Part shown: positions 1 through 64,000 of the stretch, piece after piece | Position numbering within the stretch: position 1 is the stretch's first letter | How the letters are laid out: each line of letters opens with the position of its first letter | DNA from: Podospora anserina | Lineage: Eukaryota | DNA: 64,000 nucleotides | NCBI GenBank assembly: GCA_017654855.1 | Contig: CM030332.1 | Location: 3,968,001-4,032,000, forward strand | Direction of reading: 5' to 3' | Notes under the pieces: model-generated | The model's database searches: none | What the model saw: only the letters and a program-made list of their open reading frames with translations | What the model was told of the DNA's origin: nothing | Position numbers and translations under genes: made by a program

Positions 1-907
1 AAGAGTCTTGGTGTTATCCGCAAGACTTGGGGCATTCGGTGAGCTGTAGAGAATATCCACAAACTCTGGTGACCAAGCACCAGAAAGAAATCTCAAAGTG
101 ATCTGGTTGGAAACCAGAGAGTCCTTGAAAGCCGCGATAATCTCCGGTGTCAGATCGAGTTCTCCGTCGGGTGTAAAAGCCTCTTCGACGAGCGCTACTC
201 GGCTTCGTTGCTGAAGAGCCCAGGCCAAGATGAGATTGGGCAACGTCACCAGATAGAGCACAGAGGGGTTATAGTCTGCAAGCGTGAGCACCAGCGGGTG
301 TCTCGGTTGTGACTTTCTTTCGCTCAAGGCCCAGTGAAAGAGTGCGAGAGAGGGCAAGGCCGTGCCGCAGCCGAGCTGTACACATTGGTCAGCAATTCGT
401 TTCTCGGCAGGAGGTTTAGGGACGTCAGATATTTCGCCGCACCTCGATCAAGACACACGGCTCTTGATTCAAAAAATCGGCCGGCTTTTCCGATGCCAAG
501 ACCTTGACCATATCAACACTGCTCTCCCAGCTCTTGAAGCCACCCTCATAAATCCCCGTCTTGACGTCGTGCTCCCCAAGACCAGCCTCTGACTCAGATG
601 GGTTTTCCCCATCATCCTCAGCCATCAGCTGAGCCCGCACATCCCAGAGCTCACGCCTTGGTATTTGGAGTGTGCTACCATCCTGAAGATTGACACCGAG
701 CAGGTTGAAGGCTATCTTGGAGGGTAGCTTCGAAAGCATGTCCTCGAGATCATGGCTGGCTGGTGGTAATTGGGGCTTGTCCTGAACTGGAAATGCACCG
801 GCCCCCGCGGGCGAGGCCACAGCTGACTTCTTGACTTGGGGTGGAGGGGTGAGCGGACGACCATCGTCTTCTATATCATCGCCGGCGAACGAGAATGAAA
901 AGGCCAT
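1..907 (-). CDS. HPM1: Histidine protein methyltransferase 1 (HPM1/METTL18-like); 3' end lies outside the window
   Basis: ORF 425-907 contains DVKTGIYEGGFKSWESS. Removing intron 376-442 (GT...CAG) restores the SAM motif LIELGCGTALPSL, followed by LTLADYNPSVL. Confidence 0.85.
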
Positions 908-1056
908 GGTTCAGACTGGGGGTGGGGATCTGATATATGTCGGTTATGCCCAAACAGCAGCTGACTGTACCGGGTTCCAAATTGCTCACGTGAAGCAGCG
1001 AATGATATCGATGTCTCTTACTACAGTTTCCAGGAATGTGAGTCTCTTTCAGCTGA

Positions 1057-1092
1057 GGTGGTGGTGGTGGTGGTGGTGGTGGTGGTGGTGGT
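1057..1092. repeat. (TGG)n microsatellite
   Basis: About 12 GGT/TGG units seen directly. Confidence 0.95.
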
Positions 1093-2187
1093 AGGGTTGG
1101 GTAGGATTTGAACGGTAGTGGGGCAGCAAACGGTGGTTGTTTGAGGCATGTGGTCCGTGTGCTGTCAGCTTTCAGCCCCCAATTTCAATTCCAACCAAGC
1201 TGAAGAGAAAGCGGAGTTTTTCCGCTTGAAATGCTCCGAAGGCTTGCAATTGGGGCCACATTTTAACCGTTGCAACTTGCACTTGCAGCCCGCCGCTGTC
1301 TCTCTGTCAGCATCGAGGAGGCACGTTCAGCAGGAAGCACAGCGCAGACGGGAAGGTGCCGTTAGGAAAAGCTCCCCACTTCTTACTGGCCCTCGGCTGA
1401 GCATGCAATTCGCTGCTCACCGGCATATGTCGATAACGGCTGTGGTTGGACAGCATACGACAGGACCGGCCATCCCAAGCGTCTCTCACATTCACGCGGG
1501 TCTCTTTCTCTTCGTTGGAACGGGCTGGCCATCACTTTCCTGGTTCGGGGGACGGATCAAACAAACCCAATATGCGGCAGCCTTGAAGCCGATAACCCCA
1601 TTGGATCTCGAGATCCTCTTCAGTGAAGGCTTCCAACAGCCCCCGCGCCGACAGCGGGGATACATGCAGGGCCCTTCTTCTTCGATATCTTTTCGTCTCT
1701 TCTTGCTTGAAGGAATTATCGGCCGGCGTAAATGGACGGGAACCGTAAATCAGCCAACTATGGATCGCACCCGTCGGGAGATACCCCTCTGTTCGGGGTT
1801 AGGTTGAGCTCGTGGCCGTCGATTGTCTCATGGGGCTGGATCGTCATATACTTGGAGGCTCCTTCTCTTCCATCCTAGTTTGGGATACCCACAATACTCT
1901 GTTTGCTGACAGCGCCTGCCTTGTCTTGGAGAGGGGAACCGTATTCCTCATTCTGAGGCACTTGCCCAACCGGGAAGAGCAAATCAAGGTCAGGGTACGG
2001 AGTGTTGCTCGATTGCTGCATACCACTTGAAATACATCAACGAAGCCTGGCAAGCCATTGGCTGCGTTTACTACCTGCTTTTCGCCTTCGATTACTGATA
2101 TAAGTACCAAGGCCTCGAAGCATCCTCTGAGAGTCTCTACTTGGCTTCTCAGAACACCTCTGGCTCTTCTCCCACACACTCTTCACC

Positions 2188-4127
2188 ATGGTAATGGACT
2201 CTTGCGGCGACAGATACCCGGATCGACTTGGTCGTGATGGCGCCACTCTCAACTTCCCTTCCCTCAATGTCTCCTACACTATCCGGGAACAACCTCTCGG
2301 CACGGCACGGCCGATTCGTATTGTCGGCATTGGAGCTGGAGCGAGCGGGCTAAACGTCATCCGTACCTTGCGGCTAAATCTCACGAACTACGAAGTCATG
2401 GTATACGAAAAGAACATCGACGTCGGTGGAACATGGTTCGAGAATCAATACCCTGGATGTCGATGCGATGTACCAAGCCACAGTTACCAGTTCTCGTGGC
2501 GACCAAAAAAGGACTGGACCAACTTCTTTTCTAGTGCCGAGGAAATTGAGGACTATCTTTGCCAGGTTGCCGACGAGGAGGGGCTGAGAGGGTCTATCAA
2601 GACCTCTCATGAGGTGGTCTCTGCTGTTTGGAACGAAGGCGACGGTCAATGGGAGCTGAGGATACGGAACCTTGAGAATGGACAGGAATTTGAGGACTAT
2701 GCTACCTTTCTACTGAATGGTTCGGGCATACTGAAGTAAGCAGTTTACACGTCTTCGCTGGCACGGCATCAGCTAACATTCAAACCATCAGCAACTGGAA
2801 GTGGCCTGATGTTCAAGACCTCACCGCGTTCAAAGGCACATTGATACACACAGCTCGTTGGCCAAAGGATTTCGACCACACAGGCAAGACGATAGCGATC
2901 ATTGGCAATGGTTCAACGGGAGTTCAAGTATTGCCAGCTCTCCAGCCCGGCGCCGCCAAAATTCACCACATCTTCCGGACACCCAGTTGGGTCATACCAC
3001 CAAGGATACACGCCTGGAAAGTCATGGGTCAAGCAACAGAGGTCTGGGATAAGATACAGCTCGACGCCGAGGAAAACTTCTCGGAAGAAACCATTGAAAA
3101 GTTCAAGTCGGACCCGGAGTTCTACCGGGATTTTGTCAAGAGGATTGAGGTTGAGGTCAACAGTGCTTTCCCAGTGGTAGGGTTCTCTCTTTCGATTTTC
3201 CATTAAGGAGATGGCTAACACCCGCAGGTCCTTGCCAAAAGCCCAGTTCAAGCCTTCGCCCGCGCGAAGGTAGCGGAGTACATGACAGCCATGCTCGGTG
3301 GGAACGAGCAGCTCTGCAAAGCTCTCATTCCAGACTTTCCACTAGGATGCCGAAGAATGACGCCTGGCCATGGATATCTCCAAGCCCTGACAAAACCGAA
3401 TGTTGAAGTCAGGAGAACGGACATGAAGCGCTTTGTACCGGAAGGCATCGAGCTTGCTTCAGGGGAGATCATCAAAGTTGACGCCATAATCTGTGCCACG
3501 GGCTTCGAAACATCCTTTTGCCCGCGATTTCCCATCATTGGACGTGATGGCGCAAATCTGCAAGATCGATGGAGACAAGAGATCCCGAAGGCGTATATGT
3601 CTTGTGCTGTTCCAAGCCTCCCAAATTACTTCAGTAAGCCTGCCCTCTTCATTCTTCAGACGTGATCCATGATGTGCTAACAAGAAGCAGTGTTCCTTGG
3701 CCCCAACGCACCCATTGGTCACGGCTCAGTCTTCACCCTCTCGGAACACATCGCCAAGTACATCACCACCATCATCAAAAAGGTCCAAACCGAAGGAATC
3801 AAATACATCGCCCCTTCCCAAGCAGCAGTAGATGACTACTTTGAGCACATTACCCACTTCATGCCAGCCACCACTTGGGCGGCGCCGGGGAGATCATGGT
3901 TCAAGATGGGAAGGGAGGAAGGACCGGTGGTGGCGCTTCATCCGGGGAGCAGGATTCATTTCTTTCATATGCTGGAACGGTTTAGAGGGGAGGATTGGGA
4001 GTATGAGTGGGATAATGCGAGGGGGAACAGGTTTGGGTACTTGGGGAATGGGTTCTCGACGCGGGAGGTGGGGGATGAGAAGGGGGATTTGGCTTGGTAT
4101 TTGGACGAGCCAGCTACGATATCGTAG
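2188..4127 (+). CDS. FAD/NADPH-dependent Baeyer-Villiger-type flavin monooxygenase
   Basis: Rossmann motifs GAGASG and GNGSTG, GGTWFENQYPGCRCDVPS, BVMO fingerprint FKGTLIHTARW, and ATGF. Introns 2736-2791, 3177-3227 and 3634-3690 join the ORF pieces in frame. Confidence 0.92.
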
Positions 4128-5304
4128 ATGGGGTGTGGGTATCATGGTAGACACGGCTGGGAAGGGGAGGTATTCTTTTTGTTGAGCGGGTGGGTGGTTT
4201 CATGCAACACATGGAGTTAGGAACGGTTGGCGTATGGATAGATAATACATACACATCATTTTTCATTTTCAACTCTTTTCGGGACCGAGGGGGGGGGGAG
4301 GCAGTGCTCACGGGATGATGGGCATGGCATCATAACTCTCAAGATACGGCCCGATGGCAGTCGGATGTTGCGGACCATCCCGTCCGGGAGGTGAGTGTGC
4401 CTCAGCGGGTGCCTTCAGGCGCCAGGCCACCGGACCATGCCTAAAGAGAGAGGCCGGTTTGGCTTCCGCGGCAGCGCCCCACTCACAGCCACGGCGGTAA
4501 TGGCGGTTGACCAGTGGGAGTTGTGCTTCTGTCCCGACAGTTTGGGACGGGGTTTTTAGCGGTTCCATGATGGTCTTGGGGGCGTTGTAGCGTTGTAGTG
4601 GTACCCTCGGTGTGGCCGAAAGGCTGAACATTAAAAAAAAAAAAAAAAAAAAAAACACGAGCAAATGGAGTCAACGCATATTTCTCAACAACTGATGATT
4701 CCGATGGCGACTGTGAATCATCACCGGCCCGCGGAGGATATAAATATCGCTTCCCCGCGGACATCTAACTGGGTAGACCACACAACCACCTCACCAACTG
4801 CAACCCCAGACAGAATACGAAAGACTCCCCGTGAGGAGGGGGGGGGGTGTGCGCTTCTGTCTTGGCCACTAGTCAGGTATGTAGTTCTCATTGTGTGTAG
4901 CTAAAAGAGATATCACTATTTTGTTTTCGCCAACAATTGTGATTTCGTTAACCAAAAATGATTTTCTGTTGTTGATTCCTCTTGTGATATCTCGATTTCC
5001 ACCCCCTTTGTTCGATTAATTGTGGGGCAATGTTTGAATATACATGTCTAAAACATTGCCACGCTGTTAGTTGGGCTTGGATAGTGCTGGATGATGATGA
5101 TGATGTTGTTGTTGTTCCCTAGCAGAGCAGCGATCGTGGTCACCTACCTACCCTATCTCCGAACACATTGTTGGCGACTTGGTATGTTGTTCGATGGTTG
5201 AGTTGCATAGCCACTATCAACTACCTACTTGCATACTTTGATTAATCACATATTTGCTCGATCCTCACCTGCGAGAATGGGGAGGAGGGACGTGCCGCTA
5301 ATGA

Positions 5305-5380
5305 CGATTAGGGGGACGATTAGGGGGTGGATTAGGGGGTGGATTAGGGGGGGGTTGGATTAGGGGGGTGGCTTAGGGGG
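5305..5380 (+). repeat. Six-copy G-rich TTAGGGGG(G) degenerate telomere-like repeat
   Basis: TTAG followed by a G run at 5308, 5320, 5332, 5344, 5360 and 5373. Confidence 0.9.
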
Positions 5381-5631
5381 AATGGATGTACAGGTACTAC
5401 AGTGCGATGAAACCCTGGTCAGACTTCACCTGAATACCTGCAGTGCCTGCATACTGGACGGTTGGCGCTTATTTGAGTGGTGGTCATTGGAGCGGGGTAC
5501 AGACCGGTTGCCTTTCGAGACCCAAGTTGGGGTTTTTGGGTTTGAAGGATGAGTTCCCTTGGTGTTGGGATGGGAGAGGAGTTGTGTGATATTTCTATTC
5601 TTATTCTTATCTTGTTTGTTTTGATTGAGAG

Positions 5632-8600
5632 ATGTCGAATATGGGGTCGAGAACGAAAGATGATGAGCCGGTTAATGTTCTGTCGCTGGGTAAGTTCATC
5701 TACACTTCGGACTAGGGGATGAGCAGCTAATCAGTTGTGGTTTTAGATGGTGGAGGTGTACGAGGTGTTTCGTCGTTGGTGATTCTGGATCGGATTATGG
5801 AAAAGATTCAGAGGAGGGATGGGCTGGAGGAGATACCGAAGCCTTGTGACTATTTTGATATGATTGCTGGGACGAGTACAGGCGGGTGAGTATCTTTGTG
5901 ATTTTGTGTAGTGACCTAGACTGACGAGCGGTTGGTTGTAGGCTTATCGCAGTCATGTTGGGGAGACTAAGGATGTCTACTACTGAGGCCTTGAAGGCAT
6001 ACGACGATTGTGCTGCGAGTATCTTCAACAAGAAGAACAGGAAGACGGGGCAGTGTCGGACAAGTACAAGTCCACTGCACTGAAGGAAGCTGTTCAGAAG
6101 TTGGTCAAGGAGAGGGGAATGGGGGAGATAATGAGGGACCCGAAAAATCCCAAGAAGGGAAGGTGATTGTGTGTGTGATGCCTGCGGATTCTGTTGCGAC
6201 GGGGGAGACGAAGCTGGTTCGCTCTTTTCAGGGTGAGGATGATTGGGATAGTGAGATCAGGATCTGGGAGGCTTGCCGAGCGACGACTGCTGCTTCGAAA
6301 TATTTCAAGCCGCAGGAGCTGGGTGCAGGTGTACGCAAGGGGTTATTCATTGACGCGGCAGTTGGCTTCAACAATCCGGCAAATTACCTTTTGAAGGAGG
6401 CGCTGGATGAGTTTGGATCTCGCCGCCGCTTTAGATGTTTGATCAGTATTGGTACGGGTACGAAATCGATTGAGACTGTGAGGGTGAAGACTGGATTCAA
6501 GAACTACACGAAGGCCTGGGGGCAGCTTCAAGGTCTTATTGGGATGGTCAAGAATGTGGCTACCGACGCGGAGACGTCACATAAGCAGATTCATGACAGG
6601 TTTTCACGCTTTCCTGGGTCGTATCATCGGTTCAATGTACCGGATGGTGCCAAGGAGGTTGAGCTGGATGAATATAAGAAGATTCCGCAGCTCAAGGCCT
6701 TGACTAGGGATTACCTCGGTGGGGATAGTGTAGGTCGACAATACCTGAGGTGGTGGAGGGCTTGGGGGCTCGTGGCAGGTTCAAGCATGGGTTGACTTTG
6801 GGCCATGCCTGTAAGAAGCAACCGACTCACAAACTAGGTCTTGTTTGGGTATGCTAACAATGTTCCAGACTCTCCGGACAGTGACCAGCTATTTCTCTCA
6901 GACAGATCCAAGGCGATGGGAATACCGAGCAGCTTCTTCATAGGGAGACAAGATGTGCTGAACAAAATCGATCAAGTGTTTTGCGAGCGCGACACAGGAG
7001 GAGTTCCAAGGAGGGAATTTCTTCTGTGGGGGATAGGAGGCGTTGGGAAAAGTGAAGTTGCCCTCAAGGCGGCAGAGAACCTGGATGGAGGGTGGGCACA
7101 GTTCCATCACTTTATGTCCCTGGGCCGGTTACTGACAAAACCAAGATTGAAATATATCTTTTACGTCGATGGGTCAGAAAGATCTACGATTATTCATTCG
7201 TACGCCGAGATTTCTAAACGATACAACCTGGGCGGTACCAATCCAGAAACAATGTTCCACATGGCACTGGAATGGACGGGGCGCTTGGCAGACGAATGGC
7301 TCTTGATTTTTGACGACTGCAACTTGAGTGAGCGCGCCGGTTTCATACCGGGCAGAGGAAAGGGCAACATCATCTACACATCACGCTTCAATGGCCTTGA
7401 GCACAACTTCCCGGCACACCTTGTCTACCACGTTGAACCTCTGGCCGAGAGGGACGCCGTTGAACTTCTTTTGGGAGCTTCTGGTCTCTTGGATGTGACA
7501 TCTGATTCAGACAAGGCTGGCCCTACGGTCCCGACACGACGAGCTCCAACAGGCGAGGAAACAGCTCTGGCAAATGAAATTGTTCATGAGCTTAGCTGCA
7601 TGCCTGTCTGCGTCGACAAAGCGGCTGCAGCTATCAGAGAGAGAGGAATGGAACTGGATGTATATCTCAAGGAGTTGCGTACACAAAAGGTTCGAGTCGC
7701 TACAGACCCCCGCTTCAAGGACACAAGTGTTGAGACTCAAGCAGCGTACGCAACTCTAGAGCTATCCTACGACCAGATCACAGCCATCCGTCATCGTGCC
7801 GGGAGAAGTGAAGAAGGACGCGCGGCACTCTTCGCCATGAAGGTCTTGAGCTTGTTGTCGTGCTATCACTATCAAGGATTTTCAACGGAAATTCTAACGA
7901 GGGCGGTGTTGAATCGGCGGAGTTGCAATGCCGACCTTTCTTACCCCTTGAAGCGCATTTTTCAAACCCCAGACAAAGGTTGGGATGATATGATGCAAGA
8001 GGACGGAGAAGGGGGCTGGGAGGTTCTGTTCTTTGCTCACGGGCTTCAAGTCTTGCGACGTTACTCCTTGGTCAGGCTGGCTCCTGACCGCCTCACCCTG
8101 TCCATGCATACCCTGGTTCATACTTGGGCTCAGCAAAGGATGGATCCAGAAGCTCGTGCTGAGGTTTGCTGGCTGGCAGGGGTTTTGCTCAGCGATGCAA
8201 TGACACCATGCTTGATTTTGAAGAACCGGAGGTATGCTATCGGTATGGCACCTCACATCGACTGTTGTTTCGCCATCGTACCAAAGACCCGGGATACTAT
8301 CCAGGAACACGATAATGCCCGTGTCCTTGGTCTCAAGCGCGGCGATGTGGTAGTTGGCCCTAAAAACATAACGTACCCAGTGGACGAGTACTACAATGCC
8401 CATCTTTTGTTCAGACTCGGGTGGTTTTACAGTGCTGTACAGCAGTTCAAACAGGCTGAATATTGCTGGAAGACCTGCCTTCGGCTTTTCAAGTATCAGG
8501 AGGATCCGTTTGGATGGGGTGCTATAAATACACTGACGCACCTGGCTACACTTTACCACGAGCATGGGTTTCTCGGCGAGGCAGAAGCGATGCATTGGGA

Positions 8601-10059
8601 GGCCATCGGCAGACTGGAGGCCAGAAAGCGAGAACGAGAACAGTACCTTCTGAAGGAACTAGAAAAGCGGGAGTTCGAAGAGAAGGCCAGTGTTTCAGCA
8701 CCGCAACGAGGGAGATTGCTGAAGACGGCCCTCGAGAAGACTACCCCGCAGCTTTTTTCCGCCCTTTCTTCTAAGGAGATGGAAGCCAGAATATTCCAGA
8801 CGTTCACTGCAACTGTCGTCAACCCTCTCGCTCGCCACAGGCCCGCAACCAACAGACGAAGTCCCATCGGAGCAGAGGTGGAAGTTCACGAGTCTACCGA
8901 CACTGCTGAAGATGCTGTGGCCACTGTCAGAAAGAAAAAACGCGCTGAAGAGACGGACTCTCTTGATGATCTCGAGGCTGAAATTCTCCTCAGGCACGGA
9001 AGGCTAGCAAGGGTACTGAAAGACCAAGGCAGAAACAAGAATGCAAAGAACTTGATGAACTGGGTCGTCCAGAAATGCCAAGAGGAACTGGTCGAGGATT
9101 CCCCCGAGCTTCTGAGACTTCAGAATGAGGCGAAGGCGATGACTGAGCCAAAGGACATGGACTGGTTCAAGAGACACGTGGACATGATGAACGAATCCGA
9201 CACCAACCAAAGCCTCGCCTTCTTCCAAACTGACGCGATTTACGAGCTGTTCGATCATTGGTGCTGGTCGATGTACCTCGCCGGCCGGTATTCTATGGCG
9301 ATCGATATGTACAAGAAATTCATCCCTAGGGCCGTGGATGTGTATGGATATCATAACCCGAAAGTCCTGAAGATGATGCGGCAAATGGCGGAGGCGGCCT
9401 GGTCTGCCGACAGGCTGGATGATGCCGTGTTCATTGCTGAGTAATGTCTCTTGCGGGCAGAAGATGTTTACCAGCTGTCACATATGGAGGTGATACTGGC
9501 CACGGAGCTACTTGCCAAAGCCCTTGGTAAGCAACGACCTGGAAGTGACAAGGAGGCGGAGGATATGTTTCGGCTTGCTCTGAACCGGGCGCAGTCCAAT
9601 CTTCCGAAGAATCACCCCGTCACTGAACGAATCAAGATAGAGTTTGATTCTTTCAAGCACCCACAGGAGCCTTCATACCTGACAGGTGCTAAGAGTCTGG
9701 AAGAGAGGTGGCTTGATCTCAAGGCTGATGTGAAGGCTCACTTTGCGGAGCTTGGGATGCTCAACGAGTACGCCTTAAGACTTCATGATTTCAAGGGCCT
9801 ACAGCCATGGAGATCCGAAGAGGAGTACCAGCGAAGATTGAGCAAGTTTTCGGTGCTGGCGCGTGCTCCTGGGAAGCTATTAGGCATCAAAAAGCCGGTA
9901 ATCGAAGGGCTATCCACCACCATAACGAGAAACGACCATGGAATTCAGCCTGAGGGAGGAGCCTCTCGGAAATCATCGACATCAAAGGGAAGGGTGTCGA
10001 TAGGGGCGACAACGATTTCAATGCTGCGAACACGCCGATCAGAGTATAGCATAGTTTGA
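5632..10059 (+). pseudogene. Patatin-like phospholipase-NB-ARC-TPR NLR, copy A; disrupted as sequenced
   Basis: ATG at 5632. Introns 5690-5746, 5886-5941, 6811-6868 and probably 7092-7145. Patatin motifs DGGGVRG and GTSTG, Walker A GIGGVGKS, Walker B WLLIFDD, MHTLVH, and TPR-like helices. Alignment to copy B needs +1 base near 6047-6050, 6157-6161 and 6740-6741. In-frame TAA at 9442-9444, with homology continuing after it. Confidence 0.8.
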
Positions 10060-10489
10060 GGGTTCTCATTTATTTTGCATTTCACTTTATACACAGCATG
10101 GGCTCATGAGAAACACGATATCATTTTTATTGCACACAGCTCAGACCACACATTATCTGATTTACACATTATTCAAGGATCATTTTAGCGGTCCCCTTTT
10201 ACACCCCCTACCAGCCCTAGTTTTATATACGGCCACAGTCTAGCCGCACTGTACGGGCTGCACCCAACCGGGCGCTTAAACATGACCTCGCCATTGGAGT
10301 GCATCGCCAAGGGCTAAGCATGCTGAGCCACCTCAGACAATAAAGGCACACAGCTAGCTCACTTTGTACAAATGTACCACGCTGCTGCCCTCAGTGAAAA
10401 TGGCTTCCCAGGAAACTCAGTGTTAACACCCCATCAACTGGCACTCGGGTCTCAAACTTGAGAACGGGTTTAATGTGCGAAGCTTCCCA

Positions 10490-13400
10490 ATGTCAACAGA
10501 CGATGAAGCAATCAATCTGCTGTCTTTTGGTAAGATAAAGCATCTGTATCAGAGTGGTGAGGGTAAGAGAACTAACATCATACAGATGGCGGAGGTGTCC
10601 GAGGTGTCACATCACTGCTTATTATCCACGAAATCATGATCAAGATCAAGGAAAGACACGGATTAGCTGAAATACCCAAGCCTTGCGATGTCTTCCACAT
10701 GATAGCCGGGACCAGCACGGGAGGGTGAGTACTCGATCCAGCAGGATAGTCTCTCTACAACTAACATCTGACCCAGCCTCATTGCCATCATGCTCGGCCG
10801 GCTTCGAATGTCCACCGAGGAAGCCTTACGCCAGTACGACGTCTGTGCCGAGAATATCTTCTCGTCCAAGAAGTGGGCGAACATCACAGAAAAGTTTCGT
10901 AGCACCCCGATGATAAATATTATCCAGAAACTCGTGGCGGAGAAAGACATGGGGGAAATGATGCGCGATCCTGCAAAGCCAGCAAAGGGTAAGGCGGTGG
11001 TTTGTACTATGCCGCGGAAGAGGGCGAATCCGAAGAATGTTCGGCGGATTCGCTCCTTTTCACCAGAAAAGGATAATTGGTAAGCTTTGTGCTGTTTGAA
11101 GTTTGGTTACCTGCATCGGGTGCGCTGACATTCTGGAATTGAATAGGGACAAAGAGGTGAAGATATGGGAGGCTGCCAGGGCCACAACGGCTGCTACCTT
11201 TTACTTCAAACCACAACCACTCACGGTCTCAACACCTCAGGGTGGTTCAAAAATTGAAGACTACATTGACGCTGCCTTTGGGGTTAATAACCCTACCAAC
11301 GAGCTCATCAAGGAAGCGGTTGCCGAATTTGGGCCCAGTCGACGGCTTGGTTGCTTGATCAGCATTGGGACTGGGACTAAACAGGAGCGTGTAATTTCCA
11401 GAGCTGCAAGTGGGTTGAGGAACGTCTGTGATATGTGGGGGAGTATATTTGATGTCGGGATGGCCATGAAGGACATGGTTACCAATGCCGAACTCGTGCA
11501 TTTCGACCTGGAAATGCGACTGAGACGAAAACCGGATGCCTACTTTCGCTTCAACGTTCCTCTTGCGGCAGACGAAGTCAGTCTGGCCCAGTATGGCAAG
11601 ATAGGAAAGCTCAAATCGATGACCGCTAAATACCTCTGCGAACCGGAGGTGGTTGGCAACATTGAGAGGGCGGCTGATATTTTGGAAACCGAGAATGCTG
11701 AACACCACCTGAACCTCGGAGCCCTATGTGAGTAGAAGGAGGTTGCTCTGAAGAATTCATTGCTGACGGGAGCCATAGCTGAACCAAGCGAAACAAGGCC
11801 TGACGAAAACCTAAAAGCAAACCTGATGGGTGAGGCAAGCCGGTACTTCACGGGAAGAAACCACATCATGGGGATCCTGAATACATTCTTCTCCGATCGA
11901 GAAGACGAGACTGTTCCTCGAAGAGAGTTCTGCCTCCATGGCCTTGGCGGTGTTGGGAAAACACAGATTGCGTTGAAGGCAGCCAACATATTCCGTCATG
12001 GGGATCCCGAGCTGGGCATACCGAGGAAGCGAAGGTTCCCGCATATTCTATATGTGGACGGCACCGACAAGACAACCATCAGCCAAAGTTATGCAAGCAT
12101 TGCAAGAGATGAATTTGGCATCGAGGCCAGTGGCAACTCTGACCAGTTGATGAGACAAGCTCTTCAGAAAATGGAACGGCTTGACGAGGATTGGTTTCTG
12201 ATTTACGACAACTGCAACCAGGAAGACCGCCGAGAGTTGCTACCGAAGGGGGACACAGGCAATGTTCTATTCACCACGAGAAACCGGGTGGTGCGAAACC
12301 AGATGCGAGATGAATGCGTCTATGATGTCGAGGTGTTGGAGGAACTGGACGCTATCCGGCTTCTCCTGACAGCCTCGGGATCAAAATACGCTGATCTGAA
12401 CGCATGGGACCAGTCAATAGGCAAGGAAATCGTCGAGGAACTTGGCTATCTGCCCCTCGCCATCGACCAGGCAGCTGCGTACATCAGAGAAGCTCCATGT
12501 CCCCTTGATGGCTACCTGGAAGTATTCCGCAAGCAAAGGGTCGAACTACTCCGAAACCCAAAGTTCAAAGGCTCGCTCGCACAGAACCAGGCCGTTTACA
12601 CCACATTCGAAGCATCTTACAAAGCCATCGCCCAGCTTGAACTGCACAACAAGAACACGCTTGGTAGAAACGCCGGTCTTGCTCTCCGAGCTCTCGATCT
12701 GGTATGTTTCTGGCACAACGAGAACATTCCAGTCAAAGTTGCTTGGTGGGGAGGCGTATCCTGGAAGAATCGACTCGACATGGGCAAGGACATGCCCGCG
12801 CTGGAAGAGCACTTGGCACAACTCACCGGGGACGAAACGATGACCTGGCGGAAGTTCTTCTTCCAGTTGAGCGAATCTAGGGATGGAGAATTCCCAAGCG
12901 CCCTCGACATCCTCGAACGGTACTCAATACTTACAGTGAAGGAACGGGAACTCGCCTCAATGCACGTCTTGGTTCACTCCTGGGCACGGGACCGGATGAA
13001 GGCTGAACACAGGGCACGACAAGCCCTTGTGTCAAAAGTCCTACTGTTGGACTCGATTGGCGACACACTCACCGCCACCTACGCACGTTCCTATCTCCAT
13101 TCGATTTACCCCCATGTTCGGGCGTGTCTTGAACACTCCACATGGGGATCTAGATCCCTCCATCTACCGTACGAGCTCGTCTTGAGAGGCAAATACGCGC
13201 ACATCCTCACCTTTCAGAAGCGTTTTGGTGAGGCCGAAGCCGAATACCTCGATATCATTCACTTGAGCAAATTGTCTATCGGGCCTACCACTTGGGCGGT
13301 TCAGCGGCCCCTCTGCTCTCTAGGGAAGCTCTACCATGAAATGGGTCGTTTGCGCGAAGCTGAGTTGACGTATCTCGAATGCATTGATCGCTGCATCTTG

Positions 13401-14867
13401 GAGAAGGAAGCAAATCGGATGGAGATAGAGGGGCGCGTAAAGGCACAACTTGCGCAACTGCGTGCCATCCCCAAGCGAAAGAAGCAGAATAAGAATGACG
13501 AATCGGACGAGGACAGACCGCCATCACCGCAGCTGAGCGAAGAGGAGATTGCCCAAGCAGCTCGCTGGTTCGTACCCGACTGGAATAGCACGGATAGCTG
13601 GCAGCTTCAGATTTCCAACATCGAAGAGAACCTTGCCAGGGTTTACTACGACCAGGCAAACACTGAAGATGATCTCATCTATTCCGCAGATCTTTTGGCC
13701 AGCGCGCTGTACCGACGAAAGAAGATACTCCACCCTGAAAACATGGAACTCTGGAGGACAGAAGATGAGTATCGAAGCAGAACCCAGCATCGGGATGTGA
13801 AGTACTGGCTGTTTCGGTTCGAAGCGGCAATGAAGACGTTCAAGTCTGAAGAGGACCAAGTCGCTTTCATTACAGGAGAATACCACGGCCGCCTTGTCCA
13901 GAATATGGCTAACAGCATGGTTGCCATGCGGCAATGTGTCAAGTATCACAAAGGCGAGGATTATTGGGCAGAAGACTTGAAGTGGATGTGGGAACAAGCC
14001 CACAAATACTACGGGACGATACTCTGGAATGGATTTATCAAGTGGTTCGGAGAGTCCGACTACAGGTGTCTCGAGGTGATGCGGCGGATGGTCAAGTGCC
14101 TCATTGGCTTGAAAAGATATGAAGAAGCTGAAGCACTCGCGAGAAGGTGCCTGGCGTCGAGCATTGTGGGCTATGGCGAATGTCACCAGCAAACGATCCT
14201 ATCCCTGGAAAAATTGCACGAGGCTATTGCTTGTCGACTGGGGGGTTATGATCTCGAGTCGGTTTATGTTATCAAGGAGGCTTTTCACAGGGCAGACGCC
14301 GTTTTCGGAGTAGACCACCGGCTCACGAAACGCACAGGCAAGAAAACCACCCGCGCCATGGAGAACTACCAAGAGAATCTCTCCGACTGGGCGTCAATGA
14401 GCCAAAACATCTTGACTGATGCTCACTGGGAGTATGGGGCAATGGAAGACCAGGAGACAAGAGAGGTGCTACTCGGTGAACGCGCAAAGCACCACCTCGT
14501 ATCGTACACGATACCTGACCCAAATTTCGACGCACGCCTTCGTAAGATGGCAGAAGCAAACGCAAAAGCGGTCTTGGAAGAGACGATGATGGAGGTTGAA
14601 TCAGAGGTGGCTCCAACAACAACAACAACAACAACACATACTCACTCAAGACATGTTGACATAACACCAGCAGCCACAAGCGAACCACCATCGCAAAGCA
14701 CTTCAAAATCACTTGGTCACCACCACAATCACGAGTCATTTGGCGAATCACAAGCGTCTACACTTTTCTCCCAAGCTCGAGAAGAGCAATACACATCTGA
14801 CAGCAGCAGCGGGGATACCAAAAGAAGTGGTGTAAACGATATCAAGGGAAAGTCAGTGGCAGAATAG
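10490..14867 (+). CDS. Patatin-like phospholipase-NB-ARC-TPR NLR, copy B; intact, about 1383 aa; PLP-1/PaPlp1-like allorecognition receptor
   Basis: Exons 10490-10529, 10586-10724, 10777-11079, 11147-11727 and 11779-14867 total 4152 nt and stay in frame. Motifs DGGGVRG, GTSTG, Walker A GLGGVGKT, Walker B WFLIYDN, YLPLAI, MHVLVH, and TPR-like SLGKLYHEMGRLREAELTY. Confidence 0.92.
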
Positions 14868-14940
14868 GTATATATACAGAGGCTTGAGGCTGGATACTAG
14901 TACACAAATGAATTAGAGGTTCTCATTCCATCGTTCACGC

Positions 14941-15535
14941 CTACGACTCATTCCCCTCCGTCCCCTTCTTTTGTATCGCCTGCATAAGCTCATACAACTG
15001 CCCGATTTGCTCATCTGTTCACCAAGTCAGCATTTCTCTGTAAACAAACCCCCAACAAACTCTCAAAAACAAAAACATACCACTCATCTTCTGAATCTTC
15101 CCCTCATCCAACTTCTCCCCCCTCCAAGCATCCCCCTCAACCTTCTGCGCGTACAGCTGCCACTCAGTGAGAAAGCCGATCTACTCCCAACATCAGTCTT
15201 CCATTCTCTCCTCAGACCCATCCCACATCACTCCTTGATGTTCAAGTCCCCCTTTATCTCTCCGCCCTGCTAGAAATCCTGTATCCTCAAAAAAAACAAC
15301 AAAAAAAACCAGTACTCACCAAATGAACCGGATTCTCCACGCTCCTATGCGCCCTAAACTCCGCCTTGACATACTCATCCCCCAACAACCTCATCTCCGC
15401 CGGCAGGTGCTTCCTGTGCGCCCTCAGCAACCGCCGGTACAAATAAATCGGGGGCAGCAGCGCCATCGGTGTCGGTTTGAGGCTGTTGCCCGATTGCATG
15501 GCCGCTGCCATGAGCGCTCTGGCTGTTGGTCTCAT
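14941..15535 (-). CDS. SDH7: Succinate dehydrogenase assembly factor 3 (SDH7/ACN9, LYR family)
   Basis: LYRRLLRAHRKHLPAEMRLLGDEYVKAEFRAH, then intron 15181-15319, IGFLTEWQLYAQKVEG, a second intron at about 15015-15080, and DEQIGQLYELMQAI...stop. Confidence 0.88.
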
Positions 15536-16014
15536 TGTTTCCCTTTGTGGGTGTGCTTCAGAATGACGAGAGCGAGGTTGTACTTTATGAGGCGTCTTTC
15601 ATGTTGTTGTTGATGTTGATGTTTTTCCAGTATCAAATTGCTGGTTTCTTCAACGTCGCAAAACATGATGCTGCCGAGCTGGTGGTAACGGGCCCACACA
15701 GTGTCCGTGGGTTGGGGTTTGAACGGTGCGCCGAGTGAAAAGTCAGGGGTTCAAGGGGGGTTAAGCATAAAGTCACTTCAATGTTGGGAGTCCGAGTATT
15801 CGTGAAAAGGCACCAAGACTGATCTGATACGGTCCATATTTACAAAAGAACCATGCCACCAATACTTAAACTACGCCTTCCTCGTTGTATTATTATATAC
15901 ACGTCCTACTACCATCCAAGTAGAGTCACCTTCTTGCTCAAACATGCCTCCTTCGCCATGTTATCACACCCCTTTCACCATCCAACCAGGACCTCCTTCC
16001 GGTCAAACACGCCT

Positions 16015-18363
16015 TCACCCCGACCTATCCACCGCCTCCACAATCCACTGCGCCTCTATGGCGCTCACCTTCTTCGCATAATTCTTTTGCGTATACACAT
16101 GCTCCAAAAACATAACCGCCTCCTTCTTCTGCCCGTGGAGCACACTAGCCGGGTGAACAGCCACCACATGCTTCCCATGCGCCGTCACATAACTGTTATC
16201 CGGCGCCAGAATCGCCGTCTTGAGCGCAAAACCCCTCAGGAAACACTTCAATATCACAGCGGATCTCTCTGGCGTGATAGGGTAGAAAGGCTGCGGATCC
16301 GCAGGCGGATGTTCCATCATCTTTTGCCTAACACAAAGCTGCCTCAGCTGTTTCCGAATATTCATCGCTTGCTTCATATTCCTGGTGTTGATCTTCCTGT
16401 CCTTGCACCAGCGTGCTCTATCGGCGTTCTCGGCGCTGTATTTCTGGATCGTGGTCAGGTACGTGATGAGATCACCTTCTCTCCTCCGCAACTCTTTCCT
16501 GAACTCCTCGGCTTCTTCCTTGGTCTCCTCTGACTGGATCTGAAGGAAAATGTCGTCACCTGCCGTGATGCACGAGATGATGTCGATGACCTCTAGCAGG
16601 CAGTCGTATTTTGGGGTTGCTGCTGCGATCAGAACACGAGCATATGGCGGTGGGACGGGGAACATGACCATCTTGCGCCCGATATCCGTGATGGACCCAT
16701 CATCTGCCAGCGCGCCGAGAATATGAAGATGGAGCAAAGCTTTTTCCACCGACTCAAATTCTGGGGGGTCCATGAGGGGAAAAGCCAGTACATCGTCAAT
16801 TCCTCTCGCCTTCATCGTCAGCACAGCGTTGAGCACATCCGTCCGGAGAATTTCGGGGAGGTCTGTCTTCTCAAGCGATTCGTAAGTCTCCTCTGTGTAG
16901 AGTCTGAAACACTTTCCAGGACCTTCTCTGCCAGCACGACCAGTCCTCTGAATAGCTGAAGATTTGGAGATCGGCTTGGCCAAGAGTGATTCCATGCCCA
17001 ATCGAGGTCTGTATTGCTTCACCTTCGCCTTACCACAGTCTACCACAAATCGCACACCGGGAACTGTGACTGAGGTTTCGGCGATGTTGGTAGCCAACAC
17101 GATCTTCCTGGTGTTCTTGTCCTTGGTAGGTTGGAAAGCTTTGTGCTGCGCCTCCATGGAAAGCTGGCCGAAAAGAGGCAAGACCACAACCTTGGGGACG
17201 CCAGCTGGCAATGTTTCCGCATGTTCTTCGATCAAGCGCTGGGCAGCTTCAATCTCCTCTTGACCAGTGAGGAAGGCTAGGATGTCTTTCCTTCCATGTT
17301 TGTCGAAGAGGGACTCCTGCTTGTGAATCTTGAATAGTGTGCTCAGGAGGGCTTCTTGGATATCTGGGACTGGTTTTGGCGTATGCGTGATCTCAACCGG
17401 AAACTGACGGCCTTCGATCTGGAGGAAATCCACGGAAGTTTTGGGTCTTGTCGCAGGAGGGGCACATTCTTCAGACCCTTCCAGATCGACGTCGGAAAAG
17501 AACTTCTTGATGCTGCCGACATTCGCCGTAGCACTCATGATGACGATTTTGAGCGGGATGCCGCCGCGACCAGCCTTGTCGCCAGAGAGGATCTGCTTCA
17601 GAAAACCAGATAGCAGATCAACATCGACGCTACGCTCGTGAATTTCATCCACGATGATTGCGCTGTACTGTCGGAGGTGCGGGTCGCGAAGAAGCTCTTG
17701 AAGCAGCATGCCTTCTGTGACATATTTGATCCTGGTGCCTTTCGGAACGCGGTGGTCGAAACGAACTGAATAGCCAACAATGCCGTCCGAAAGTGGGCCG
17801 TGTCTCTCCGTGTCCTTCTTCTTCCCTGGGATGTTGGCCTCCTTGGCCACGCGGTGCGCCAAGGTGGTTGCAGCGACTCGACGTGGTTGCGTGACTGCGA
17901 TCATACCTCCCACAGCCATTTCCTGCACGCCCCCATCTCCCTTGATTTTGGCCTTCTTCCTTTGACACCAGTCCTCTTGGATCAGAAATTGAGGCACTTG
18001 GGTACTCTTTCCGGAACCCGTCTCACCGACAAGAACCAAGACATCGTTTTGACGCAGCCTTTGTCGAATATCATCTTGCCGTGACCAAAGCGGGAGTGCT
18101 TGACGAGCGTCGAAATATTTTGGGTTGCCGACTAGTTTCAAACGCCCGCCTGCCTTGGGGTCTTTGCTTGTTGTCGATATTCCTTCCTTTGAGTCTGAGA
18201 GGCCCTCATTTAATGTCGACACGCCCTCTTTTGCTAGTGTGAGGGCGTCAGTTGAAGATTGCGAGGCCTCAAGCTTGGGCCTTTTCGTTAAATAACCACT
18301 CAAGTCGAGGATTTTCCCCCCCACACGAATACCGTCGCCGTCGTTTTTCCTTTTCTTGGCCAT
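16015..18363 (-). CDS. DHR2: DEAH-box ATP-dependent RNA helicase, DHR2-like
   Basis: GETGSGKST, TQPRRVAA, DEIHER, MSAT, ATNIAETSVT and QRTGRAGR. First ATG is at 18363 (MAKKRK). The subfamily assignment is inferred. Confidence 0.8.
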   Translation of the reverse strand: MAKKRKNDGDGIRVGGKILDLSGYLTKRPKLEASQSSTDALTLAKEGVSTLNEGLSDSKEGISTTSKDPKAGGRLKLVGNPKYFDARQALPLWSRQDDIRQRLRQNDVLVLVGETGSGKSTQVPQFLIQEDWCQRKKAKIKGDGGVQEMAVGGMIAVTQPRRVAATTLAHRVAKEANIPGKKKDTERHGPLSDGIVGYSVRFDHRVPKGTRIKYVTEGMLLQELLRDPHLRQYSAIIVDEIHERSVDVDLLSGFLKQILSGDKAGRGGIPLKIVIMSATANVGSIKKFFSDVDLEGSEECAPPATRPKTSVDFLQIEGRQFPVEITHTPKPVPDIQEALLSTLFKIHKQESLFDKHGRKDILAFLTGQEEIEAAQRLIEEHAETLPAGVPKVVVLPLFGQLSMEAQHKAFQPTKDKNTRKIVLATNIAETSVTVPGVRFVVDCGKAKVKQYRPRLGMESLLAKPISKSSAIQRTGRAGREGPGKCFRLYTEETYESLEKTDLPEILRTDVLNAVLTMKARGIDDVLAFPLMDPPEFESVEKALLHLHILGALADDGSITDIGRKMVMFPVPPPYARVLIAAATPKYDCLLEVIDIISCITAGDDIFLQIQSEETKEEAEEFRKELRRREGDLITYLTTIQKYSAENADRARWCKDRKINTRNMKQAMNIRKQLRQLCVRQKMMEHPPADPQPFYPITPERSAVILKCFLRGFALKTAILAPDNSYVTAHGKHVVAVHPASVLHGQKKEAVMFLEHVYTQKNYAKKVSAIEAQWIVEAVDRSG

Positions 18364-19252
18364 TTTGTCGAGTGATTTGAGGTTGTCTGGGAGAGGTTCA
18401 AGACACAAGAGTTGTGAGACTAAGATTTCTGAAGTGGTCGAACGTGATGTGATTGGCCAGACAGCTGGAGTAGGTGGGGCACCCAGTTCCGTTCTTGATG
18501 CCAAATAGATTTGAAAATTACAGTGTTATGCTTCTATGAAGGCCTTTTCAACATGGAGACATGAGAAAATTTGAACAGCACCAACAATACTTGAGAACCC
18601 GAAAAAGCATTCTGTGTTGCAACCTTAACCCAACCCCGATCATCAATAAGTGCAAGACAATATCGCATACCTGAAAACAACGTCAAGACAAATTCAGAAC
18701 GAGGGTTTATGCTGCCCATCATACTTTTCGCCGGGGCTCCTTTTTTAACTGCTTACATACTGCAAATTTTGTCGGACAGGATCACTGTCTTGGTTTTACT
18801 GTGCGATTGGCGTCAATAGTCACAAGGGGTCAAGATGTAAAGTCGTACACACACTTAGATGAAGCCAGCGAGGCAGGCTTCCCGGATGTCATGATTTGAT
18901 ACCCCGAATACAAACACTCGAAGCCTAAACTGGGTTCTATGATGATTGCTCAGATATTAAAGATGCCAGGTTGTGAAAGTATTGAATGATCATACATCAA
19001 GTGAAGTTTCATCCAAGCCAAACGCCATGAGAAATGGAAAACCACAACCAGAAGCAATGTACGTCTTGGTCTTATGTACGTTCAGACTCCAAGCTGGCAG
19101 AAATGCAACATGATAACTGGAATCACATATAAAATCACAAATTAACCAGACCGAAAACGTGAAACAAACATCATTTAGCAGAGACTACAAGGAAAACTAA
19201 ACCCGAAATATAAGCATCAGGCAACATAAACTATGCATGAGCCAACTGCATT

Positions 19253-20592
19253 TTAGGGAGAGTATTCCGCTTTCATGCGATTGTTCTGCGCACGAACTTT
19301 GTCCTTGGCAGCATCGGACTATCAAATTTTGTTAGCATGTTGATACATTCATCATAAGGAAATCGTCGACTCACCTTCACCGTTAGCCTGGTCACCTGGT
19401 TGATCTGTGCATCCGTCCGCACACTGAATCCCTTGGCCAGCATATTCATAGTCGAGACACTCAGTGCAATCTCTGTCATATCATCATCAATCTGATTGTT
19501 GAGTTCCTCTTGCTCTCCGTCATTATCCTCAAAGGCCCACTTTGAGCGATCGGCTTTGTTAAAGCCTAGGGTTGGCCGTCCCACTTGAGCAGTGGCGGCC
19601 TCCAGCTCTCGCTTCCGCAAAGCCTGCTCCTCCCGGAGCGCATCTCTATCAATCTCCCTCTCTCGCTCAGACTGAGCCTTCCTCGCTGAACGCTCGGCAA
19701 GCTTTCCTTTGCTATTTGCGGCCAAGTTGAAGAGTGACGAGTTGGCAGCGTCCAGATTGTCGAGGTGTGCGTGCGCCAAGCGAGCCTGATGCTCTGCAAC
19801 TTTGAGTTAGCATCGAGCACGAGTAAACTATAACGACATAGAACTGGAAAGCTTACTTGATTCATCGAGTTGCTGCTCAACCTTGTTGAGAATAGCCTCA
19901 TCTCTGTCATACATCTGGTGCATGCCCACCATACGCTCCACTCCTTCAGCAGCCTTCAGCCGGGCGCGAGCTGAGCTCTGGGCTGTCTCTTGAATGGTGT
20001 GGATGATTTCTCCCTTTTTGGTTTCTGCCTCGTAATCATCCTTCTCTTCCGCCGTCATGTTCTCATAATTGTCGGGAATCTCTGGACGAGGAGGTGGTGC
20101 CATTGCCGAATAGGGATCTCTCTGTTGACGCCCATCGAACAGGGGGTTTGGTTCACTCAAACCACCGTATCCTCCTTGTCTCGGGGGGGGAGCCTGAACG
20201 TTGTTGTTCTGGCCATAGCCGGCAGCATTATCGTATCTGTTGCCGCCATATCCGCTGGGGGCGCCAGGCCGATCATTCCCATATCCTATCGAAGGGCTGG
20301 ATGCAGCCGAATCATATCTCTTCTTGTTGTCTGTAAAGGCGGCATCATTCTGAGCGGAGTAAGGCGGTGGGGCGGAGCTTCCAGGACGAGGACCAGATGG
20401 TAAGCCGCCGCCGTAGCCACCGGGACGAGGACCGGACGGCAGTCCTGAAGGGACTCCGCGATTTCCGCCGTATGCAGGAGCGGACGAGTATGTGTCGCTG
20501 GACGGCGGTTGTTGCGCATAAGGGTTCACAGGTGTCTCGTTGGGCTTGTCTTTATCCGACTTGCTGCGGAATAGAGAGCTGAACTTGCCCAT
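19253..20592 (-). CDS. SEC9: Sec9/SNAP-25-like Qbc t-SNARE, about 406 aa, divergent allele
   Basis: ATG at 20592 (MGKFSSLF). N-terminus is rich in G/Y/P/N (NPYAQ, GGYGG). Introns 19794-19856 and 19319-19374. Two SNARE-length heptad helices are separated by a linker containing ADRSKWAFEDND. Confidence 0.85.
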
Positions 20593-22150
20593 GATGGGAT
20601 GCTGTGAATGGTTTAGTACGATAAACAAGACAAAAGGTTGAGTCGTCTGATGACAACGAGATGGTAAAACAGGTGTTGACAAGATGAAAAGGAAGGAAAG
20701 TATGTGATGTTAGGTGTTCAGGGGGCGTTTTGGCGTAAAGACCCCCTAACAGCTGGCGGGGCTTTGGGTGGAGCTCTGCGGCGGCGGGACGGTGGGATCC
20801 AGACGAGCTTGTGTCTTGAGACTGTTCCAGGCTGTGACCTATTCGGTAAAAGAGGAAAGCCCCTGCCTCGCAATGCTGACGACCACTTGCTTGACCGCAG
20901 TTAAGCAATTGGGGGTCGCTGTCCTAATCAACCGCCGGATCGTGACCGCCATGCAGCCACTTGGCGCTCCGCCACCAGGGATGATGCTTCAAAAGAAGGC
21001 TTCTGGAAATCCATTTTCAGCTTGTTTCTTTTCTTACCTTGTCAACCGCAGACTCCATCTTGACTTCGTGTTCATCGTCTGTTTCTTGGTCTCCTTTGAA
21101 ACAGCCTGACTTCCACTCTTCCTGCGAATCTGTCAACCCTGAAAATTGCGGCCCTTCGAGTTTCTCAGGGTCCTGTATCTCGCTGGATTGATGCAGGTCC
21201 AGTGGTGGGGGGCGCCGATGTTGCGACTGGTCCACTGCCATCTTGGCTTCGGGCTGGGGGTTTCGTCCGCTCCTATCGCTGTCGCTGGGGGGTTTGCTGG
21301 AATTGCTGGAATCACTGCACAGTGGTTCGCTGGAATAACTGAAATCGCTGCCTCGTGGCGAGAGGGGCTCCAGCTGGAGTTCTTTGATCAGCGAAGGATC
21401 CATGATGGCTCTAGATTGACGATTGACTGTTCATGGAACAAGCTGAGCGAAGTGGCTTCTCAATACAATGAAAGCCGTTCATTGAGAGAGGGTGGTGGCT
21501 TGCAAGAACAACTAAAAGTCTATCTGATAAGAAGAAAATACGACAGTACCTCAATTCAGGCGCCTTTTGCGCCTGAACAAAGGTACTGCCGTAATACGAA
21601 GCTAACGGAGAACAGGCCTTGTAACCTGGTCTCTGTTGCTGGCGACTGCCCAGTCACAGCGCGAATGCCATCCCAGGCCGCTTGCTCATTGACTGCACTT
21701 GGACCTTACATAAGTTCCCCAAATCTTGATGTGTCACTTTCGTCGGTGTGAGAGTCACCTTTTTTTTTTGTTGACGACAAATTCAAGGTGTTTGATAAGA
21801 ACACCTGAATTGATTCATCCCCTCCCACTGTTGACAGTACACCGAGTCACGAGTATCTTTATAACCCATTATCAAAATGTTTTCTTCTATTTAGATCGCC
21901 GTGATTCCCTTGCAGGCGCAGTCGAGTCCTCGTCCTTCAAGCCCTTTGCCTTAACATTGACCTGAAGCACGCATCTTCCGAGTTCAAGATGACACCACGA
22001 ATACACCTACACCTACACCGAATATATTTACTAGAAATGTCGATCAACCATACAATAGCATATCTACTCACCTAAGCACGCCTAACTCGCAGCATTTCAC
22101 AACAGCCACCTACAGATCTTACAAGGAATCGCCCCTAAAACCCAGCTCGA

Positions 22151-24769
22151 ATGTCTGTCTTTACTTTCGACCCTCTAGGGTCCGATCCAGCACGAGCGTC
22201 CTCTCCATGGCTTAAACCAACCGATCCTCACAAGAAGTCTAGTCTCGCTGCGGATCATCCGCCAACGCGGAAAGGAACCATTGGGTCAGGCCTCTTATCA
22301 GACTACGGCGTCACCAAACTGGAGCCAGAGCCGCAAGAAGGCCCAACCGAGTACAAACTGCACCTCCTGCTGAGGTCTCGGAGGAGATATGAGCATATCA
22401 GCACCGCAACACGAATATCTGGCTCCATCAACCGCCCTTCAGTCGAATCCAGAACTTCCAAGCCAGCACCAGCCCTCCCAGGCTGTTCCACCACTGCACA
22501 AACTCGACAGGACCGCCTCGAGCACCTCACTACTCAGCTCCTATGGAGGCTGCAACAGTCATGTCCGTATCACTCTGGAACTGCCACCACAGTCCCGGTG
22601 ATACCGCAGCTCCCTGACGAGAACTTCGTTCGGGACGCCCCGATCAAGCTGGGAAAACTGTTGCCGGGCCTGGAAGCTTCGAGAGGAGCTCTGTACGAGA
22701 TCGGAGTTGCAGATGACGGCACGCTTGCTGGTCTCACCAAGGATGAGCTTGACGAAAGTCTCAACACACTTCGCATCATGGCTGCCAGCTTGGGATGCAA
22801 CATGGAGGTGCTCCGCAAGGTTGCGGTTGGTGACTGCGAATGGATTGACTCATCCGACTCTGAAGAAGGGTCGTGCTCAGGACCAAAAGGTCAACGGCGA
22901 CAGGCCAGGTTGTGGGTGGCCGAGGCCCTGGTTACACCCAATCTTCGACCTAGAGATGCCAGTCATACAGGTGCGGCACGGTCAACCGGGCTCCCTGACC
23001 CGACACACGGCCCGCTATCTACGGACCAGCTGCGTGTCACACTTACAGGGCCGACGACCTCTGGAAAATCAACACTTCTCGGCGCTCTCTCGACCGGGAC
23101 GCTGGATAATGGGCGTGGGAAAAGTCGGCTTGGGTTGCTCAAGCACCTGCATGAGGTGGCCTCGGGTATCACGTCGTCTGTCACTCAGGAGCTTGTGGGA
23201 TATGATGGTGACAGGATTGTCCACTATGGCCATCAAGAAGTTGAGTCCTGGATTGACATTCACAACTACACCAAATCAGGGCGGCTTGTCTATCTGGTGG
23301 ACTCTGCAGGACACCCAAAATACCGGCGTACTATTCTTCGAGGCATTGTAGGATGGGCACCGCACTGGACTCTTCTCTGCATAGCAGCCAACAGTTACGA
23401 CATCCCCACGCTTGTTGAGCCCGCAGCGGATGCCTATGGCCCCGAACAGAGCATGGAATTGGCATCAGCCCACCTCGACCTTTGTCTACGGCTTCGGCTT
23501 CCCTTGGTTGTGGTTATGACAAAACTGGATTTGGCAAGCGTAACCATCAAGAAAACTCTCAGCAGGATCTTGTCAAGCATCAAAAAGGCCGGCCGAGTCC
23601 CCATGTTAATCAAAAGTGGACCAGCAGGGCATACCGACCTCAGCATTGTCTCGGATCAAGACGCAGCTCTCATCAAAGACGTTGCGGAAGCGCTTCGTAC
23701 AAACGACGACCCATCGGCCATCGTCCCTATCGTCCTCACCAGCGCAGTAGACGGCCGAGGAATCGGCACACTCCACGCCTTACTCCGGAGCCTACCTGTC
23801 CCCCCTACCCCAACGTCGCACGACTACATCGGTGCAGCCTTGAACCCGGAACAGCCCGCCTGCCTGTTCCACGTCGAAGATAAATACAGCCTCCCCGCCT
23901 CCTGCGCTCTTGCCACCAGCGACGCGGATCAGCAAACCGATCTAGGAACGGTAGTCGCGGGGTATCTAAGGTTTGGCAGCCTGTCGATCGGGGACAAGAT
24001 CGTGGTTGGCCCTTTTCCTTCCGAGGATGCTGCCGGCTCACCACCGCGTGACCAGTCCCCGGCGGGAAGTTATGGGCTTTCTTTGTCGCATCCGTCGTCT
24101 AATGAACTGAACCGGATCGCTGCTAGGAATGCGGTTTCTGCTTCGGCGATTAAAGGGGAGTGGCACACTGCGAGTATTGTGAGCATACATAACTTGAGGC
24201 TGCCGGTGCAGACGCTTGAGGCGGGGCAGGTTGGGTCTATTGGGATTATTTTTGATCAGGTCAGGGGTGAGGATGGCGGGGTTCCTATGGGGACGCCGAG
24301 GTTGAGGAAGGGGATGGTGTTGGCGGTGCCGAGCCAGCATATGGTTTCTTCTGGGCTGTCGCTTCAGGCTGTTAGTGGGTTGACGGCGGTGTTTGACGGT
24401 GATAATGCTTCTGTTAGCGAGCTGACGGTGGGGAGTTTGGTGAATATCTATGTTGCTAGTGTGAGGACCGCGGCGAGGGTGTCACGGGTGTCGAGAGTGC
24501 AAGCTCCAGGAAGGAGAGACAAGGGGAGGTCGCCAACGGATGATATGGATGACGTATTTGGCCTAGGGGGAGATGACAACGCCGCTCAGCAAGGGCAGTC
24601 GGAGGTGAGGGTTGGGGTTGAGAATGGGGAGGTGGAGGTTCAGCTGGATTTGATGAATACACGGGAGTGGGTTGAGCTTGGGAGTAAGATTTTGGTGCTG
24701 GAGGGGAGGAATAGGGATCGGTCGGGACTGGAGGGGTTCGTAGGGAAGGTGGTTGAGATTTCGGAGTGA
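22151..24769 (+). CDS. GTPBP1/GTPBP2-like translational GTPase
   Basis: N-terminal EYKLHLL...LLWRLQ...ALYEIGVADDG. G motifs GPTTSGKST, HLHEVASGITSS, DSAGH, TKLD and SAVD. EF-Tu-like domain II GTVVAGYLRFG. Confidence 0.85.
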   Translation: MSVFTFDPLGSDPARASSPWLKPTDPHKKSSLAADHPPTRKGTIGSGLLSDYGVTKLEPEPQEGPTEYKLHLLLRSRRRYEHISTATRISGSINRPSVESRTSKPAPALPGCSTTAQTRQDRLEHLTTQLLWRLQQSCPYHSGTATTVPVIPQLPDENFVRDAPIKLGKLLPGLEASRGALYEIGVADDGTLAGLTKDELDESLNTLRIMAASLGCNMEVLRKVAVGDCEWIDSSDSEEGSCSGPKGQRRQARLWVAEALVTPNLRPRDASHTGAARSTGLPDPTHGPLSTDQLRVTLTGPTTSGKSTLLGALSTGTLDNGRGKSRLGLLKHLHEVASGITSSVTQELVGYDGDRIVHYGHQEVESWIDIHNYTKSGRLVYLVDSAGHPKYRRTILRGIVGWAPHWTLLCIAANSYDIPTLVEPAADAYGPEQSMELASAHLDLCLRLRLPLVVVMTKLDLASVTIKKTLSRILSSIKKAGRVPMLIKSGPAGHTDLSIVSDQDAALIKDVAEALRTNDDPSAIVPIVLTSAVDGRGIGTLHALLRSLPVPPTPTSHDYIGAALNPEQPACLFHVEDKYSLPASCALATSDADQQTDLGTVVAGYLRFGSLSIGDKIVVGPFPSEDAAGSPPRDQSPAGSYGLSLSHPSSNELNRIAARNAVSASAIKGEWHTASIVSIHNLRLPVQTLEAGQVGSIGIIFDQVRGEDGGVPMGTPRLRKGMVLAVPSQHMVSSGLSLQAVSGLTAVFDGDNASVSELTVGSLVNIYVASVRTAARVSRVSRVQAPGRRDKGRSPTDDMDDVFGLGGDDNAAQQGQSEVRVGVENGEVEVQLDLMNTREWVELGSKILVLEGRNRDRSGLEGFVGKVVEISE

Positions 24770-25169
24770 TGTAGGAGATGGGGGAGGGGGTTAGCTGAGA
24801 TTTTGGATATTCGTGTCGGGCTATCTGGTTTTTTGGCTTGCTTGTTTTGGATGATGATTTGGGTTTTCTTTTTTGGAGGAGAGATGATTGGTATGGCAGA
24901 TTTGGTTACTATATATGTCTAGAGTAGTGTATACATTTATATTGTTGTTGTTTTGAGATTTCATTTTCCAGCCGTTGGCGAGGAGGATTGTGGTTCACAA
25001 GAACTAGAAGCAGACACCACATTTTCATAGTTTGGATATATCATAGATGAATTAAAACTATAAAAAACATGATGACTTTCTCACCCATATACCAGTTTAA
25101 CCTAGCGCAAGAAGCCAGATAAGAAAGTTGTGTAAGTGCCTGGGAAAAGAGAGGTTAAAAAGGCCAAAA

Positions 25170-25288
25170 ACATACAACACCGAGGATTCCCCAGTGGTCA
25201 CCCACCTGAGTACTAGTTCGGCGTTCAGTTATTTGACGAGGGCAGAGCGGACGGGATGCCGTATTTTCAACTGACTATGGTCGTATGT
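25170..25288 (-). rRNA. Dispersed 5S rRNA gene
   Basis: The reverse complement reads ACATACGACCATA...CCCGTCCGCTCT...ACTAGTAC...GGTGACCAC...GAATCC...GGTGTTGTATGT (119 nt) with paired ends. A T-run terminator follows at 25166-25170, and TTATAA lies about 25-30 nt upstream. Confidence 0.95.
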
Positions 25289-25569
25289 GATGGTTGACGT
25301 TGAAACCAACCATTATAACTTCCGAAAGTCTTGTGGTGCTGGGTTCTGAACGTAGTAGAAGCTATCACGGCTTTCGGGACCGTGGGGGGCGATGAAAACG
25401 GTTCGAGAAAACTCCCTATAGTAGGAAGAAAATAAACGTGTTGCATCATAACACCTACCTATTTATTGCCTTTGACTTTCCTTTATATATATATCCACTC
25501 GAGACTCGAGCAGCAGCAATCTGACAAAAGCAAAACCATCATCAGAGCCTTGATTCCCAAATGGGAGAA

Positions 25570-25596
25570 AACACATACACGCACACACACACACAT

Positions 25597-25651
<55 letters not shown>

Positions 25652-25667
25652 CACACACATACACACA
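25570..25667. repeat. Imperfect (CA)n microsatellite
   Basis: About 100 bp of CA repeats with occasional TA interruptions. Confidence 0.95.
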
Positions 25668-26036
25668 CCCTGACAAAAAAAAGCTCACCAGCCTACACAG
25701 AAGTGTAGACCAGCTACGAGAAACCTTGTTCTTACCTTGCTTGACGACTGCTCGACTCCCCACATATGCGAGCAACGCCGATGGCAGTGGGGCAGTACAG
25801 CAAGAGAACAATCTTTTTTCTCCCCCGCTCGCTCGAGGAATTGAACTCCAGTGCTATGCCACAGTCAATCAGATGTAGGCAAGAGAATTTTTGACCCCCC
25901 TTCTTGTGGCCGGGAGGAGAAGGGAAAAGGCGGGTTTATATAGCTCTCTGTTGCCAAGCGGAATGGAAACTGGCAACACATTGTACTCAAGGTATATACA
26001 GCTCTGCATATATACACCTAGGGTTGACAGCCACGT

Positions 26037-27581
26037 CTACTCATGAGCAGCAACCCTCTCCCCCACCCAAGCCCTCAGCTCCTCGGGTCCCATTGTCACC
26101 CTCTTCCTCGACCCAGTAACAGCAGACATGTCAACACTGAGAGATTTACCCTCCACCTCTGAAGCCCCAATAGTAACCACCACACTCACTCCCGCACTAA
26201 CAGCCTCTGCCTTCTTGACAGCAATCGGTCTCGCGCTGGTATCAAGATCAACCGCAAAATGCGTCGGAGTAACATCCCCATCCGCGATCCCCAACAACCT
26301 CTCCCTCACCCGAGTAGCCCACTCCACCACCGGCTCGGTATCATTCAAAGTAATAATCTTGATCTGATTTGGGTTCAACCACAACGGGTACTTCCCATCA
26401 TAGTGCTCAATCAACAACGCCATCAACCTCTCCACAGACCCCAGCACCGCCCGGTGTATCATCACCGGTCTCACCGGCCCAAAGCTCGCCAGCAACTCCG
26501 GGTCAGTAGTCGTCTCCCCCTTTTGTTCCAGCTCCGGCGCGGGAGCGATATACTCCAACTCAAACCTCTTAGGCAGCTGAAAATCAAGTTGTATCGTCGC
26601 AGTCTGGTGCTCCTTCCCATGACTATCCCTCAAGACAATATCAATCTTTGGTCCATAAAACGCCCCATCTCCCTCATTAACCGTCCAGTCCGTCCCGCTC
26701 TTGTCCAACGCCCTTTTCAAGGCATTCTCTGCATTTTCCCAATCTTCCAGTGAACCAATGTATTGTTCTGGTCGGGTAGACAACGCCAACCGATACGGCC
26801 CCAATCCAAGGGTGGCATAAGTATGCTTGACAAACTCCAGCGACTTTTTAATCTCCTCCTCTATTTGAACGGGACGACAGAAAATATGCCCATCATCCTG
26901 GTGGAACCTCCTCACACGAGTGAGGCCGGTGAGGGAGCCCGTGTTTTCGTTTCGGTGGAGAGGGGAGAAGTCGGCGTAGCGGATGGGGAGGTCGCGAAAG
27001 GAGCGTTTCTGACTGGAAAAGATGAGGCAGTGGCCGGGGCAGTTCATGGGTTTGAGGCCGTATTCGCGGTCGGTTTCTTCGGTTTCTTCCGGGGATGCGT
27101 GGCGGGCGCCGGTGACGGTGTACATGTCCTGGGCATAGTTTTCGAGGTGGCCCGACTTGGCCCAGAGGTCTTTTTTGTAGATGAGGGGGGTGATTACTTC
27201 TTCGAAGCCGTAGCGGACGTATTGGTTGCGGAGGAAGGAGACGAGGCGGTTGAAGATGCGGGTGCCCGAGGGGAGGAAGAAGGCGGAGCCGGGGGAGTAG
27301 ATGGAGGTGGTGAAGAGTTTTTGGTGGAGGCCGAGGGTTCGGTGGTCTGGGGGTGTTTTTTCTGGTGCTGGTGGTGGTGGTGGTGGTGTTTTCTTGGATG
27401 GTTTGTTGGATGGTGGGGTGGTGGTTTGGCTGGCAGCGGGGGTGGTAGCTTCACATGTCGAGCAGCTTCGGAGCTGGAGCTGGAGCTGGAGCTGTCGGGT
27501 GGGTAGTGGTGCTTTTTGTGATGGTCTGAGGTTCCTCGTTAGGGAATGGGTTGGCCATCTGGCTACCCTCTGTGGAAGCAT
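26037..27581 (-). CDS. MST1: Mitochondrial threonyl-tRNA synthetase
   Basis: Arg-rich presequence, then LKPMNCPGHC, HRNE...GLTRVRRFHQDDGHIFC, GAFYGPKID, QLDFQLP and HRAVLGSVER. Confidence 0.92.
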   Translation of the reverse strand: MLPQRVARWPTHSLTRNLRPSQKAPLPTRQLQLQLQLRSCSTCEATTPAASQTTTPPSNKPSKKTPPPPPPAPEKTPPDHRTLGLHQKLFTTSIYSPGSAFFLPSGTRIFNRLVSFLRNQYVRYGFEEVITPLIYKKDLWAKSGHLENYAQDMYTVTGARHASPEETEETDREYGLKPMNCPGHCLIFSSQKRSFRDLPIRYADFSPLHRNENTGSLTGLTRVRRFHQDDGHIFCRPVQIEEEIKKSLEFVKHTYATLGLGPYRLALSTRPEQYIGSLEDWENAENALKRALDKSGTDWTVNEGDGAFYGPKIDIVLRDSHGKEHQTATIQLDFQLPKRFELEYIAPAPELEQKGETTTDPELLASFGPVRPVMIHRAVLGSVERLMALLIEHYDGKYPLWLNPNQIKIITLNDTEPVVEWATRVRERLLGIADGDVTPTHFAVDLDTSARPIAVKKAEAVSAGVSVVVTIGASEVEGKSLSVDMSAVTGSRKRVTMGPEELRAWVGERVAAHE

Positions 27582-28252
27582 CTTGCCGGCCGGGCGACCG
27601 TTTTACTCCAACAAGGCTTTGACGTCGTCTCGACTTCTGCTCACTCGACGATGGAACAATTCGATATGCCCAGATTGGCGCTTGGGTTTTCGAGATGCAC
27701 AGGCCACCTCGTCGATCACGGTGGACAACTGGCGGCGGGCCATTCCTCTATTGGCTAGCCCACCCCCCGGAAGCTAGGGATTTATGGGGATGCTACAGGG
27801 GTGACCTGGCGTGGCAGTGGAGAAGCGAGACAGCCCATCCATCCAAATGATGCTCCCCCACATCCGAGCAACAACAACATCCTCTTGCTTCAACACTACC
27901 TGTTGCATTGGGCACCTAACTGCATTTTTTGCCCCGATTACAGTACCACCATGTTCGTTCTAGTTTTTTAGTTTTCTTGAAACCTACATATAACAATCAT
28001 TGTTTACTGGCATCAAAGCGCCCGTCGTTATCCTCTTGGTTCTGCTGTTGCCTTGTCGTGACTCACTTATTAACCACGCTATCGTTCCCCTTCTGATTTG
28101 AAGCAATATCGGGTAGCGACAGACTACCGAATCATCCCTGCTCCCGAGTGACGTACATATAGGCCTGCCACGTCGCGTCTGCCTTTTAATTATTTTTCTT
28201 CCCCTCCAGGCGACACCGCGTTTGTTCCCCTCGCCCAACGCGACAAACAATC

Positions 28253-29989
28253 ATGGCCATCACTCGAAAGCAGGAGCGCGAGGGTTCGTACCGACCTGAA
28301 AGTTCATGGCGTATGGTGGAGGGCAGCGAGACGGGCAGCTTTGCCTACGACGAAGAGATTGTTCCCTCCAACAGCGACCCTTCCAACTCGTTTGATTCAC
28401 AGCCTGTCAGCATTGGAGCCTCGCAGCCATGGAGCATTGGTGGCTCGCAGGACGAGAGCATCGAGACATATCTCAGCAAAGCCGAGAACGATGAGCAATT
28501 TATCCTCAAGTCGCCCTTTCGCCCGTCGGTGCCACAATCTGTGAGGCATTCCTCGAAGGAACAACACCGTGAACCAGGGCCCGAGTTTGTCATGCCCAAG
28601 GTTGAGGTCGAGAGTCCAACTGAAGAGGGGGGCAGCGCCTGGTCCTCGTCAACTATTAAATCTCCAAAGAGACCAACACCACCACCCGGGCTACGGAAGC
28701 GTCTTGGCATGGTCAAGGAAAGTCCTAGAGTTCGAGGCCGACGACAAAGTATGAGACAGTCAGGGGAACTGGAACGCCCCGTCCCGAATGATGGCATTCT
28801 CGGTTCAGTATTCTCCTGGATGCTTGACGTGATTGGGCTTGCGTTTTGGGCCATCAAGTATCCAATCGGTTTCCTGCTGGCCGTCTATGTTTTATCTGGC
28901 ACCACAATCATCGCCAAGAACATGGTCACCAAGTCGCTCGCAGTGTCTCTTTCACCGCTGTGCCGACTCCCTGGTGTCTCTTACCTGAACGTACCTTTTT
29001 GCGGACCCAACAAGTCTGAAGACGACAAGCCCGCAAACGTCGACTTTGACAGCTTGGTCGACGCCCAAAGCCTTCTGGAGCAGGTACTGGAAAGGACCGT
29101 GGAAGGCGTCACGCTCCCACTCGACATCAAGCGTTCCGAAGCCTCCATTCGCGATTTGCGCACCATCGTCCGGCACAGCAACCTCAAGGGGAAGCAAGAG
29201 CTCGTTCTTGAATTTGACGGCTACATTGACACTGTTCGTTCGGTTGTCCACGAGCTCAGCAGCTTCAACGTCCACGTTGGGTCTACCGTTGACTCGGTCA
29301 TCAGCATGAACCGCTGGACAGCCCGCCAGCTCGACACCTTGGAGGGAGACAATGTCCTCAAACCTAGGATTGAGAACAACGACCCCTGGCTCAGCCAAAT
29401 GGTTGAGTGGGTTTTGTCTCCTTTCCAACCTGTGGTCTTTACGGAAGACCATCTGAAGGATACCTACCTCCGCCACGCCTCCCACGTCCAAGACAGAATC
29501 GCCAGCCTCATTCTCGAAGCTCAGACCGTCTTGTCGTCTCTTACCAAGGCGGAGGACCACCTTGAAATCATCCATGAGGTCGCCTACCGCAGCACAGAGG
29601 AGGTCAAGACCTCGCGTCAAGATATCTTGTACACGCTCTGGACTCTGGTTGGGGCGAATAATCAGAAACTAAAGGACTTCAAGTCGCAGTTGAGTGTTCT
29701 TGGTCAAATTGAGACGCAGAGGTTAAAGGCGGTGAAGCAGGTTACGGGGCTGGTGTCGGATCTGATCAAGATTCAGGCTGAGATTCAGGGGTTGAGGGAT
29801 GATGTTTCGGCGGCGGAGCTGGTGCCGAGCGTGCCGTTGAGTGTGCACATTGCGACGATTAACAGTGGGGTTGAGAGGTTGGATAGTGCGCGGGCGAGGT
29901 TGAAGGCTATTGAGGCGGAGAGGGTTAGGGAGGTGGTGGGGCGGGGGAGGGAGGGGGGGGAGAAGTTGATTGATAGTAAGAGGTGGTGA
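28253..29989 (+). CDS. Hypothetical protein with a central hydrophobic segment and long C-terminal coiled coils
   Basis: Uninterrupted 578-aa ORF with an S/P-rich N-terminus, a TM-like segment (VIGLAFWAIKYPIGFLLAVYVL) and a heptad-rich C-terminal half. Confidence 0.75.
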   Translation: MAITRKQEREGSYRPESSWRMVEGSETGSFAYDEEIVPSNSDPSNSFDSQPVSIGASQPWSIGGSQDESIETYLSKAENDEQFILKSPFRPSVPQSVRHSSKEQHREPGPEFVMPKVEVESPTEEGGSAWSSSTIKSPKRPTPPPGLRKRLGMVKESPRVRGRRQSMRQSGELERPVPNDGILGSVFSWMLDVIGLAFWAIKYPIGFLLAVYVLSGTTIIAKNMVTKSLAVSLSPLCRLPGVSYLNVPFCGPNKSEDDKPANVDFDSLVDAQSLLEQVLERTVEGVTLPLDIKRSEASIRDLRTIVRHSNLKGKQELVLEFDGYIDTVRSVVHELSSFNVHVGSTVDSVISMNRWTARQLDTLEGDNVLKPRIENNDPWLSQMVEWVLSPFQPVVFTEDHLKDTYLRHASHVQDRIASLILEAQTVLSSLTKAEDHLEIIHEVAYRSTEEVKTSRQDILYTLWTLVGANNQKLKDFKSQLSVLGQIETQRLKAVKQVTGLVSDLIKIQAEIQGLRDDVSAAELVPSVPLSVHIATINSGVERLDSARARLKAIEAERVREVVGRGREGGEKLIDSKRW

Positions 29990-31169
29990 GGGGGGAGTGG
30001 GTGAGAGGGATGGGTTTTTGGACTTGGTCGGTTTGGGAGGGGGCGGCGTCGGTTGGGTTATTATGGGTAAAGGGATATGGGGGGATATGGGATGGGATTT
30101 TTGGAATTGAAGACCTCCCAGAGGATCGGGATAGGGGGATTCAGAACAGAAACATATGGGATGGAATTTTGGATGGTATGATAGGAGAGGGAGGGGATAT
30201 AACAGATACCCGAAATTTATTGTGGCTTGTTTGTAACTTTTTGGGTAGCATGTTTTCTAGTTTTGCTTGTGGTTAGTTTAAGGGAACATGGCGAATGTTT
30301 ATGAATATCTACTCAAAAACTGCAAAGTTATACCTCGAAATGGGTTTCGACTCTGTTAGGTGCGTGTCTGTATATTGAGAAGTTTACCTGATGTGACTGA
30401 TCTAGGTATAGAAGGAGAATGGTCTTTGGGTTCGTCTCTTTAAACTGTTTATAGACGACCTTCGCCTGGCAAGAGGCATTCACGGTGTTGAGAGGCAACG
30501 GCGATCGAATGGTGTTGTTCGCGCCGGTAGCTCATCCTGTTTGTGTTAGGTTGCTTACTGTATCTCGCTATGGGACTTCGTTTGAGGTGTTGTTGACTGA
30601 TGGTAATGATGGTGTGGTCGCTGACTGGGCATTCATGGGCGTCATAGGTAGGTACCAGGCGATGGTTTTAACCAATCTTGTAGGTGTGCTTTTGGCTAAT
30701 AATATCTAATGGACGGGAGAGAAGGAGGTGGAAGGCTGCTTATGGGAAGGCGGGTCGGCGTCGGGATGGTCGGCTTGAGGGACTGTTTTCTCTCGCGGTG
30801 GTGACGAGAAGGGTTATCAAGCCGGAGATGTGATTGCCTTCGGGGAGGCACCTAGGCGAAGATGGAGGTTGAACAGAAAATAGAACACCCACGACCCGGG
30901 GACATGGTTCTCGAACGATGGGGCACTAGCCGCAGCCACGGGGGTTGGGCCATAAGATATTTTTGGATAGGCCTAGCTAGGTAGTAGGTAGTTGGCGTTT
31001 GAACCAGTGTGAACTAGCGGGCCTTTTTTTCAGATGGCATGATCAGTGATGTTTTAGGACGTGGGTTCCATTGGAAGGGGGGCAGCAAACGGGCTTCATC
31101 GACAACCGTCTATGGCAGGACACCAAGGTAGCCCTGGTCCATAAATGATGCCATTCATAGATGAGGGTT

Positions 31170-31532
31170 CCATCTCGAGCCACCCAGTTGAGGTCCGGGT
31201 CCATGTTTAGATCATAGCCGGTCTGTGAAGGCTCATTCTGTTTTCATGCCGTCTCTCACAGGCATTTAAGGCTGTCTCTTATCGAGGTTTAGGTACCCAG
31301 GATTAGATCAAGCCTGGCTTAGGAAATCCATCCCGTCCCTCCCGTTTCTCACAGACATTTCAAGGCTGACCGGTTAACGTTACCAGACCGGGAGAATTGC
31401 AAAGCTTACCTAGCACCAGGTTTACCATCTCGAGCCGCGCTGTCGATGGTAGTGGCTCCAGGTTTAGATCAAGATTGGCTTGGGAAGAACCATCCCGCCT
31501 CTGCCGTCCCTCACAGACATTTCAAGGCTGAC
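31170..31532. repeat. Three degenerate direct repeats of about 90-105 bp
   Basis: Shared blocks TTAGATCA...CTCACAG(A/G)CATTT(C)AAGGCTG at about 31170-31274, 31283-31370 and 31425-31532. CCATCTCGAGCC opens units 1 and 3. Confidence 0.8.
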
Positions 31533-33167
31533 TGACGGCAACACGGTTCGAGATGCAAGTTTGACATCTGTACTCATCCACGGCATAAAGCATGAAAGCA
31601 CAAAGTATGACTAGACCACGATATTTCCCCCCCCCCCGTCTTATAGGCCACGGTAGGTAGTATAACGTGGCATGCATATGCACTCCAGATTTCTAGAGCG
31701 GGAGCTATTCTAAACAGATTATATCATAGGGTCAGAGAGAAGTGTTATATGTGAACAGCAACAGCCGAACGGGTGCCCTGGCTTCCGATGCAGGATAGAG
31801 GCATGTTTTGCTCGCTTGAGGGGGGAGGGTAATATCAACAGTGTTGATGAGAGGCGTGGATGGGGACGGCCCGGAGGGTGGTGTAACTCTTGCCATGCGT
31901 TTTGGACATTGAACGCGAGAGAGGCATCACCACAACGGATTCTTGGATTGGAAATTGAGATGGACATGGACACGGCAAGAGACTGGACAAGGCAGACTTC
32001 TGAAACGCAGCCATCATCCCGTCTTATCACTGACGAGGGCATCAACGGTCTGTAGGCGCCTCTTTTACCGCCATGCCGGGCTCAATGATGAAGATATCAG
32101 CAAGCGCGAGGAACCGCGGTGCTGGGCGTGATGGCGGCAAAGCTGCGAGTTGGTCACTCTTGAAGAAGGAAGCTAAAGAATTCTCTGGGACGGAATGTGG
32201 TATCTCCAGTACACCATCTGGTGAAGATTTCCGGTACGGAAGCCGCTCAAGACAAGGCGGGTAGTAAGCAGTGACTGATCGTCTCACTCCCGTTGGTTGA
32301 GATCTGATGCCGCACTCGCACTCAGAAAAGAGGTTAGCGGCGTGGGTAGAGAAAATGATCTGATCTCATCACCAATTAGACAAAGTGCCGCCCTCCTCCA
32401 GCCTTGTGCCCCTCCTTCCAGAGAGAACGGCGGTCTGGGCGAAAGCCCACGTTGGGTTGCTCCTCACTCGGAGTTTGGAAAGATGAGAGAAGCCCACCAG
32501 CGAATAACACGCACTTCCGCACCCTCTTCCCAAAAGTCACGGAGAAGAAAGTCGAGCGCGCGGTGTGAGCAGAGGCAAGTGAAGGGCGTCTAACTGCAGA
32601 GTGATTTGGTCGCTGATTGGCTGGGGGTTTCCAGGGTGTCACCAAAGGAATCTATTTCGAGCGGCTATTTCCCCTCTTTTGACCACCGTCCACTCACAAG
32701 GCACCACCAACACGTCGCTCTCGGCCCCCAGCGCTTAAAAATACAGCATCCCACTGCAGACGGAAACAAGAGCTCCCATAGCGCACTGCATGAGACTGTG
32801 TAGAAGCAACGCGCTTGTACCGGGGTATTCTAGCTATCACAACATGTACTGTGGTACGACCTCCTGAATAAAACGATTTTGGTCCCTCTCTCTCTTGTTC
32901 CATTTTGTGCACTGGTTGCTCTTGCTTCCTGGTCCAATATCGCCAATTGTTGTTGTTGTTGCCGTCGACAGTGTTGATCCATCGCTCCATAATGTCTCGA
33001 TAGCAGGTCTACAGGTACTTCTGGAATTGCTGTGCGACTTGTGTTCTGCCGGTTCGCGACACGGAAACGTGGAAAGTGTAGGATACTGAGAAAGGAAGGG
33101 AAAAAGAAGCATTAGAGAAGGCTAGGAAACACAGCATAGCCACGACACCGCATATCGCCCACACACC

Positions 33168-35225
33168 ATGTCGGCACCACCACCTCAGGGGCCGGGAGGC
33201 TTCTCCCTCTTCCCAAATACTACTGCCAGACCACCGTCGAGGAGTCAGAACCAGCAGAGACCACCGACTAGGTCAGGGACACCTCAGGAGGGGCCGTCCA
33301 ATTCGACAGAGGCATCGCCTCCTCGTGGTCCGAGGATACGGAGGGACTCTTCAGTCAGGGAAGGAAAGCAGAGGGTTGCATCAACCAATCCATGGCAACA
33401 TGCTCTTGACGCTCGAGAATCTCAACGACGGCAATATCCCCAGGAGAGCGAGGCCGGGCCGTCCAATGCTGTACCTGTCCCGGACCCCGTGGTTGAGACG
33501 GCATGTGCTCAGCCGGTGAGCGATCCACCGCAGCGATGCGAGACAGCCTTCTCCGAAGCGCAGACTCTTGTCAGGAGTAACAGCGCTCGATCTCGAAGCT
33601 CAATTGCCAAACCACCACTCACATACGCCCCGGCTGGTCAATCTTCTTCTTCAGGAGGACCATCTTCTTCGTCCCATCAAAACCCACCACAACTTCGCTC
33701 CATCTTTCCCACCTACAACCCCGAGCTTCCTCTGGACAGACAGGAGTACTATCCAAAAGAAGCCTCCCCAACCCGCATTCCCCAAGGAGCCATCTCCCGT
33801 CCTCTCTACTCCCCACGACGAGAGCGCGCCCCAACAGTCACCAGCAACCACAACCCTCAATCACCCCCCCAAGGACCAATCCAGTCCCCAGCGCCCACCA
33901 CAACCTCCTCCCGCTGGCCCCGCCACCAGGAACCGGCCGTGATCCCGCCCGTCTCCTCAACAGAAGAACTGCGCTCCCTCTGGAAAGTAACCAACGGCTG
34001 GAAAGCCTCCTCCCTCGAAGGCCGCCCCTTCTGCCTCAAACTCACCACAACCCCGGACGCCCCAGTCTACACCCTCTCCTCCTCCACCTCGCAACCCTTC
34101 TACTGCCTCCGAATCGACCCAACCTCCGCCTCCGCCCTCGTCTCCCTCTCCCGCTACGACCCAAACAAACCCTTCAAACAATCCCCCCCCTCCCCAAACA
34201 GCGGCTCCCCCTCCCAATCCCCAACCCCAGGTGGCGTCTCCCAATCGGCAAACATAATCAACTCCTCCCCCTCCACGCCCCCCTCCTCCACCTCCCTCCG
34301 AACAAGCATGTCCCTCCGCACAAGCAAATCCACCCGCTCCCTCCAACACAACGCCAAAAACTGGCTAGAAGTCCTGACAACCTCCCTCACTCCCCCCGGC
34401 CTGAGGAACGAAAACGACGGTTTGGTCGCCCAGTTATGGCCCTCCGCCGCAGCACGCCTGGTAGCCGACCGCTCCAACGACGCAACAACCGTCGCGCTCG
34501 CACAGCAAGAATCCGCGCGGTTAGTCTTCGATCCCGATTCGGGCAACCACTTCCTCGTCCACCCCGCCTTAGCCATGCCCTTTTGCGTGACGATAGAGAG
34601 AAACCCGGTTTATTCAAGAACAGAATACACCCTCGAGCACCTCGAATCGCCCGTCCACCTCGCCAAACTCACCCGCGACGGGACAGGGCAGGGTTGGCTG
34701 GAAGTCGACACCTCCATCGCGGCCAAGATCGAGGCGGTGTACCTGGTTGATGTTGTTGTTGCTGCGTTGGTGCTGGTCGCGCACGGGGACGACCAATATA
34801 CCGCCGGTGTCGAGGTCTTCGAGCCGCCTCCGGTTGTTTTTGGTGGGGGGAATGGTTCTGTCATCTCCGGCGACCGTCGCTCTTCACGGTCGTCCAGACG
34901 GGCAGGGGGCGATTCCCGTGCGAGCATGAGAAGAGAAGAGAAACAACGGAAGAAAGAGGCCAAGAAGGCGGAGAAGAGGTCTAAAAGCCGATCCAGCAAG
35001 AAGAGGATGGAGCAGTTCGAGATTGACCTCGAGAGCCAGGATAGTGAATACGGCAAACGATCGGTGAAAGAAAAGGAGGAGAAGTTACCTGCTGTGTTGA
35101 GGGCGTTGGTGTGGCTGATCAAGATTTTCTTCAAATGCTTGATTGGGAGTCTAGCGCTGGTGTTTAAATGTCTCGGGGGAATCATCAACGGGTTGGCGAG
35201 ATGTTGTGGGTTAGGGAAGCTATAG
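33168..35225 (+). CDS. Hypothetical Pro/Ser-rich fungal protein with a C-terminal hydrophobic helix and CC motif
   Basis: 685-aa ORF with a globular-looking middle (LWKVTNGWKAS...EYTLEHLESP) and a C-terminal hydrophobic stretch ending in RCCGLGKL. Confidence 0.75.
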   Translation: MSAPPPQGPGGFSLFPNTTARPPSRSQNQQRPPTRSGTPQEGPSNSTEASPPRGPRIRRDSSVREGKQRVASTNPWQHALDARESQRRQYPQESEAGPSNAVPVPDPVVETACAQPVSDPPQRCETAFSEAQTLVRSNSARSRSSIAKPPLTYAPAGQSSSSGGPSSSSHQNPPQLRSIFPTYNPELPLDRQEYYPKEASPTRIPQGAISRPLYSPRRERAPTVTSNHNPQSPPQGPIQSPAPTTTSSRWPRHQEPAVIPPVSSTEELRSLWKVTNGWKASSLEGRPFCLKLTTTPDAPVYTLSSSTSQPFYCLRIDPTSASALVSLSRYDPNKPFKQSPPSPNSGSPSQSPTPGGVSQSANIINSSPSTPPSSTSLRTSMSLRTSKSTRSLQHNAKNWLEVLTTSLTPPGLRNENDGLVAQLWPSAAARLVADRSNDATTVALAQQESARLVFDPDSGNHFLVHPALAMPFCVTIERNPVYSRTEYTLEHLESPVHLAKLTRDGTGQGWLEVDTSIAAKIEAVYLVDVVVAALVLVAHGDDQYTAGVEVFEPPPVVFGGGNGSVISGDRRSSRSSRRAGGDSRASMRREEKQRKKEAKKAEKRSKSRSSKKRMEQFEIDLESQDSEYGKRSVKEKEEKLPAVLRALVWLIKIFFKCLIGSLALVFKCLGGIINGLARCCGLGKL

Positions 35226-35480
35226 GTGTTTCTTTCATGTCGATATTTGATTCCACCGGTTGGGTTTTTTTTGGGTCAGGCAGGACAGGATATGAACTCA
35301 TGAATTCTGGCGTCGGGTATATATCTCAGGTTCTAATATCAATATCTCCCTCCCCCTTTTCCCCTCAGAGTGAAGCCAGACTCTCGCTCTGTTTGGAGAG
35401 GGAAAAACAAACGATGGGTACTAGTGGCAAAAACGTACATTACAAAAACAAATCAAAGAAAACCATCTCCAGCCCAGAGA

Positions 35481-36309
35481 TCACCTCTTCCTCTCCCTGA
35501 CCTTGATCCTCCTCCCCGCCTTCGTAACCCCCCCGCTCGTCGCCGTTTTCGCCATCTTCGCCTGTGTAACCTCCAGTTCCAACTCGGCATCCGTCAACGC
35601 CTTGAGCTTTTTCCTCGCCTCCTTCAACTTCTTAGCCAATTTCTCCAAATTCCGCTCCTTCCTCACCCTCTCTTCATCATCCTCATCATCACTCTCCTGT
35701 TCCCTCTCCTGCCTTTTCCTTCCGTCCACCACCTCCTTCCGCTCCTCAACCCCCTCACAAAAAACAATCTTCTTCACTTTCTTCGGTTGTCGCCCTCCCA
35801 TATCAAACTCATCCTCACTATCCTCCTCCTCTTCCCCCCCGCCCGCAAGCACCCACCTCTCCTCCAACCCCCTCACCTCCTTGGCAACAATATTCCTCAC
35901 AGTCCTCACATACCCCAAATCCTGCGTCTTGAGCAGCCTGACTAAATCCACACCCATAGCCTTGTTTCCCCTATCCCCCGCTACCTTTCCATCAAACCCT
36001 TTTCCCGCAGTGAGAGAAGACGACCCGGCCGACTTGCGGGACATCATGCCGAAATAAAACTCATCTTCGTTCTTCTCGGCGGCTTTCTCCCGGAGGGATT
36101 TGAGGACTGTTTGCTTTTTTTTGTAGTCCTTTGCGCGTTTTTGATAATCTTTTTTCTTTTCTAGGAGGCCGAGTTTGGCGCGCTCGAGGGGCTGGGCGCG
36201 TTCGCGGTGGGAGCGGCGTTGGACGCTGTGTTATTTACTGGTTAGCATTTGAAAAAAGGATGAGGAGGGGGAGGGGGGGAAGGGGTTACCTGTTCCGTAG
36301 GGAAGACAT
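35481..36309 (-). CDS. UTP11: U3 snoRNA-associated protein 11
   Basis: MSSLRNS, intron 36226-36289, then [27 protein letters not shown]. Also LLKTQDLGY and a C-terminal ERKR. Confidence 0.92.
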
Positions 36310-36889
36310 GGTGATGGTTTGGGGTTTGCGACTTTTTGGGTTGCGGTTCTGTTGACTTTCTTATGCAACTTTTGTGATGGAATCGGGTTGATTGATATCG
36401 CTGTCGCTGTCACAACTGAAAAAGTGCGACAGTGAAGGTGGAAGTAGAGTGATCGAATAATCGATTGATAGCGAGATCGTCGCTCTTCAACAGCGAAAGC
36501 AGCGGGCGGTCAGGATTTCTGGCGGGCGCTTGCTCGACAGACGGCAGAACCAAAATTTGAGAGCTGCGCAGCTGCGATAAGATAAGACTTTGGCAGCAGG
36601 TTTGGGTGGGGTCTCCGAACTCCACTGCGGGTCGAGATCCAGACCACCAAGGGTTCGAGATCCACTTTCAATGTGCGCTTTTTGACGACGTCATATTCGA
36701 GATGTCAATTTCAGGAGATGTTTTGGGGGAATATCAAAAGTCTGCTGTGTTCCATTGATAGCGAGTGTTTTAGCGATTGTCCATCTGGCTTATAGTCCAG
36801 ATGTAAGTAGAGTATATAGGTCAGTCATCAATCATTCCCCTCCCCAACGCCCACATCCCAAACACCACAAAGACTCCAACAAAAACAAA

Positions 36890-38467
36890 TCAACACATTC
36901 CCTTCCCCTCTACCCTACGCTTCCCCATCCCCCCACCCCTCACCACCTTTGCAAAAAAATACAGCCCAAAAGCCACCACACTAACCGGCACGGCAACCGC
37001 CCAATACATCCAAAACCTCTCCCCCCCGGGCGCAAACCAATCCTCCATCCCAAACAAGCTCGCCACAAACCCAAGCGGTATAAACACCAACCCCACCACC
37101 GTCAACGCCTTGACGCTCGTCGCCTCCTGCCTGCTCAACACCTGCTCCTCCACCGCCTGCCTATTCCCCGCCATCCCCGCCAGCCCAGTGATACTACTGC
37201 TCAAAAGTTCGACCCTCCTCCTCACATCCTTCAACGCCATGTACAAAAACTGAAAATCTGCCTCGGAAGACGAACCACTGCCAGACAAAACGTTCGGTGC
37301 CTGAAACGGAATCCGACACTGTATCATGATCGACTCGAGATCAATACAATAATACGACAACCTCCGCTCATACGACTGCACATCTGACCACTGTTTCTCT
37401 ACCGCGGTGGTGTTGAAGTACTCGAGATTCTCCTGCCTCGACATGCTATGCTGCACGTGAGAGATGTACGTCTGCAAAAAACCGACGTGTTGGCGGTAAT
37501 GGCTTGCGACGATCTTTTGCGCGAGGGTCAAGACCAGGTCGGTGCCGTGGCTGTCGAATAAATCCCAGTGGTGATCGAGGTAGAAGCACAAGTCGTCGAG
37601 GAGTGTCGTTCGGGGCGGGCCGCCGCGGTGGAGGTTCTTCATCTGTCGTTGGTGAGGGATGAAGTCGGGGTACCCCCCCTGGTGGAAGCGCGTGATGGGG
37701 GAGACGGGGATCGGGTTGTAGGCTTCGTAAGAGGTCCCTACGTATCGGAGGGGGGGGTCGGTGATGACGATGCAATCCCAGCCTGTGCCATTTTCTCGTG
37801 GGCGCCGCCAGATGGAGCACTTCCTGTGGAGGCAGACTGTGTCGGCGAATTTACCGAGGATTCGAGTAGTTGTGACGGTGCGCCCGGTTTCTGCGCAAAA
37901 GACGCGAAAGTTGCTTTGGAGGTTGTTGGGGAGGGAGATGAGCTGGTAGTATCTCATGGTGACATGCTCTTTTTGGACGCATGGGAGCGAGATGTTGTAG
38001 TAGGCGTCGTTGGACTTGAAGGCTTCGGGGGCGTTGTCTCGTTCGTGGTCGACGAAGAAGGCGGAGTGGATGTTGAAGTGTGTGCCCAGGGTGCCGATGT
38101 GGGCTGGGGCTTGGCCCTCCATGATGATGATTCGGCGTCCATCTGGGCCTGAGGCGGGTGATTCGTCGGTCAAGGAGAGTCTGAACTTTGCTGGGTCGCT
38201 GCACTGCCACGGCTTTCTGGTGAAGGGAGAGCCCGCGGATGGGGACTCTAGCACGGCGATTCTGGTGTTTTTGAAGGGCCAAGGTATGTTCTTGAGTTCG
38301 AGTCTGGGGTCTCTACGTCTCAACCTAGGCTCGGACGAGGCGAGACTCTCGATGACGTTTCGGTACTGCTGGCAATCGGCAAGCCAGACGCTGCCCCCTT
38401 GGCTTCCTTGGCTAGACTGACTGTCTTGCCTTGCAACGGAAAGCTTGGGGGCATGGTTTGGGATCAT
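36890..38467 (-). CDS. CorA-like fungal protein with two C-terminal TM helices
   Basis: C-terminal LTVVGLVFIPLGFVASLFGME...FWMYWAVAVPV. Probable ATG at 38467, although the ORF is open to 38704. Confidence 0.75.
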   Translation of the reverse strand: MIPNHAPKLSVARQDSQSSQGSQGGSVWLADCQQYRNVIESLASSEPRLRRRDPRLELKNIPWPFKNTRIAVLESPSAGSPFTRKPWQCSDPAKFRLSLTDESPASGPDGRRIIIMEGQAPAHIGTLGTHFNIHSAFFVDHERDNAPEAFKSNDAYYNISLPCVQKEHVTMRYYQLISLPNNLQSNFRVFCAETGRTVTTTRILGKFADTVCLHRKCSIWRRPRENGTGWDCIVITDPPLRYVGTSYEAYNPIPVSPITRFHQGGYPDFIPHQRQMKNLHRGGPPRTTLLDDLCFYLDHHWDLFDSHGTDLVLTLAQKIVASHYRQHVGFLQTYISHVQHSMSRQENLEYFNTTAVEKQWSDVQSYERRLSYYCIDLESIMIQCRIPFQAPNVLSGSGSSSEADFQFLYMALKDVRRRVELLSSSITGLAGMAGNRQAVEEQVLSRQEATSVKALTVVGLVFIPLGFVASLFGMEDWFAPGGERFWMYWAVAVPVSVVAFGLYFFAKVVRGGGMGKRRVEGKGMC

Positions 38468-40036
38468 GTTGAATATCCTGGCTTGCTCCTCGGAGATGCT
38501 GTGAGCACCAAGACCACAGTGGAGGCTGTTCCTCCCGTACTTAAAGAAACGAAATCCCTTGTCAAGGCATATGGTAAGAGATTCAGAGGCCCGAGTGAGG
38601 CTGCCGAGTCGGGCGGTCCCCTCCATCGAAGGGACGTCCGTCTCATTAAAAACGCCCGGTGAACTTAACCGGCAAGGTTTAAACCTCATCATCAACATGA
38701 CCAACGAAGTAATTGGCTGGTCGAGCCGATACTGTTGCCAAGACCAAGTCCTAGAAGAGGGGAGCAGCGCGATGGGGCAAGCAAAACAACGACATAGCGG
38801 TCATCTGATATTCCTGTTTGAGAGTTCCAGATGATGTCGTTTGGCTATTCGTTACGTGAGGCCATGTCAAGGTGTGGTAGGTGTGAAGGTCTGGGACCAA
38901 TAGGATCAACTCCGGCCAGAGCCTTCTTGTCAGTTCGGGAGTTGGAAGTCTATGTGCCATGGACGCCTGCGCTAAATCGAATGTATGCTGGTGCATCTCA
39001 GCTCTTGGAGGCAGAGCCTGACATCGTCGTTTTTGGTTTCATGTTTCCCCAACTTGAAGGCGTCCAGTCTGCAAGTCAGCCTAACCCCGTGAGTTTATGA
39101 TGAGACTATTGGTCGTATGCTCTTATCTGACGTCTTGGATATTGATACTGGAGCATTTATCTCCTTGTTGCCCCGAGATCTGGGCAAACACTGCCACTGA
39201 TGCCATGTGGCCCCCCGCACTGGAGAATCTGGGGTCGGATTTGGGGGAGTTTGAAGCCCGCTGTCGTCCTCTCTCCAAGAATTTTGGTCTTTTTAATTTG
39301 TGTTGTTTTGTTTTCCAATCATCGTTGAGATGAAACAACATTGCAGCTGAAGGGTGGGACGGTCTCGCCTTTCCCTCCCAGGTCGAACCCGGCTGTCTGG
39401 GTTCAGATTTCCTTGGAGCTGCCTTAGCGCCGGCTGAATCCCGCCGTCGACTTCCACCGGAAGTTATTCAATGCCGGGCATTTCGGACAGTTTCACGACT
39501 GCCGCTGCATTTCATAGCGGTATGCAACCTCGGACAGCCCAGAGAGCACTCCGCGTATCCTTTCCTATTGTTCTCGAATGTCCCCCTATTCCCTCGAAAT
39601 TGGTGATGCTCGTATCAATTCACAAACAGGGCTCACAGCCACTATAAATACCGGAAATCGGCACTAACAAGATCGCCAAGCATGTCGATTCTCCACAGTT
39701 ACAGGGCACATCGCAGCCTGTCAGGGGCAAGCTCTCCATTTCTGTGAGCCGCTATTCGACCCGGACGAGCAACCCGTTGGAAGCTTGTTGAGTTACCCGG
39801 CAGGTTTTTGGATGCACTTTTGTTTTCATTGCAGCTGACGTGTTTCTCTGACAATCTCCTTTTACTGTTGCTCCACCGCTGCGCCTTGGGCTCATTCATT
39901 CACTTACTTTTCTTCATCATTTTCATCTCTCGCTCACCTATTCTTTCCCAACCAGGTCATCCAGTGACCTCTTGATGGTTCCCGTCCCGCCTCTCACCGT
40001 CGCCATCACTTGCATTTGGGTGGCTAAAGGGGAGCA

Positions 40037-41923
40037 ATGGCCATCCTAACCGCCCGCAGGTTTCAACGCCTAGCTCTGTTGACGGTGGTCGCTCTTGTTT
40101 TCTATATACTCCTCGACCAAGCAGACTATGTTGCCATTCCTATGGTGCCAAAAACGGGGCAATATGTCCAAAGCACTTACGACTGGGCAAGACGCCGGAT
40201 GAAATACCCGTTTGATGAGTCCAAACTCACCAAGCTGCCAGAGGGGATCCCACAAGAGCTTCCCCGCATCCAGTATGACTTCTCCCAGGATGAAACCAGC
40301 GAGTCTCACATCAAGACTCAAAAGGAACGACAGGAGGCTGTGAAGCAGGCCGCAAAGAAGTCATGGAACGCCTATCGAAAATACGCCTGGGGCCGGGATG
40401 AGCTCCTCCCTGAGAAGCTCACTGGAAAAGACACCTTTGCTGGATGGGGTGCTACGCTGGTGGACTCGTTGGACACGCTGTGGATCATGGGATTGAAGGA
40501 CGAATACAAGGAGGCGGTCCAAAAGACCGCTACCATCAACTGGGACAAGACGACCTCTTCACATTGCTCGCTTTTCGAAACGACGATCCGGTATCTGGGT
40601 GGTCTCCTCTCAGCATACGATCTCAATGGCGACCAGGTCCTCCTCGACAAGGCCGTTGAGCTGGGCGATATGCTCTACGCCGGCTTCGACACCCCCAACC
40701 ACATGCCAGCAAACAGCTTCAACTTTCGTGAGGCGAAGGCGGGAAGTCTCAGACCCAGCATGGGCGAGTCTTCTGCTGCAGCCGGAACCCTGTCTCTCGA
40801 ATTTACTCGGCTTGCCCAGCTGACTGGGGATCCCAAGTATTTCAACGCCATTTCTGGGGTGACGCGCGCCCTTGAGAAGACGCAGGACGACACAAATCTC
40901 CCGGGAATGTGGCCAGTGTTTATTGACGTCTCTCGCAACGAGCCCGAGAACCCTATCAGTGCGAAGGGTAGCTCTTTTAGCCTGGGCGCTTCTGCCGACT
41001 CGGCCTACGAGTACTTTTCCAAGATGTACGTCCTTCTCGGTGGCCTCGATCCAACGTACAAGAAACTTCACATGAAGTCCATGGCCACCGCTCGCAACCA
41101 CCTCCTTTTCCGGCCCATGCTCCCGGATTTGTACCCTGCCACACCGCCTGATGTGCTGTTGTCGGGTAATGTCTATGCTAATGGTCAAGACATTATCGAC
41201 CTCCAGCCTCAGGTGCAGCACTTGGGGTGCTTTGCGGGTGGAATGTTTGCCTTGGGTGGGAAGCTCTTCCATGAACCCGCCCACGTCAAGATTGGCGAGC
41301 AGCTCGCTCGTGGGTGTGCCTGGGCGTATGAAGCGTTTCCTTCTGGGATCATGCCTGAGGTTTCAGAGATCATTCCCTGCCCTGCTCCCTCTTCTGCGCC
41401 TTCATCAAAGGACGAAGAAGAGGAGGAGTTTCCCCGGTGCAAGTGGGATGATGCAACCTATAAAGACGCCAACACCGCCCCTGGCCGGTATCCCAAGCCT
41501 TTCAGGGCTGTCCAGGACCCTTCGTATCTCCTCCGGCCTGAAGCGATCGAGTCTATCTTTATTGCTTACCGCATCACTGGCAAGAAGGACTTGCTCGATA
41601 TCGCCTGGCGCATGTTCACGGCTGTTCAAAAAGCGACCGAAACAAACGAGGCGTACACGGCTATTTCAGACGTCAATGTTGCCCCGGGTGAAGAGCAGGC
41701 GGATGCTCATGGCCGGGGTGGGACGAGGTCAAGAACCAAGAACTCGATGGAGAGCTTTTGGATTGCCGAGACGCTGAAGTACTATTATCTTATCTTCTCT
41801 GAGCCGGACCTCATCAGTTTGGATGACTATGTTTTTAATACCGAGGCGCACCCGTTGAAGATTCCCAAGCCGGGTAAGGGGGCGGAGGGGAAGGAGGGGT
41901 TGGATACGGAAAAGGAGGCATAA
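40037..41923 (+). CDS. Class I alpha-1,2-mannosidase (GH47), type II membrane protein
   Basis: N-terminal TM segment, AWGRDEL, LVDSLDTL, FETTIRYLGGLLSAY, ADSAYEY, LRPEAIES, ESFWIAETLKY and FNTEAHP. Confidence 0.95.
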   Translation: MAILTARRFQRLALLTVVALVFYILLDQADYVAIPMVPKTGQYVQSTYDWARRRMKYPFDESKLTKLPEGIPQELPRIQYDFSQDETSESHIKTQKERQEAVKQAAKKSWNAYRKYAWGRDELLPEKLTGKDTFAGWGATLVDSLDTLWIMGLKDEYKEAVQKTATINWDKTTSSHCSLFETTIRYLGGLLSAYDLNGDQVLLDKAVELGDMLYAGFDTPNHMPANSFNFREAKAGSLRPSMGESSAAAGTLSLEFTRLAQLTGDPKYFNAISGVTRALEKTQDDTNLPGMWPVFIDVSRNEPENPISAKGSSFSLGASADSAYEYFSKMYVLLGGLDPTYKKLHMKSMATARNHLLFRPMLPDLYPATPPDVLLSGNVYANGQDIIDLQPQVQHLGCFAGGMFALGGKLFHEPAHVKIGEQLARGCAWAYEAFPSGIMPEVSEIIPCPAPSSAPSSKDEEEEEFPRCKWDDATYKDANTAPGRYPKPFRAVQDPSYLLRPEAIESIFIAYRITGKKDLLDIAWRMFTAVQKATETNEAYTAISDVNVAPGEEQADAHGRGGTRSRTKNSMESFWIAETLKYYYLIFSEPDLISLDDYVFNTEAHPLKIPKPGKGAEGKEGLDTEKEA

Positions 41924-42358
41924 AAAAGGACAGGTGCACATGGGATGGAGGGTAGAGCAGCATATACATCACGCATGAATAGAATTTCATCTTTTAGAGT
42001 TCAACTCCACCACCGTTGATATCAAACGTCCCCGAAGCCGAAGCCGAAGCCCTTCAAAGGTACCACCCACGCCACACAGCTATGACGCAGCACCGCAGCG
42101 TTCAAAAGTGGGGTCCCCGCTCACCGTCGCGGCAGTGCCTCGTTGGGTCGTCCCGCCCCTCCTTTCCAGAACCAAGCTCCCTCTTCTTACCACAAGAGCT
42201 CCAAAACCCCTGTCACAATCTTTCCCCATATGAACTTGACCCCTTTCCGACGACCTGCCACACTTCTCCTCTACCTCTCCCGCCATTTCACCACCACCAC
42301 AACCACCTGTTCCCTCAAACACCCACCACCACCACCTTTTCCAAGCACCATCAACGCA

Positions 42359-43200
42359 ATGGACCTCACTTCCCCACCCCCCGAGGAACCCCCCTCCTAC
42401 ATCGCCGCCGCCCGCAGCCACGGCATCCCCCTCCGTCAATCAGCCCCCATCAAACCCGGCCCCTTGCCGCTTCAACTCCCCATCCTCAACCACCTCCGCA
42501 CCAAGCGCGTGATTTTAGCCTCTGCCTCCCCCCGTCGAAGAGCAATGCTCAACCAAATCGGCCTCACAAACCTCGAAGTCTGGCCTTCAAACACCCCCGA
42601 GGACCTCGACAAGAAAACACACTCACCAGAGGAGTACGTCTCAGCCACCGCCCGAGCAAAATGCCACGCCGTCTACGAAGCCGTCCTCGCCGCCCAGGCC
42701 AAACCAGACGCCACCAAGGAACATTTGGAAGATCCAGCTGTTGTCATTGCAGCGGATACAATCATCGCCACCCGCGCAGGGCAGATATTGGAAAAGCCAA
42801 AAAACGAACAAGATCATGTTCGGATGCTGACGCATCTGAGGGATGGGAGGTATCACCGGGTTTTGACGGGGGTTTGCGTCATGGCGCCAAAGGCGGATGC
42901 GAGTCATCCGGGTTATGAGATTAGGGGGCATGTGGAGGATACGAAGGTTTACTTCGCGAGGGAGGAGGACGGGTTGCCGGACGATGTTATTGAGAGTTAT
43001 GTCAGGACGAGGGAGGGGGCGGATAAGGCGGGGGGGTATGCGCTGCAGGGGGTGGGGGGATGGTGCTTGTGGAGAAGGTGGAGGGGAGTGTGGATAATGT
43101 GATTGGGTTGCCGGTTAGGAAGTGTCTGCAGTTGTGTGAGAGGGTTGTTTTTAGGCAGGGGGAGGAGGTGGAGGGGGAGGAGGAGGATGAGGAGGAGTGA
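42359..43200 (+). CDS. Maf-like nucleoside triphosphate pyrophosphatase (one apparent -1 frameshift)
   Basis: VILASASPRRR, IAADTII, EKPK and DKAGGYALQG. Adding one G at 43054-43059 restores VEKVEGSVDNVIGLP and the stop at 43200. An alternative in-frame ATG lies at 42230. Confidence 0.85.
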
Positions 43201-44343
43201 GAGAGGGTGATGGGTTGGGAGGTATACTGAGCGGTTAGCTATGACAGCAGACTATGGCCTTGAGAGGCGGATGAAGAGGTGTGAGTAATCAATGGTTTTG
43301 GACCGTGATTGTTGTTTGAGTTTCTGAGTGATATCATGCTAATTGAGGCTCAGCTCACATTTCCAATCGCTCCTTCCCGTTACAACCTGTAGTCTTAGTC
43401 GTTCCTTCCCATCCTAACTTCCAGTCAAGTGGCTCCTTCCTCACATCAGCACGCACCACATCGCTCCTTCCCCAATAACAGTATATATATTTGCTCCCCG
43501 CACACATCACTTAGCGGAGAACAGCAGCTCACTCTGATCGAATTCTCAAGTGGCAAGACTAGCTTGCTGAGGCGCAAGCCCCCCGCCCGGGTTGCTCTTA
43601 GCCCTGGAGAGCTTCTCTGTTAGGACCAGACTCTGTCTAATTCAAGATAAAACCTAAGGGTTTTTGTAAGGTGGTCACCACAATCAAAATGAAGTGTGGG
43701 TGAGAGGTGAGCTCTTTGCTTTTTCCGATAACATACCTCGATTTGATTTTTGGATGGAGATGGTCGAAATAAAACGAAGGTGGCCGTTTCTTTCCTGGGG
43801 TGGTCGTGATGAAATTCAAGGTCATCGGTATAAATAGACTGTTCGAGCGAGTGTTGATCGGTCCCTGTCCTGTGTTATGTTCGGCCACCCAGACAAGGAG
43901 GGAGGGAGTATGTGAGAGGACTTGGTCATGCTGATGATCAATTCAAGGGGTCAAGAGAGGTTGACCTTCTTTTCTTCTGAAACCGCGCAAGAGTTGAGAC
44001 TGGGAAAAACATGTGAGACATGAATATCGATCAATTATTCTGTCTGACTTTTGTTGTTTGTTACCCAGGACAGACGTATCCAGGCATGACCAAAACTCAA
44101 CTTATCATCTCACCCCAAAAACAAACCAAATAACAGCATTTTCAACCCTATACAAGTAAGGCTGGGGTATCCCGAATTCTCTGCAAAAACTCTCATCATG
44201 CAAAACATCACATCATTCTCCAGGAAAGACAAAAGAAGAAAACAAAATAACAAATAAAAAATATAAGAAAAATCAAAAGAAATCAACACCTCCCCTCCAA
44301 ATCACCATCTATTTTCACACACTCCCCCTCCCCCCCCTCCTCC

Positions 44344-46386
44344 CTAAAGAATCATCACCACCACCCCCAACAACCCAACCACCAGCCCCATCCCAGTCCC
44401 CATTACCACCGCCCTCCCAGCAGCACTATCCTTGGTAGAAGCATCCCCAACCCTAAAACCCGGCTCATACTCCCCCTCCACAGCCTTGGTATCCAACCTC
44501 CCATCCCAGCAATACCTCTCAAAACACCTCCCACACTCCCCCGGCACCCCCGTCCCCGTCCTCGCCAAACTCCTACTCAACACCGCGCACGCCACACACT
44601 TGTTCCACTCCCCATCCAGCGTCCCGTTCCCCTGCGTGGCAGCATTATACCCATTAGTGATGATCTCATTCCTCTGACTCTCGGGGTAACTACTCGTAAA
44701 AGTCGAGACGTTCGAATTGGCGCTATAAGGAGCATTAGGGATGTAAACCAGCAACGGGGGCACCTTTTGCCCGGCCTCCAAAGTGAAATTCTTGACGTCA
44801 CACCCGAAAAACGTGGGCCGGTTGTTAAGCCCGAGGTTAATAAACGTGTTTTGGTCGGGGACGGGAGGGAACAGCGTGCCGTTGGCGATGGCGCCTTGGG
44901 AGCGGTCCCAACTGGCGCGGAGGGCGGTGCCATTCGGCCAGTTGTGCGTCGTGTCTGCCGAGCTGTCTACCGCAAAAATGACATCGACGTGGCGGAAGGG
45001 TTGGATGAGGGGGTGGAGGGGGATGTTTTGGAGGTCTAACCCTCCATCGACGAGATCAAGCTCGATTTTTTGCGCGCTCGGGTTGGTGGCGTTGTTCCAG
45101 CCCAGGAATGGGTTGGGTTCGTACTGCGCAATGTCGTTTTCGTTGCTGTCTAGGATGTTGAGGGTTGCGTTTGCCGCGTTGAGGAGGAAGGTAGGGACGC
45201 CTTCGACCGAGGAAATGTTTTGGAGCATGAAGGCGTTGAAGAGGCTGGAGGAGGTGCCGTAGATATAGGACACGGAATCAAACCCCTTGACGCACTTTCC
45301 GCTGGAGGGGATGACGCCCTGGGAGAAGTTGGAGCCGAGGTACTCCATGGGAACAAAACCGTACGTGGTGGGATCGTAGGAGCCCATTTCGTAAGGGTTG
45401 AACTCGTAGACCGTGGCGTTGAGGGAGATGATCCTCTCCCCCGGGTAGCGGCCGTTGGCTACGAGGATGGGGAAGGGGGTGCGGGCGGCGGAGAACTCAT
45501 CGTCTAGGGCGATGGAGGAGAAGGTGTAGGCCGGCCCGCCGTCTTCGGCGTCGATGAGTTGATAACCCAGGGCACGGCCCCAGCTGGGGGGAATAGGGGG
45601 TTAGTATCGTGCTTGGGCATGTATGTAAACAAAAGAAACTTACTAATCCGTGATGGAAGTCTCGAACCCAGCATCCGCCTTCGCAGCAACCTGCCTAGCC
45701 ACCCTAGACCAGTACCTGGTAGTATCAAAAATCCCAGGCAAGTTCGGCCCAATAAAGATACTCCTATCAAACTTCCAAATACTGCTCCCCTCCCTCCCGT
45801 TCCTCAACGTCTCAACCGTGCTAAAGTTGTTGGTGTAAATGCTTGACACCAACCAACCACCACCAGACAAACCAGCCAAATAAGTACTGCTCTGCAGCAA
45901 CCCCCCAATCTGTCCCTCCCCAGTCGCACCCGTGGTTCTGCTGTCGGCAGCAGCGACGAACCCGGCCCCATTCATCAACGCCCTGTAACCACCCCCCGAA
46001 ACGGCAATCCCAACATTGGGAAGATCCTTCACATCCGGAGCCACACGGTTGATGTAAGCCTCGGCATCGAACCCTTCCAGATTGGCCCTCTTCAAGAAGT
46101 CAATCATGGGCTTCACCGTCTCCTTCCTTCGCTTCCCGAGCCAGTCCTCCTCCTGCTTGGAGATGCCATCGGCAAGACGGACAGTGGGTTTGTTTCTGGG
46201 ACAGTTGACTTCCTGGGGCGCATAGCCGCCGCTGGGCGCGTTGGGACGCGCGCGAGGGCTGAGGATTAAATCATGGTTGGGTTGGGAGAGCTGGACAGCT
46301 GGGACTGGGATGGGTTCGGCGGAGGCAAGGTTGGAGGTGGTGAGGAGGAGAGCAGCGAGGGTGGTAGAGTAATCTAGAATATGCAT
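44344..46386 (-). CDS. Secreted or GPI-anchored lysophospholipase (phospholipase B)
   Basis: Signal peptide, [13 protein letters not shown], intron 45584-45643, [13 protein letters not shown] and a hydrophobic C-terminal tail. Confidence 0.92.
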
Positions 46387-48564
46387 ATTGTTTATGTTTT
46401 GATGTTGATGGTGTTGCTAATCATGAGAACGGTAGGTAGGTGGGTGAGCTGTGTTATGTTATTGATATCGAATAAGCGTGTAAGGCGCACGACAACCAAA
46501 AGGAAAAGTAGAGGAACCAAAGTTCCCACGAATGTGAGAAATAAAAATGAAGCAAAGCAATCAAATTGCTAAGCTGGAAAAGCAACAAACAACAAAAAGC
46601 TGTATAAAAAAATAAAAAAATAAAAAAAGGAGCGAGACCCAAGGGGGCGGTAGCGGCGAGGGATGTGTAAAGTATTATAAGTTTCAAAGAAAGGGAGCTC
46701 GTCCCTGGAAATAACGTGGGCTAGGTTTATGTGGTGACTATGGCACACACGCGAGCGGGTAGATCGGGGAATGAATGGAGAATGGAAGGGGAGCACGGGC
46801 AACCGTTGGCAAAGAGCCCACCGGCGGGTTAATTCTTTTTTCAAGGGATCAATCATCTCTGCCCAGCGAGTACCAAGAAACACCCAAGAAACACCAAGAC
46901 TGCTCGTTGCTCACGTTGGCTGTCTGTCTCGGCCGGGTGGCACTGAAAGTTGGGATGGATTTGGTGTCAGTTGTCGGCATCAAGACCGGATGACGCCGCC
47001 CCTTTCACAAGTTCTGCCATATCATGCATGATGTCCCTCGATTGGGAAAAATAAATCAAATGAGGCTGCTCAGCCCCTCGCTGCCGAGGCCGATTTGGGG
47101 ACGGGAGCTGCAGGAAATCTAATCACAGCCAGGAGGGAGGGGTGGGAGGGAGGCTCTTACACACCCTGATTTGCAAGCTGCATTCCCCCTTTCAGGTCAC
47201 GGTGGCATCGTTTCAAGTTTCATGCAACAGCGGGCTTGACCTGCCGAGCCCGCCCAACCAAACCAATCTTCAACCAACATTTGTCGACTTCTTAACAAAC
47301 GTCAACTGGCAAGTGTTCTCCATGACCTACCGGATGACGGTTTTGACAGAACAGCCCGAGCGGGAAGCACAAGCACCCGTCATTAGTTTCCAAAAATTCG
47401 CAGCGCTAAACGGGCAGTTTGGAACCATCCCAATGAACACCGGCATGTGGCACTCCACCAACCACCAGCCTTCTCAGCGGGGTCCGGAAGGGCTGGAGGG
47501 CAATTACGAGTCTCCCCCTTCTTGGCATCAAGCCACCCGCTCCCCACAGTTACAGTGGGTACAGGGATGCCACACTCGGTTCACTTCACGTCATCATCAT
47601 CGTATTCTTTTACTGGGAATTATCCGCTACATGCTCGATATTCGGATTCCGCTAATTGTCCGATACGAATCTACAGTCATGTATAATAGCCGACTCTTCC
47701 AGAAAAAAGTTTACAGACACTCGGGAGCCGATCTACCCGCTCTTCGGCACCCTCGGCCACCTCACCCTCTTCCCTGCCGTGGAATCAACCGGCTGGCCAA
47801 CCACCGGGTCGGTGACCTGTCTCAGTTCCACCACTCCAACAGCTTACACATGTGTTTGTTTGCTCTGTTCAAATGCTGTTTGGGATTTCGTTCGCCATGT
47901 TTGATATCTCTCCTGCCGTGAAAGGCAAGGCAGACTTCTTCCCATATACTCATAAGCTTTACCTGAGCCTGCTGTGTACACAATACGCGGAACTCTCCAA
48001 TGGGCCTGCATCCTCGAACTGGAAGGACGTTTATTTATCCACGAGATACTCAGATCCAGTGCGGATAAATCATAACCCTTGGGTATCAAGGTGTTCCCGT
48101 CGATGCTATCCGCGTAATATCAGATCGAGGCATATCTCCCCTCAAGACCTTCCACGTTGTCAGTGAAACAATCTTTGACAGCGGGAGGCAGCCCGTCGAT
48201 CGGCCCTGACCCCCGACCCGACCCGACCCCCGACCAGCATCAGATCATCTCCTGCACATCCATCCACGCTAACGCGAGCATCAAACAGCCGACAGACCTC
48301 GATATTCATTACAGATCCAACCTAGAAACTCCCTATACCCCAGGTTTATTACTACAACAACAATAACAACAACAACAAAAAAAAAACACAAAAATCCGTA
48401 ACCCGTGGTACCTTTGCTTTGGAACCCTTTGTACCCCCAGGAGTCGGAACCCTTCTGAAACTGTCTGGCTTGTAAACTGTTATGACCGCTTTCTATTTTT
48501 TCTTTTCTACAGGTCAACTAAATCCCCCAATGTGGTATTGTATATCCAACCGCAGTCAGCTAAC

Positions 48565-51228
48565 TCAAGCCTTGTTCATATGCTCCAACCGAATCTCCAC
48601 CGCCCGTCTGTGAGCCTCCAGCTCCTCAACCTTAGCCAACTGCATCACCGCCCCTCCCACATTCCTCAGCCCCTCAGCCGTCAGGTTAGAGCTGGTAATG
48701 TGCTTGACAAACGAGGCGAGATTCACGCCAGAGTATTGCTTGGCGAAGCCATAAGTAGCTACGCAAATCCAAAATCAGTATCAATTCCTGTTTGTATCAA
48801 ACCAGGGCAGTAAAAACTTACGCAAAGAGTGGTTAACACCAGCCGAGTAATCACCCACGCTCTCAGGCGTCCACTCCCCAATAAACACACTCCCCGCATT
48901 CATCACCTTCTCCACCGCCTTCTCCGCGTCCTTGATCTGAAGAATCAAGTGCTCAGGCGCATACCTGTTGCTGATCTCCATCGCCTCCTCCACAGTCTTG
49001 ACCTTGACAGTCAGCGAGTGAGCAATAGACCCCCGGACAATGTCCACACGCGGGAGGGCCATGGCCTGGTTGTGAACCTCATCTTCAATAGCAGCGAGCT
49101 GGGCATCAGTCAGGTCAATAGCAATGAGAATGACCTGGCTGTCGACGCCGTGCTCAGCTTGGGACAAGAGATCAGAGGCGACAAATGCTGGGTTGGCGTC
49201 CTTGTCGGCAACAACCAAGACCTCGGAAGGACCGGCGGGCATGTCAATACCGACGCCGGCGTTGGTGTCATTGCTGACGTACATCTTGGCCGCCGTGACG
49301 AACTGGTTACCAGGGCCGAGAATCTTGTCAACCTTGGTCACGCTCTCAGTGCCATAAGCCATGGCAGCAACAGCCTGGGCACCACCAGCGAGGACAATCG
49401 ACTCAGCGCCAACCTTGTGGGCGACGTAAACAATCTCAGGGGTGATGCTGCCGTCGGAGCGAGGCGGCGAGGCAATGACAATCTTCTGGCAGCCGGCTAC
49501 CATAGCCGGTACACCAAGCATGAGCGCGGTGCTGGGCAGAACGGCGGTACCACCGGGCACGTAAAGGCCAACGGCTTCGATAGGGCGAGAGAAACGGCTA
49601 CAGACAACACCGGGCATGGTCTCGACCTGCAACGGCTTCTCGTCTTTTTGAGCGGCGTGGAACTTCTTGATGTTCTCGAATGACACGTCGATGGCCCTGA
49701 TGGTCTCCGCGGGAAGCTGCATCATGGACTCGGGGAACGGCGCCTTGAGTACTGGAGAGGTCAAAGATGTCGCCCTTTCGAACTTGTGAGTGTATGAGAG
49801 AAGTGCCTTGTCGCCATTCTTCCGTACGTCATCGATGATTGGCACAATAATCTTCATGATGGCGTCGGCCGATTTTTGTGATGGTCTCTTTAGGGCCGCA
49901 TCGAGCTCTTGTGTGGTGACTTCACCCGCATCGAGAACCTTCATCAGAATCCTCTCGTCCTTCTTGGGCTCCTCCTTTACTGGCGCTGGTGCTGGTGGCG
50001 CCGCTCCGTTGGTCTCTGTCTTGATGCCCTCCTTTTCAGCCCACCTGCCCTTGGCATCGCCCTGTCTCCTCTTGACCTTGAAGCTCTTGGCATCGAGGCT
50101 CTTTTCAACGTCAGCAAGAGACACACCAGCGGCAACAACTCTCGCCATGGCAAAGTAGATGAGATCCGCGGCCTCGAAAGCAACCTCCTCGGCGGTTTTG
50201 GCATCGCAAAGCTCCTCAGCCTCCTCCATGATCTTCGCCCTCAACAGCTTCTCATCAGAGAAGAGACGAGCAGTGTATGAGCCTTGTGGCGCAGACCGCT
50301 TCCTTGAGACAAGAGTCTGCTCCAGCTTCTTGATACCCTTCAGATCGCCAAAGCAGCCAGACTGCTCCAAGTGACAGAACCGCCCCTTTTGCCGCACCAC
50401 AAACTTGAGCGCATCATTGTCGCAATCCAGAGATATCCGCACAAGCTCCTGAGTGTCCCCAGAAGAAGCACCCTTGTACCACAACCCACGCTTCCGGCTC
50501 TGGTAAACACCAGTCTGTGTCCTGAGAGCCTCACCAACACTCTCCTCGCTGCTGTACACCAAGCCAAGAGCAGTGTCATGCTCATCAACCACCACGGTAG
50601 GAATCAAGCCATCGGCACGGTCTGACTTCCACGAAGCAGCAAGAATCTTAGGAACAGCAAGCTTTCCGGCCTGCTCCTTGCTGGTTACATCAGTCGAGGG
50701 AAGAATAGGAATAGCGCCAACCTGTGCCGCAACACCAATGAACTTTTCGAGGTCAACACCAGCGATAGGCTTGACAAAGAAAGAAGCGATTTTCTTCGCC
50801 TTAGCCTCCTCGACAAACCGCGCAGTCTCGGCAGCGGTGATATCAAAGTCGGAAACGAGAAGGCCGTGCTCAGTGGCAGAAGCCAATTGCGCCGGGTTGG
50901 CGCCAGACACAACAGGGGCTACTCGGGAGCCAAACTCGGCGAAATCGGGAAGCTGTTCAGGGCGGACAAACACCTTGCGAGCGCCAGCGTCGATAAGAGA
51001 AACGACATCATCGCGGGACTCGAGCTGTGTCACGTCGAAAAAGGGCTGGAATTCGGTGTTGTGGCGGCCGAGGAAACGGAAAATCTTCTCATATGTCTGC
51101 GGCTTCACGGTAAAGAAGACAGTTCCCAGACATGAGACTTCCTCGCGGTTGAGCCCCTCCCTCTCTCCTCCGAGCCCCGGCGGGACATTGACGCTGATGA
51201 GGAACGGCAGAGGAAGCGTCGACTCCAT
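48565..51228 (-). CDS. his-3: Trifunctional histidine biosynthesis protein (PRA-CH / PRA-PH / histidinol dehydrogenase)
   Basis: YQSRKRGLWYKG, LDCDNDAL, SYTARLF, EEAEELC, YVPGGTAVLPST, GPGNQFV, DMPAGPSE and EHL. Intron 48759-48821 is followed by PTYGFAKQYSGVN. Confidence 0.96.
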
Positions 51229-51341
51229 TTTTTGGGATTGGTTGTCAGTGTGACGACTACACTATAGGGTGTATGCTGTCGTTATGATGTATGAGAGTAA
51301 GCACAGTGAGAGCCCTCTTTAAGTGAGCGTGAGGCAAAGTA

Positions 51342-51347
51342 TGACTC
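51342..51347. promoter_or_regulatory. Candidate CPC-1/Gcn4 site (TGACTC) upstream of his-3
   Basis: ATGACTCT about 115 bp upstream of the his-3 ATG. Histidine genes are typical cross-pathway-control targets. Confidence 0.45.
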
Positions 51348-51952
51348 TAAAATTGATGCATTATCAAATCGCCAGTTCCCGACCCGCTCCTGCATCGGAT
51401 CCAGTCCCAAGGCATGATTTATGGTGGGGTAAAATCATCCACCTCTTCCCACAGCCACCCCTCCATTACGTAGTGGCCAATTCCTTTTTTTTTTCTGAGG
51501 GTGGGGCAACGGTTGCAACCCCAGAATTAAGCTATGGTCTGTGCTGAAGATTTCCGGATCATTCCAGCCTCCGATTTCACTTGAAGTCTGGGTGGGGCCA
51601 GGGTTGTTCTTGGCCGTCTGTTCGGTGAACCGCATTGAGCAGCTGCAAGCTGTCGCGACGATTCGCGATTCCATGGAGCTGCCGGGAAGCTCTCTCTTTG
51701 ACAACACAACTATTTACCGCCAGTTGCTGTCGCGGACAACTCTCCCAGAAATATCACGACTTCAACGACCCGCGCGCATCAATTATCCATCTACAGCTAC
51801 GCGCTCTCCATCCATCTTACCAGGAACTATCACCAATCTCGAAGTCGAACCAACCGACCCAAGTCACTTACCATCAACCCCAAGAATATCAACCCCTCCG
51901 TAAACAACCACTCAACCCGAATTCCACACACAAGTCGCCCATCCCCCTCAAC

Positions 51953-52732
51953 ATGTCAACCACAGCAGCCCCCCAACCCAACGGCCATCCCCCCGGCTCC
52001 CAATCCCAAACCCTCACCACCACCACCAACCCACCCCAACCCCCCCCTCCCCCTCCCCTCAACAGCAACACCAACCCCCAATCCAACCCCACCGCCCCCC
52101 GCCCCCGCGAGTCCCGCACAATCGAGCTCCTCCTCCTAGCCCAAGGCGTCACAACCTTCGAACCCCGCGTCCCCCTCCTCCTCCTAGACTTCGCATACCG
52201 GCACACCTCCTCCGTCCTCTCCGACGCCCTCCACCTCTCCGCAGACCCTTACACCTCCCACGCCGGCGCCCGCCCCTCCGCCTCCTCCGGCGCGGCCCCC
52301 GTTAACGTAGGGGACGCAGCCATAACCTCCAACGCCGTCCAGCTCGCCATCGCATCCCGCCTCGCCTACCAATTCCGGGGCGGCGCCGCCGGTGGGACGA
52401 GTAAAGACTGGTTGCTCGACATGGCCAAAGAACGAAACAAAATCGCCTTACCTAGGGTTCCGGCGAGTGAATGGGGTTTGAGGCTTCCAGGGGAGAAGTT
52501 TGTCTTGTCTGGGACGGGGTGGGGGTTGAGGGATGTTTGGGCTGGGCAGGAGGCGTTGGAGGAGTCGGATGAGGAGAGTGAGGAGGGGGATATGGAGATG
52601 GAGGATGTGGTTTTGGGAGGGGGGATAACACAGGAAAAGGAGGAGGATGTAGGGGGGGATGGGGTGGAGGGGGGCACGATGGGGGATGTTTTTGGGGATG
52701 AGGCGGAGGATGAGGAGATGGGGGAGGCTTGA
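51953..52732 (+). CDS. TAF9: TFIID subunit 9 (histone fold)
   Basis: [16 protein letters not shown]...[42 protein letters not shown] and an acidic tail. Confidence 0.9.
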
Positions 52733-53261
52733 TTTTCTCTGTCAGGGTTTCACGACATAAGGCATTGATTGAGACGGAGGCAAGAAGGTCGCGGAGGCAG
52801 CAAGACTCAAAGGGAAAGAAGGGGTGGACGAGATGGAAGAGTGGGACGAAATTGGCTTTTATCACAAGCGGGAGATCGACAAGTCTTGTTATTTTACTTT
52901 TGGCAAGTGGTTGGTGCTTTGGCATTTTTTTTGGTTTTTTTTTCCTATCATGAAGAAAGAAAAGCACTTCATCAAAAGGGGGGCTCGGAAATGGCGTTGG
53001 GATGGGTTGAATTGGGCAAAGATATTTGACTTCACTTTCTGTATACTACTACTTCCACTTGGGAGTTGAGAATTATAATTTCACACAAACAGCGGCTCAG
53101 AATCAAGGCTACTGATCATAACACCTATTCCAATACAAGCAGTTGTGCAGTGATGTGGTTGTTATATCCCTTTATGTATTACTACAAACCAACCCAAAAA
53201 CCCAATAATGATAATGATAATGCCTACCAAAAAAAGTCGAATGTAAACCCCCCCTACTACT

Positions 53262-53299
<38 letters not shown>

Positions 53300-53443
53300 C
53301 CGCGCTATGCAACAAACCCCCATCTCTTCCCAAACCCCCAAACAAACAAGTCTGTCTATCACACCAAGAATCCCCCCCTTTAATCCTTCCTCTATATGCT
53401 CTCCCAAAACCACTGTTGCTTGTTGAAACACAACCCTCCCTCA

Positions 53444-55866
53444 TCACTCCTTCTTCTCCGCAACCTCAGCACCAACCATCAAATCGTTAATCCCAGTGAT
53501 AATCTCCGCATTAGTATCCGGCACAGCCGTTTCCTTCCCCTTTTCCTTCTCCCTCTTCTCCTCCTCAAGCTTCCTCTCCACATCCTCCAAAATCCTCTTC
53601 TTTTCCTTTGTGCTCTCATCCATCGGCATCTCCTCCTCACCACCCGCACTATCAACCTCCTCATCCACCGCCTCCTCAAACTCCTCCTCCAAATCCTCCT
53701 CATCATCCCCCTCCTGCCCCCTCTCCTCAAGCGCACTCCTCATCATCCTGTCCTCGTCATAACTCTCACCCAAGTCATCCCCGTATGAATCCCTCGACAT
53801 GTAACTATCCCCCATTCCCTCCCCAATCTCATCCTCATCCTCATCTTCATACTCCTCATCCTCATCATCCATCTCCTCCTCCTCCTCTTCTTCTTCTTCC
53901 TCTTCCTCGCCCTCACCCTCGGTATCACTAGCCGAGAACTCGTCCAGTTCAAGCGGGGTGTCCCTCCAGTACGTAAAATCAGTGTATTCCTCCCCACCGC
54001 CCTTGACAAGCGTGCTGACAGGGGGAAAGTAGTGGTCTACCACCTCGGTCATGTTGACATAGCTAAGCTTCATCTTGTTAAGACTGAGCAGATCGAGCGA
54101 GACCTCCGCGTTGGAGTTGATGGTGAAAATCCTTGTTCTCGGGACGTCGACTGTGCGGTAAGAGATTTGGTCTGTGAAACGGTTGCCGAAGCCGGCGTAG
54201 AAGGGTTTGCGGTCGGGGCCGTAGAGGGAGCGAATATCACGCAGGGTGGACATCTTAAAGATGTGTGGCTTTCGGAGGTAAATCTCGCGACGGAGGGCGG
54301 CCATTGTCCTATCTGGAGACAGAATTGTTGGGCCTCGTGGAAGCTTGTAGCCGTCTTGGACAATACCGGCTAGGTATGCCCTGGTGGTGTCGGCTTGTCC
54401 GACGGAGCGACTCGTCAGGTACATAATGTTGTACCCATTGGCGACGATGTCGGTGTATAGCTTGGCCACACCGGCGTGAGTCCAGTCACGGCCGATCATG
54501 TTCAGCACGTGGCCCAAGGCATCTGACTTGGTGATGGTGCCGTCAATGTCGGAGATGACGACTGGCACCTCGTACTTCCAGAGGTACATGTAGGCCGAGC
54601 AGGTCGCGCGGTTCACGGTGAAGCTCATCGAGTTCTCGCCCGGCTTCAGGTTCAAGGCCTTGAGCTGGTCACTGGTCAACCGCAAGGTCTTGGCGTAGTT
54701 ACGGTTCGGATCACCGGCGGTTGAGGAGCCGGGAGAGCTGGGTGGTGTCTGGATAGACATCTGGCCGAGGTCTGAATCGGCACGTCTGTGGCTTGGTACG
54801 CTAGGTGAAGCTGTCACGTCGCTGCTGTCGCTCTGGTAGCCGGGATCAGAAGCCGCGTCCATGACGATGCCGTTGTCGTTGCGCAGGCTCGATTCCATGG
54901 CTTTCTTCATGGCGGCAGCCTTGGCTTCCTCGCTGCTGTAGATCCAGAGATTTCCGCGCTCATCCACACCAAACAGAGCGCCGATATCGTAGTAGCCGTC
55001 GAGCTCCTCCGAGAGAACCTTGCGAGCCAGAATCTCCGTCTTGATCGCATCTTCCTCGTTGTTTTTGAAGTTGCTCATGTCCAGCATAAGATCTCCTGTT
55101 TCGGTGATATGTGTCTGAATATTCACTGCGGCAAGCTCCCTGGAGAGATTCATGGCTCTCTGCAAAGCCTCGGATGCCGAGAGAGGCGGTGGGCTGTGTG
55201 AACGGTCCGAGTACTTGGGGTTTTCGGGGTCGTCCGAGTCCTCACTGGGTGCCCTCCTAGCCGTCATCCGCAGGACATCATCGCTATGAGGACGCGGTGG
55301 GGACCAGTCGCCAATAGAGGTTCCGGCCTTTCCCAACTCTGGAGAAGCTGATCTTGGTGTGATGAGGCCTGTGTATGTTAGCTACCGAGCAGTGAGCCTG
55401 AGCCTTGCATGTACTCACCATCTCTTTGATTCGGGAGCACGGTCAACGGCGGTCTGCTAAAGCTCGCTGACCGCACTTTTGGATCGTTAAGATCGAGGGC
55501 TTCAGGCTCCCCGAGTCCGGTGGTTTGTTGCGGGCTCAAAGGTGGACTGGAGGCTGGAGAAACGAGGGGAGAGGTCTGGAGACTCTTGGGAATAGTGTCG
55601 CTGGTCTCGAATACAAAGAATGCCTCGCCTCCTTCGCCCAGCTTCATCGAATACGGCTGCTTGACCCCATTGACCTTGAACTCGACCTTCTTCTCGTATG
55701 GGCGCAAGAGCGAGAACTTGCCGAAGCGCACGTGAAAAGGTGAGCAGAGTAGCGATCCGTCTTCCTGCTCAACGACTATTACGTCGATGGCACCGCTCAA
55801 TGTTGCCGGGTTGATCGAGTTCCATGCTGTCGAGACAGAGTCGCTCAGATTCCTGACGTACTGCAT
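53444..55866 (-). CDS. PAH1: Lipin / phosphatidate phosphatase (Pah1/Ned1)
   Basis: NLIP domain (INPATLSGAIDVIVV, SPFHVRFGKF), intron 55369-55418, HAD motif DIDGT, and AGFGNR. Confidence 0.95.
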
Positions 55867-58592
55867 CGTGTCCGGGCTGGCGGGACTGCACCGGCACTGC
55901 TGTCGCTTCCAACAGAACTATATATGTACAAGCGCGCCGGTCGCTGTTGTAACAGAAAATATCCGTGGATGTTTGGTATGGACAAAGGCGAGCAAACAAG
56001 AGGTCAGCTGAAACCGAGCTGAGCTGAGCTGGTGATGGTCCAGACACAGGGCGGCAGGCCGGGTCTGGACTGGGTGATCTCGGTATGCGCGTGGGCTCTG
56101 GAGCTCTGGAATTCTTGCGATATTTGATGAATTGCGTTTGCAACAGTGTCGGAATGGGGAATGGAAGGACGATAGGGAGAAAAGTCGGAGCTAGAATGAC
56201 GAGCTGGCGCACAATGGTATGCGATCCGACGGCCTGACTGACAGAAACCTTGAGCGTAAAGCAGCCGGAGGGGTGGACCGGGTTGGCGGGCTGCTTGGTA
56301 GCACAGAGGCAGAAATACGACTTGGGCACTGAGCACCTGACGTCTACGGAATGCGTTAGGGAGAAAAATAAAAGGCGTCAACGTCGGCGACAGGTCTGCA
56401 GAAATTCGAGGCGGTTCACGAAACAAAAGTCGGCCAGGACAAGAGGGTAGGTAGACAATCACGAGGCCCTCAACAATCCCCCCGGCCGCCGCCCCAAAAA
56501 GCCCCCCCCAGCGCTCACCCGTTCTTGGCCGGGCCTAGCTCAGCGTCGAACCGCGACAAGCGAGGTACTTTGTGGACCACCAAATCTCGCCCAGCGGCTA
56601 AGTATCACATGTGTTCCCACCGACAAACCTCCCCGGAAATTAGGACCCTTGCCATGCTCTCTTTTGAACCACTGCAGAACCCCCCTCGCTGATGTCATGG
56701 CCGATATTCCACCCACCAGAGCGCAATGCAACGCCCAGCAGGGTTCATCATTATGATATGATCCAAGATAAGAGATTTCAAAGACTTTTTGGCATGTGAG
56801 AGTCTAAGGTATCCGTCTCTTGTCCCATTGACTTCTGAAGACTCTGAACACATGCTGAATAAAAAAACACTTTGTACAACTTAGGTAACTACACGGCGCA
56901 GCCCCATTCAACGCGTGGAGGATTGTTGGGGAAGGCAACACAGCATGGTACTACTACAGACTTGTTGTGGAGGGGCGGCACCTGACCAGCCCGCCGGCGC
57001 TGGTTCCGCAGTCTAACGGGGAACAGGCTATTCAATATATTGGCGGTTAAGAGTTGATCCCGTGCGAGATCCAGTCCCGTGGTGTCTTTGTATGCAAACT
57101 ACTCTTTCCATCACCACTGCGTACAGCAGAGATATCTTTCTCAACATACGCTCTAGAGTTGTCCGTTCTCAGTCAGGGATAGATCGGTCTCGCCGAAGCG
57201 AGGCAATCAATTCGGTCAATTCTGCGCCGCGATACGAAGTAAAAAAGCCGAGGCTTGAACAAATTTTCTAGGGCGGGTGGAGAGTTGTATGTCAGATTTT
57301 CGATATAACTGCCTTGTCACCTCACCAAGTTGTTATGCCTTGGCCCAAGAAGTGTCACAACTTGCTTTGTGTTGGAGTGACGAAGTCCAAGTCACTAGAC
57401 TTCTGCACTCCAAGCTTCGTTGATCATGAAGTTGGGGCACCCCGCGCTAACCTCGTTTCTTTCTGTATGCCGAGCTGCTGCATGGAGTAAGCAACAGAGG
57501 CATAGGTCGATTAGAGGTGGACATGTAGACCACTAAGAATCCAGGTATAACCTGGAGACGGCCAACAAGAATGATCGACGGGCCACAGCCGGGACAGAAG
57601 ACTGCCGTCTTGTTGTTTCGAGAGAGGCCCCATTGTTGGCTCCATCAGATGACGCGAAGACTCCGATTCGGAGCAATGGAATGATAGGTGAGAAAGTCAT
57701 GCCGTTGGGAGTCTGAGCTTGGGGCTATCTTGTTGAGATGGCACATAACAGGACATCCTTAGTTGTGCTCGTCGTTAGTCAGATATCAGATCGTTGCTTC
57801 ATGCTTGATACCAGACGGGAAGTGGGCGGCAGATCGCTTTCTTCCCGTTGGGCAGACGTGCTTCTTATCTTTTCGGCGGGAGCAAAATAATTCTTCAAAT
57901 ACCGCCGGCGAATAGAGAGGAAGGTGTTGAGTTGAGATCTTCGATGCAAGTTCCACCTTACCTAGGTGTGCTTAGATAAAGTAAGGTACATAAACGCCTC
58001 ACCGTTGGATCTTTTTAGCGCTCGAAAATAGTGAAAACCAACGCTCGCCAGGTGGTGGCAGCCCGCTAACGCCGGTGCCTGAGTGCCGAAACAGCGTGCA
58101 GCCATGGAAATATCCGCAGTGGGGTGTTTTCGACTGTTTGTCGCAATAGCGATTGGCCACGTCGTCCCTCAGCGCCCGTCGCCCACTAACAAATGGCTGC
58201 CAGTGCCGCATTAACAAACATGTCGCCGCTGAATCGAAGGTCGGGGTCGTGTTCCGGGGATCTGCTGGCTGGGCTGGCCATGCGCGAAGTCCCGGACGTC
58301 CCCAATGTCTCCAATTTTCCATCGTCCATGCACCTGGCAGAGTTGTAGCAACAGGGCCGACTAGCCATTCTCAACGGGGGATGGATACCATTTTGATTTT
58401 TTCTTTTTGGTAGTTTTTGCTTGCCTTTGCTACGCAACCCCCACCCACAGTCACTCCCTTCTACCGTTTTGCGTGCGACATCCACTGATTCCGACGAACC
58501 GACACCGACTTTCGTCTTCCTCTCTCCTCCTCCCTCTCCCTCTCCCTCTCTCCCCCCTCTCTCTCTTCCTCCGCCGAACCGACCACAGCGCT

Positions 58593-61500
58593 ATGTCATG
58601 GATCATCTCCTGGACGTCGCTGATTCCAACACTGCTTATCCTGTCGGCCAGTCTTGCCTGGTGGTTCACCGAGCCTAAGAACGCCCGCATAAATCTGATT
58701 GCGGCTGTTGGAGTGGTTCTTTTCTGCTGGGCCGTCGCTCCCGAGCTGTCGCGCGACCTCTCGTACTCGCTGTACGTGTCCAGCCTCAACTCGGTCACGG
58801 CTCTCCATCTCGAGACTTTTGTTCTGAGAAACGCCAACATGTTGTTAGTGGGAGCTGCTGTAGTCTGGTATGTGGTTATGTGGTTATATGGTCCTGTGGC
58901 TTTGCCCGTGCTGGCTCGTCACAAGGCGCATCTCTTGGAGGAATCGTAGGCTCATCATTTTGTGTGTCCAGGTTGGTGGGAAGGGCATTCCAAACGCTGC
59001 GGAAACCCGTCCCGGAGTTGATCAACACCTTGGGCGTCGATGTCCCCGATCCGCCCGACGTGTCCCTAGCGGGAATCAGAGCCGATGCTGCCACTGTGAA
59101 CTGGACGCGGCCCGCGCCCAACCGATCAGTTGTAAAGTTTCTGATACAAGTAAATGGAGTGGTTGGTATGTATTACCCACACATAGGCCTGGTCGGGAGG
59201 AGGACACAAGCCTAACTTTGAGTTTTGTAGTGGGGGAGGTCGCTGCGAACCAAGAACCGGCCATTGTCGTCAGCGGCTTGAAGCCAGACCATTTTTACAA
59301 CGTTCGGGTCATCGCGGTTGGCTCGAATAACTTTCAGGGTGGAAGCCGAGTCATCCGGCTCAGAACCTTTGCCCGAGATGGACGGCCACAACTCGGCAAC
59401 TCCAGATTGCCATCCAACTTCACAGCCGAGGAACCGCCCGCAACACCCCATGGCGAGTCGATGGACGAAAGCGGAGGGGCCCGAACGGCGTTCCCTGCAC
59501 TCGAGATGGCCACTGTCACGGAAGGGATAGCATCACCTGCACGGGATGGAAATACGAATCCTGGACCAGGGCCCCGTCGAAACACTGTGACTAGGAAACA
59601 CTCGCCGTCGACCACGAGCATCGACCAGTCAACCAGGGAGGACTTGAGCGCCTATGCGAAGAAAACACTGCCGGAATTGACGGAAAAATTCGAGAGCATT
59701 AGAAAAGAAACAGAGGAGGTGCTGGCTCAAATAGCAAAAGAGGAGGCTGAAAATAGAAAGGTGCTGGAGGAATTAGAAGCCGAGAAGAAGGGAAAGAGGA
59801 AGGAGCAGAAGAAAAAGGAGGAGCAAACCGAGAAATTGAAGCGGGATGTGAACTCGACAGACCGGGCGATGCGAAACGCCCTGCAACGAAAGGGCCAGAG
59901 AGAGAAGACGCTGAAGGAGAAGCAAAGTGAAAGAGAAAAGTATCATGAAAATATTGCCAAGTGGGAAAGAGGTGTAGGTGAGATGCGCAAGGACAGGGAA
60001 AGTTTTGATCAGCAGAGGAAAGATTTGGAGGAAGAGCGTGATCAGAAGGCCGAGGCCTTCCGAGGAGATAACAACGAGCTCCAAGCTGAGTGTACACGAC
60101 TGGAGCAAGAATTGAAGGAAAGGAGAGATCAGGTGCGAGAACTGGAAGAGGCCCGGAAGAAACTGCCTGGCGGAGAAGATGACGGCGAGTGGCGTGAGAA
60201 GGACGCCGAACTGAAGCGGGAATGGCACCGCAGACACAGAGAGCTGTCCGAACAACTGGTGTTCGAGACTAAGAGATCTCGAGGACTAGATGAGCATATC
60301 CGCGCCCTTGGTGCTCAGCTGCAGGCTATTCCTCAGCCAAGCTATGGGCTTTATACGCCACCGAACGCTTCGGGATTGGAGTTTGATAACCCAACACTTA
60401 CTCAGCTCAAGCGCCGGAGCCGAAACAGCAACACAATGTCGAATGTGTCTATTTCATCGCCATTGCCAGCCTACTCACAGATCGATCCGATTCTTTCAGC
60501 CCCGACGGGGTTTGCCAGTTCACGATCTCTGAATGCGCCACCTGGTTTTGCCCCAGGACCGTTTATGGACCTGTCCGCAGACATGGACTTTCGGGGGTCA
60601 TCAGCCCCTCTCAGTCCTTCCGCCACGGCACTTTTGCCATCCAACATACTCGATGACTTTGACGACGATGACGATGACCCAAGTCCGACGACCTTTCACG
60701 ATCCTGAGCCATTCTTGCAAAGCCAGCGGGCCTCACCCGAGCAAGCTCCTCAGTCTCCTGCGTCGTCGGGCAAGGCCCTGAGCATCCTGTCCAGCCCTCA
60801 TGGATCCACAAGTAACCTCCCCTTCCCCCCCTTCTCTAACGAAATTTCAGAGAGGATGGTTGGCACTCTGCCATCCCCAACTATAGCCGAAACCCCTCAG
60901 CACAAGGGCTTCTTTTGGCAACGCTCCAAGACTGTCAAGGAAGAGGGGGAGAAAGAGCCACCTCTCCTAGGGAGTTTGAAGCAAGGTCAAAGCCAATCTT
61001 TCCCACGGCAGACAGATGATCCAGACATGGCCAACAAGCGGCGGATCAGCATTTCAGGCAGCTGGAATGTCTTTAACCGAAACTCAGTTGGGCCTGAGAT
61101 CACAGAAGGCCAGGCCACAACAAACACACACGCATTTGCAAGAAGCCTAAACCCCTTTTCCCGTAGGCCTACCGGTGGTCCCTTTGACCGTGACCCCAGC
61201 AGCCCGCGACCTACCAGCATCGCGTCCTCCGACTTCCCCAGACCCTCCACTGACTCAGGCTCCATCTGGGGACCACCCATGGACGCCTCAACCCTAAACA
61301 AAAACAGCCGTCTCTGGTCGCCCGATAACGCCCCCTGGTCCAGGAACCCCTCCCGACGGCCTTCGCTCCATGGATCTCCCTCAGCACTCAAGACAACCCT
61401 CGCCTCGGCCGACGACGAAATTCTCGACGACGAGGAAATGCTTTCCAACGTGGACGTCGGCGTCATCGGCAGCCGGCCGCCGACCCAGTCCGCCAACAAA

Positions 61501-62352
61501 GCCGCCTCGGCCGCGCTCGGTCGGTTGAACCCCAATGCCCCCGCCTTTATAGGATCCCTCTTCAAATCCAACCCTGAAAAGCAGAAGGAGAAAGAAGTCA
61601 AGGAAAAAGCAAAGGCAGAGAAGAAAAAGGCTAATAAGGAGAAGGCTGCCGAGAAGAAGAAGGAGAAAGAAAAGGAGGCTGCGACAGTTCCGGACACGCC
61701 AAGTCAGCAGACGCAGAATCCCATTTTCGAGATGGACTCGCCCGCGGATTCGAGGAAGTCGAGGGATGGAGCCTCGGTTCATACGCTTCACTCGTCGGTT
61801 TCGATCTCTGAGTCCCGCGACTCTCTCACGCTCGACCAGTCATTCTCCAATACACCCTCCGAACCCGCCAGCGCAGGACTTTCAGGCTCATTCAAAGACG
61901 AGGGCGTGGTCCGCAAACTCTTCCGAAAGGGCTCCTCGAGCAAGTTTAGTCTTCCCGGACGTCTTGGCGGTAACAGTGCCAAGGAGAATATCACCAGCGC
62001 TGGGGGTTTGTTTAAGAAAGGACCCAGCAGCGTTGCCAGCACCGCGCCTTCCGACCGCATCGACCCGAGATCTAGCATCGGCGACTTTGAAGACTTGGGG
62101 GATGAAGCGATGGGGGTTTTGGCTGGGGTGTTGGGGAAGAGTTATGAGTGTAGTAGTCCTGGGTTGGGACCTACGTCTGCTGCTGCTGCTGCGAAGGGGA
62201 CGACGAAAGAAGGGGGGACGGCGGCGAGCAGGTGGTTGAGTAGTTTTGGGAAGAAGGGGAAGAAGAATAATGAGAATACCAAGGAGAGTTTTGATTTGGA
62301 GAGGGCGCATGTGGGGGGTGAGTTGGATGGGTTGGTTGAGGAGAAGGTGTAA
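58593..62352 (+). CDS. Membrane-anchored fibronectin type III / coiled-coil protein
   Basis: ATG at 58593 with N-terminal TM helices. Introns 58868-58971 and 59166-59230. FN3-like TVNW...VSGLKPDHFYNVRVIA, a long coiled coil, and a PAM2-like LNPNAPAF. Confidence 0.8.
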
Positions 62353-62411
62353 AAATGGTGCATACTGGCTAAGAGGATAGGGGAAGATGCGACAACCTGG
62401 GTTGTAGAATA

Positions 62412-62414
<3 letters not shown>

Positions 62415-62448
<34 letters not shown>
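62415..62448. repeat. (GT)n microsatellite
   Basis: About 16 GT units seen directly. Confidence 0.95.
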
Positions 62449-62449
<1 letters not shown>

Positions 62450-63060
62450 GAATAGCTTTTGGTTGGTACTGCTGCTGTTCTGTCATAGCGGGGTTGAATA
62501 TCATGTTGTTGAGGATGGTTGTTTAGGGTATGACTGAAGACTGCCTTCAAAATGTGACAAGCTGTCTTTCTATGATGACGGGAAAATCAGAAAGCTCGCT
62601 GGCATGTACACTTTATTTTTGGTTTTGGCCAGATGTTTAAGTTGATATATAAACCGTGAAAGGGAAGATCTTGATGGGATAAGGAATGAGCAGGTGATGG
62701 GTTAGGGGAGGAGCAGGTGTTGGTGTAAGTATGAGGGTTAGGGTTATATAGTGGCTGAAGCTTAACCCCTGTTGATGGGTGGTTGTGGCTGCAGTTTTGG
62801 AGCTTGTTTGAGCAAGTTGGAGTGGGTGAGTGGTTCGAGCGTTCGACTTGGTGGTGGTTCGTCAAGGTTGCGCAGGGAAATACAAGTTCGAAGAAAACAC
62901 CAATTCTCTGCAGTTTGATCTTTTTTTGTTTTTGCCAATTCACAGGGGATCTTGCCCCATAATAAGAGAACACAAGTATTTCAACTGCTGTACCGACCGT
63001 CTGACCCCTCAATCGCCAGAACCTTGACCTCTATCGAGCTCGACCCTCAACAACCCCCCC

Positions 63061-64000: not shown

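What the first reader, a model, noticed from the sequence alone, without database searches (positions are those of the whole stretch)
5632..20592. Patatin-NB-ARC-TPR NLR pair linked to SEC9: a guard-type allorecognition cell-death locus
Seen: two tandem patatin/NB-ARC/TPR genes, the second ending about 4.4 kb from a Sec9 gene. Established: Neurospora plp-1/sec-9 and Podospora het-z (Heller et al. 2018, PNAS) use a PLP NLR to detect non-self SEC-9 and kill fused cells. Inferred: this window is such a locus. The system type is known, but this haplotype (one broken and one intact NLR, plus an unusual Sec9) may be a distinct specificity.
Basis: partly seen in the sequence, partly recalled or inferred. 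Interest (0 to 1): 0.85.

Follow-up and report, generated by a model that had tools for sequence, protein, structure and literature searches.

The report
Known Podospora het-Z cell-death locus
This stretch is the already cloned het-Z self/non-self recognition locus of the dung fungus Podospora anserina: one working patatin-type immune receptor gene, its SEC9 partner gene, and a broken but still transcribed older copy of the receptor.

Summary
Two tandem patatin/NB-ARC/TPR genes lie at 5632-10059 and 10490-14867.

The locus is not new. Spliced copy B is 1383/1383 identical to PODANS_1_11380 (CDP23496.1), the protein a 2026 paper calls PaPLP1 of het-z. Sec9 is 405/406 identical to PODANS_1_11410. 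Copy A is PODANS_1_11370, listed in that paper as an NLR linked to PaPlp1. So this is the reference-type haplotype, not a new specificity.

Details added here:
- Copy A is an old paralogue (32% identity to B), not a recent duplicate.
- It carries three 1-nt frameshifts and a TAA. Two independent contigs match exactly and raw reads show no indels. It is still transcribed and spliced.
- All four lesions are absent from ORFs that appear to sit with the other PaPLP1 allele class.
- The two PaPLP1 classes differ mainly in the TPR half (56-84% versus 94-100% identity).
- Sec9 is a divergent SNAP-25-type SNARE with Asp at the first zero-layer position.

Verdict: correct rediscovery of a known system; low interest.

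The parts
5632..10059 (+). Copy A = Pa_1_11370 / PODANS_1_11370: a patatin/NB-ARC/TPR NLR paralogue that is a transcribed, spliced pseudogene in this haplotype. Exons by RNA-type contig: 5632-5689, 5747-5885, 5942-6810, 6869-7090, 7145-10059. The last intron (54 nt) is retained in one contig.
   Evidence: Pfam on ORF pieces. Its ORF falls in the same 90% cluster as PODANS_1_11370. Spliced joints appear in run X17. Identity to copy B is 32%.
6048..6059 (+). Frameshift 1 of copy A: one base missing relative to the open forms, which read ...KTGQVSDKYK...
   Evidence: Three-frame reading. P. comata P0191 and Logan ORF P0195 read through the site. Motif position. No indel in contigs or raw reads.
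6155..6168 (+). Frameshift 2 of copy A: one base missing relative to the open forms, which read ...PKKGKVIVCV...
6736..6750 (+). Frameshift 3 of copy A: one base missing relative to the open forms, which read ...VGRQIREVVEGLG...
   Evidence: T. setosa sequence; P0195; P0174.
9442..9444 (+). In-frame TAA in the TPR region of copy A. Relatives have Gln here (FIAEQCLL).
   Evidence: P0191 and P0192 have Q at this position. The 992-aa ORF P0161 reads through it.
10490..14867 (+). Copy B = PaPlp1 (Pa_1_11380), the het-Z NLR: patatin + NB-ARC + TPR, intact. Exons 10490-10529, 10586-10724, 10777-11079, 11147-11727, 11779-14867.
   Evidence: The spliced model is 1383/1383 identical to P0144 = CDP23496.1. 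Pfam. Motifs. PMC13449251 gives PaPLP1 = CDP23496.1.
16015..18525 (-). DEAH-box RNA helicase ORF (first Met near 18363) lying between PaPlp1 and Sec9. A bystander gene.
   Evidence: Pfam DEAD, Helicase_C, HA2_N, HA2_C and OB_NTP_bind. Translation.
19253..20592 (-). PaSec9 (Pa_1_11410): a SNAP-25-type t-SNARE and the recognised partner. Exons 20592-19857, 19793-19375, 19318-19253. Asp231 sits at the zero-layer position of the first SNARE motif and Gln375 at that of the second.
   Evidence: 405/406 identical to P0128 = PODANS_1_11410. The cluster holds 'T-SNARE protein SEC-9' annotations. The family profile hits yeast Sec9 at E=3.2e-29 and SNAP-25 at 1.5e-12. Alignment; residue numbers.

Best explanation
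The region is the het-Z heterokaryon-incompatibility locus of Podospora anserina, in the haplotype of the reference strain. I recall the label het-Z1 for this allele; no text I read states it for the strain.

How it works
- PaPLP1 (copy B) is a tripartite NLR.
- Its variable C-terminal TPR half senses the SNARE protein SEC9.
- When hyphae of unlike het-Z type fuse, PaPLP1 of one haplotype meets the SEC9 variant of the other.
- The NB-ARC module then oligomerises, and the N-terminal patatin phospholipase executes death of the fusion cell.
- The interaction is pseudo-allelic and reciprocal.

Copy A (Pa_1_11370) is an older paralogue of the same NLR family. In this haplotype it is dead: the mRNA is made and spliced but keeps three frameshifts and a stop.

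What is shown here: identity of the genes, their anatomy and motifs, the lesions and their reality in reads, transcription and splicing of copy A, and the concentration of allelic divergence in the TPR half.

What is taken from the literature: binding, oligomerisation, the requirement for the patatin and P-loop residues, and reciprocity.
For: Identity of the genes
- Copy B spliced is 1383/1383 identical to PODANS_1_11380 = CDP23496.1. PMC13449251 uses CDP23496.1 as PaPLP1, 'part of het-z' (passages).
- PMC3689799 lists Pa_1_11380 as Patatin/NB-ARC/TPR, pairs it with NCU09244, and reports it up-regulated 4.65-fold during incompatibility (passages).
- Sec9 is 405/406 identical to PODANS_1_11410. 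Its cluster contains 'T-SNARE protein SEC-9' of two sister species.

Domains and motifs.

Two allele classes
- Window-type proteins (P. anserina, P. pseudopauciseta, P. pseudocomata) are 98.6-100% identical to the window.
- The second class (P. comata, P. pseudoanserina, P. bellae-mahoneyi) is 80-82% identical.
- The two classes form two starred sister clades.
- This fits the published biallelic, trans-species het-z polymorphism.
- Against P. comata P0154, identity is 94-100% in twelve of the thirteen 50-residue bins of residues 1-650 (90% in bin 451-500), and 56-84% over residues 651-1300.

Mechanism from reviews and papers, read as passages only
- PLP-1 binds SEC-9, oligomerises, and needs the patatin and P-loop residues.
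- het-Z is pseudo-allelic and reciprocal.

Copy A lesions are real
- Contigs of runs X1 and X10 match positions 5600-10100 with 0 differences and 0 gaps.
- 1309 raw Hi-C reads of X21 show no indel at the 10% threshold.
- X17 contigs carry four GT..AG joints and keep the frameshifts.
Against: - I could not read the cloning paper (Heller et al. 2018); it is not held. The assignments 'Pa_1_11410 = PaSec9' and 'this allele = het-Z1' therefore rest on annotation names, linkage and recall. The search found no held paper containing Pa_1_11410.
- The window's Sec9 differs from the database representative at residue 7 (L versus I). Copy A's ORF differs from P0160 at 2 of 829 residues. The strain may not be exactly the reference.
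- In my tree the Neurospora NCU09244 clade lies outside both Podospora paralogue clades (quick LG+G4 search). One-to-one orthology of PaPlp1 with plp-1 is therefore not shown here, although PMC3689799 pairs the two.
- Depth of raw reads over frameshift 3 (bin 6657-6807) is only about 7.
Confidence: 0.95

Rival explanations
1. The haplotype encodes a new het-Z specificity distinct from the described alleles.
For: - Sec9 has one residue unlike the database representative (L7I).
- The haplotype has a broken second NLR.
Against: - PaPLP1 is 1383/1383 identical to the reference-strain protein.
- Residue 7 is Leu in 4 of the 4 other sequences that share the MGKFSS N-terminus: 3 of the 9 other rows of the Sec9 alignment plus P0129. 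It lies in the N-terminal tail, outside the SNARE motifs.
- The literature passages describe only two allele classes.
- The same truncated copy A ORF is present in other assemblies (cluster of 7 members).
Confidence: 0.02
2. Copy A is still functional in this haplotype. Either the frameshifts are assembly errors, or they are bypassed by splicing or recoding.
For: - The gene is transcribed and correctly spliced at four introns.
- All three frameshifts are single bases in short runs of one base, a typical long-read error pattern.
Against: - Two Logan contig sets (X1, X10) match exactly, and Illumina raw reads (X21) show no indels.
- The spliced X17 contig covers 5941-6810 with 0 gaps, so the mRNA keeps all three shifts.
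- The TAA at 9442-9444 is a substitution, not a run-length error.
- From the ATG, the spliced frame stops at the TGA of '...TSTSPLH*' (three-frame reading from 5934). That is after the GTSTG serine motif but before the Asp motif.
Confidence: 0.02
3. The two NLR genes are the direct counterparts of Neurospora plp-1 and plp-2, one orthologue each.
For: - I recall tandem plp-1/plp-2 next to sec-9 in N. crassa; I did not read this in any held text.
- Tandem pairs also occur in Chaetomium globosum (CHGG_00910 and CHGG_00911).
Against: - In the 49-row tree, copies A and B fall in separate starred clades inside a 37-row Podosporaceae/Chaetomiaceae clade (SH-aLRT 100).
- All 5 Neurospora/Pseudoneurospora rows, NCU09244 among them, fall with Apodospora and Rhypophila in a 7-row clade outside it (SH-aLRT 96).
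- Caveats: this was a quick search with the LG+G4 model, the rows were hand-picked, and no row was verified as plp-2.
Confidence: 0.15

Closest known systems
Podospora anserina het-Z locus (PaPlp1 / PaSec9; Heller et al. 2018 PNAS, not held here and cited through PMC13449251, PMC10890737 and PMC12881547)
   Same: It is the same locus. The NLR protein is identical, Sec9 is 405/406 identical, and the flanking NLR Pa_1_11370 is the same gene.
   Different: Nothing of substance differs. The details added here may already be in the supplements I could not open. They are the exact lesions of Pa_1_11370, its transcription and splicing, its open state in the other haplotype, and Asp at the Sec9 zero layer.
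Neurospora crassa plp-1 / sec-9 germling-regulated death system (NCU09244)
   Same: - The NLR has the same tripartite architecture and is linked to a sec-9 SNARE gene.
- The alleles are polymorphic haplogroups.
- The mechanism is SEC-9 binding, NB-ARC oligomerisation and patatin-dependent death (passages).
   Different: - Copy B's large exon and NCU09244 are about 30% identical over 43% of the query.
- The Neurospora clade lies outside both Podospora paralogue clades in my tree.
- A helicase gene separates the NLR from Sec9 here.
- Four haplogroups are reported in N. crassa, against two alleles here.
Cryphonectria parasitica vic2 (patatin-like NLR plus sec9-like vic2a)
   Same: A patatin NLR paired with a SNARE gene acts as a vegetative incompatibility locus (passages).
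   Different: It is in a different order (Diaporthales). The Diaporthales rows form the outgroup in my tree. No sequence labelled vic2 from C. parasitica itself was compared.
Botrytis cinerea Bcvic1 / Bcvic2
   Same: An NLR paired with a SNARE protein controls incompatibility.
   Different: The NLR there has a lipase/NACHT/ankyrin architecture and the SNARE is a syntaxin-type Qa protein. It is analogous, not homologous.

Membership tests
Podospora het-Z (PaPlp1/PaSec9) | The NLR gene is Pa_1_11380 (PaPLP1, CDP23496.1). | tested here: met
   The spliced copy B is 1383/1383 identical to P0144, whose accessions include CDP23496.1. PMC13449251 names CDP23496.1 as PaPLP1.
Podospora het-Z (PaPlp1/PaSec9) | A linked Sec9 SNARE gene is the partner. 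| tested here: met
   Sec9 lies 4386 bp from the NLR and is 405/406 identical to PODANS_1_11410. Sister-species cluster members are named SEC-9. The family profile hits yeast Sec9 at E=3.2e-29.
Podospora het-Z (PaPlp1/PaSec9) | Two deeply diverged allele classes are shared across species. | tested here: met
   The two protein classes are 80-82% identical, each found in three species, and form starred sister clades. Published as biallelic and predating the species complex.
Podospora het-Z (PaPlp1/PaSec9) | Co-presence of unlike alleles kills the fusion cell (barrage). | not testable with these tools
   Literature only. The primary paper is not held.
PLP-1-type fungal NLR | N-terminal patatin domain with a Gly-rich loop, the GxSxG serine and a catalytic Asp motif. 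| tested here: met
   Patatin E=6.5e-19. DGGGVRG at residue 14, GTSTG at 55 and IDAA at 201. The motif definitions are recalled.
PLP-1-type fungal NLR | Central NB-ARC domain with Walker A and Walker B motifs. | tested here: met
   NB-ARC E=1.1e-8, above the Pfam cut-off. GLGGVGKT at residue 409 and FLIYDN at 494.
PLP-1-type fungal NLR | C-terminal TPR sensor that carries the allelic variation. | tested here: met
   TPR_12 scores 32.5 bits, above its cut-off of 30.1. Identity between the allele classes falls to 56-84% after residue 650.
PLP-1-type fungal NLR | Physical binding of the TPR domain to SEC-9 and oligomerisation. | not tested
   Reported for N. crassa in reviews. No complex prediction was run here.
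Sec9 / SNAP-25 (Qbc t-SNARE) | Two SNARE motifs homologous to Sec9/SNAP-25. | tested here: met
   The profile of 10 relatives, with the database copy P0128 of this Sec9 (405/406 identical to the window's) as first row, hits yeast Sec9 over profile positions 205-411 at E=3.2e-29. It hits both SNAP-25 motifs. The single sequence finds no SNARE and no Pfam family at E<=1.
Sec9 / SNAP-25 (Qbc t-SNARE) | Gln at the zero layer of both motifs. | tested here: not met
   In the first motif the column aligned with SNAP-25's Q of 'DEQGEQL' is Asp231. Three of the 10 aligned sequences have D (Podospora, Triangularia setosa, Cercophora samala) and 7 of 10 have Q. In the second motif Gln375 is kept. That this column is the zero layer is recalled knowledge of SNAP-25 Q53.

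The most novel reading that the evidence does not exclude
The two het-Z haplotypes may differ in how many working SEC9-linked patatin NLRs they carry, not only in their PaPlp1 and Sec9 alleles. Pa_1_11370 is dead in the reference-type haplotype. In the assemblies that appear to hold the other PaPLP1 class, it is open across all four lesion sites (a 295-aa and a 992-aa ORF). If it is whole and active there, it could be a second guard of SEC9. It might then contribute to the known asymmetry of het-Z in sexual incompatibility.
Probability: 0.1. Interest if true: 0.45.

Novelty: already known. Interest (0 to 1): 0.13.

Why it matters
The first-stage reader correctly recognised a fungal NLR/SNARE guard locus from raw sequence alone, which is useful as a calibration point for the scan. 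Biologically the locus is already cloned and population-genotyped, so the finding adds nothing new.

Three minor additions may interest people working on het-Z:
- A lesion-by-lesion description of the neighbouring paralogue Pa_1_11370.
- Evidence that it is a transcribed pseudogene in this haplotype but open in the other.
- Asp in place of the zero-layer Gln in the first SNARE motif of Sec9 in Podospora, Triangularia setosa and Cercophora samala, consistent with a fast-evolving guarded target.

Tried and rejected
- **Whole genome of the window:** not held. I could not look for a second, canonical Sec9 paralogue or check the wider locus.
- **Heller et al. 2018:** not held by DOI or PMC id. Its content is cited only through other papers and my recall.
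- **Sec9 alone against Pfam and the PDB:** no Pfam family at E<=1. The only PDB matches were Rix7 at E=0.036, which I judged spurious. This was resolved with a family profile.
- **First tree with the mixture model:** I repeated it with LG+G4 and a quick search, so branch support is weaker than a careful run would give.
- **Recent tandem duplication or RIP of a duplicate as the origin of the pair:** rejected. The copies are 32% identical and fall in separate clades.
- **RIP signature of the copy A lesions:** not testable, because no DNA of the other haplotype was available. Only the TAA fits a C-to-T change of CAA.
- **Earlier scan notes:** none exist for this genome.
- **RNA runs:** no RNA holder is listed on record. 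Run X17 is labelled only as a guessed RNA run. Its spliced contigs are what indicate RNA.
- **Rest of the window:** scanned for other NLR or het-type genes among the long ORFs. ORFs of 230 aa or more past 29000 were listed, and 10 of the 22 were sent to Pfam. Seven of those gave housekeeping families and three gave no family; none gave an NLR or het-type family.
- **Complex or structure prediction:** none run. Binding is already reported in the literature, and no full Sec9 of the other haplotype was in hand.


Full report
**What is in the sequence**

The window is fungal DNA of about 50-55% GC. Stop-to-stop ORFs and three-frame reading show the following genes.

- Copy A is a first patatin/NB-ARC/TPR gene. 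It runs from the ATG at 5632 to the stop at 10057-10059.
- Copy B is a second such gene. It runs from the ATG at 10490 to the stop at 14865-14867.
- A DEAH-box helicase ORF lies on the minus strand at 16015-18525. Pfam finds DEAD, Helicase_C, HA2_N, HA2_C and OB_NTP_bind.
- A three-exon Sec9 gene lies on the minus strand, from the ATG at 20592 to the stop at 19253.
- The finding's start and end coordinates are the two outer start codons.

**Identity of the locus**

Copy B:
- Its large exon finds 759 proteins at E<=0.001 among 8000 scored candidates.
- The best hit is 'Patatin-like phospholipase-1' of Podospora pseudopauciseta, at 99% identity.
- That hit's 90% cluster contains PODANS_1_11380 of P. 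anserina S mat+, with accessions that include CDP23496.1.
- With the four GT..AG introns removed, copy B gives 1383 residues, all identical to that protein.
- Passages of PMC13449251 (Genome Biol Evol 2026) name CDP23496.1 as PaPLP1. [quoted passage not shown]
- PMC3689799 (passages) lists Pa_1_11380 as Patatin/NB-ARC/TPR of 1384 aa and pairs it with N. crassa NCU09244.

Sec9:
- Exon 1 finds 16 proteins at E<=0.001 among 4711 candidates, led by PODANS_1_11410.
- The spliced 406-aa protein differs from that representative at one residue, L7I.
- The same cluster holds proteins annotated 'T-SNARE protein SEC-9' in two sister species.

The window is therefore the cloned het-Z locus of P. anserina, or a nearly identical strain. 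No held paper contains the string Pa_1_11410, and the cloning paper is not held. That one gene-number assignment therefore rests on annotation, linkage and my recall.

**Copy B anatomy**

- Pfam on the identical protein gives Patatin at E=6.5e-19, NB-ARC at 1.1e-8 and TPR_12 at 1e-7.
- It carries DGGGVRG, GTSTG, an IDAA Asp motif, Walker A GLGGVGKT and Walker B FLIYDN. The motif definitions are recalled.

**Two allele classes**

- Proteins of P. anserina, P. pseudopauciseta and P. pseudocomata are 98.6-100% identical to the window's PaPLP1.
- Proteins of P. comata, P. pseudoanserina and P. bellae-mahoneyi are 80-82% identical.
- The two classes form two starred sister clades.
- Against the P. 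comata protein P0154, identity over residues 1-650 is 94-100% in twelve of thirteen 50-residue bins, and 90% in bin 451-500.
- Over residues 651-1300 it is 56-84%, and the tail is unalignable.
- The variation therefore sits in the TPR sensor half. This fits the published statement that het-z is biallelic and that the biallelic state predates the species complex.
- A second exon-1 form of Sec9 exists in one Logan assembly (P0129, 90% identical). It differs mainly in the N-terminal tail and at four residues of the first SNARE motif. Its haplotype is not determined.

**Copy A**

Its 868-aa ORF finds 29 proteins at E<=1e-20 among 8000 scored candidates. Its cluster includes PODANS_1_11370. PMC13449251 mentions this gene once, as an NLR 'linked to PaPlp1' whose high Tajima's D may reflect that linkage. 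A search found that gene number only in that paper and its preprint.

Copy A is an old paralogue.
- It is 32% identical to copy B.
- The tree has 49 rows and 1289 columns and was built with a quick LG+G4 search.
- I hand-picked 47 database rows out of the roughly 150 listed hits. Most Colletotrichum proteins and all bacterial TPR proteins were left out.
- Copy A groups with Triangularia and Cladorrhinum proteins (5 rows, SH-aLRT 100). Copy B sits in a separate 9-row clade (SH-aLRT 99).
- Both lie inside a 37-row Podosporaceae/Chaetomiaceae clade.
- All 5 Neurospora/Pseudoneurospora rows, NCU09244 among them, fall with Apodospora and Rhypophila in a 7-row clade outside it.
- Copy A is better conserved with Triangularia setosa (72%) than copy B is (36%).

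Copy A is broken in this window at four sites.
- Three single-base losses change the frame within 6048-6059, 6155-6168 and 6736-6750.
- A TAA stands at 9442-9444 where relatives have Gln.
- These are not assembly errors. Contigs of two runs from different studies (X1, X10) match 5600-10100 with no difference.
- The 1309 raw Illumina Hi-C reads of X21 show no indel at the 10% threshold. Depth over the third site is only about 7.

The gene is still expressed.
- Contigs of run X17 join 5688/5746, 5884/5941, 6810/6869 and 7090/7145 at GT..AG borders.
- They cover 5941-6810 without gaps, so the spliced RNA keeps the frameshifts.
- X17 is on record only as a guessed RNA run. The spliced contigs are the evidence that it is RNA.
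- From the ATG, the reading frame stops at the TGA of '...TSTSPLH*' (three-frame reading from 5934). That is after the GTSTG serine motif and before the Asp motif.

**Copy A elsewhere**

- A 295-aa ORF (P0195 and twins) reads straight through all three frameshift sites. A 992-aa ORF (P0161, in a cluster of 11) reads through the TAA site.
- These ORFs are listed on Logan contigs of the same lengths (60537, 9833, 10280) as fragments of the second PaPLP1 class. I infer that they are linked to the other het-Z haplotype. Equal contig length is not proof.
- The window-type truncated ORF (829 aa) sits on contigs of length 20364-20366. Fragments 99.5-100% identical to the window's PaPLP1 sit on contigs of the same length.
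- Gene models of sister species look damaged in other ways:
  - P. pseudoanserina is split in two, with most of the patatin domain missing.
  - P. pseudocomata is truncated at 511 aa, with gaps.
  - The P. comata model lacks the first exons and is odd at the third frameshift site.
- I cannot tell annotation artefacts from lesions without their DNA. Table S4 of PMC13449251 probably answers this, but supplements are closed.

**Sec9**

- Alone, the protein matches no Pfam family at E<=1. In the PDB it matches only Rix7 at E=0.036.
- A profile of ten relatives matches yeast Sec9 at E=3.2e-29 over both SNARE motifs, and SNAP-25 at 1.5e-12.
- It is a true but divergent Qbc SNARE.
- In the first motif, the column aligned to the Gln of SNAP-25 'DEQGEQL' is Asp231 in 3 of 10 sequences (Podospora, T. 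setosa, Cercophora samala) and Gln in 7 of 10.
- The second motif keeps Gln375.
- Whether the genome holds another Sec9 could not be checked.

**How it works**

From passages in reviews and papers:
- PLP-1 binds SEC-9 of unlike specificity through its C-terminal sensor.
- It self-associates through a functional NB-ARC domain.
- It needs its patatin catalytic residues to kill.
- In Podospora the het-Z interaction is pseudo-allelic and reciprocal, but asymmetric for sexual incompatibility.

For this window these steps are inferred from gene identity. Nothing functional was tested here.

**Verdict**

The locus is already known, and the haplotype is the reference one rather than a new specificity. 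The rest of the window holds housekeeping genes only, as far as scanned.

Noticed in passing
window 19253-20592 (-), Sec9 residue 231: The first SNARE motif of Sec9 has Asp where 7 of 10 aligned relatives, yeast Sec9 and SNAP-25 have the zero-layer Gln. The same Asp is present in Triangularia setosa and Cercophora samala.
   Followed up: partly
window 7091-7144 (+): A 54-nt in-frame intron of copy A is spliced in one X17 contig (depth 4.9) and retained in another (depth 10.7). This suggests alternative or inefficient splicing of the pseudogene transcript.
   Followed up: no
window 20923-21430 (-), upstream of Sec9: Sister-species annotations give a 531-aa 'SEC-9' model that adds an upstream ORF to the 406-aa protein. 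The Logan fragment P0212 does not align with Sec9; by its letters it matches the translation of the upstream stretch near 21000-21200 read. The long model is probably a fusion of two genes or an annotation artefact.
   Followed up: no
window 5300-5380 (+) and 4630-4655 (+): Just upstream of copy A there is a G-rich degenerate repeat (GATTAGGGGG-like units) and an A run of about 25 bases.
   Followed up: no
window 22139-62349: The flanking long ORFs are ordinary. They include an EF-Tu-type GTPase, a class II tRNA synthetase, a CorA-like transporter, a GH47 mannosidase, Maf, a lysophospholipase (PLA2_B), a HIS4-type trifunctional enzyme, TAF9 and lipin. Three long ORFs (33126-35222, 47064-47918, 58864-62349) have no Pfam match.
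   Followed up: partly
Loci of relatives (protein ids only): Tandem or triple sets of this NLR family appear to be shared across relatives. Cladorrhinum sp. PSN259 has three paralogues on one contig. Triangularia setosa has an A-type gene, a B-type gene and Sec9 on one contig. Chaetomium globosum has CHGG_00910 and CHGG_00911.
   Followed up: partly

What the first reader, a model, noticed from the sequence alone, without database searches (positions are those of the whole stretch)
6047..9444. NLR copy A looks inactivated: three -1 frameshifts confined to the patatin effector plus a nonsense codon in the TPRs
Matching copy B requires an extra base at 6047-6050 (G run), 6157-6161 and 6740-6741. 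As read, the spliced frame stops at about 6083. TAA at 9442 interrupts AE*CLLRAE, which aligns with ARRCLASSI in copy B; CAA>TAA would fit RIP's CpA preference. Inference: a receptor that would recognise the resident Sec9 was silenced to avoid self-killing. Caveat: the Maf gene shows a homopolymer slip, so some indels could be assembly errors, but the TAA is not a homopolymer error.
Basis: partly seen in the sequence, partly recalled or inferred. Interest (0 to 1): 0.7.

Follow-up and report, generated by a model that had tools for sequence, protein, structure and literature searches.

The report
Broken immune-receptor gene beside fungal het-z
This is a genuinely broken, still-transcribed copy of a fungal cell-death receptor gene next to the known het-z self/non-self locus of Podospora, and it looks like ordinary gene decay rather than a gene silenced to avoid self-killing.

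Summary
The lesions are real. Raw Illumina reads and three contig sets show the window's letters at all four sites. Copy A is Podospora anserina Pa_1_11370, an ancient patatin–NB-ARC–TPR paralogue upstream of PaPlp1 (copy B) and Sec9 at the known het-z locus. It is still transcribed and spliced, but the frame ends after 112 codons. Frame-intact alleles in close relatives confirm three −1 deletions (the first at 6053/6054, not in the G run) and Gln→TAA at 9442.

The interpretation mostly fails. There is no RIP signature. Copy B has two allele classes and copy A has none. Copy A is broken beside both classes, with different lesions, and is intact beside S-class Sec9 in Triangularia setosa. Only about 11% of these NLRs are conserved across the species complex (PMC13449251).

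Best reading: decay of a dispensable NLR paralogue (about 70%). Selected silencing (about 12%) and a patatin-less sensor (about 7%) are not excluded. The scan noted a similar frameshifted patatin-NLR in another genome (unchecked).

The parts
5632..10059 (+). Copy A = Pa_1_11370, broken patatin–NB-ARC–TPR NLR gene; exons 5632-5689, 5747-5885, 5942-6810, 6869-7091, 7146-10059
   Evidence: RNA-contig joints; PODANS_1_11370 matches 6871-9441 in one unbroken frame; TPR_12 E 3.5e-8, Patatin E 4.4e-5 on a fragment, below cut-off
5869..5883 (+). GTSTG, patatin catalytic-serine motif (label recalled), upstream of the first break
   Evidence: sequence
6053..6054 (+). Lesion 1: one base missing (GG>G); intact alleles read KTGQVSDK
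   Evidence: no indel in 4 of 4 runs
6081..6083 (+). First premature stop of the spliced mRNA (112-aa product with the Ser motif but without the catalytic Asp motif)
6158..6162 (+). Lesion 2: one base missing in a short G/A run; intact alleles read KKGKVIV
6352..6360 (+). DAA, patatin catalytic-aspartate motif (label recalled), stranded between lesions 2 and 3
   Evidence: sequence
6740..6741 (+). Lesion 3: one base missing in an A run; intact alleles read GRQIREVV
6916..9444 (+). Residual open frame: NB-ARC (P-loop GIGGVGKS at 7030-7053) plus most TPRs, 824 aa spliced, behind 25 upstream AUGs
7092..7145 (+). Intron 4: 54 nt, stop-free, spliced in part of the RNA of one run and retained in the other; intact alleles differ by a further 1-nt indel near 7101-7103
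7690..7744 (+). Cryptic 55-nt GT..AG intron inside the NB-ARC coding region; removing it shifts the frame to a stop a few codons later
   Evidence: joint in 2 of 2 RNA-like runs at lower depth; products P0033, P0043
9442..9444 (+). Lesion 4: TAA where intact alleles of the complex have Gln
10490..14867 (+). Copy B = PaPlp1 (Pa_1_11380), intact, 1,383 aa, S-class allele (het-Z1 by inference)
   Evidence: spliced product identical to PODANS_1_11380/CDP23496.1; CDP23496.1 = PaPLP1 in PMC13449251
16015..18366 (-). DEAH-type RNA helicase gene between PaPlp1 and Sec9 (start approximate)
   Evidence: Pfam HA2, OB_NTP_bind, Helicase_C
19253..20592 (-). Sec9 t-SNARE (Pa_1_11410), S-class allele, two introns
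   Evidence: joints

Best explanation
[quoted passage not shown] Shown: the mRNA is spliced and its frame stops after 112 codons, before the catalytic Asp, so no full-length death receptor can be made from this allele. Inferred: selection was already weak before the lesions. Single-base losses in short runs and one C>T change then accumulated. Different lineages broke the gene at different places, whichever het-z class lay next to it. The het-z reaction is carried by the neighbouring PaPlp1 and Sec9.
For: Lesions present in 4 of 4 runs laid, with spliced RNA contigs.

Other lineages carry other lesions. P. pseudocomata has a 511-aa product with a frame switch at about 7468 and further model detours. 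P. pseudoanserina is split into 526 + 431 aa. One unnamed P. anserina-type allele (P0039) shifts at about 9105. None of the P. anserina-type records reaching the region runs past 9442 (P0001, P0030, P0031, P0032, P0034, P0035 end there; P0039 ends earlier).

Broken and intact states occur with both copy-B/Sec9 classes.

Copy A differs at 32-39 of 1,242 residues between distant alleles, including two frame-intact pairs (33, 34). S-class copy B differs at 11-14 of 1,289. The matched species pair gives 13 of 489 against 6 of 535.

A and B fall in separate clades, each with a Chaetomium globosum gene (CHGG_00910, CHGG_00911), so the pair is ancient.

Base rate: about 11% of P. anserina NLRs are conserved in all seven species, against 93% of random genes (PMC13449251 section 7). 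The same paper likens Pa_1_11370 to the decaying nwd2 (section 8).
Against: All three frameshifts of this allele fall in the first quarter of the gene (P 0.017-0.053, post hoc), and an 824-codon NB-ARC–TPR frame stays open.

Both named S-class genomes with a copy A record are broken (2 of 2), while 3 of 4 other-class records are intact or nearly so (two of these may be one strain). That is the direction self-avoidance predicts.

The gene is intact in T. setosa and T. verruculosa, so it had a function until recently, and some cause of loss is needed.

No dN/dS was possible because no DNA of relatives was available, and fast change is typical of functional NLRs too.

Breaks in P. pseudocomata and P. 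pseudoanserina are read from gene models, not reads; some could be assembly errors.
Confidence: 0.7

Rival explanations
1. Selected silencing: intact copy A would react against the resident S-class Sec9, or another self ligand, so null alleles were favoured, repeatedly on S-class haplotypes.
For: It has the same architecture as PLP-1 and is linked to Sec9. Broken in 2 of 2 named S-class genomes with a record, by different lesions; intact or nearly so in 3 of 4 other-class records. The first lesions hit the effector domain, which is needed for death in PLP-1 (PMC12881547 passages).
Against: Intact orthologue P0003 lies on the same T. setosa contig as an S-class Sec9 (SNARE1 86%, SNARE2 70% to S; another class gives 27-28%). 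Broken in other-class P. pseudoanserina. No allele classes in copy A's TPR. het-Z is described as reciprocal (PMC10890737). The second plp gene of N. crassa does not trigger death with sec-9 (PMC11138114), though it is not shown to be copy A's orthologue.
Confidence: 0.12
2. Effector-less sensor: the patatin part was disabled but the NB-ARC–TPR frame from AUG 6916 is translated and modulates or partners PaPlp1.
For: Frameshifts confined to the patatin part; 824 open codons with an intact P-loop; RNA contigs cover the whole gene at depths like copy B's (28-32 vs 27 and 53-98 vs 82; a poor measure). Lineage-specific changes are 9 of 766 in the open part against 10 of 482 in the dead parts (Fisher P 0.24).
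Against: 25 upstream AUGs and a long first ORF. The TPRs are cut by the nonsense codon. A frame-breaking cryptic intron lies in the NB-ARC region. Related alleles break inside NB-ARC or TPR (P0020, P0005, P0039). No significant extra constraint on the open part.
Confidence: 0.07
3. RIP inactivated the gene after a duplication or as spill-over from a repeat.
For: The stop is C>T at CpA; 13 of 20 lineage-specific changes are C:G>T:A transitions.
Against: TpA/ApT 0.60 and GC 51%, like copy B (0.55, 51%). 4 of 13 transitions at CpA against 3.5 expected, 2 of 13 at CpT against 2.9. One DNA match only in the genome. RIP does not make indels (established knowledge).
Confidence: 0.03
4. The breaks are assembly errors in homopolymers.
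For: All three losses lie in short runs, and the Maf gene in this window shows a G-run slip.
Against: Raw Illumina reads and three contig sets agree with the window at all four sites. The named S record ends at the same stop. The frameshifted middle fragment P0038 is on record from 24 contigs.
Confidence: 0.01

Closest known systems
Pa_1_11370 of Podospora anserina (PODANS_1_11370, CAP69475.1)
   Same: It is this gene: the record matches 6871-9441 without a break, ends at the same stop and lies next to PODANS_1_11380 and near PODANS_1_11410.
   Different: The record's 1,105-aa model steps around the three frameshifts with introns that the RNA contigs do not show, so it hides the lesions.
PaPlp1/HET-Z and N. 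crassa PLP-1 (patatin–NB-ARC–TPR receptors of SEC-9; Heller et al. 2018, seen only through citing papers)
   Same: Same three-domain plan, catalytic and P-loop motifs, and linkage to sec9.
   Different: Copy A is an ancient paralogue (53% patatin, 36% NB-ARC, 27% TPR to PaPlp1), has no allele classes and has no full-length frame in this allele. No test shows that it binds Sec9.
nwd2 beside het-s (P. anserina)
   Same: A decaying NLR beside an allorecognition gene under balancing selection; PMC13449251 draws this comparison.
   Different: nwd2 decay tracks the het-s allele and has a known cause; copy A decay does not track the het-z class in the records seen.
plp-2 of N. crassa
   Same: A second patatin NLR at a sec-9 locus that does not trigger death with sec-9 (PMC11138114).
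   Different: plp-2 shows balancing selection; copy A has no allele classes and is breaking. Neurospora proteins lie outside the A+B clade in the tree.

Membership tests
PLP-1-type NLR (patatin–NB-ARC–TPR) | N-terminal patatin domain with Gly-rich loop, GxSxG and Asp motifs | tested here: met
   DGGGVRG, GTSTG, DAA in the sequence (motif labels recalled); Pfam Patatin E 4.4e-5 on a fragment, below cut-off; 82-85% identity to annotated orthologues
PLP-1-type NLR (patatin–NB-ARC–TPR) | Central nucleotide-binding domain with P-loop | tested here: met
   GIGGVGKS at 7030-7053; no Pfam NB-ARC hit for copy A itself (AAA_16 E 5e-4 only), but 36% identity to copy B, which hits NB-ARC at 1e-8
PLP-1-type NLR (patatin–NB-ARC–TPR) | C-terminal TPRs | tested here: met
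   TPR_12 E 3.5e-8
PLP-1-type NLR (patatin–NB-ARC–TPR) | One reading frame joining the three domains | tested here: not met
   Stop at 6081-6083, three frameshifts, TAA 9442; met in relatives' alleles
het-z-type Sec9 allorecognition receptor | Linked to sec9 | tested here: met
   Sec9 at 19253-20592; same contig in T. setosa
het-z-type Sec9 allorecognition receptor | Divergent sensor alleles that track the haplotype class | tested here: not met
   Copy A TPR 97% identical in 4 of 4 complex alleles compared; copy B TPR 98-99% vs 72-73%
het-z-type Sec9 allorecognition receptor | Binds an incompatible Sec9 and triggers cell death | not testable with these tools
   Needs a bench test
RIP-inactivated gene | High-identity duplicate and excess CpA/CpT transitions | tested here: not met
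Transcribed pseudogene | Disabling lesions confirmed by reads, with intact orthologues | tested here: met
Transcribed pseudogene | Relaxed selection | tested here: inconclusive
   About 2.5-3 times more amino-acid change than S-class copy B; no dN/dS possible
Transcribed pseudogene | No functional product | not testable with these tools
   Needs ribosome profiling, proteomics or a deletion

The most novel reading that the evidence does not exclude
P. anserina disabled only the killing domain of this NLR and keeps a transcribed, patatin-less NB-ARC–TPR protein (824 aa from AUG 6916) that acts as a sensor partner or brake of the adjacent PaPlp1. Alternatively, repeated independent loss on S-class haplotypes records selection against autoimmunity. 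Either would be a natural, directly testable case of a fungal NLR tuned by loss of its effector.
Probability: 0.15. Interest if true: 0.65.

Novelty: already known. Interest (0 to 1): 0.2.

Why it matters
As it stands, it matters little. The locus is a characterised het system, and pseudogenised NLRs are common in this species complex. There are two practical points. The public 1,105-aa model of Pa_1_11370 hides three real frameshifts. Natural intact alleles exist in close relatives, so what the second NLR at het-z recognised can be tested without any repair. If an intact allele proved lethal only with S-class Sec9, it would be a clear example of autoimmunity-driven loss of a fungal NLR.

Tried and rejected
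Complex prediction of the TPR part of intact allele P0041 (420-890) with Sec9 P0046 (185-406) gave no verdict (score 0.00; alignments not used). It is not evidence either way.

Scan of JGI metagenomes for DNA around relatives: 49 pattern matches, 0 confirmed. I therefore had no DNA of other alleles, no dN/dS and no direct haplotype reading.

Sec9 of the other het-z class was not retrieved. The search covered only 135-431 aa, and some models are 531 aa. The class of those haplotypes is inferred from copy B.

No copy A protein was found for P. pseudopauciseta (S-class) or P. bellae-mahoneyi (other class). The search covered 477-1,519 aa, so absence proves nothing and both were left out of the counts.

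P. comata record P0036 detours at site 3, so it counts only as 'nearly intact'.

Heller et al. 2018 is not held. The supplement of PMC13449251 (Tables S1, S2, S4, Fig. S9), which probably scores this gene per strain, could not be read.

No run was on record as RNA. X16 and X19 are taken as RNA because their contigs skip GT..AG introns.

RIP and assembly error were rejected (see rivals). A first tree attempt returned nothing and was rerun with 34 sequences.
Full report
1. What the region is. The window is a stretch of a 36-Mb fungal genome. Protein searches name it. Copy B (10490-14867), spliced along RNA joints, is identical to PODANS_1_11380/CDP23496.1, which PMC13449251 calls PaPLP1, the het-z NLR. 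The SNARE gene at 19253-20592 (−) matches PODANS_1_11410 and proteins named SEC-9 in sister species. Copy A (5632-10059) matches PODANS_1_11370. This is therefore the het-z locus of Podospora anserina. I infer the het-Z1 haplotype: the other copy-B class includes a P. comata allele 99.8% identical to unnamed alleles, which fits the introgressed het-Z2 described in that paper.

2. The observation. RNA-like contigs define introns 5690-5746, 5886-5941, 6811-6868 and 7092-7145. Spliced as read, the frame ends at 6081-6083 after 112 codons. The product keeps the Gly-rich loop and the GTSTG motif but not the DAA motif at 6352 (motif labels recalled). Frame-intact alleles from close relatives (P0040/P0041, P0042/P0045, P0044/P0002, and the P. 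comata record P0036) fix the lesions. One base is missing at 6053/6054, one at 6158-6162 and one at 6740-6741, and TAA at 9442 replaces Gln.

3. Real or artefact. Four runs were laid on 5400-20700 at 85% likeness and a 5% threshold (4 of the 24 listed, of which 20 hold the stretch). No indel is listed anywhere and no other letter at the four sites. One run is raw Illumina reads, at about 24x, 12x and 17x in the bins holding the sites. All four runs differ from the window at three other places (12944, 17662, 20574), so they are probably not its source, although they may be a single strain. The named S record ends at the same stop. The assembly-error caveat is therefore settled for copy A. The Maf slip (G run 43054-43059) lies outside the stretch laid and was not tested.

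4. Expression. In two RNA-like runs copy A is covered end to end and spliced. Contig depths are near those of copy B (28-32 vs 27; 53-98 vs 82), which is a poor measure of level. Intron 4 is spliced in only part of one run. A further 55-nt GT..AG joint (7690-7744) inside the NB-ARC region breaks the frame, at depths 8.8 and 18.6 (products P0033, P0043). The longest open frame left starts at AUG 6916 (824 aa), behind 25 upstream AUGs.

5. RIP. GC (51%), TpA/ApT (0.60) and the substrate index (1.30) match copy B and the housekeeping neighbours. The genome holds one DNA match to copy A, itself. A and B align only in short patches, the best two at 67%. Of 20 changes private to this lineage over 1,250 codons, 13 are C:G>T:A. 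Four lie at CpA (3.5 expected), 2 at CpT (2.9), 5 at CpG (2.7; P 0.11) and 2 at CpC. The CpA context of the stop is what chance gives.

6. Age of the pair. I built a tree of the first 780 residues of 34 proteins (FastTree, 754 columns). Copy A groups with T. setosa, T. verruculosa and Cladorrhinum orthologues and with C. globosum CHGG_00910 (support 0.99). Copy B groups with second genes from the same contigs (support 1.0), and joins CHGG_00911 only weakly (0.51). A and B are old paralogues, not a recent duplication. Copy A was intact for most of its history (73% identity to T. setosa).

7. Test of self-avoidance. Copy B falls into two classes within the complex. The S class is P. anserina S, P. 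pseudopauciseta and P. pseudocomata (TPR 98-99%). The other class is P. comata, P. pseudoanserina, P. bellae-mahoneyi and unnamed contigs (TPR 72-73%). Copy A has no such classes: its TPR is 97% identical in 4 of 4 alleles compared, three of them from other-class haplotypes.

State of copy A by class. S class: broken in the window/S and in P. pseudocomata, with different lesions; no record for P. pseudopauciseta. Other class: intact on the 10,280- and 60,537-nt contigs, nearly intact in the P. comata model (possibly the same strain as the first), split in P. pseudoanserina; no record for P. bellae-mahoneyi.

Two cases go against it. In T. setosa an intact orthologue (KAK4181731) and an S-class Sec9 (KAK4181735; SNARE1 86%, SNARE2 70% to S, against 27-28% for the different class in Apiosordaria backusii) share one contig. 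An unnamed intact allele lies on a 9,833-nt contig, and an S-class Sec9 exon (P0047, 93% over SNARE1 residues 190-244) on a 10,567-nt contig. The two lengths sum to 20,369, against 20,364-20,366 for S-type contigs. The implied break (about 14620) falls in the Thr-repeat found in 3 of 3 S-class and 0 of 5 other-class copy-B proteins printed. That pairing is an inference from lengths only.

The literature adds two points. het-Z is described as reciprocal (PMC10890737 passage), and the second plp gene of N. crassa does not react with sec-9 (PMC11138114 passage). Specificity could hinge on a few residues, so the idea is weakened, not excluded.

8. Clustering in the effector domain. For this allele P is 0.017 for 3 of 3 frameshifts and 0.053 for 3 of 4 lesions, both post hoc. 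Across lineages, breaks also fall in NB-ARC (about 7468; end of the model at 8388) and in TPR (about 9105; 9442). A further 1-nt indel lies in intron 4 near 7101-7103, where it cannot affect the patatin domain. Private changes are 9 of 766 in the open part against 10 of 482 in the dead parts (P 0.24). A kept sensor is possible but unsupported.

9. Relaxed constraint. Distant copy A alleles differ at 32-39 of 1,242 residues, intact pairs included (33, 34; one close pair 9). S-class copy B differs at 11-14 of 1,289. For the one matched species pair the counts are 13 of 489 and 6 of 535. Genic DNA within the complex is over 98% identical (PMC10936905 passage), so about 3% amino-acid change is roughly what weak selection would give (my inference; no dN/dS).

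10. Mechanism and odds. Shown: lesions, splicing, early stop, intact relatives, independent breaks in gene models, no RIP signal, no allele classes. Inferred: loss of function by drift after the gene became dispensable, with het-z carried by PaPlp1 and Sec9 (0.70). Selected silencing 0.12; effector-less sensor 0.07; RIP 0.03; artefact 0.01; the rest other causes.

11. Known or new. The locus and the gene are known. PMC13449251 curated Pa_1_11370, reports stop codons and frameshifts in several NLRs, finds about 11% of NLRs conserved in all seven species, and compares this gene with the decaying nwd2. I could not see its figures or supplement, nor Heller et al. 2018, so I cannot say whether these four lesions are in print. 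In searches the gene name appeared only in the two versions of that paper (one search listed 30 of 527 papers).

Papers seen. PMC13449251: passages, section 6 part 1, sections 7 and 8. Passages only: 10.1101/2025.09.29.679196, PMC12881547, PMC9262711, PMC10197012, PMC10890737, 10.1101/2022.04.03.486892, PMC10936905, PMC11138114. Heller et al. 2018: nothing (recalled and via citing papers).

12. Verdict. Observation confirmed with one coordinate corrected; interpretation partly supported. Ordinary NLR turnover at a known locus; interest 0.2.

Noticed in passing
window 7690-7744: Cryptic 55-nt GT..AG intron inside the NB-ARC coding sequence of copy A, used in a minority of RNA in 2 of 2 RNA-like runs; it breaks the frame.
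   Followed up: partly
window 7092-7145: Intron 4 of copy A is 54 nt, stop-free and often retained; intact alleles differ by a 1-nt indel near 7101-7103.
   Followed up: partly
window 12944, 17662, 20574: The window differs from all four runs at three single bases: silent in PaPlp1, one in the helicase, and Leu vs Ile at Sec9 residue 7, where sister species also have Leu.
   Followed up: partly
window 5308-5378: Six TTAGGG hexamers at 12-16-nt spacing (telomere-like) about 250 nt upstream of copy A.
   Followed up: no
   Followed up: partly
P0048, P0060 (T. setosa contig) and P0050 (A. backusii): The S-class Sec9 SNARE type is shared with T. setosa and Cercophora samala, yet T. setosa's copy-B-side NLR is only 33% identical to PaPlp1 in the TPRs; A. 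backusii has a different Sec9 class.
   Followed up: partly
P0030 (PODANS_1_11370): The public 1,105-aa gene model uses introns not seen in RNA to step around the three frameshifts.
   Followed up: yes

What the first reader, a model, noticed from the sequence alone, without database searches (positions are those of the whole stretch)
19253..20030. Sec9 SNARE motifs are unusually divergent, and the first seems to lack the zero-layer Gln
The first helix reads ...VGMHQMYDRDEAILNKVEQQLDES..., where fungal Sec9 usually has roughly LGAQGERL (from memory), placing Asp at the Q layer. The second helix (MTEIALSVSTMNMLAKGFSVRTDAQINQV) is also far from consensus. Such drift in an essential SNARE fits diversifying selection driven by NLR surveillance or by antagonist effectors.
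Basis: partly seen in the sequence, partly recalled or inferred. Interest (0 to 1): 0.7.

Follow-up and report, generated by a model that had tools for sequence, protein, structure and literature searches.

The report
Known guarded fungal secretion gene variant
This is the already described Podospora membrane-fusion gene sec9, watched by a neighbouring immune receptor; one central glutamine really is replaced by aspartate, a change that marks an old version of the gene shared across related fungal genera and is probably tolerated.

Summary
The gene is Podospora anserina sec9 (PODANS_1_11410; 406 aa; splicing seen in 4 of 4 RNA contig sets) at the published het-Z allorecognition locus, 4.4 kb from the patatin-NB-ARC-TPR NLR PaPlp1. 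Asp231 sits at layer 0 of the Qb helix (yeast Q468); the Gln in MHQM fits no register. The Qc helix keeps Gln375; the genome's Snc1 and two Sso syntaxins keep R and Q, so the bundle is predicted Q/D/Q/R. Divergence of Sordariomycete Sec9 was noted in 2009, and NLR guarding with balancing selection is published. Asp is not unique (11 of 134 Sec9 representatives), has a Vti1a precedent, and is conserved, not diversifying: Qb core layers differ at 0 of 16 positions in four near relatives. What I add: the gene is a mosaic. Its N-terminal half follows species, while the SNARE half falls into an Asp class and a Gln class (15-28% identical in Qb), each found in both the Triangularia/Podospora and Cladorrhinum groups. 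None of 113 Sec9s had lost both Gln (weak signal). The second P. anserina allele and dN/dS were not obtained. Known locus, real but modest detail.

The parts
19857..20592 (-). sec9 coding exon 1 of the short (406 aa) form: low-complexity N-terminus and first two thirds of the Qb helix
   Evidence: equals P0003
19794..19856 (-). intron inside the Qb motif (63 nt, GT..AG)
   Evidence: skipped in 4 of 4 RNA contig sets
19375..19793 (-). sec9 exon 2: end of Qb, linker, most of Qc
19319..19374 (-). intron inside the Qc motif (56 nt, GT..AG)
   Evidence: skipped in 4 of 4 RNA contig sets
19253..19318 (-). sec9 last exon with TAA stop; no transmembrane tail
19753..19974 (-). Qb SNARE motif, layers -7 to +8 (residues 207-259)
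19900..19902 (-). Asp231 (GAT) at Qb layer 0, where most Sec9 have Gln
19909..19911 (-). Tyr228 at Qb layer -1; in 0 of 131 other representatives (mostly Leu), kept in the four near relatives
19265..19479 (-). Qc SNARE motif, layers -7 to +8 (residues 351-403); fastest-changing part within the Asp class
19405..19407 (-). Gln375 at Qc layer 0 (canonical)
20083..20115 (-). approximate mosaic junction (residues 160-170): identity to Triangularia verruculosa and Apiosordaria backusii Sec9 drops from about 75-80% to 15-35%
   Evidence: sliding identity
21038..21403 (-). alternative upstream coding exon, spliced over 20602-21037, adding 125 residues in frame (531 aa form)
   Evidence: joint in 3 of 4 RNA contig sets; annotated so in P0157/P0158; ORF
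10585..14867 (+). PaPlp1 (Pa_1_11380) NLR: patatin (DGGG, GTSTG motifs), NB-ARC, TPR; start codon not mapped
   Evidence: identity and accession order (CDP23496.1 vs CDP23499.1)

Best explanation
This is the working, apparently single-copy Sec9 (Qbc-SNARE) of P. anserina and the guarded half of the het-Z locus. SHOWN here: intact spliced gene, Asp at Qb layer 0, Gln at Qc layer 0, canonical Arg in Snc1 and Gln in both Sso syntaxins, linked NLR, two deep SNARE classes cutting across genera. PUBLISHED (seen through reviews): the NLR binds a non-self SEC-9 and kills the fused cell; alleles are old and balanced. INFERRED: (1) Sec9 still zips with Sso and Snc1 into a four-helix bundle whose centre is Q/D/Q/R, the Asp carboxylate taking the Snc1 Arg as in Vti1a complexes; (2) balancing selection has kept two SNARE-half lineages since before the Triangularia/Podospora and Cladorrhinum groups split, while recombination near residue 165 kept the N-terminal half on the species tree; (3) Gln-to-Asp is a tolerated change that became fixed early in one lineage and is now held by purifying selection: a marker of the allele class rather than the residue that the NLR or an effector is chasing.
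For: Register and residue. Partners: Snc1 aligns to yeast VAERGE with Arg kept, both syntaxins keep the layer-0 Gln. Tolerance: in yeast Sso1 all layer-0 substitutions except Arg, Lys, Pro supported vegetative growth (PMC2600744, passages and section 7); Vti1a is a Qb-SNARE with Asp there (PMC9197314, passage); no R, K or P at layer 0 in 113 of 113 Sec9s covering both motifs. Mosaic: N-terminal tree rejects the Asp-class clade (p-AU 2e-5); SNARE-half tree gives Asp class 99/96 and Gln class 100/99 and rejects the species grouping (p-AU 4e-6). Purifying selection on the new core: 0 of 16 Qb layer differences in each of 4 near relatives. Locus.
Against: The second P. anserina allele was not retrieved, so within-species Asp/Gln polymorphism is not shown. 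One sequence per species and no synteny for the relatives: old paralogy with gene conversion, or introgression, is not excluded. The two classes were named after seeing the identity table, before the trees. The yeast tolerance data concern Sso1 (Qa), not the Sec9 Qb helix, where Q468R is non-functional, and all Sso1 substitutions lowered sporulation. No complex model and no dN/dS. The paralogue search is weak: a conventional Sec9 query missed even this gene.
Confidence: 0.72

Rival explanations
1. The rebuilt Qb centre (Asp231 with Tyr228) is itself adaptive: it alters what an antagonist effector or the NLR's TPR domain reads on the unassembled helix and helps define allele specificity.
For: Asp marks one whole class and is conserved in it; loss of a layer-0 Gln is concentrated in the Sordariomycete-rich part of the tree, 30 of 65 rows against 2 of 48, where NLR/SNARE pairs are reported; Asp at this site needs at least 5 changes on the tree.
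Against: The classes differ at 10-14 of 16 core and 29-31 of 37 surface Qb positions, so nothing singles out layer 0; within the class the change is concentrated in Qc; layer 0 is buried in the assembled bundle (PMC11344281, passages). No effector is known in the papers I saw.
Confidence: 0.15
2. Sec9 is simply under relaxed constraint in Sordariomycetes; the two classes are old duplicates or introgressed copies homogenised at the N-terminus, and the NLR link came later.
For: Divergent Sec9 is reported also for Magnaporthe and Chaetomium (PMC2639358, passage); introgression of one het-z allele between Podospora species is reported; no synteny checked here.
Against: [quoted passage not shown]
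Confidence: 0.1
3. The gene is a fusion-dead decoy for the NLR and another Sec9 does the secretory work.
For: Loss of the Qb Gln and a bulky Tyr at layer -1.
Against: Searches of the genome with this protein and with a Gln-class Sec9 found only this locus; Pezizomycotina usually have one Sec9; the gene is intact and spliced; the three PF12352 hits look like Vti1, Bos1 and Gos1 types (names by recall).
Confidence: 0.03

Closest known systems
P. anserina het-Z locus (PaPlp1 Pa_1_11380 / PaSec9 Pa_1_11410); Heller et al. 2018 PNAS, not readable here, seen through PMC13449251, PMC10890737, PMC12881547
   Same: It is this locus: same protein record, linked patatin-NB-ARC-TPR NLR, published old biallelism.
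   Different: Nothing at the level of the system. The layer-0 Asp, the junction near residue 165 and the reach of the two classes across genera were not in the passages that I could read; the primary paper and its supplement may already show them.
Neurospora crassa plp-1/sec-9 germling-regulated death; Botrytis Bcvic1/Bcvic2; Cryphonectria vic2/vic2a
   Same: NLR guarding a polymorphic exocytic SNARE, with trans-species haplotypes.
   Different: Four haplogroups in Neurospora; the Botrytis guardee is a syntaxin that varies in its N-terminal part. I did not identify the Neurospora alleles among my hits.
Yeast Sec9 / SNAP-25 Qbc-SNAREs
   Same: Two SNARE motifs in heptad register, linker, no membrane anchor; profile match E 2.4e-63 to yeast Sec9.
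   Different: Asp for Q468, Tyr at layer -1; about 12 of 53 Qb residues identical to yeast (counted by eye) against 34 of 53 for Snc1.
Mammalian Vti1a (Qb-SNARE with layer-0 Asp)
   Same: Asp in the Qb position acting like Gln (PMC9197314, passage).
   Different: Endosomal, membrane-anchored single-motif SNARE; not orthologous; no link to immunity.

Membership tests
Sec9/SNAP-25 Qbc-SNARE (orthologous group) | Two SNARE motifs joined by a linker, matching the Sec9 profile | tested here: met
   AlphaFold2 model with helices 181-263 and 339-404 (built on a Sec9 alignment, so not independent)
Sec9/SNAP-25 Qbc-SNARE (orthologous group) | Mostly hydrophobic or small residues at the 16 heptad layers, no gaps | tested here: met
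   layer tables; gap-free over 207-245
Sec9/SNAP-25 Qbc-SNARE (orthologous group) | No C-terminal transmembrane anchor | tested here: met
   protein ends in a polar tail, seen directly
Sec9/SNAP-25 Qbc-SNARE (orthologous group) | Forms a fusogenic four-helix bundle with Sso and Snc | not testable with these tools
Canonical 3Q:1R zero layer | Gln at layer 0 of the Qb helix | tested here: not met
   Asp231; so not filed as a canonical 3Q:1R complex
Canonical 3Q:1R zero layer | Gln in Qc and Qa, Arg in the R-SNARE | tested here: met
   Gln375; both Sso keep Gln, Snc1 keeps Arg
plp-1/sec-9 (het-Z) allorecognition locus | Linked patatin-NB-ARC-TPR NLR with patatin motifs and P-loop | tested here: met
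   Pfam NB-ARC 1e-8, TPR_12 6e-8, Patatin 0.0023; DGGG and GTSTG motifs; GLGGVGKT in the ORF
plp-1/sec-9 (het-Z) allorecognition locus | Record identity with the published locus | tested here: met
   P0003 = PODANS_1_11410, CDP23499.1; PaPLP1 = CDP23496.1; Pa_1_11380 = patatin/NB-ARC/TPR
plp-1/sec-9 (het-Z) allorecognition locus | Divergent SNARE allele classes shared across species | tested here: inconclusive
   two classes cut across genera, but no second allele from one species was retrieved; biallelism is published
plp-1/sec-9 (het-Z) allorecognition locus | NLR binds non-self SEC-9 and triggers cell death | not testable with these tools
   published, seen only in reviews

The most novel reading that the evidence does not exclude
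The Asp and Gln classes are the het-Z alleles themselves, kept by balancing selection since before the Triangularia/Podospora and Cladorrhinum groups separated. One species would then run its essential exocytic fusion on two Qb helices under 25% identical and with different zero layers (Q/D/Q/R or Q/Q/Q/R) against the same Sso and Snc1. More widely, immune-guarded Sec9s may give up either zero-layer Gln but never both, and never for a basic residue: a natural map of how far a SNARE core can be rewritten.
Probability: 0.45. Interest if true: 0.5.

Novelty: already known. Interest (0 to 1): 0.3.

Why it matters
The locus and its divergence are in print, so the headline is not new. The detail is useful: it gives a natural Sec9 with a non-canonical zero layer and unchanged partners, a junction that bounds the selected region to the SNARE half, and a sharp prediction for the other het-Z allele. 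These make allele-specificity mapping (Qb or Qc, core or surface) and the role of the zero layer directly testable in a harmless model fungus.

Tried and rejected
Gln226 of MHQM as layer 0: rejected (PSSM -114 bits; its column is mixed, Q in 14 of 80). The one-residue shift that phmmer drew in the N-terminal half of Qb against yeast: not kept, the multiple alignment is gap-free there; D231 is at layer 0 either way. Absence of a Pfam SNARE hit as proof of divergence: rejected, 5 of 5 other Sec9s also had no Pfam hit. RNA editing at the Asp codon: none seen; the single difference, 20574 G>T in 4 of 4 RNA sets, matches the named record P0003 and is read as a strain difference. Compensating change in partners at layer 0: none. 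Second sec9: none found, weak test (PF00835 rang nowhere). The other het-Z allele: not among 19 N-terminal hits nor among 24 listed runs, whose 14 DNA-like holders all had 0.99-1.00 of the words (no run was on record as RNA, the four laid were guessed RNA and showed splicing). Foldseek of the monomer model: no match at E<=0.001 of 500 counted; yeast Sec9 9nly_L ranked 29th (E 0.35, TM 0.82 by target length), not used as support. 'Never both Gln lost': 0 of 113, expected about 3; p 0.015 in the 65-row subset, 0.065 after dropping 6 near-relatives; the subset was chosen after seeing the tree, so it is a lead only. dN/dS: not run, no orthologue DNA held.

Full report
GENE. The finding lies in a minus-strand gene with coding exons 20592-19857, 19793-19375 and 19318-19253. 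Contigs of four runs from four studies, guessed to be RNA, skip both introns (4 of 4), and 3 of 4 also join an upstream exon over 20602-21037, giving the 531-aa form annotated in two sister species. The 406-aa product equals the named record PODANS_1_11410 of Podospora anserina except at residue 7. A patatin-NB-ARC-TPR gene ends at 14867. PMC13449251 (passages) names PaPLP1 of het-z as CDP23496.1; this protein is CDP23499.1; PMC3689799 (passages) lists Pa_1_11380 as patatin/NB-ARC/TPR. So this is the het-Z locus. That Pa_1_11410 is called PaSec9 is recalled, and I do not know from any call whether this allele is Z1 or Z2.

REGISTER. One-to-one phmmer reached yeast Sec9 only at E 1.5 but already set D231 against the Gln of LGHQSEQL; the primer table of PMC2063558 (passages) shows this Gln is Q468, the zero-layer residue. 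A profile search of 1.84 billion representatives gave 330 hits at E<=0.001, of which the best 150 were listed. I aligned all 150 with three more proteins (153 rows). Of 134 rows covering Qb, the D231 column holds Q 117, D 11, N 3, E 1, H 1, L 1 (the L row looks misaligned); of 132 covering Qc, the Q375 column holds Q 111, S 14, D 3, H 2, T 1, G 1. These are clusters at 50% identity ranked by likeness to the query, so divergent Sordariales are over-counted. A profile of 80 of these proteins matches yeast Sec9 at E 2.4e-63 and SNAP-25 at 2e-25, its conserved Q on the zero layer of both; D231 is in that column. A PSSM from 116 Q-bearing rows, with layer 0 left out, is positive for 1 of 23 registers, D231 (+17.2 bits); Q226 scores -114. 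Tyr228 at layer -1 is rarer than the Asp: 0 of 131 other rows.

HOW UNUSUAL. Against fungal Sec9 as a whole the protein is divergent but no outlier (21st and 37th from the bottom of 132). PMC2639358 (passages) already said in 2009 that Sec9 of P. anserina, N. crassa, M. grisea and C. globosum is clearly diverged. Asp at Qb layer 0 also occurs in Madurella, a Chaetomium, Lasiosphaeria ovina and Verticillium dahliae, at least 5 changes on a quick tree of 113 rows. Loss of either Gln is concentrated in one part of that tree, 30 of 65 rows against 2 of 48; named rows of the 65 are Sordariomycetes, but most rows were not named and relatedness inflates the contrast. No row has R, K or P at layer 0 and none has lost both Gln (0 of 113; p 0.015 raw, 0.065 after dropping 6 near-relatives).

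PARTNERS AND TOLERANCE. The genome's Snc1 keeps Arg (34 of 53 residues identical to yeast, counted) and both Sso-type syntaxins keep Gln, so there is no compensating swap; the predicted centre is Q/D/Q/R. In yeast, Sso1 tolerated every layer-0 residue except R, K and P for vegetative growth, though all lowered sporulation (PMC2600744, passages and section 7); Sec9 Q468R is non-functional. Vti1a is a Qb-SNARE with Asp there (PMC9197314, passage). An Asp facing the Snc1 Arg is therefore chemically mild (inference). A complex model was not available.

MOSAIC. Among eleven named Podosporaceae proteins, residues 1-165 group by kinship: P. anserina is 75-77% identical to Triangularia verruculosa and Apiosordaria backusii, 54% to Cladorrhinum PSN259. 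The SNARE half groups otherwise: Qb is 17-19% identical to those two species but 45% to PSN259; the linker 30-33% against 59%. The switch falls near residues 160-170. On trees of 18 of the 29 aligned rows, the N-terminal half rejects a clade of the six Asp-class rows (p-AU 2e-5) and holds the seven Triangularia/Podospora-complex rows together (98/97); the SNARE half gives the Asp class 99/96 and a five-row Gln class 100/99 and rejects the kinship grouping (p-AU 4e-6). Both classes occur in both kin groups. The classes were named before the trees were built, and the N-terminal tree carries a long-branch warning. This is the footprint expected of old balanced alleles with recombination outside the selected region; it extends the published statement that het-z biallelism predates the species complex. 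Old paralogy with gene conversion is not excluded, since synteny was not checked and the second P. anserina allele was not found.

WITHIN THE CLASS. In four near relatives Qb differs at 0 of 16 core layers each, and Qc changes faster than the rest of the protein (10/53, 9/53, 16/53, 19/53 differences; Fisher p 0.0007-0.011, comparisons not independent). Qc is also only 17% identical to PSN259, so it does not track the class as Qb and the linker do. The Asp is thus conserved; any ongoing diversification shows in Qc.

LITERATURE SEEN. Heller 2018: nothing (not held), known through passages of bioRxiv 10.1101/2022.04.03.486892, PMC10197012, PMC12881547, PMC10890737, PMC11138114, PMC7159315. PMC9262711 and PMC11344281: passages. 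Ten library searches showed no listing or passage on a zero-layer Asp in fungal Sec9; this does not cover Heller 2018 or the supplement of PMC13449251, which may bear on the allele classes.

VERDICT. Real observation, known locus, known divergence. The Asp is most likely a tolerated, conserved marker of one ancient SNARE class. Novelty: already known; interest 0.3, up to 0.5 if the two classes prove to be the two het-Z alleles.

Noticed in passing
window 21038-21468 and 20575-20751 (minus): Two 5' forms of the sec9 transcript: a short one starting just upstream of 20592 and a long one with an extra coding exon of 125 residues; similar N-terminal extensions are annotated in several relatives. 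The long joint has contig depth about 20 against about 400 for the short 5' end in two runs; contig depth is a poor measure. Function of the extension unknown.
   Followed up: partly
window 5995-10059 (plus): A second patatin-NB-TPR NLR directly upstream of PaPlp1 (probably Pa_1_11370, named as linked to PaPlp1), with an in-frame TAA at 9442-9444 followed by 204 more open codons in the same frame; premature stop or unrecognised intron not settled.
   Followed up: partly
window 19909-19911 (minus): Tyr at Qb layer -1, absent from 131 other representatives but kept in four near relatives; a bulky residue beside the shorter Asp could be a packing compensation (inference).
   Followed up: no
proteins (e.g. 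P0016, P0024, P0070, P0072, P0086): Qc layer 0 is Ser in 14, Asp in 3, His in 2 of 132 Sec9 representatives; these all keep the Qb Gln where both motifs are covered.
   Followed up: partly
window 11268-11294 (plus): The PaPlp1 patatin domain reads DAAFGVNNP where a DGG-type motif is usual (recalled); the Asp is kept.
   Followed up: no
window 16015-18357 (minus) and 22139-24769 (plus): A DEAH/HA2 helicase gene lies between the NLR and sec9, and a GTP_EFTU-domain gene follows sec9; ordinary housekeeping neighbours.
   Followed up: no
window 20574: One base differs from all four RNA contig sets and from the named record (Leu7 here, Ile7 there): a strain difference within the same allele class.
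   Followed up: yes
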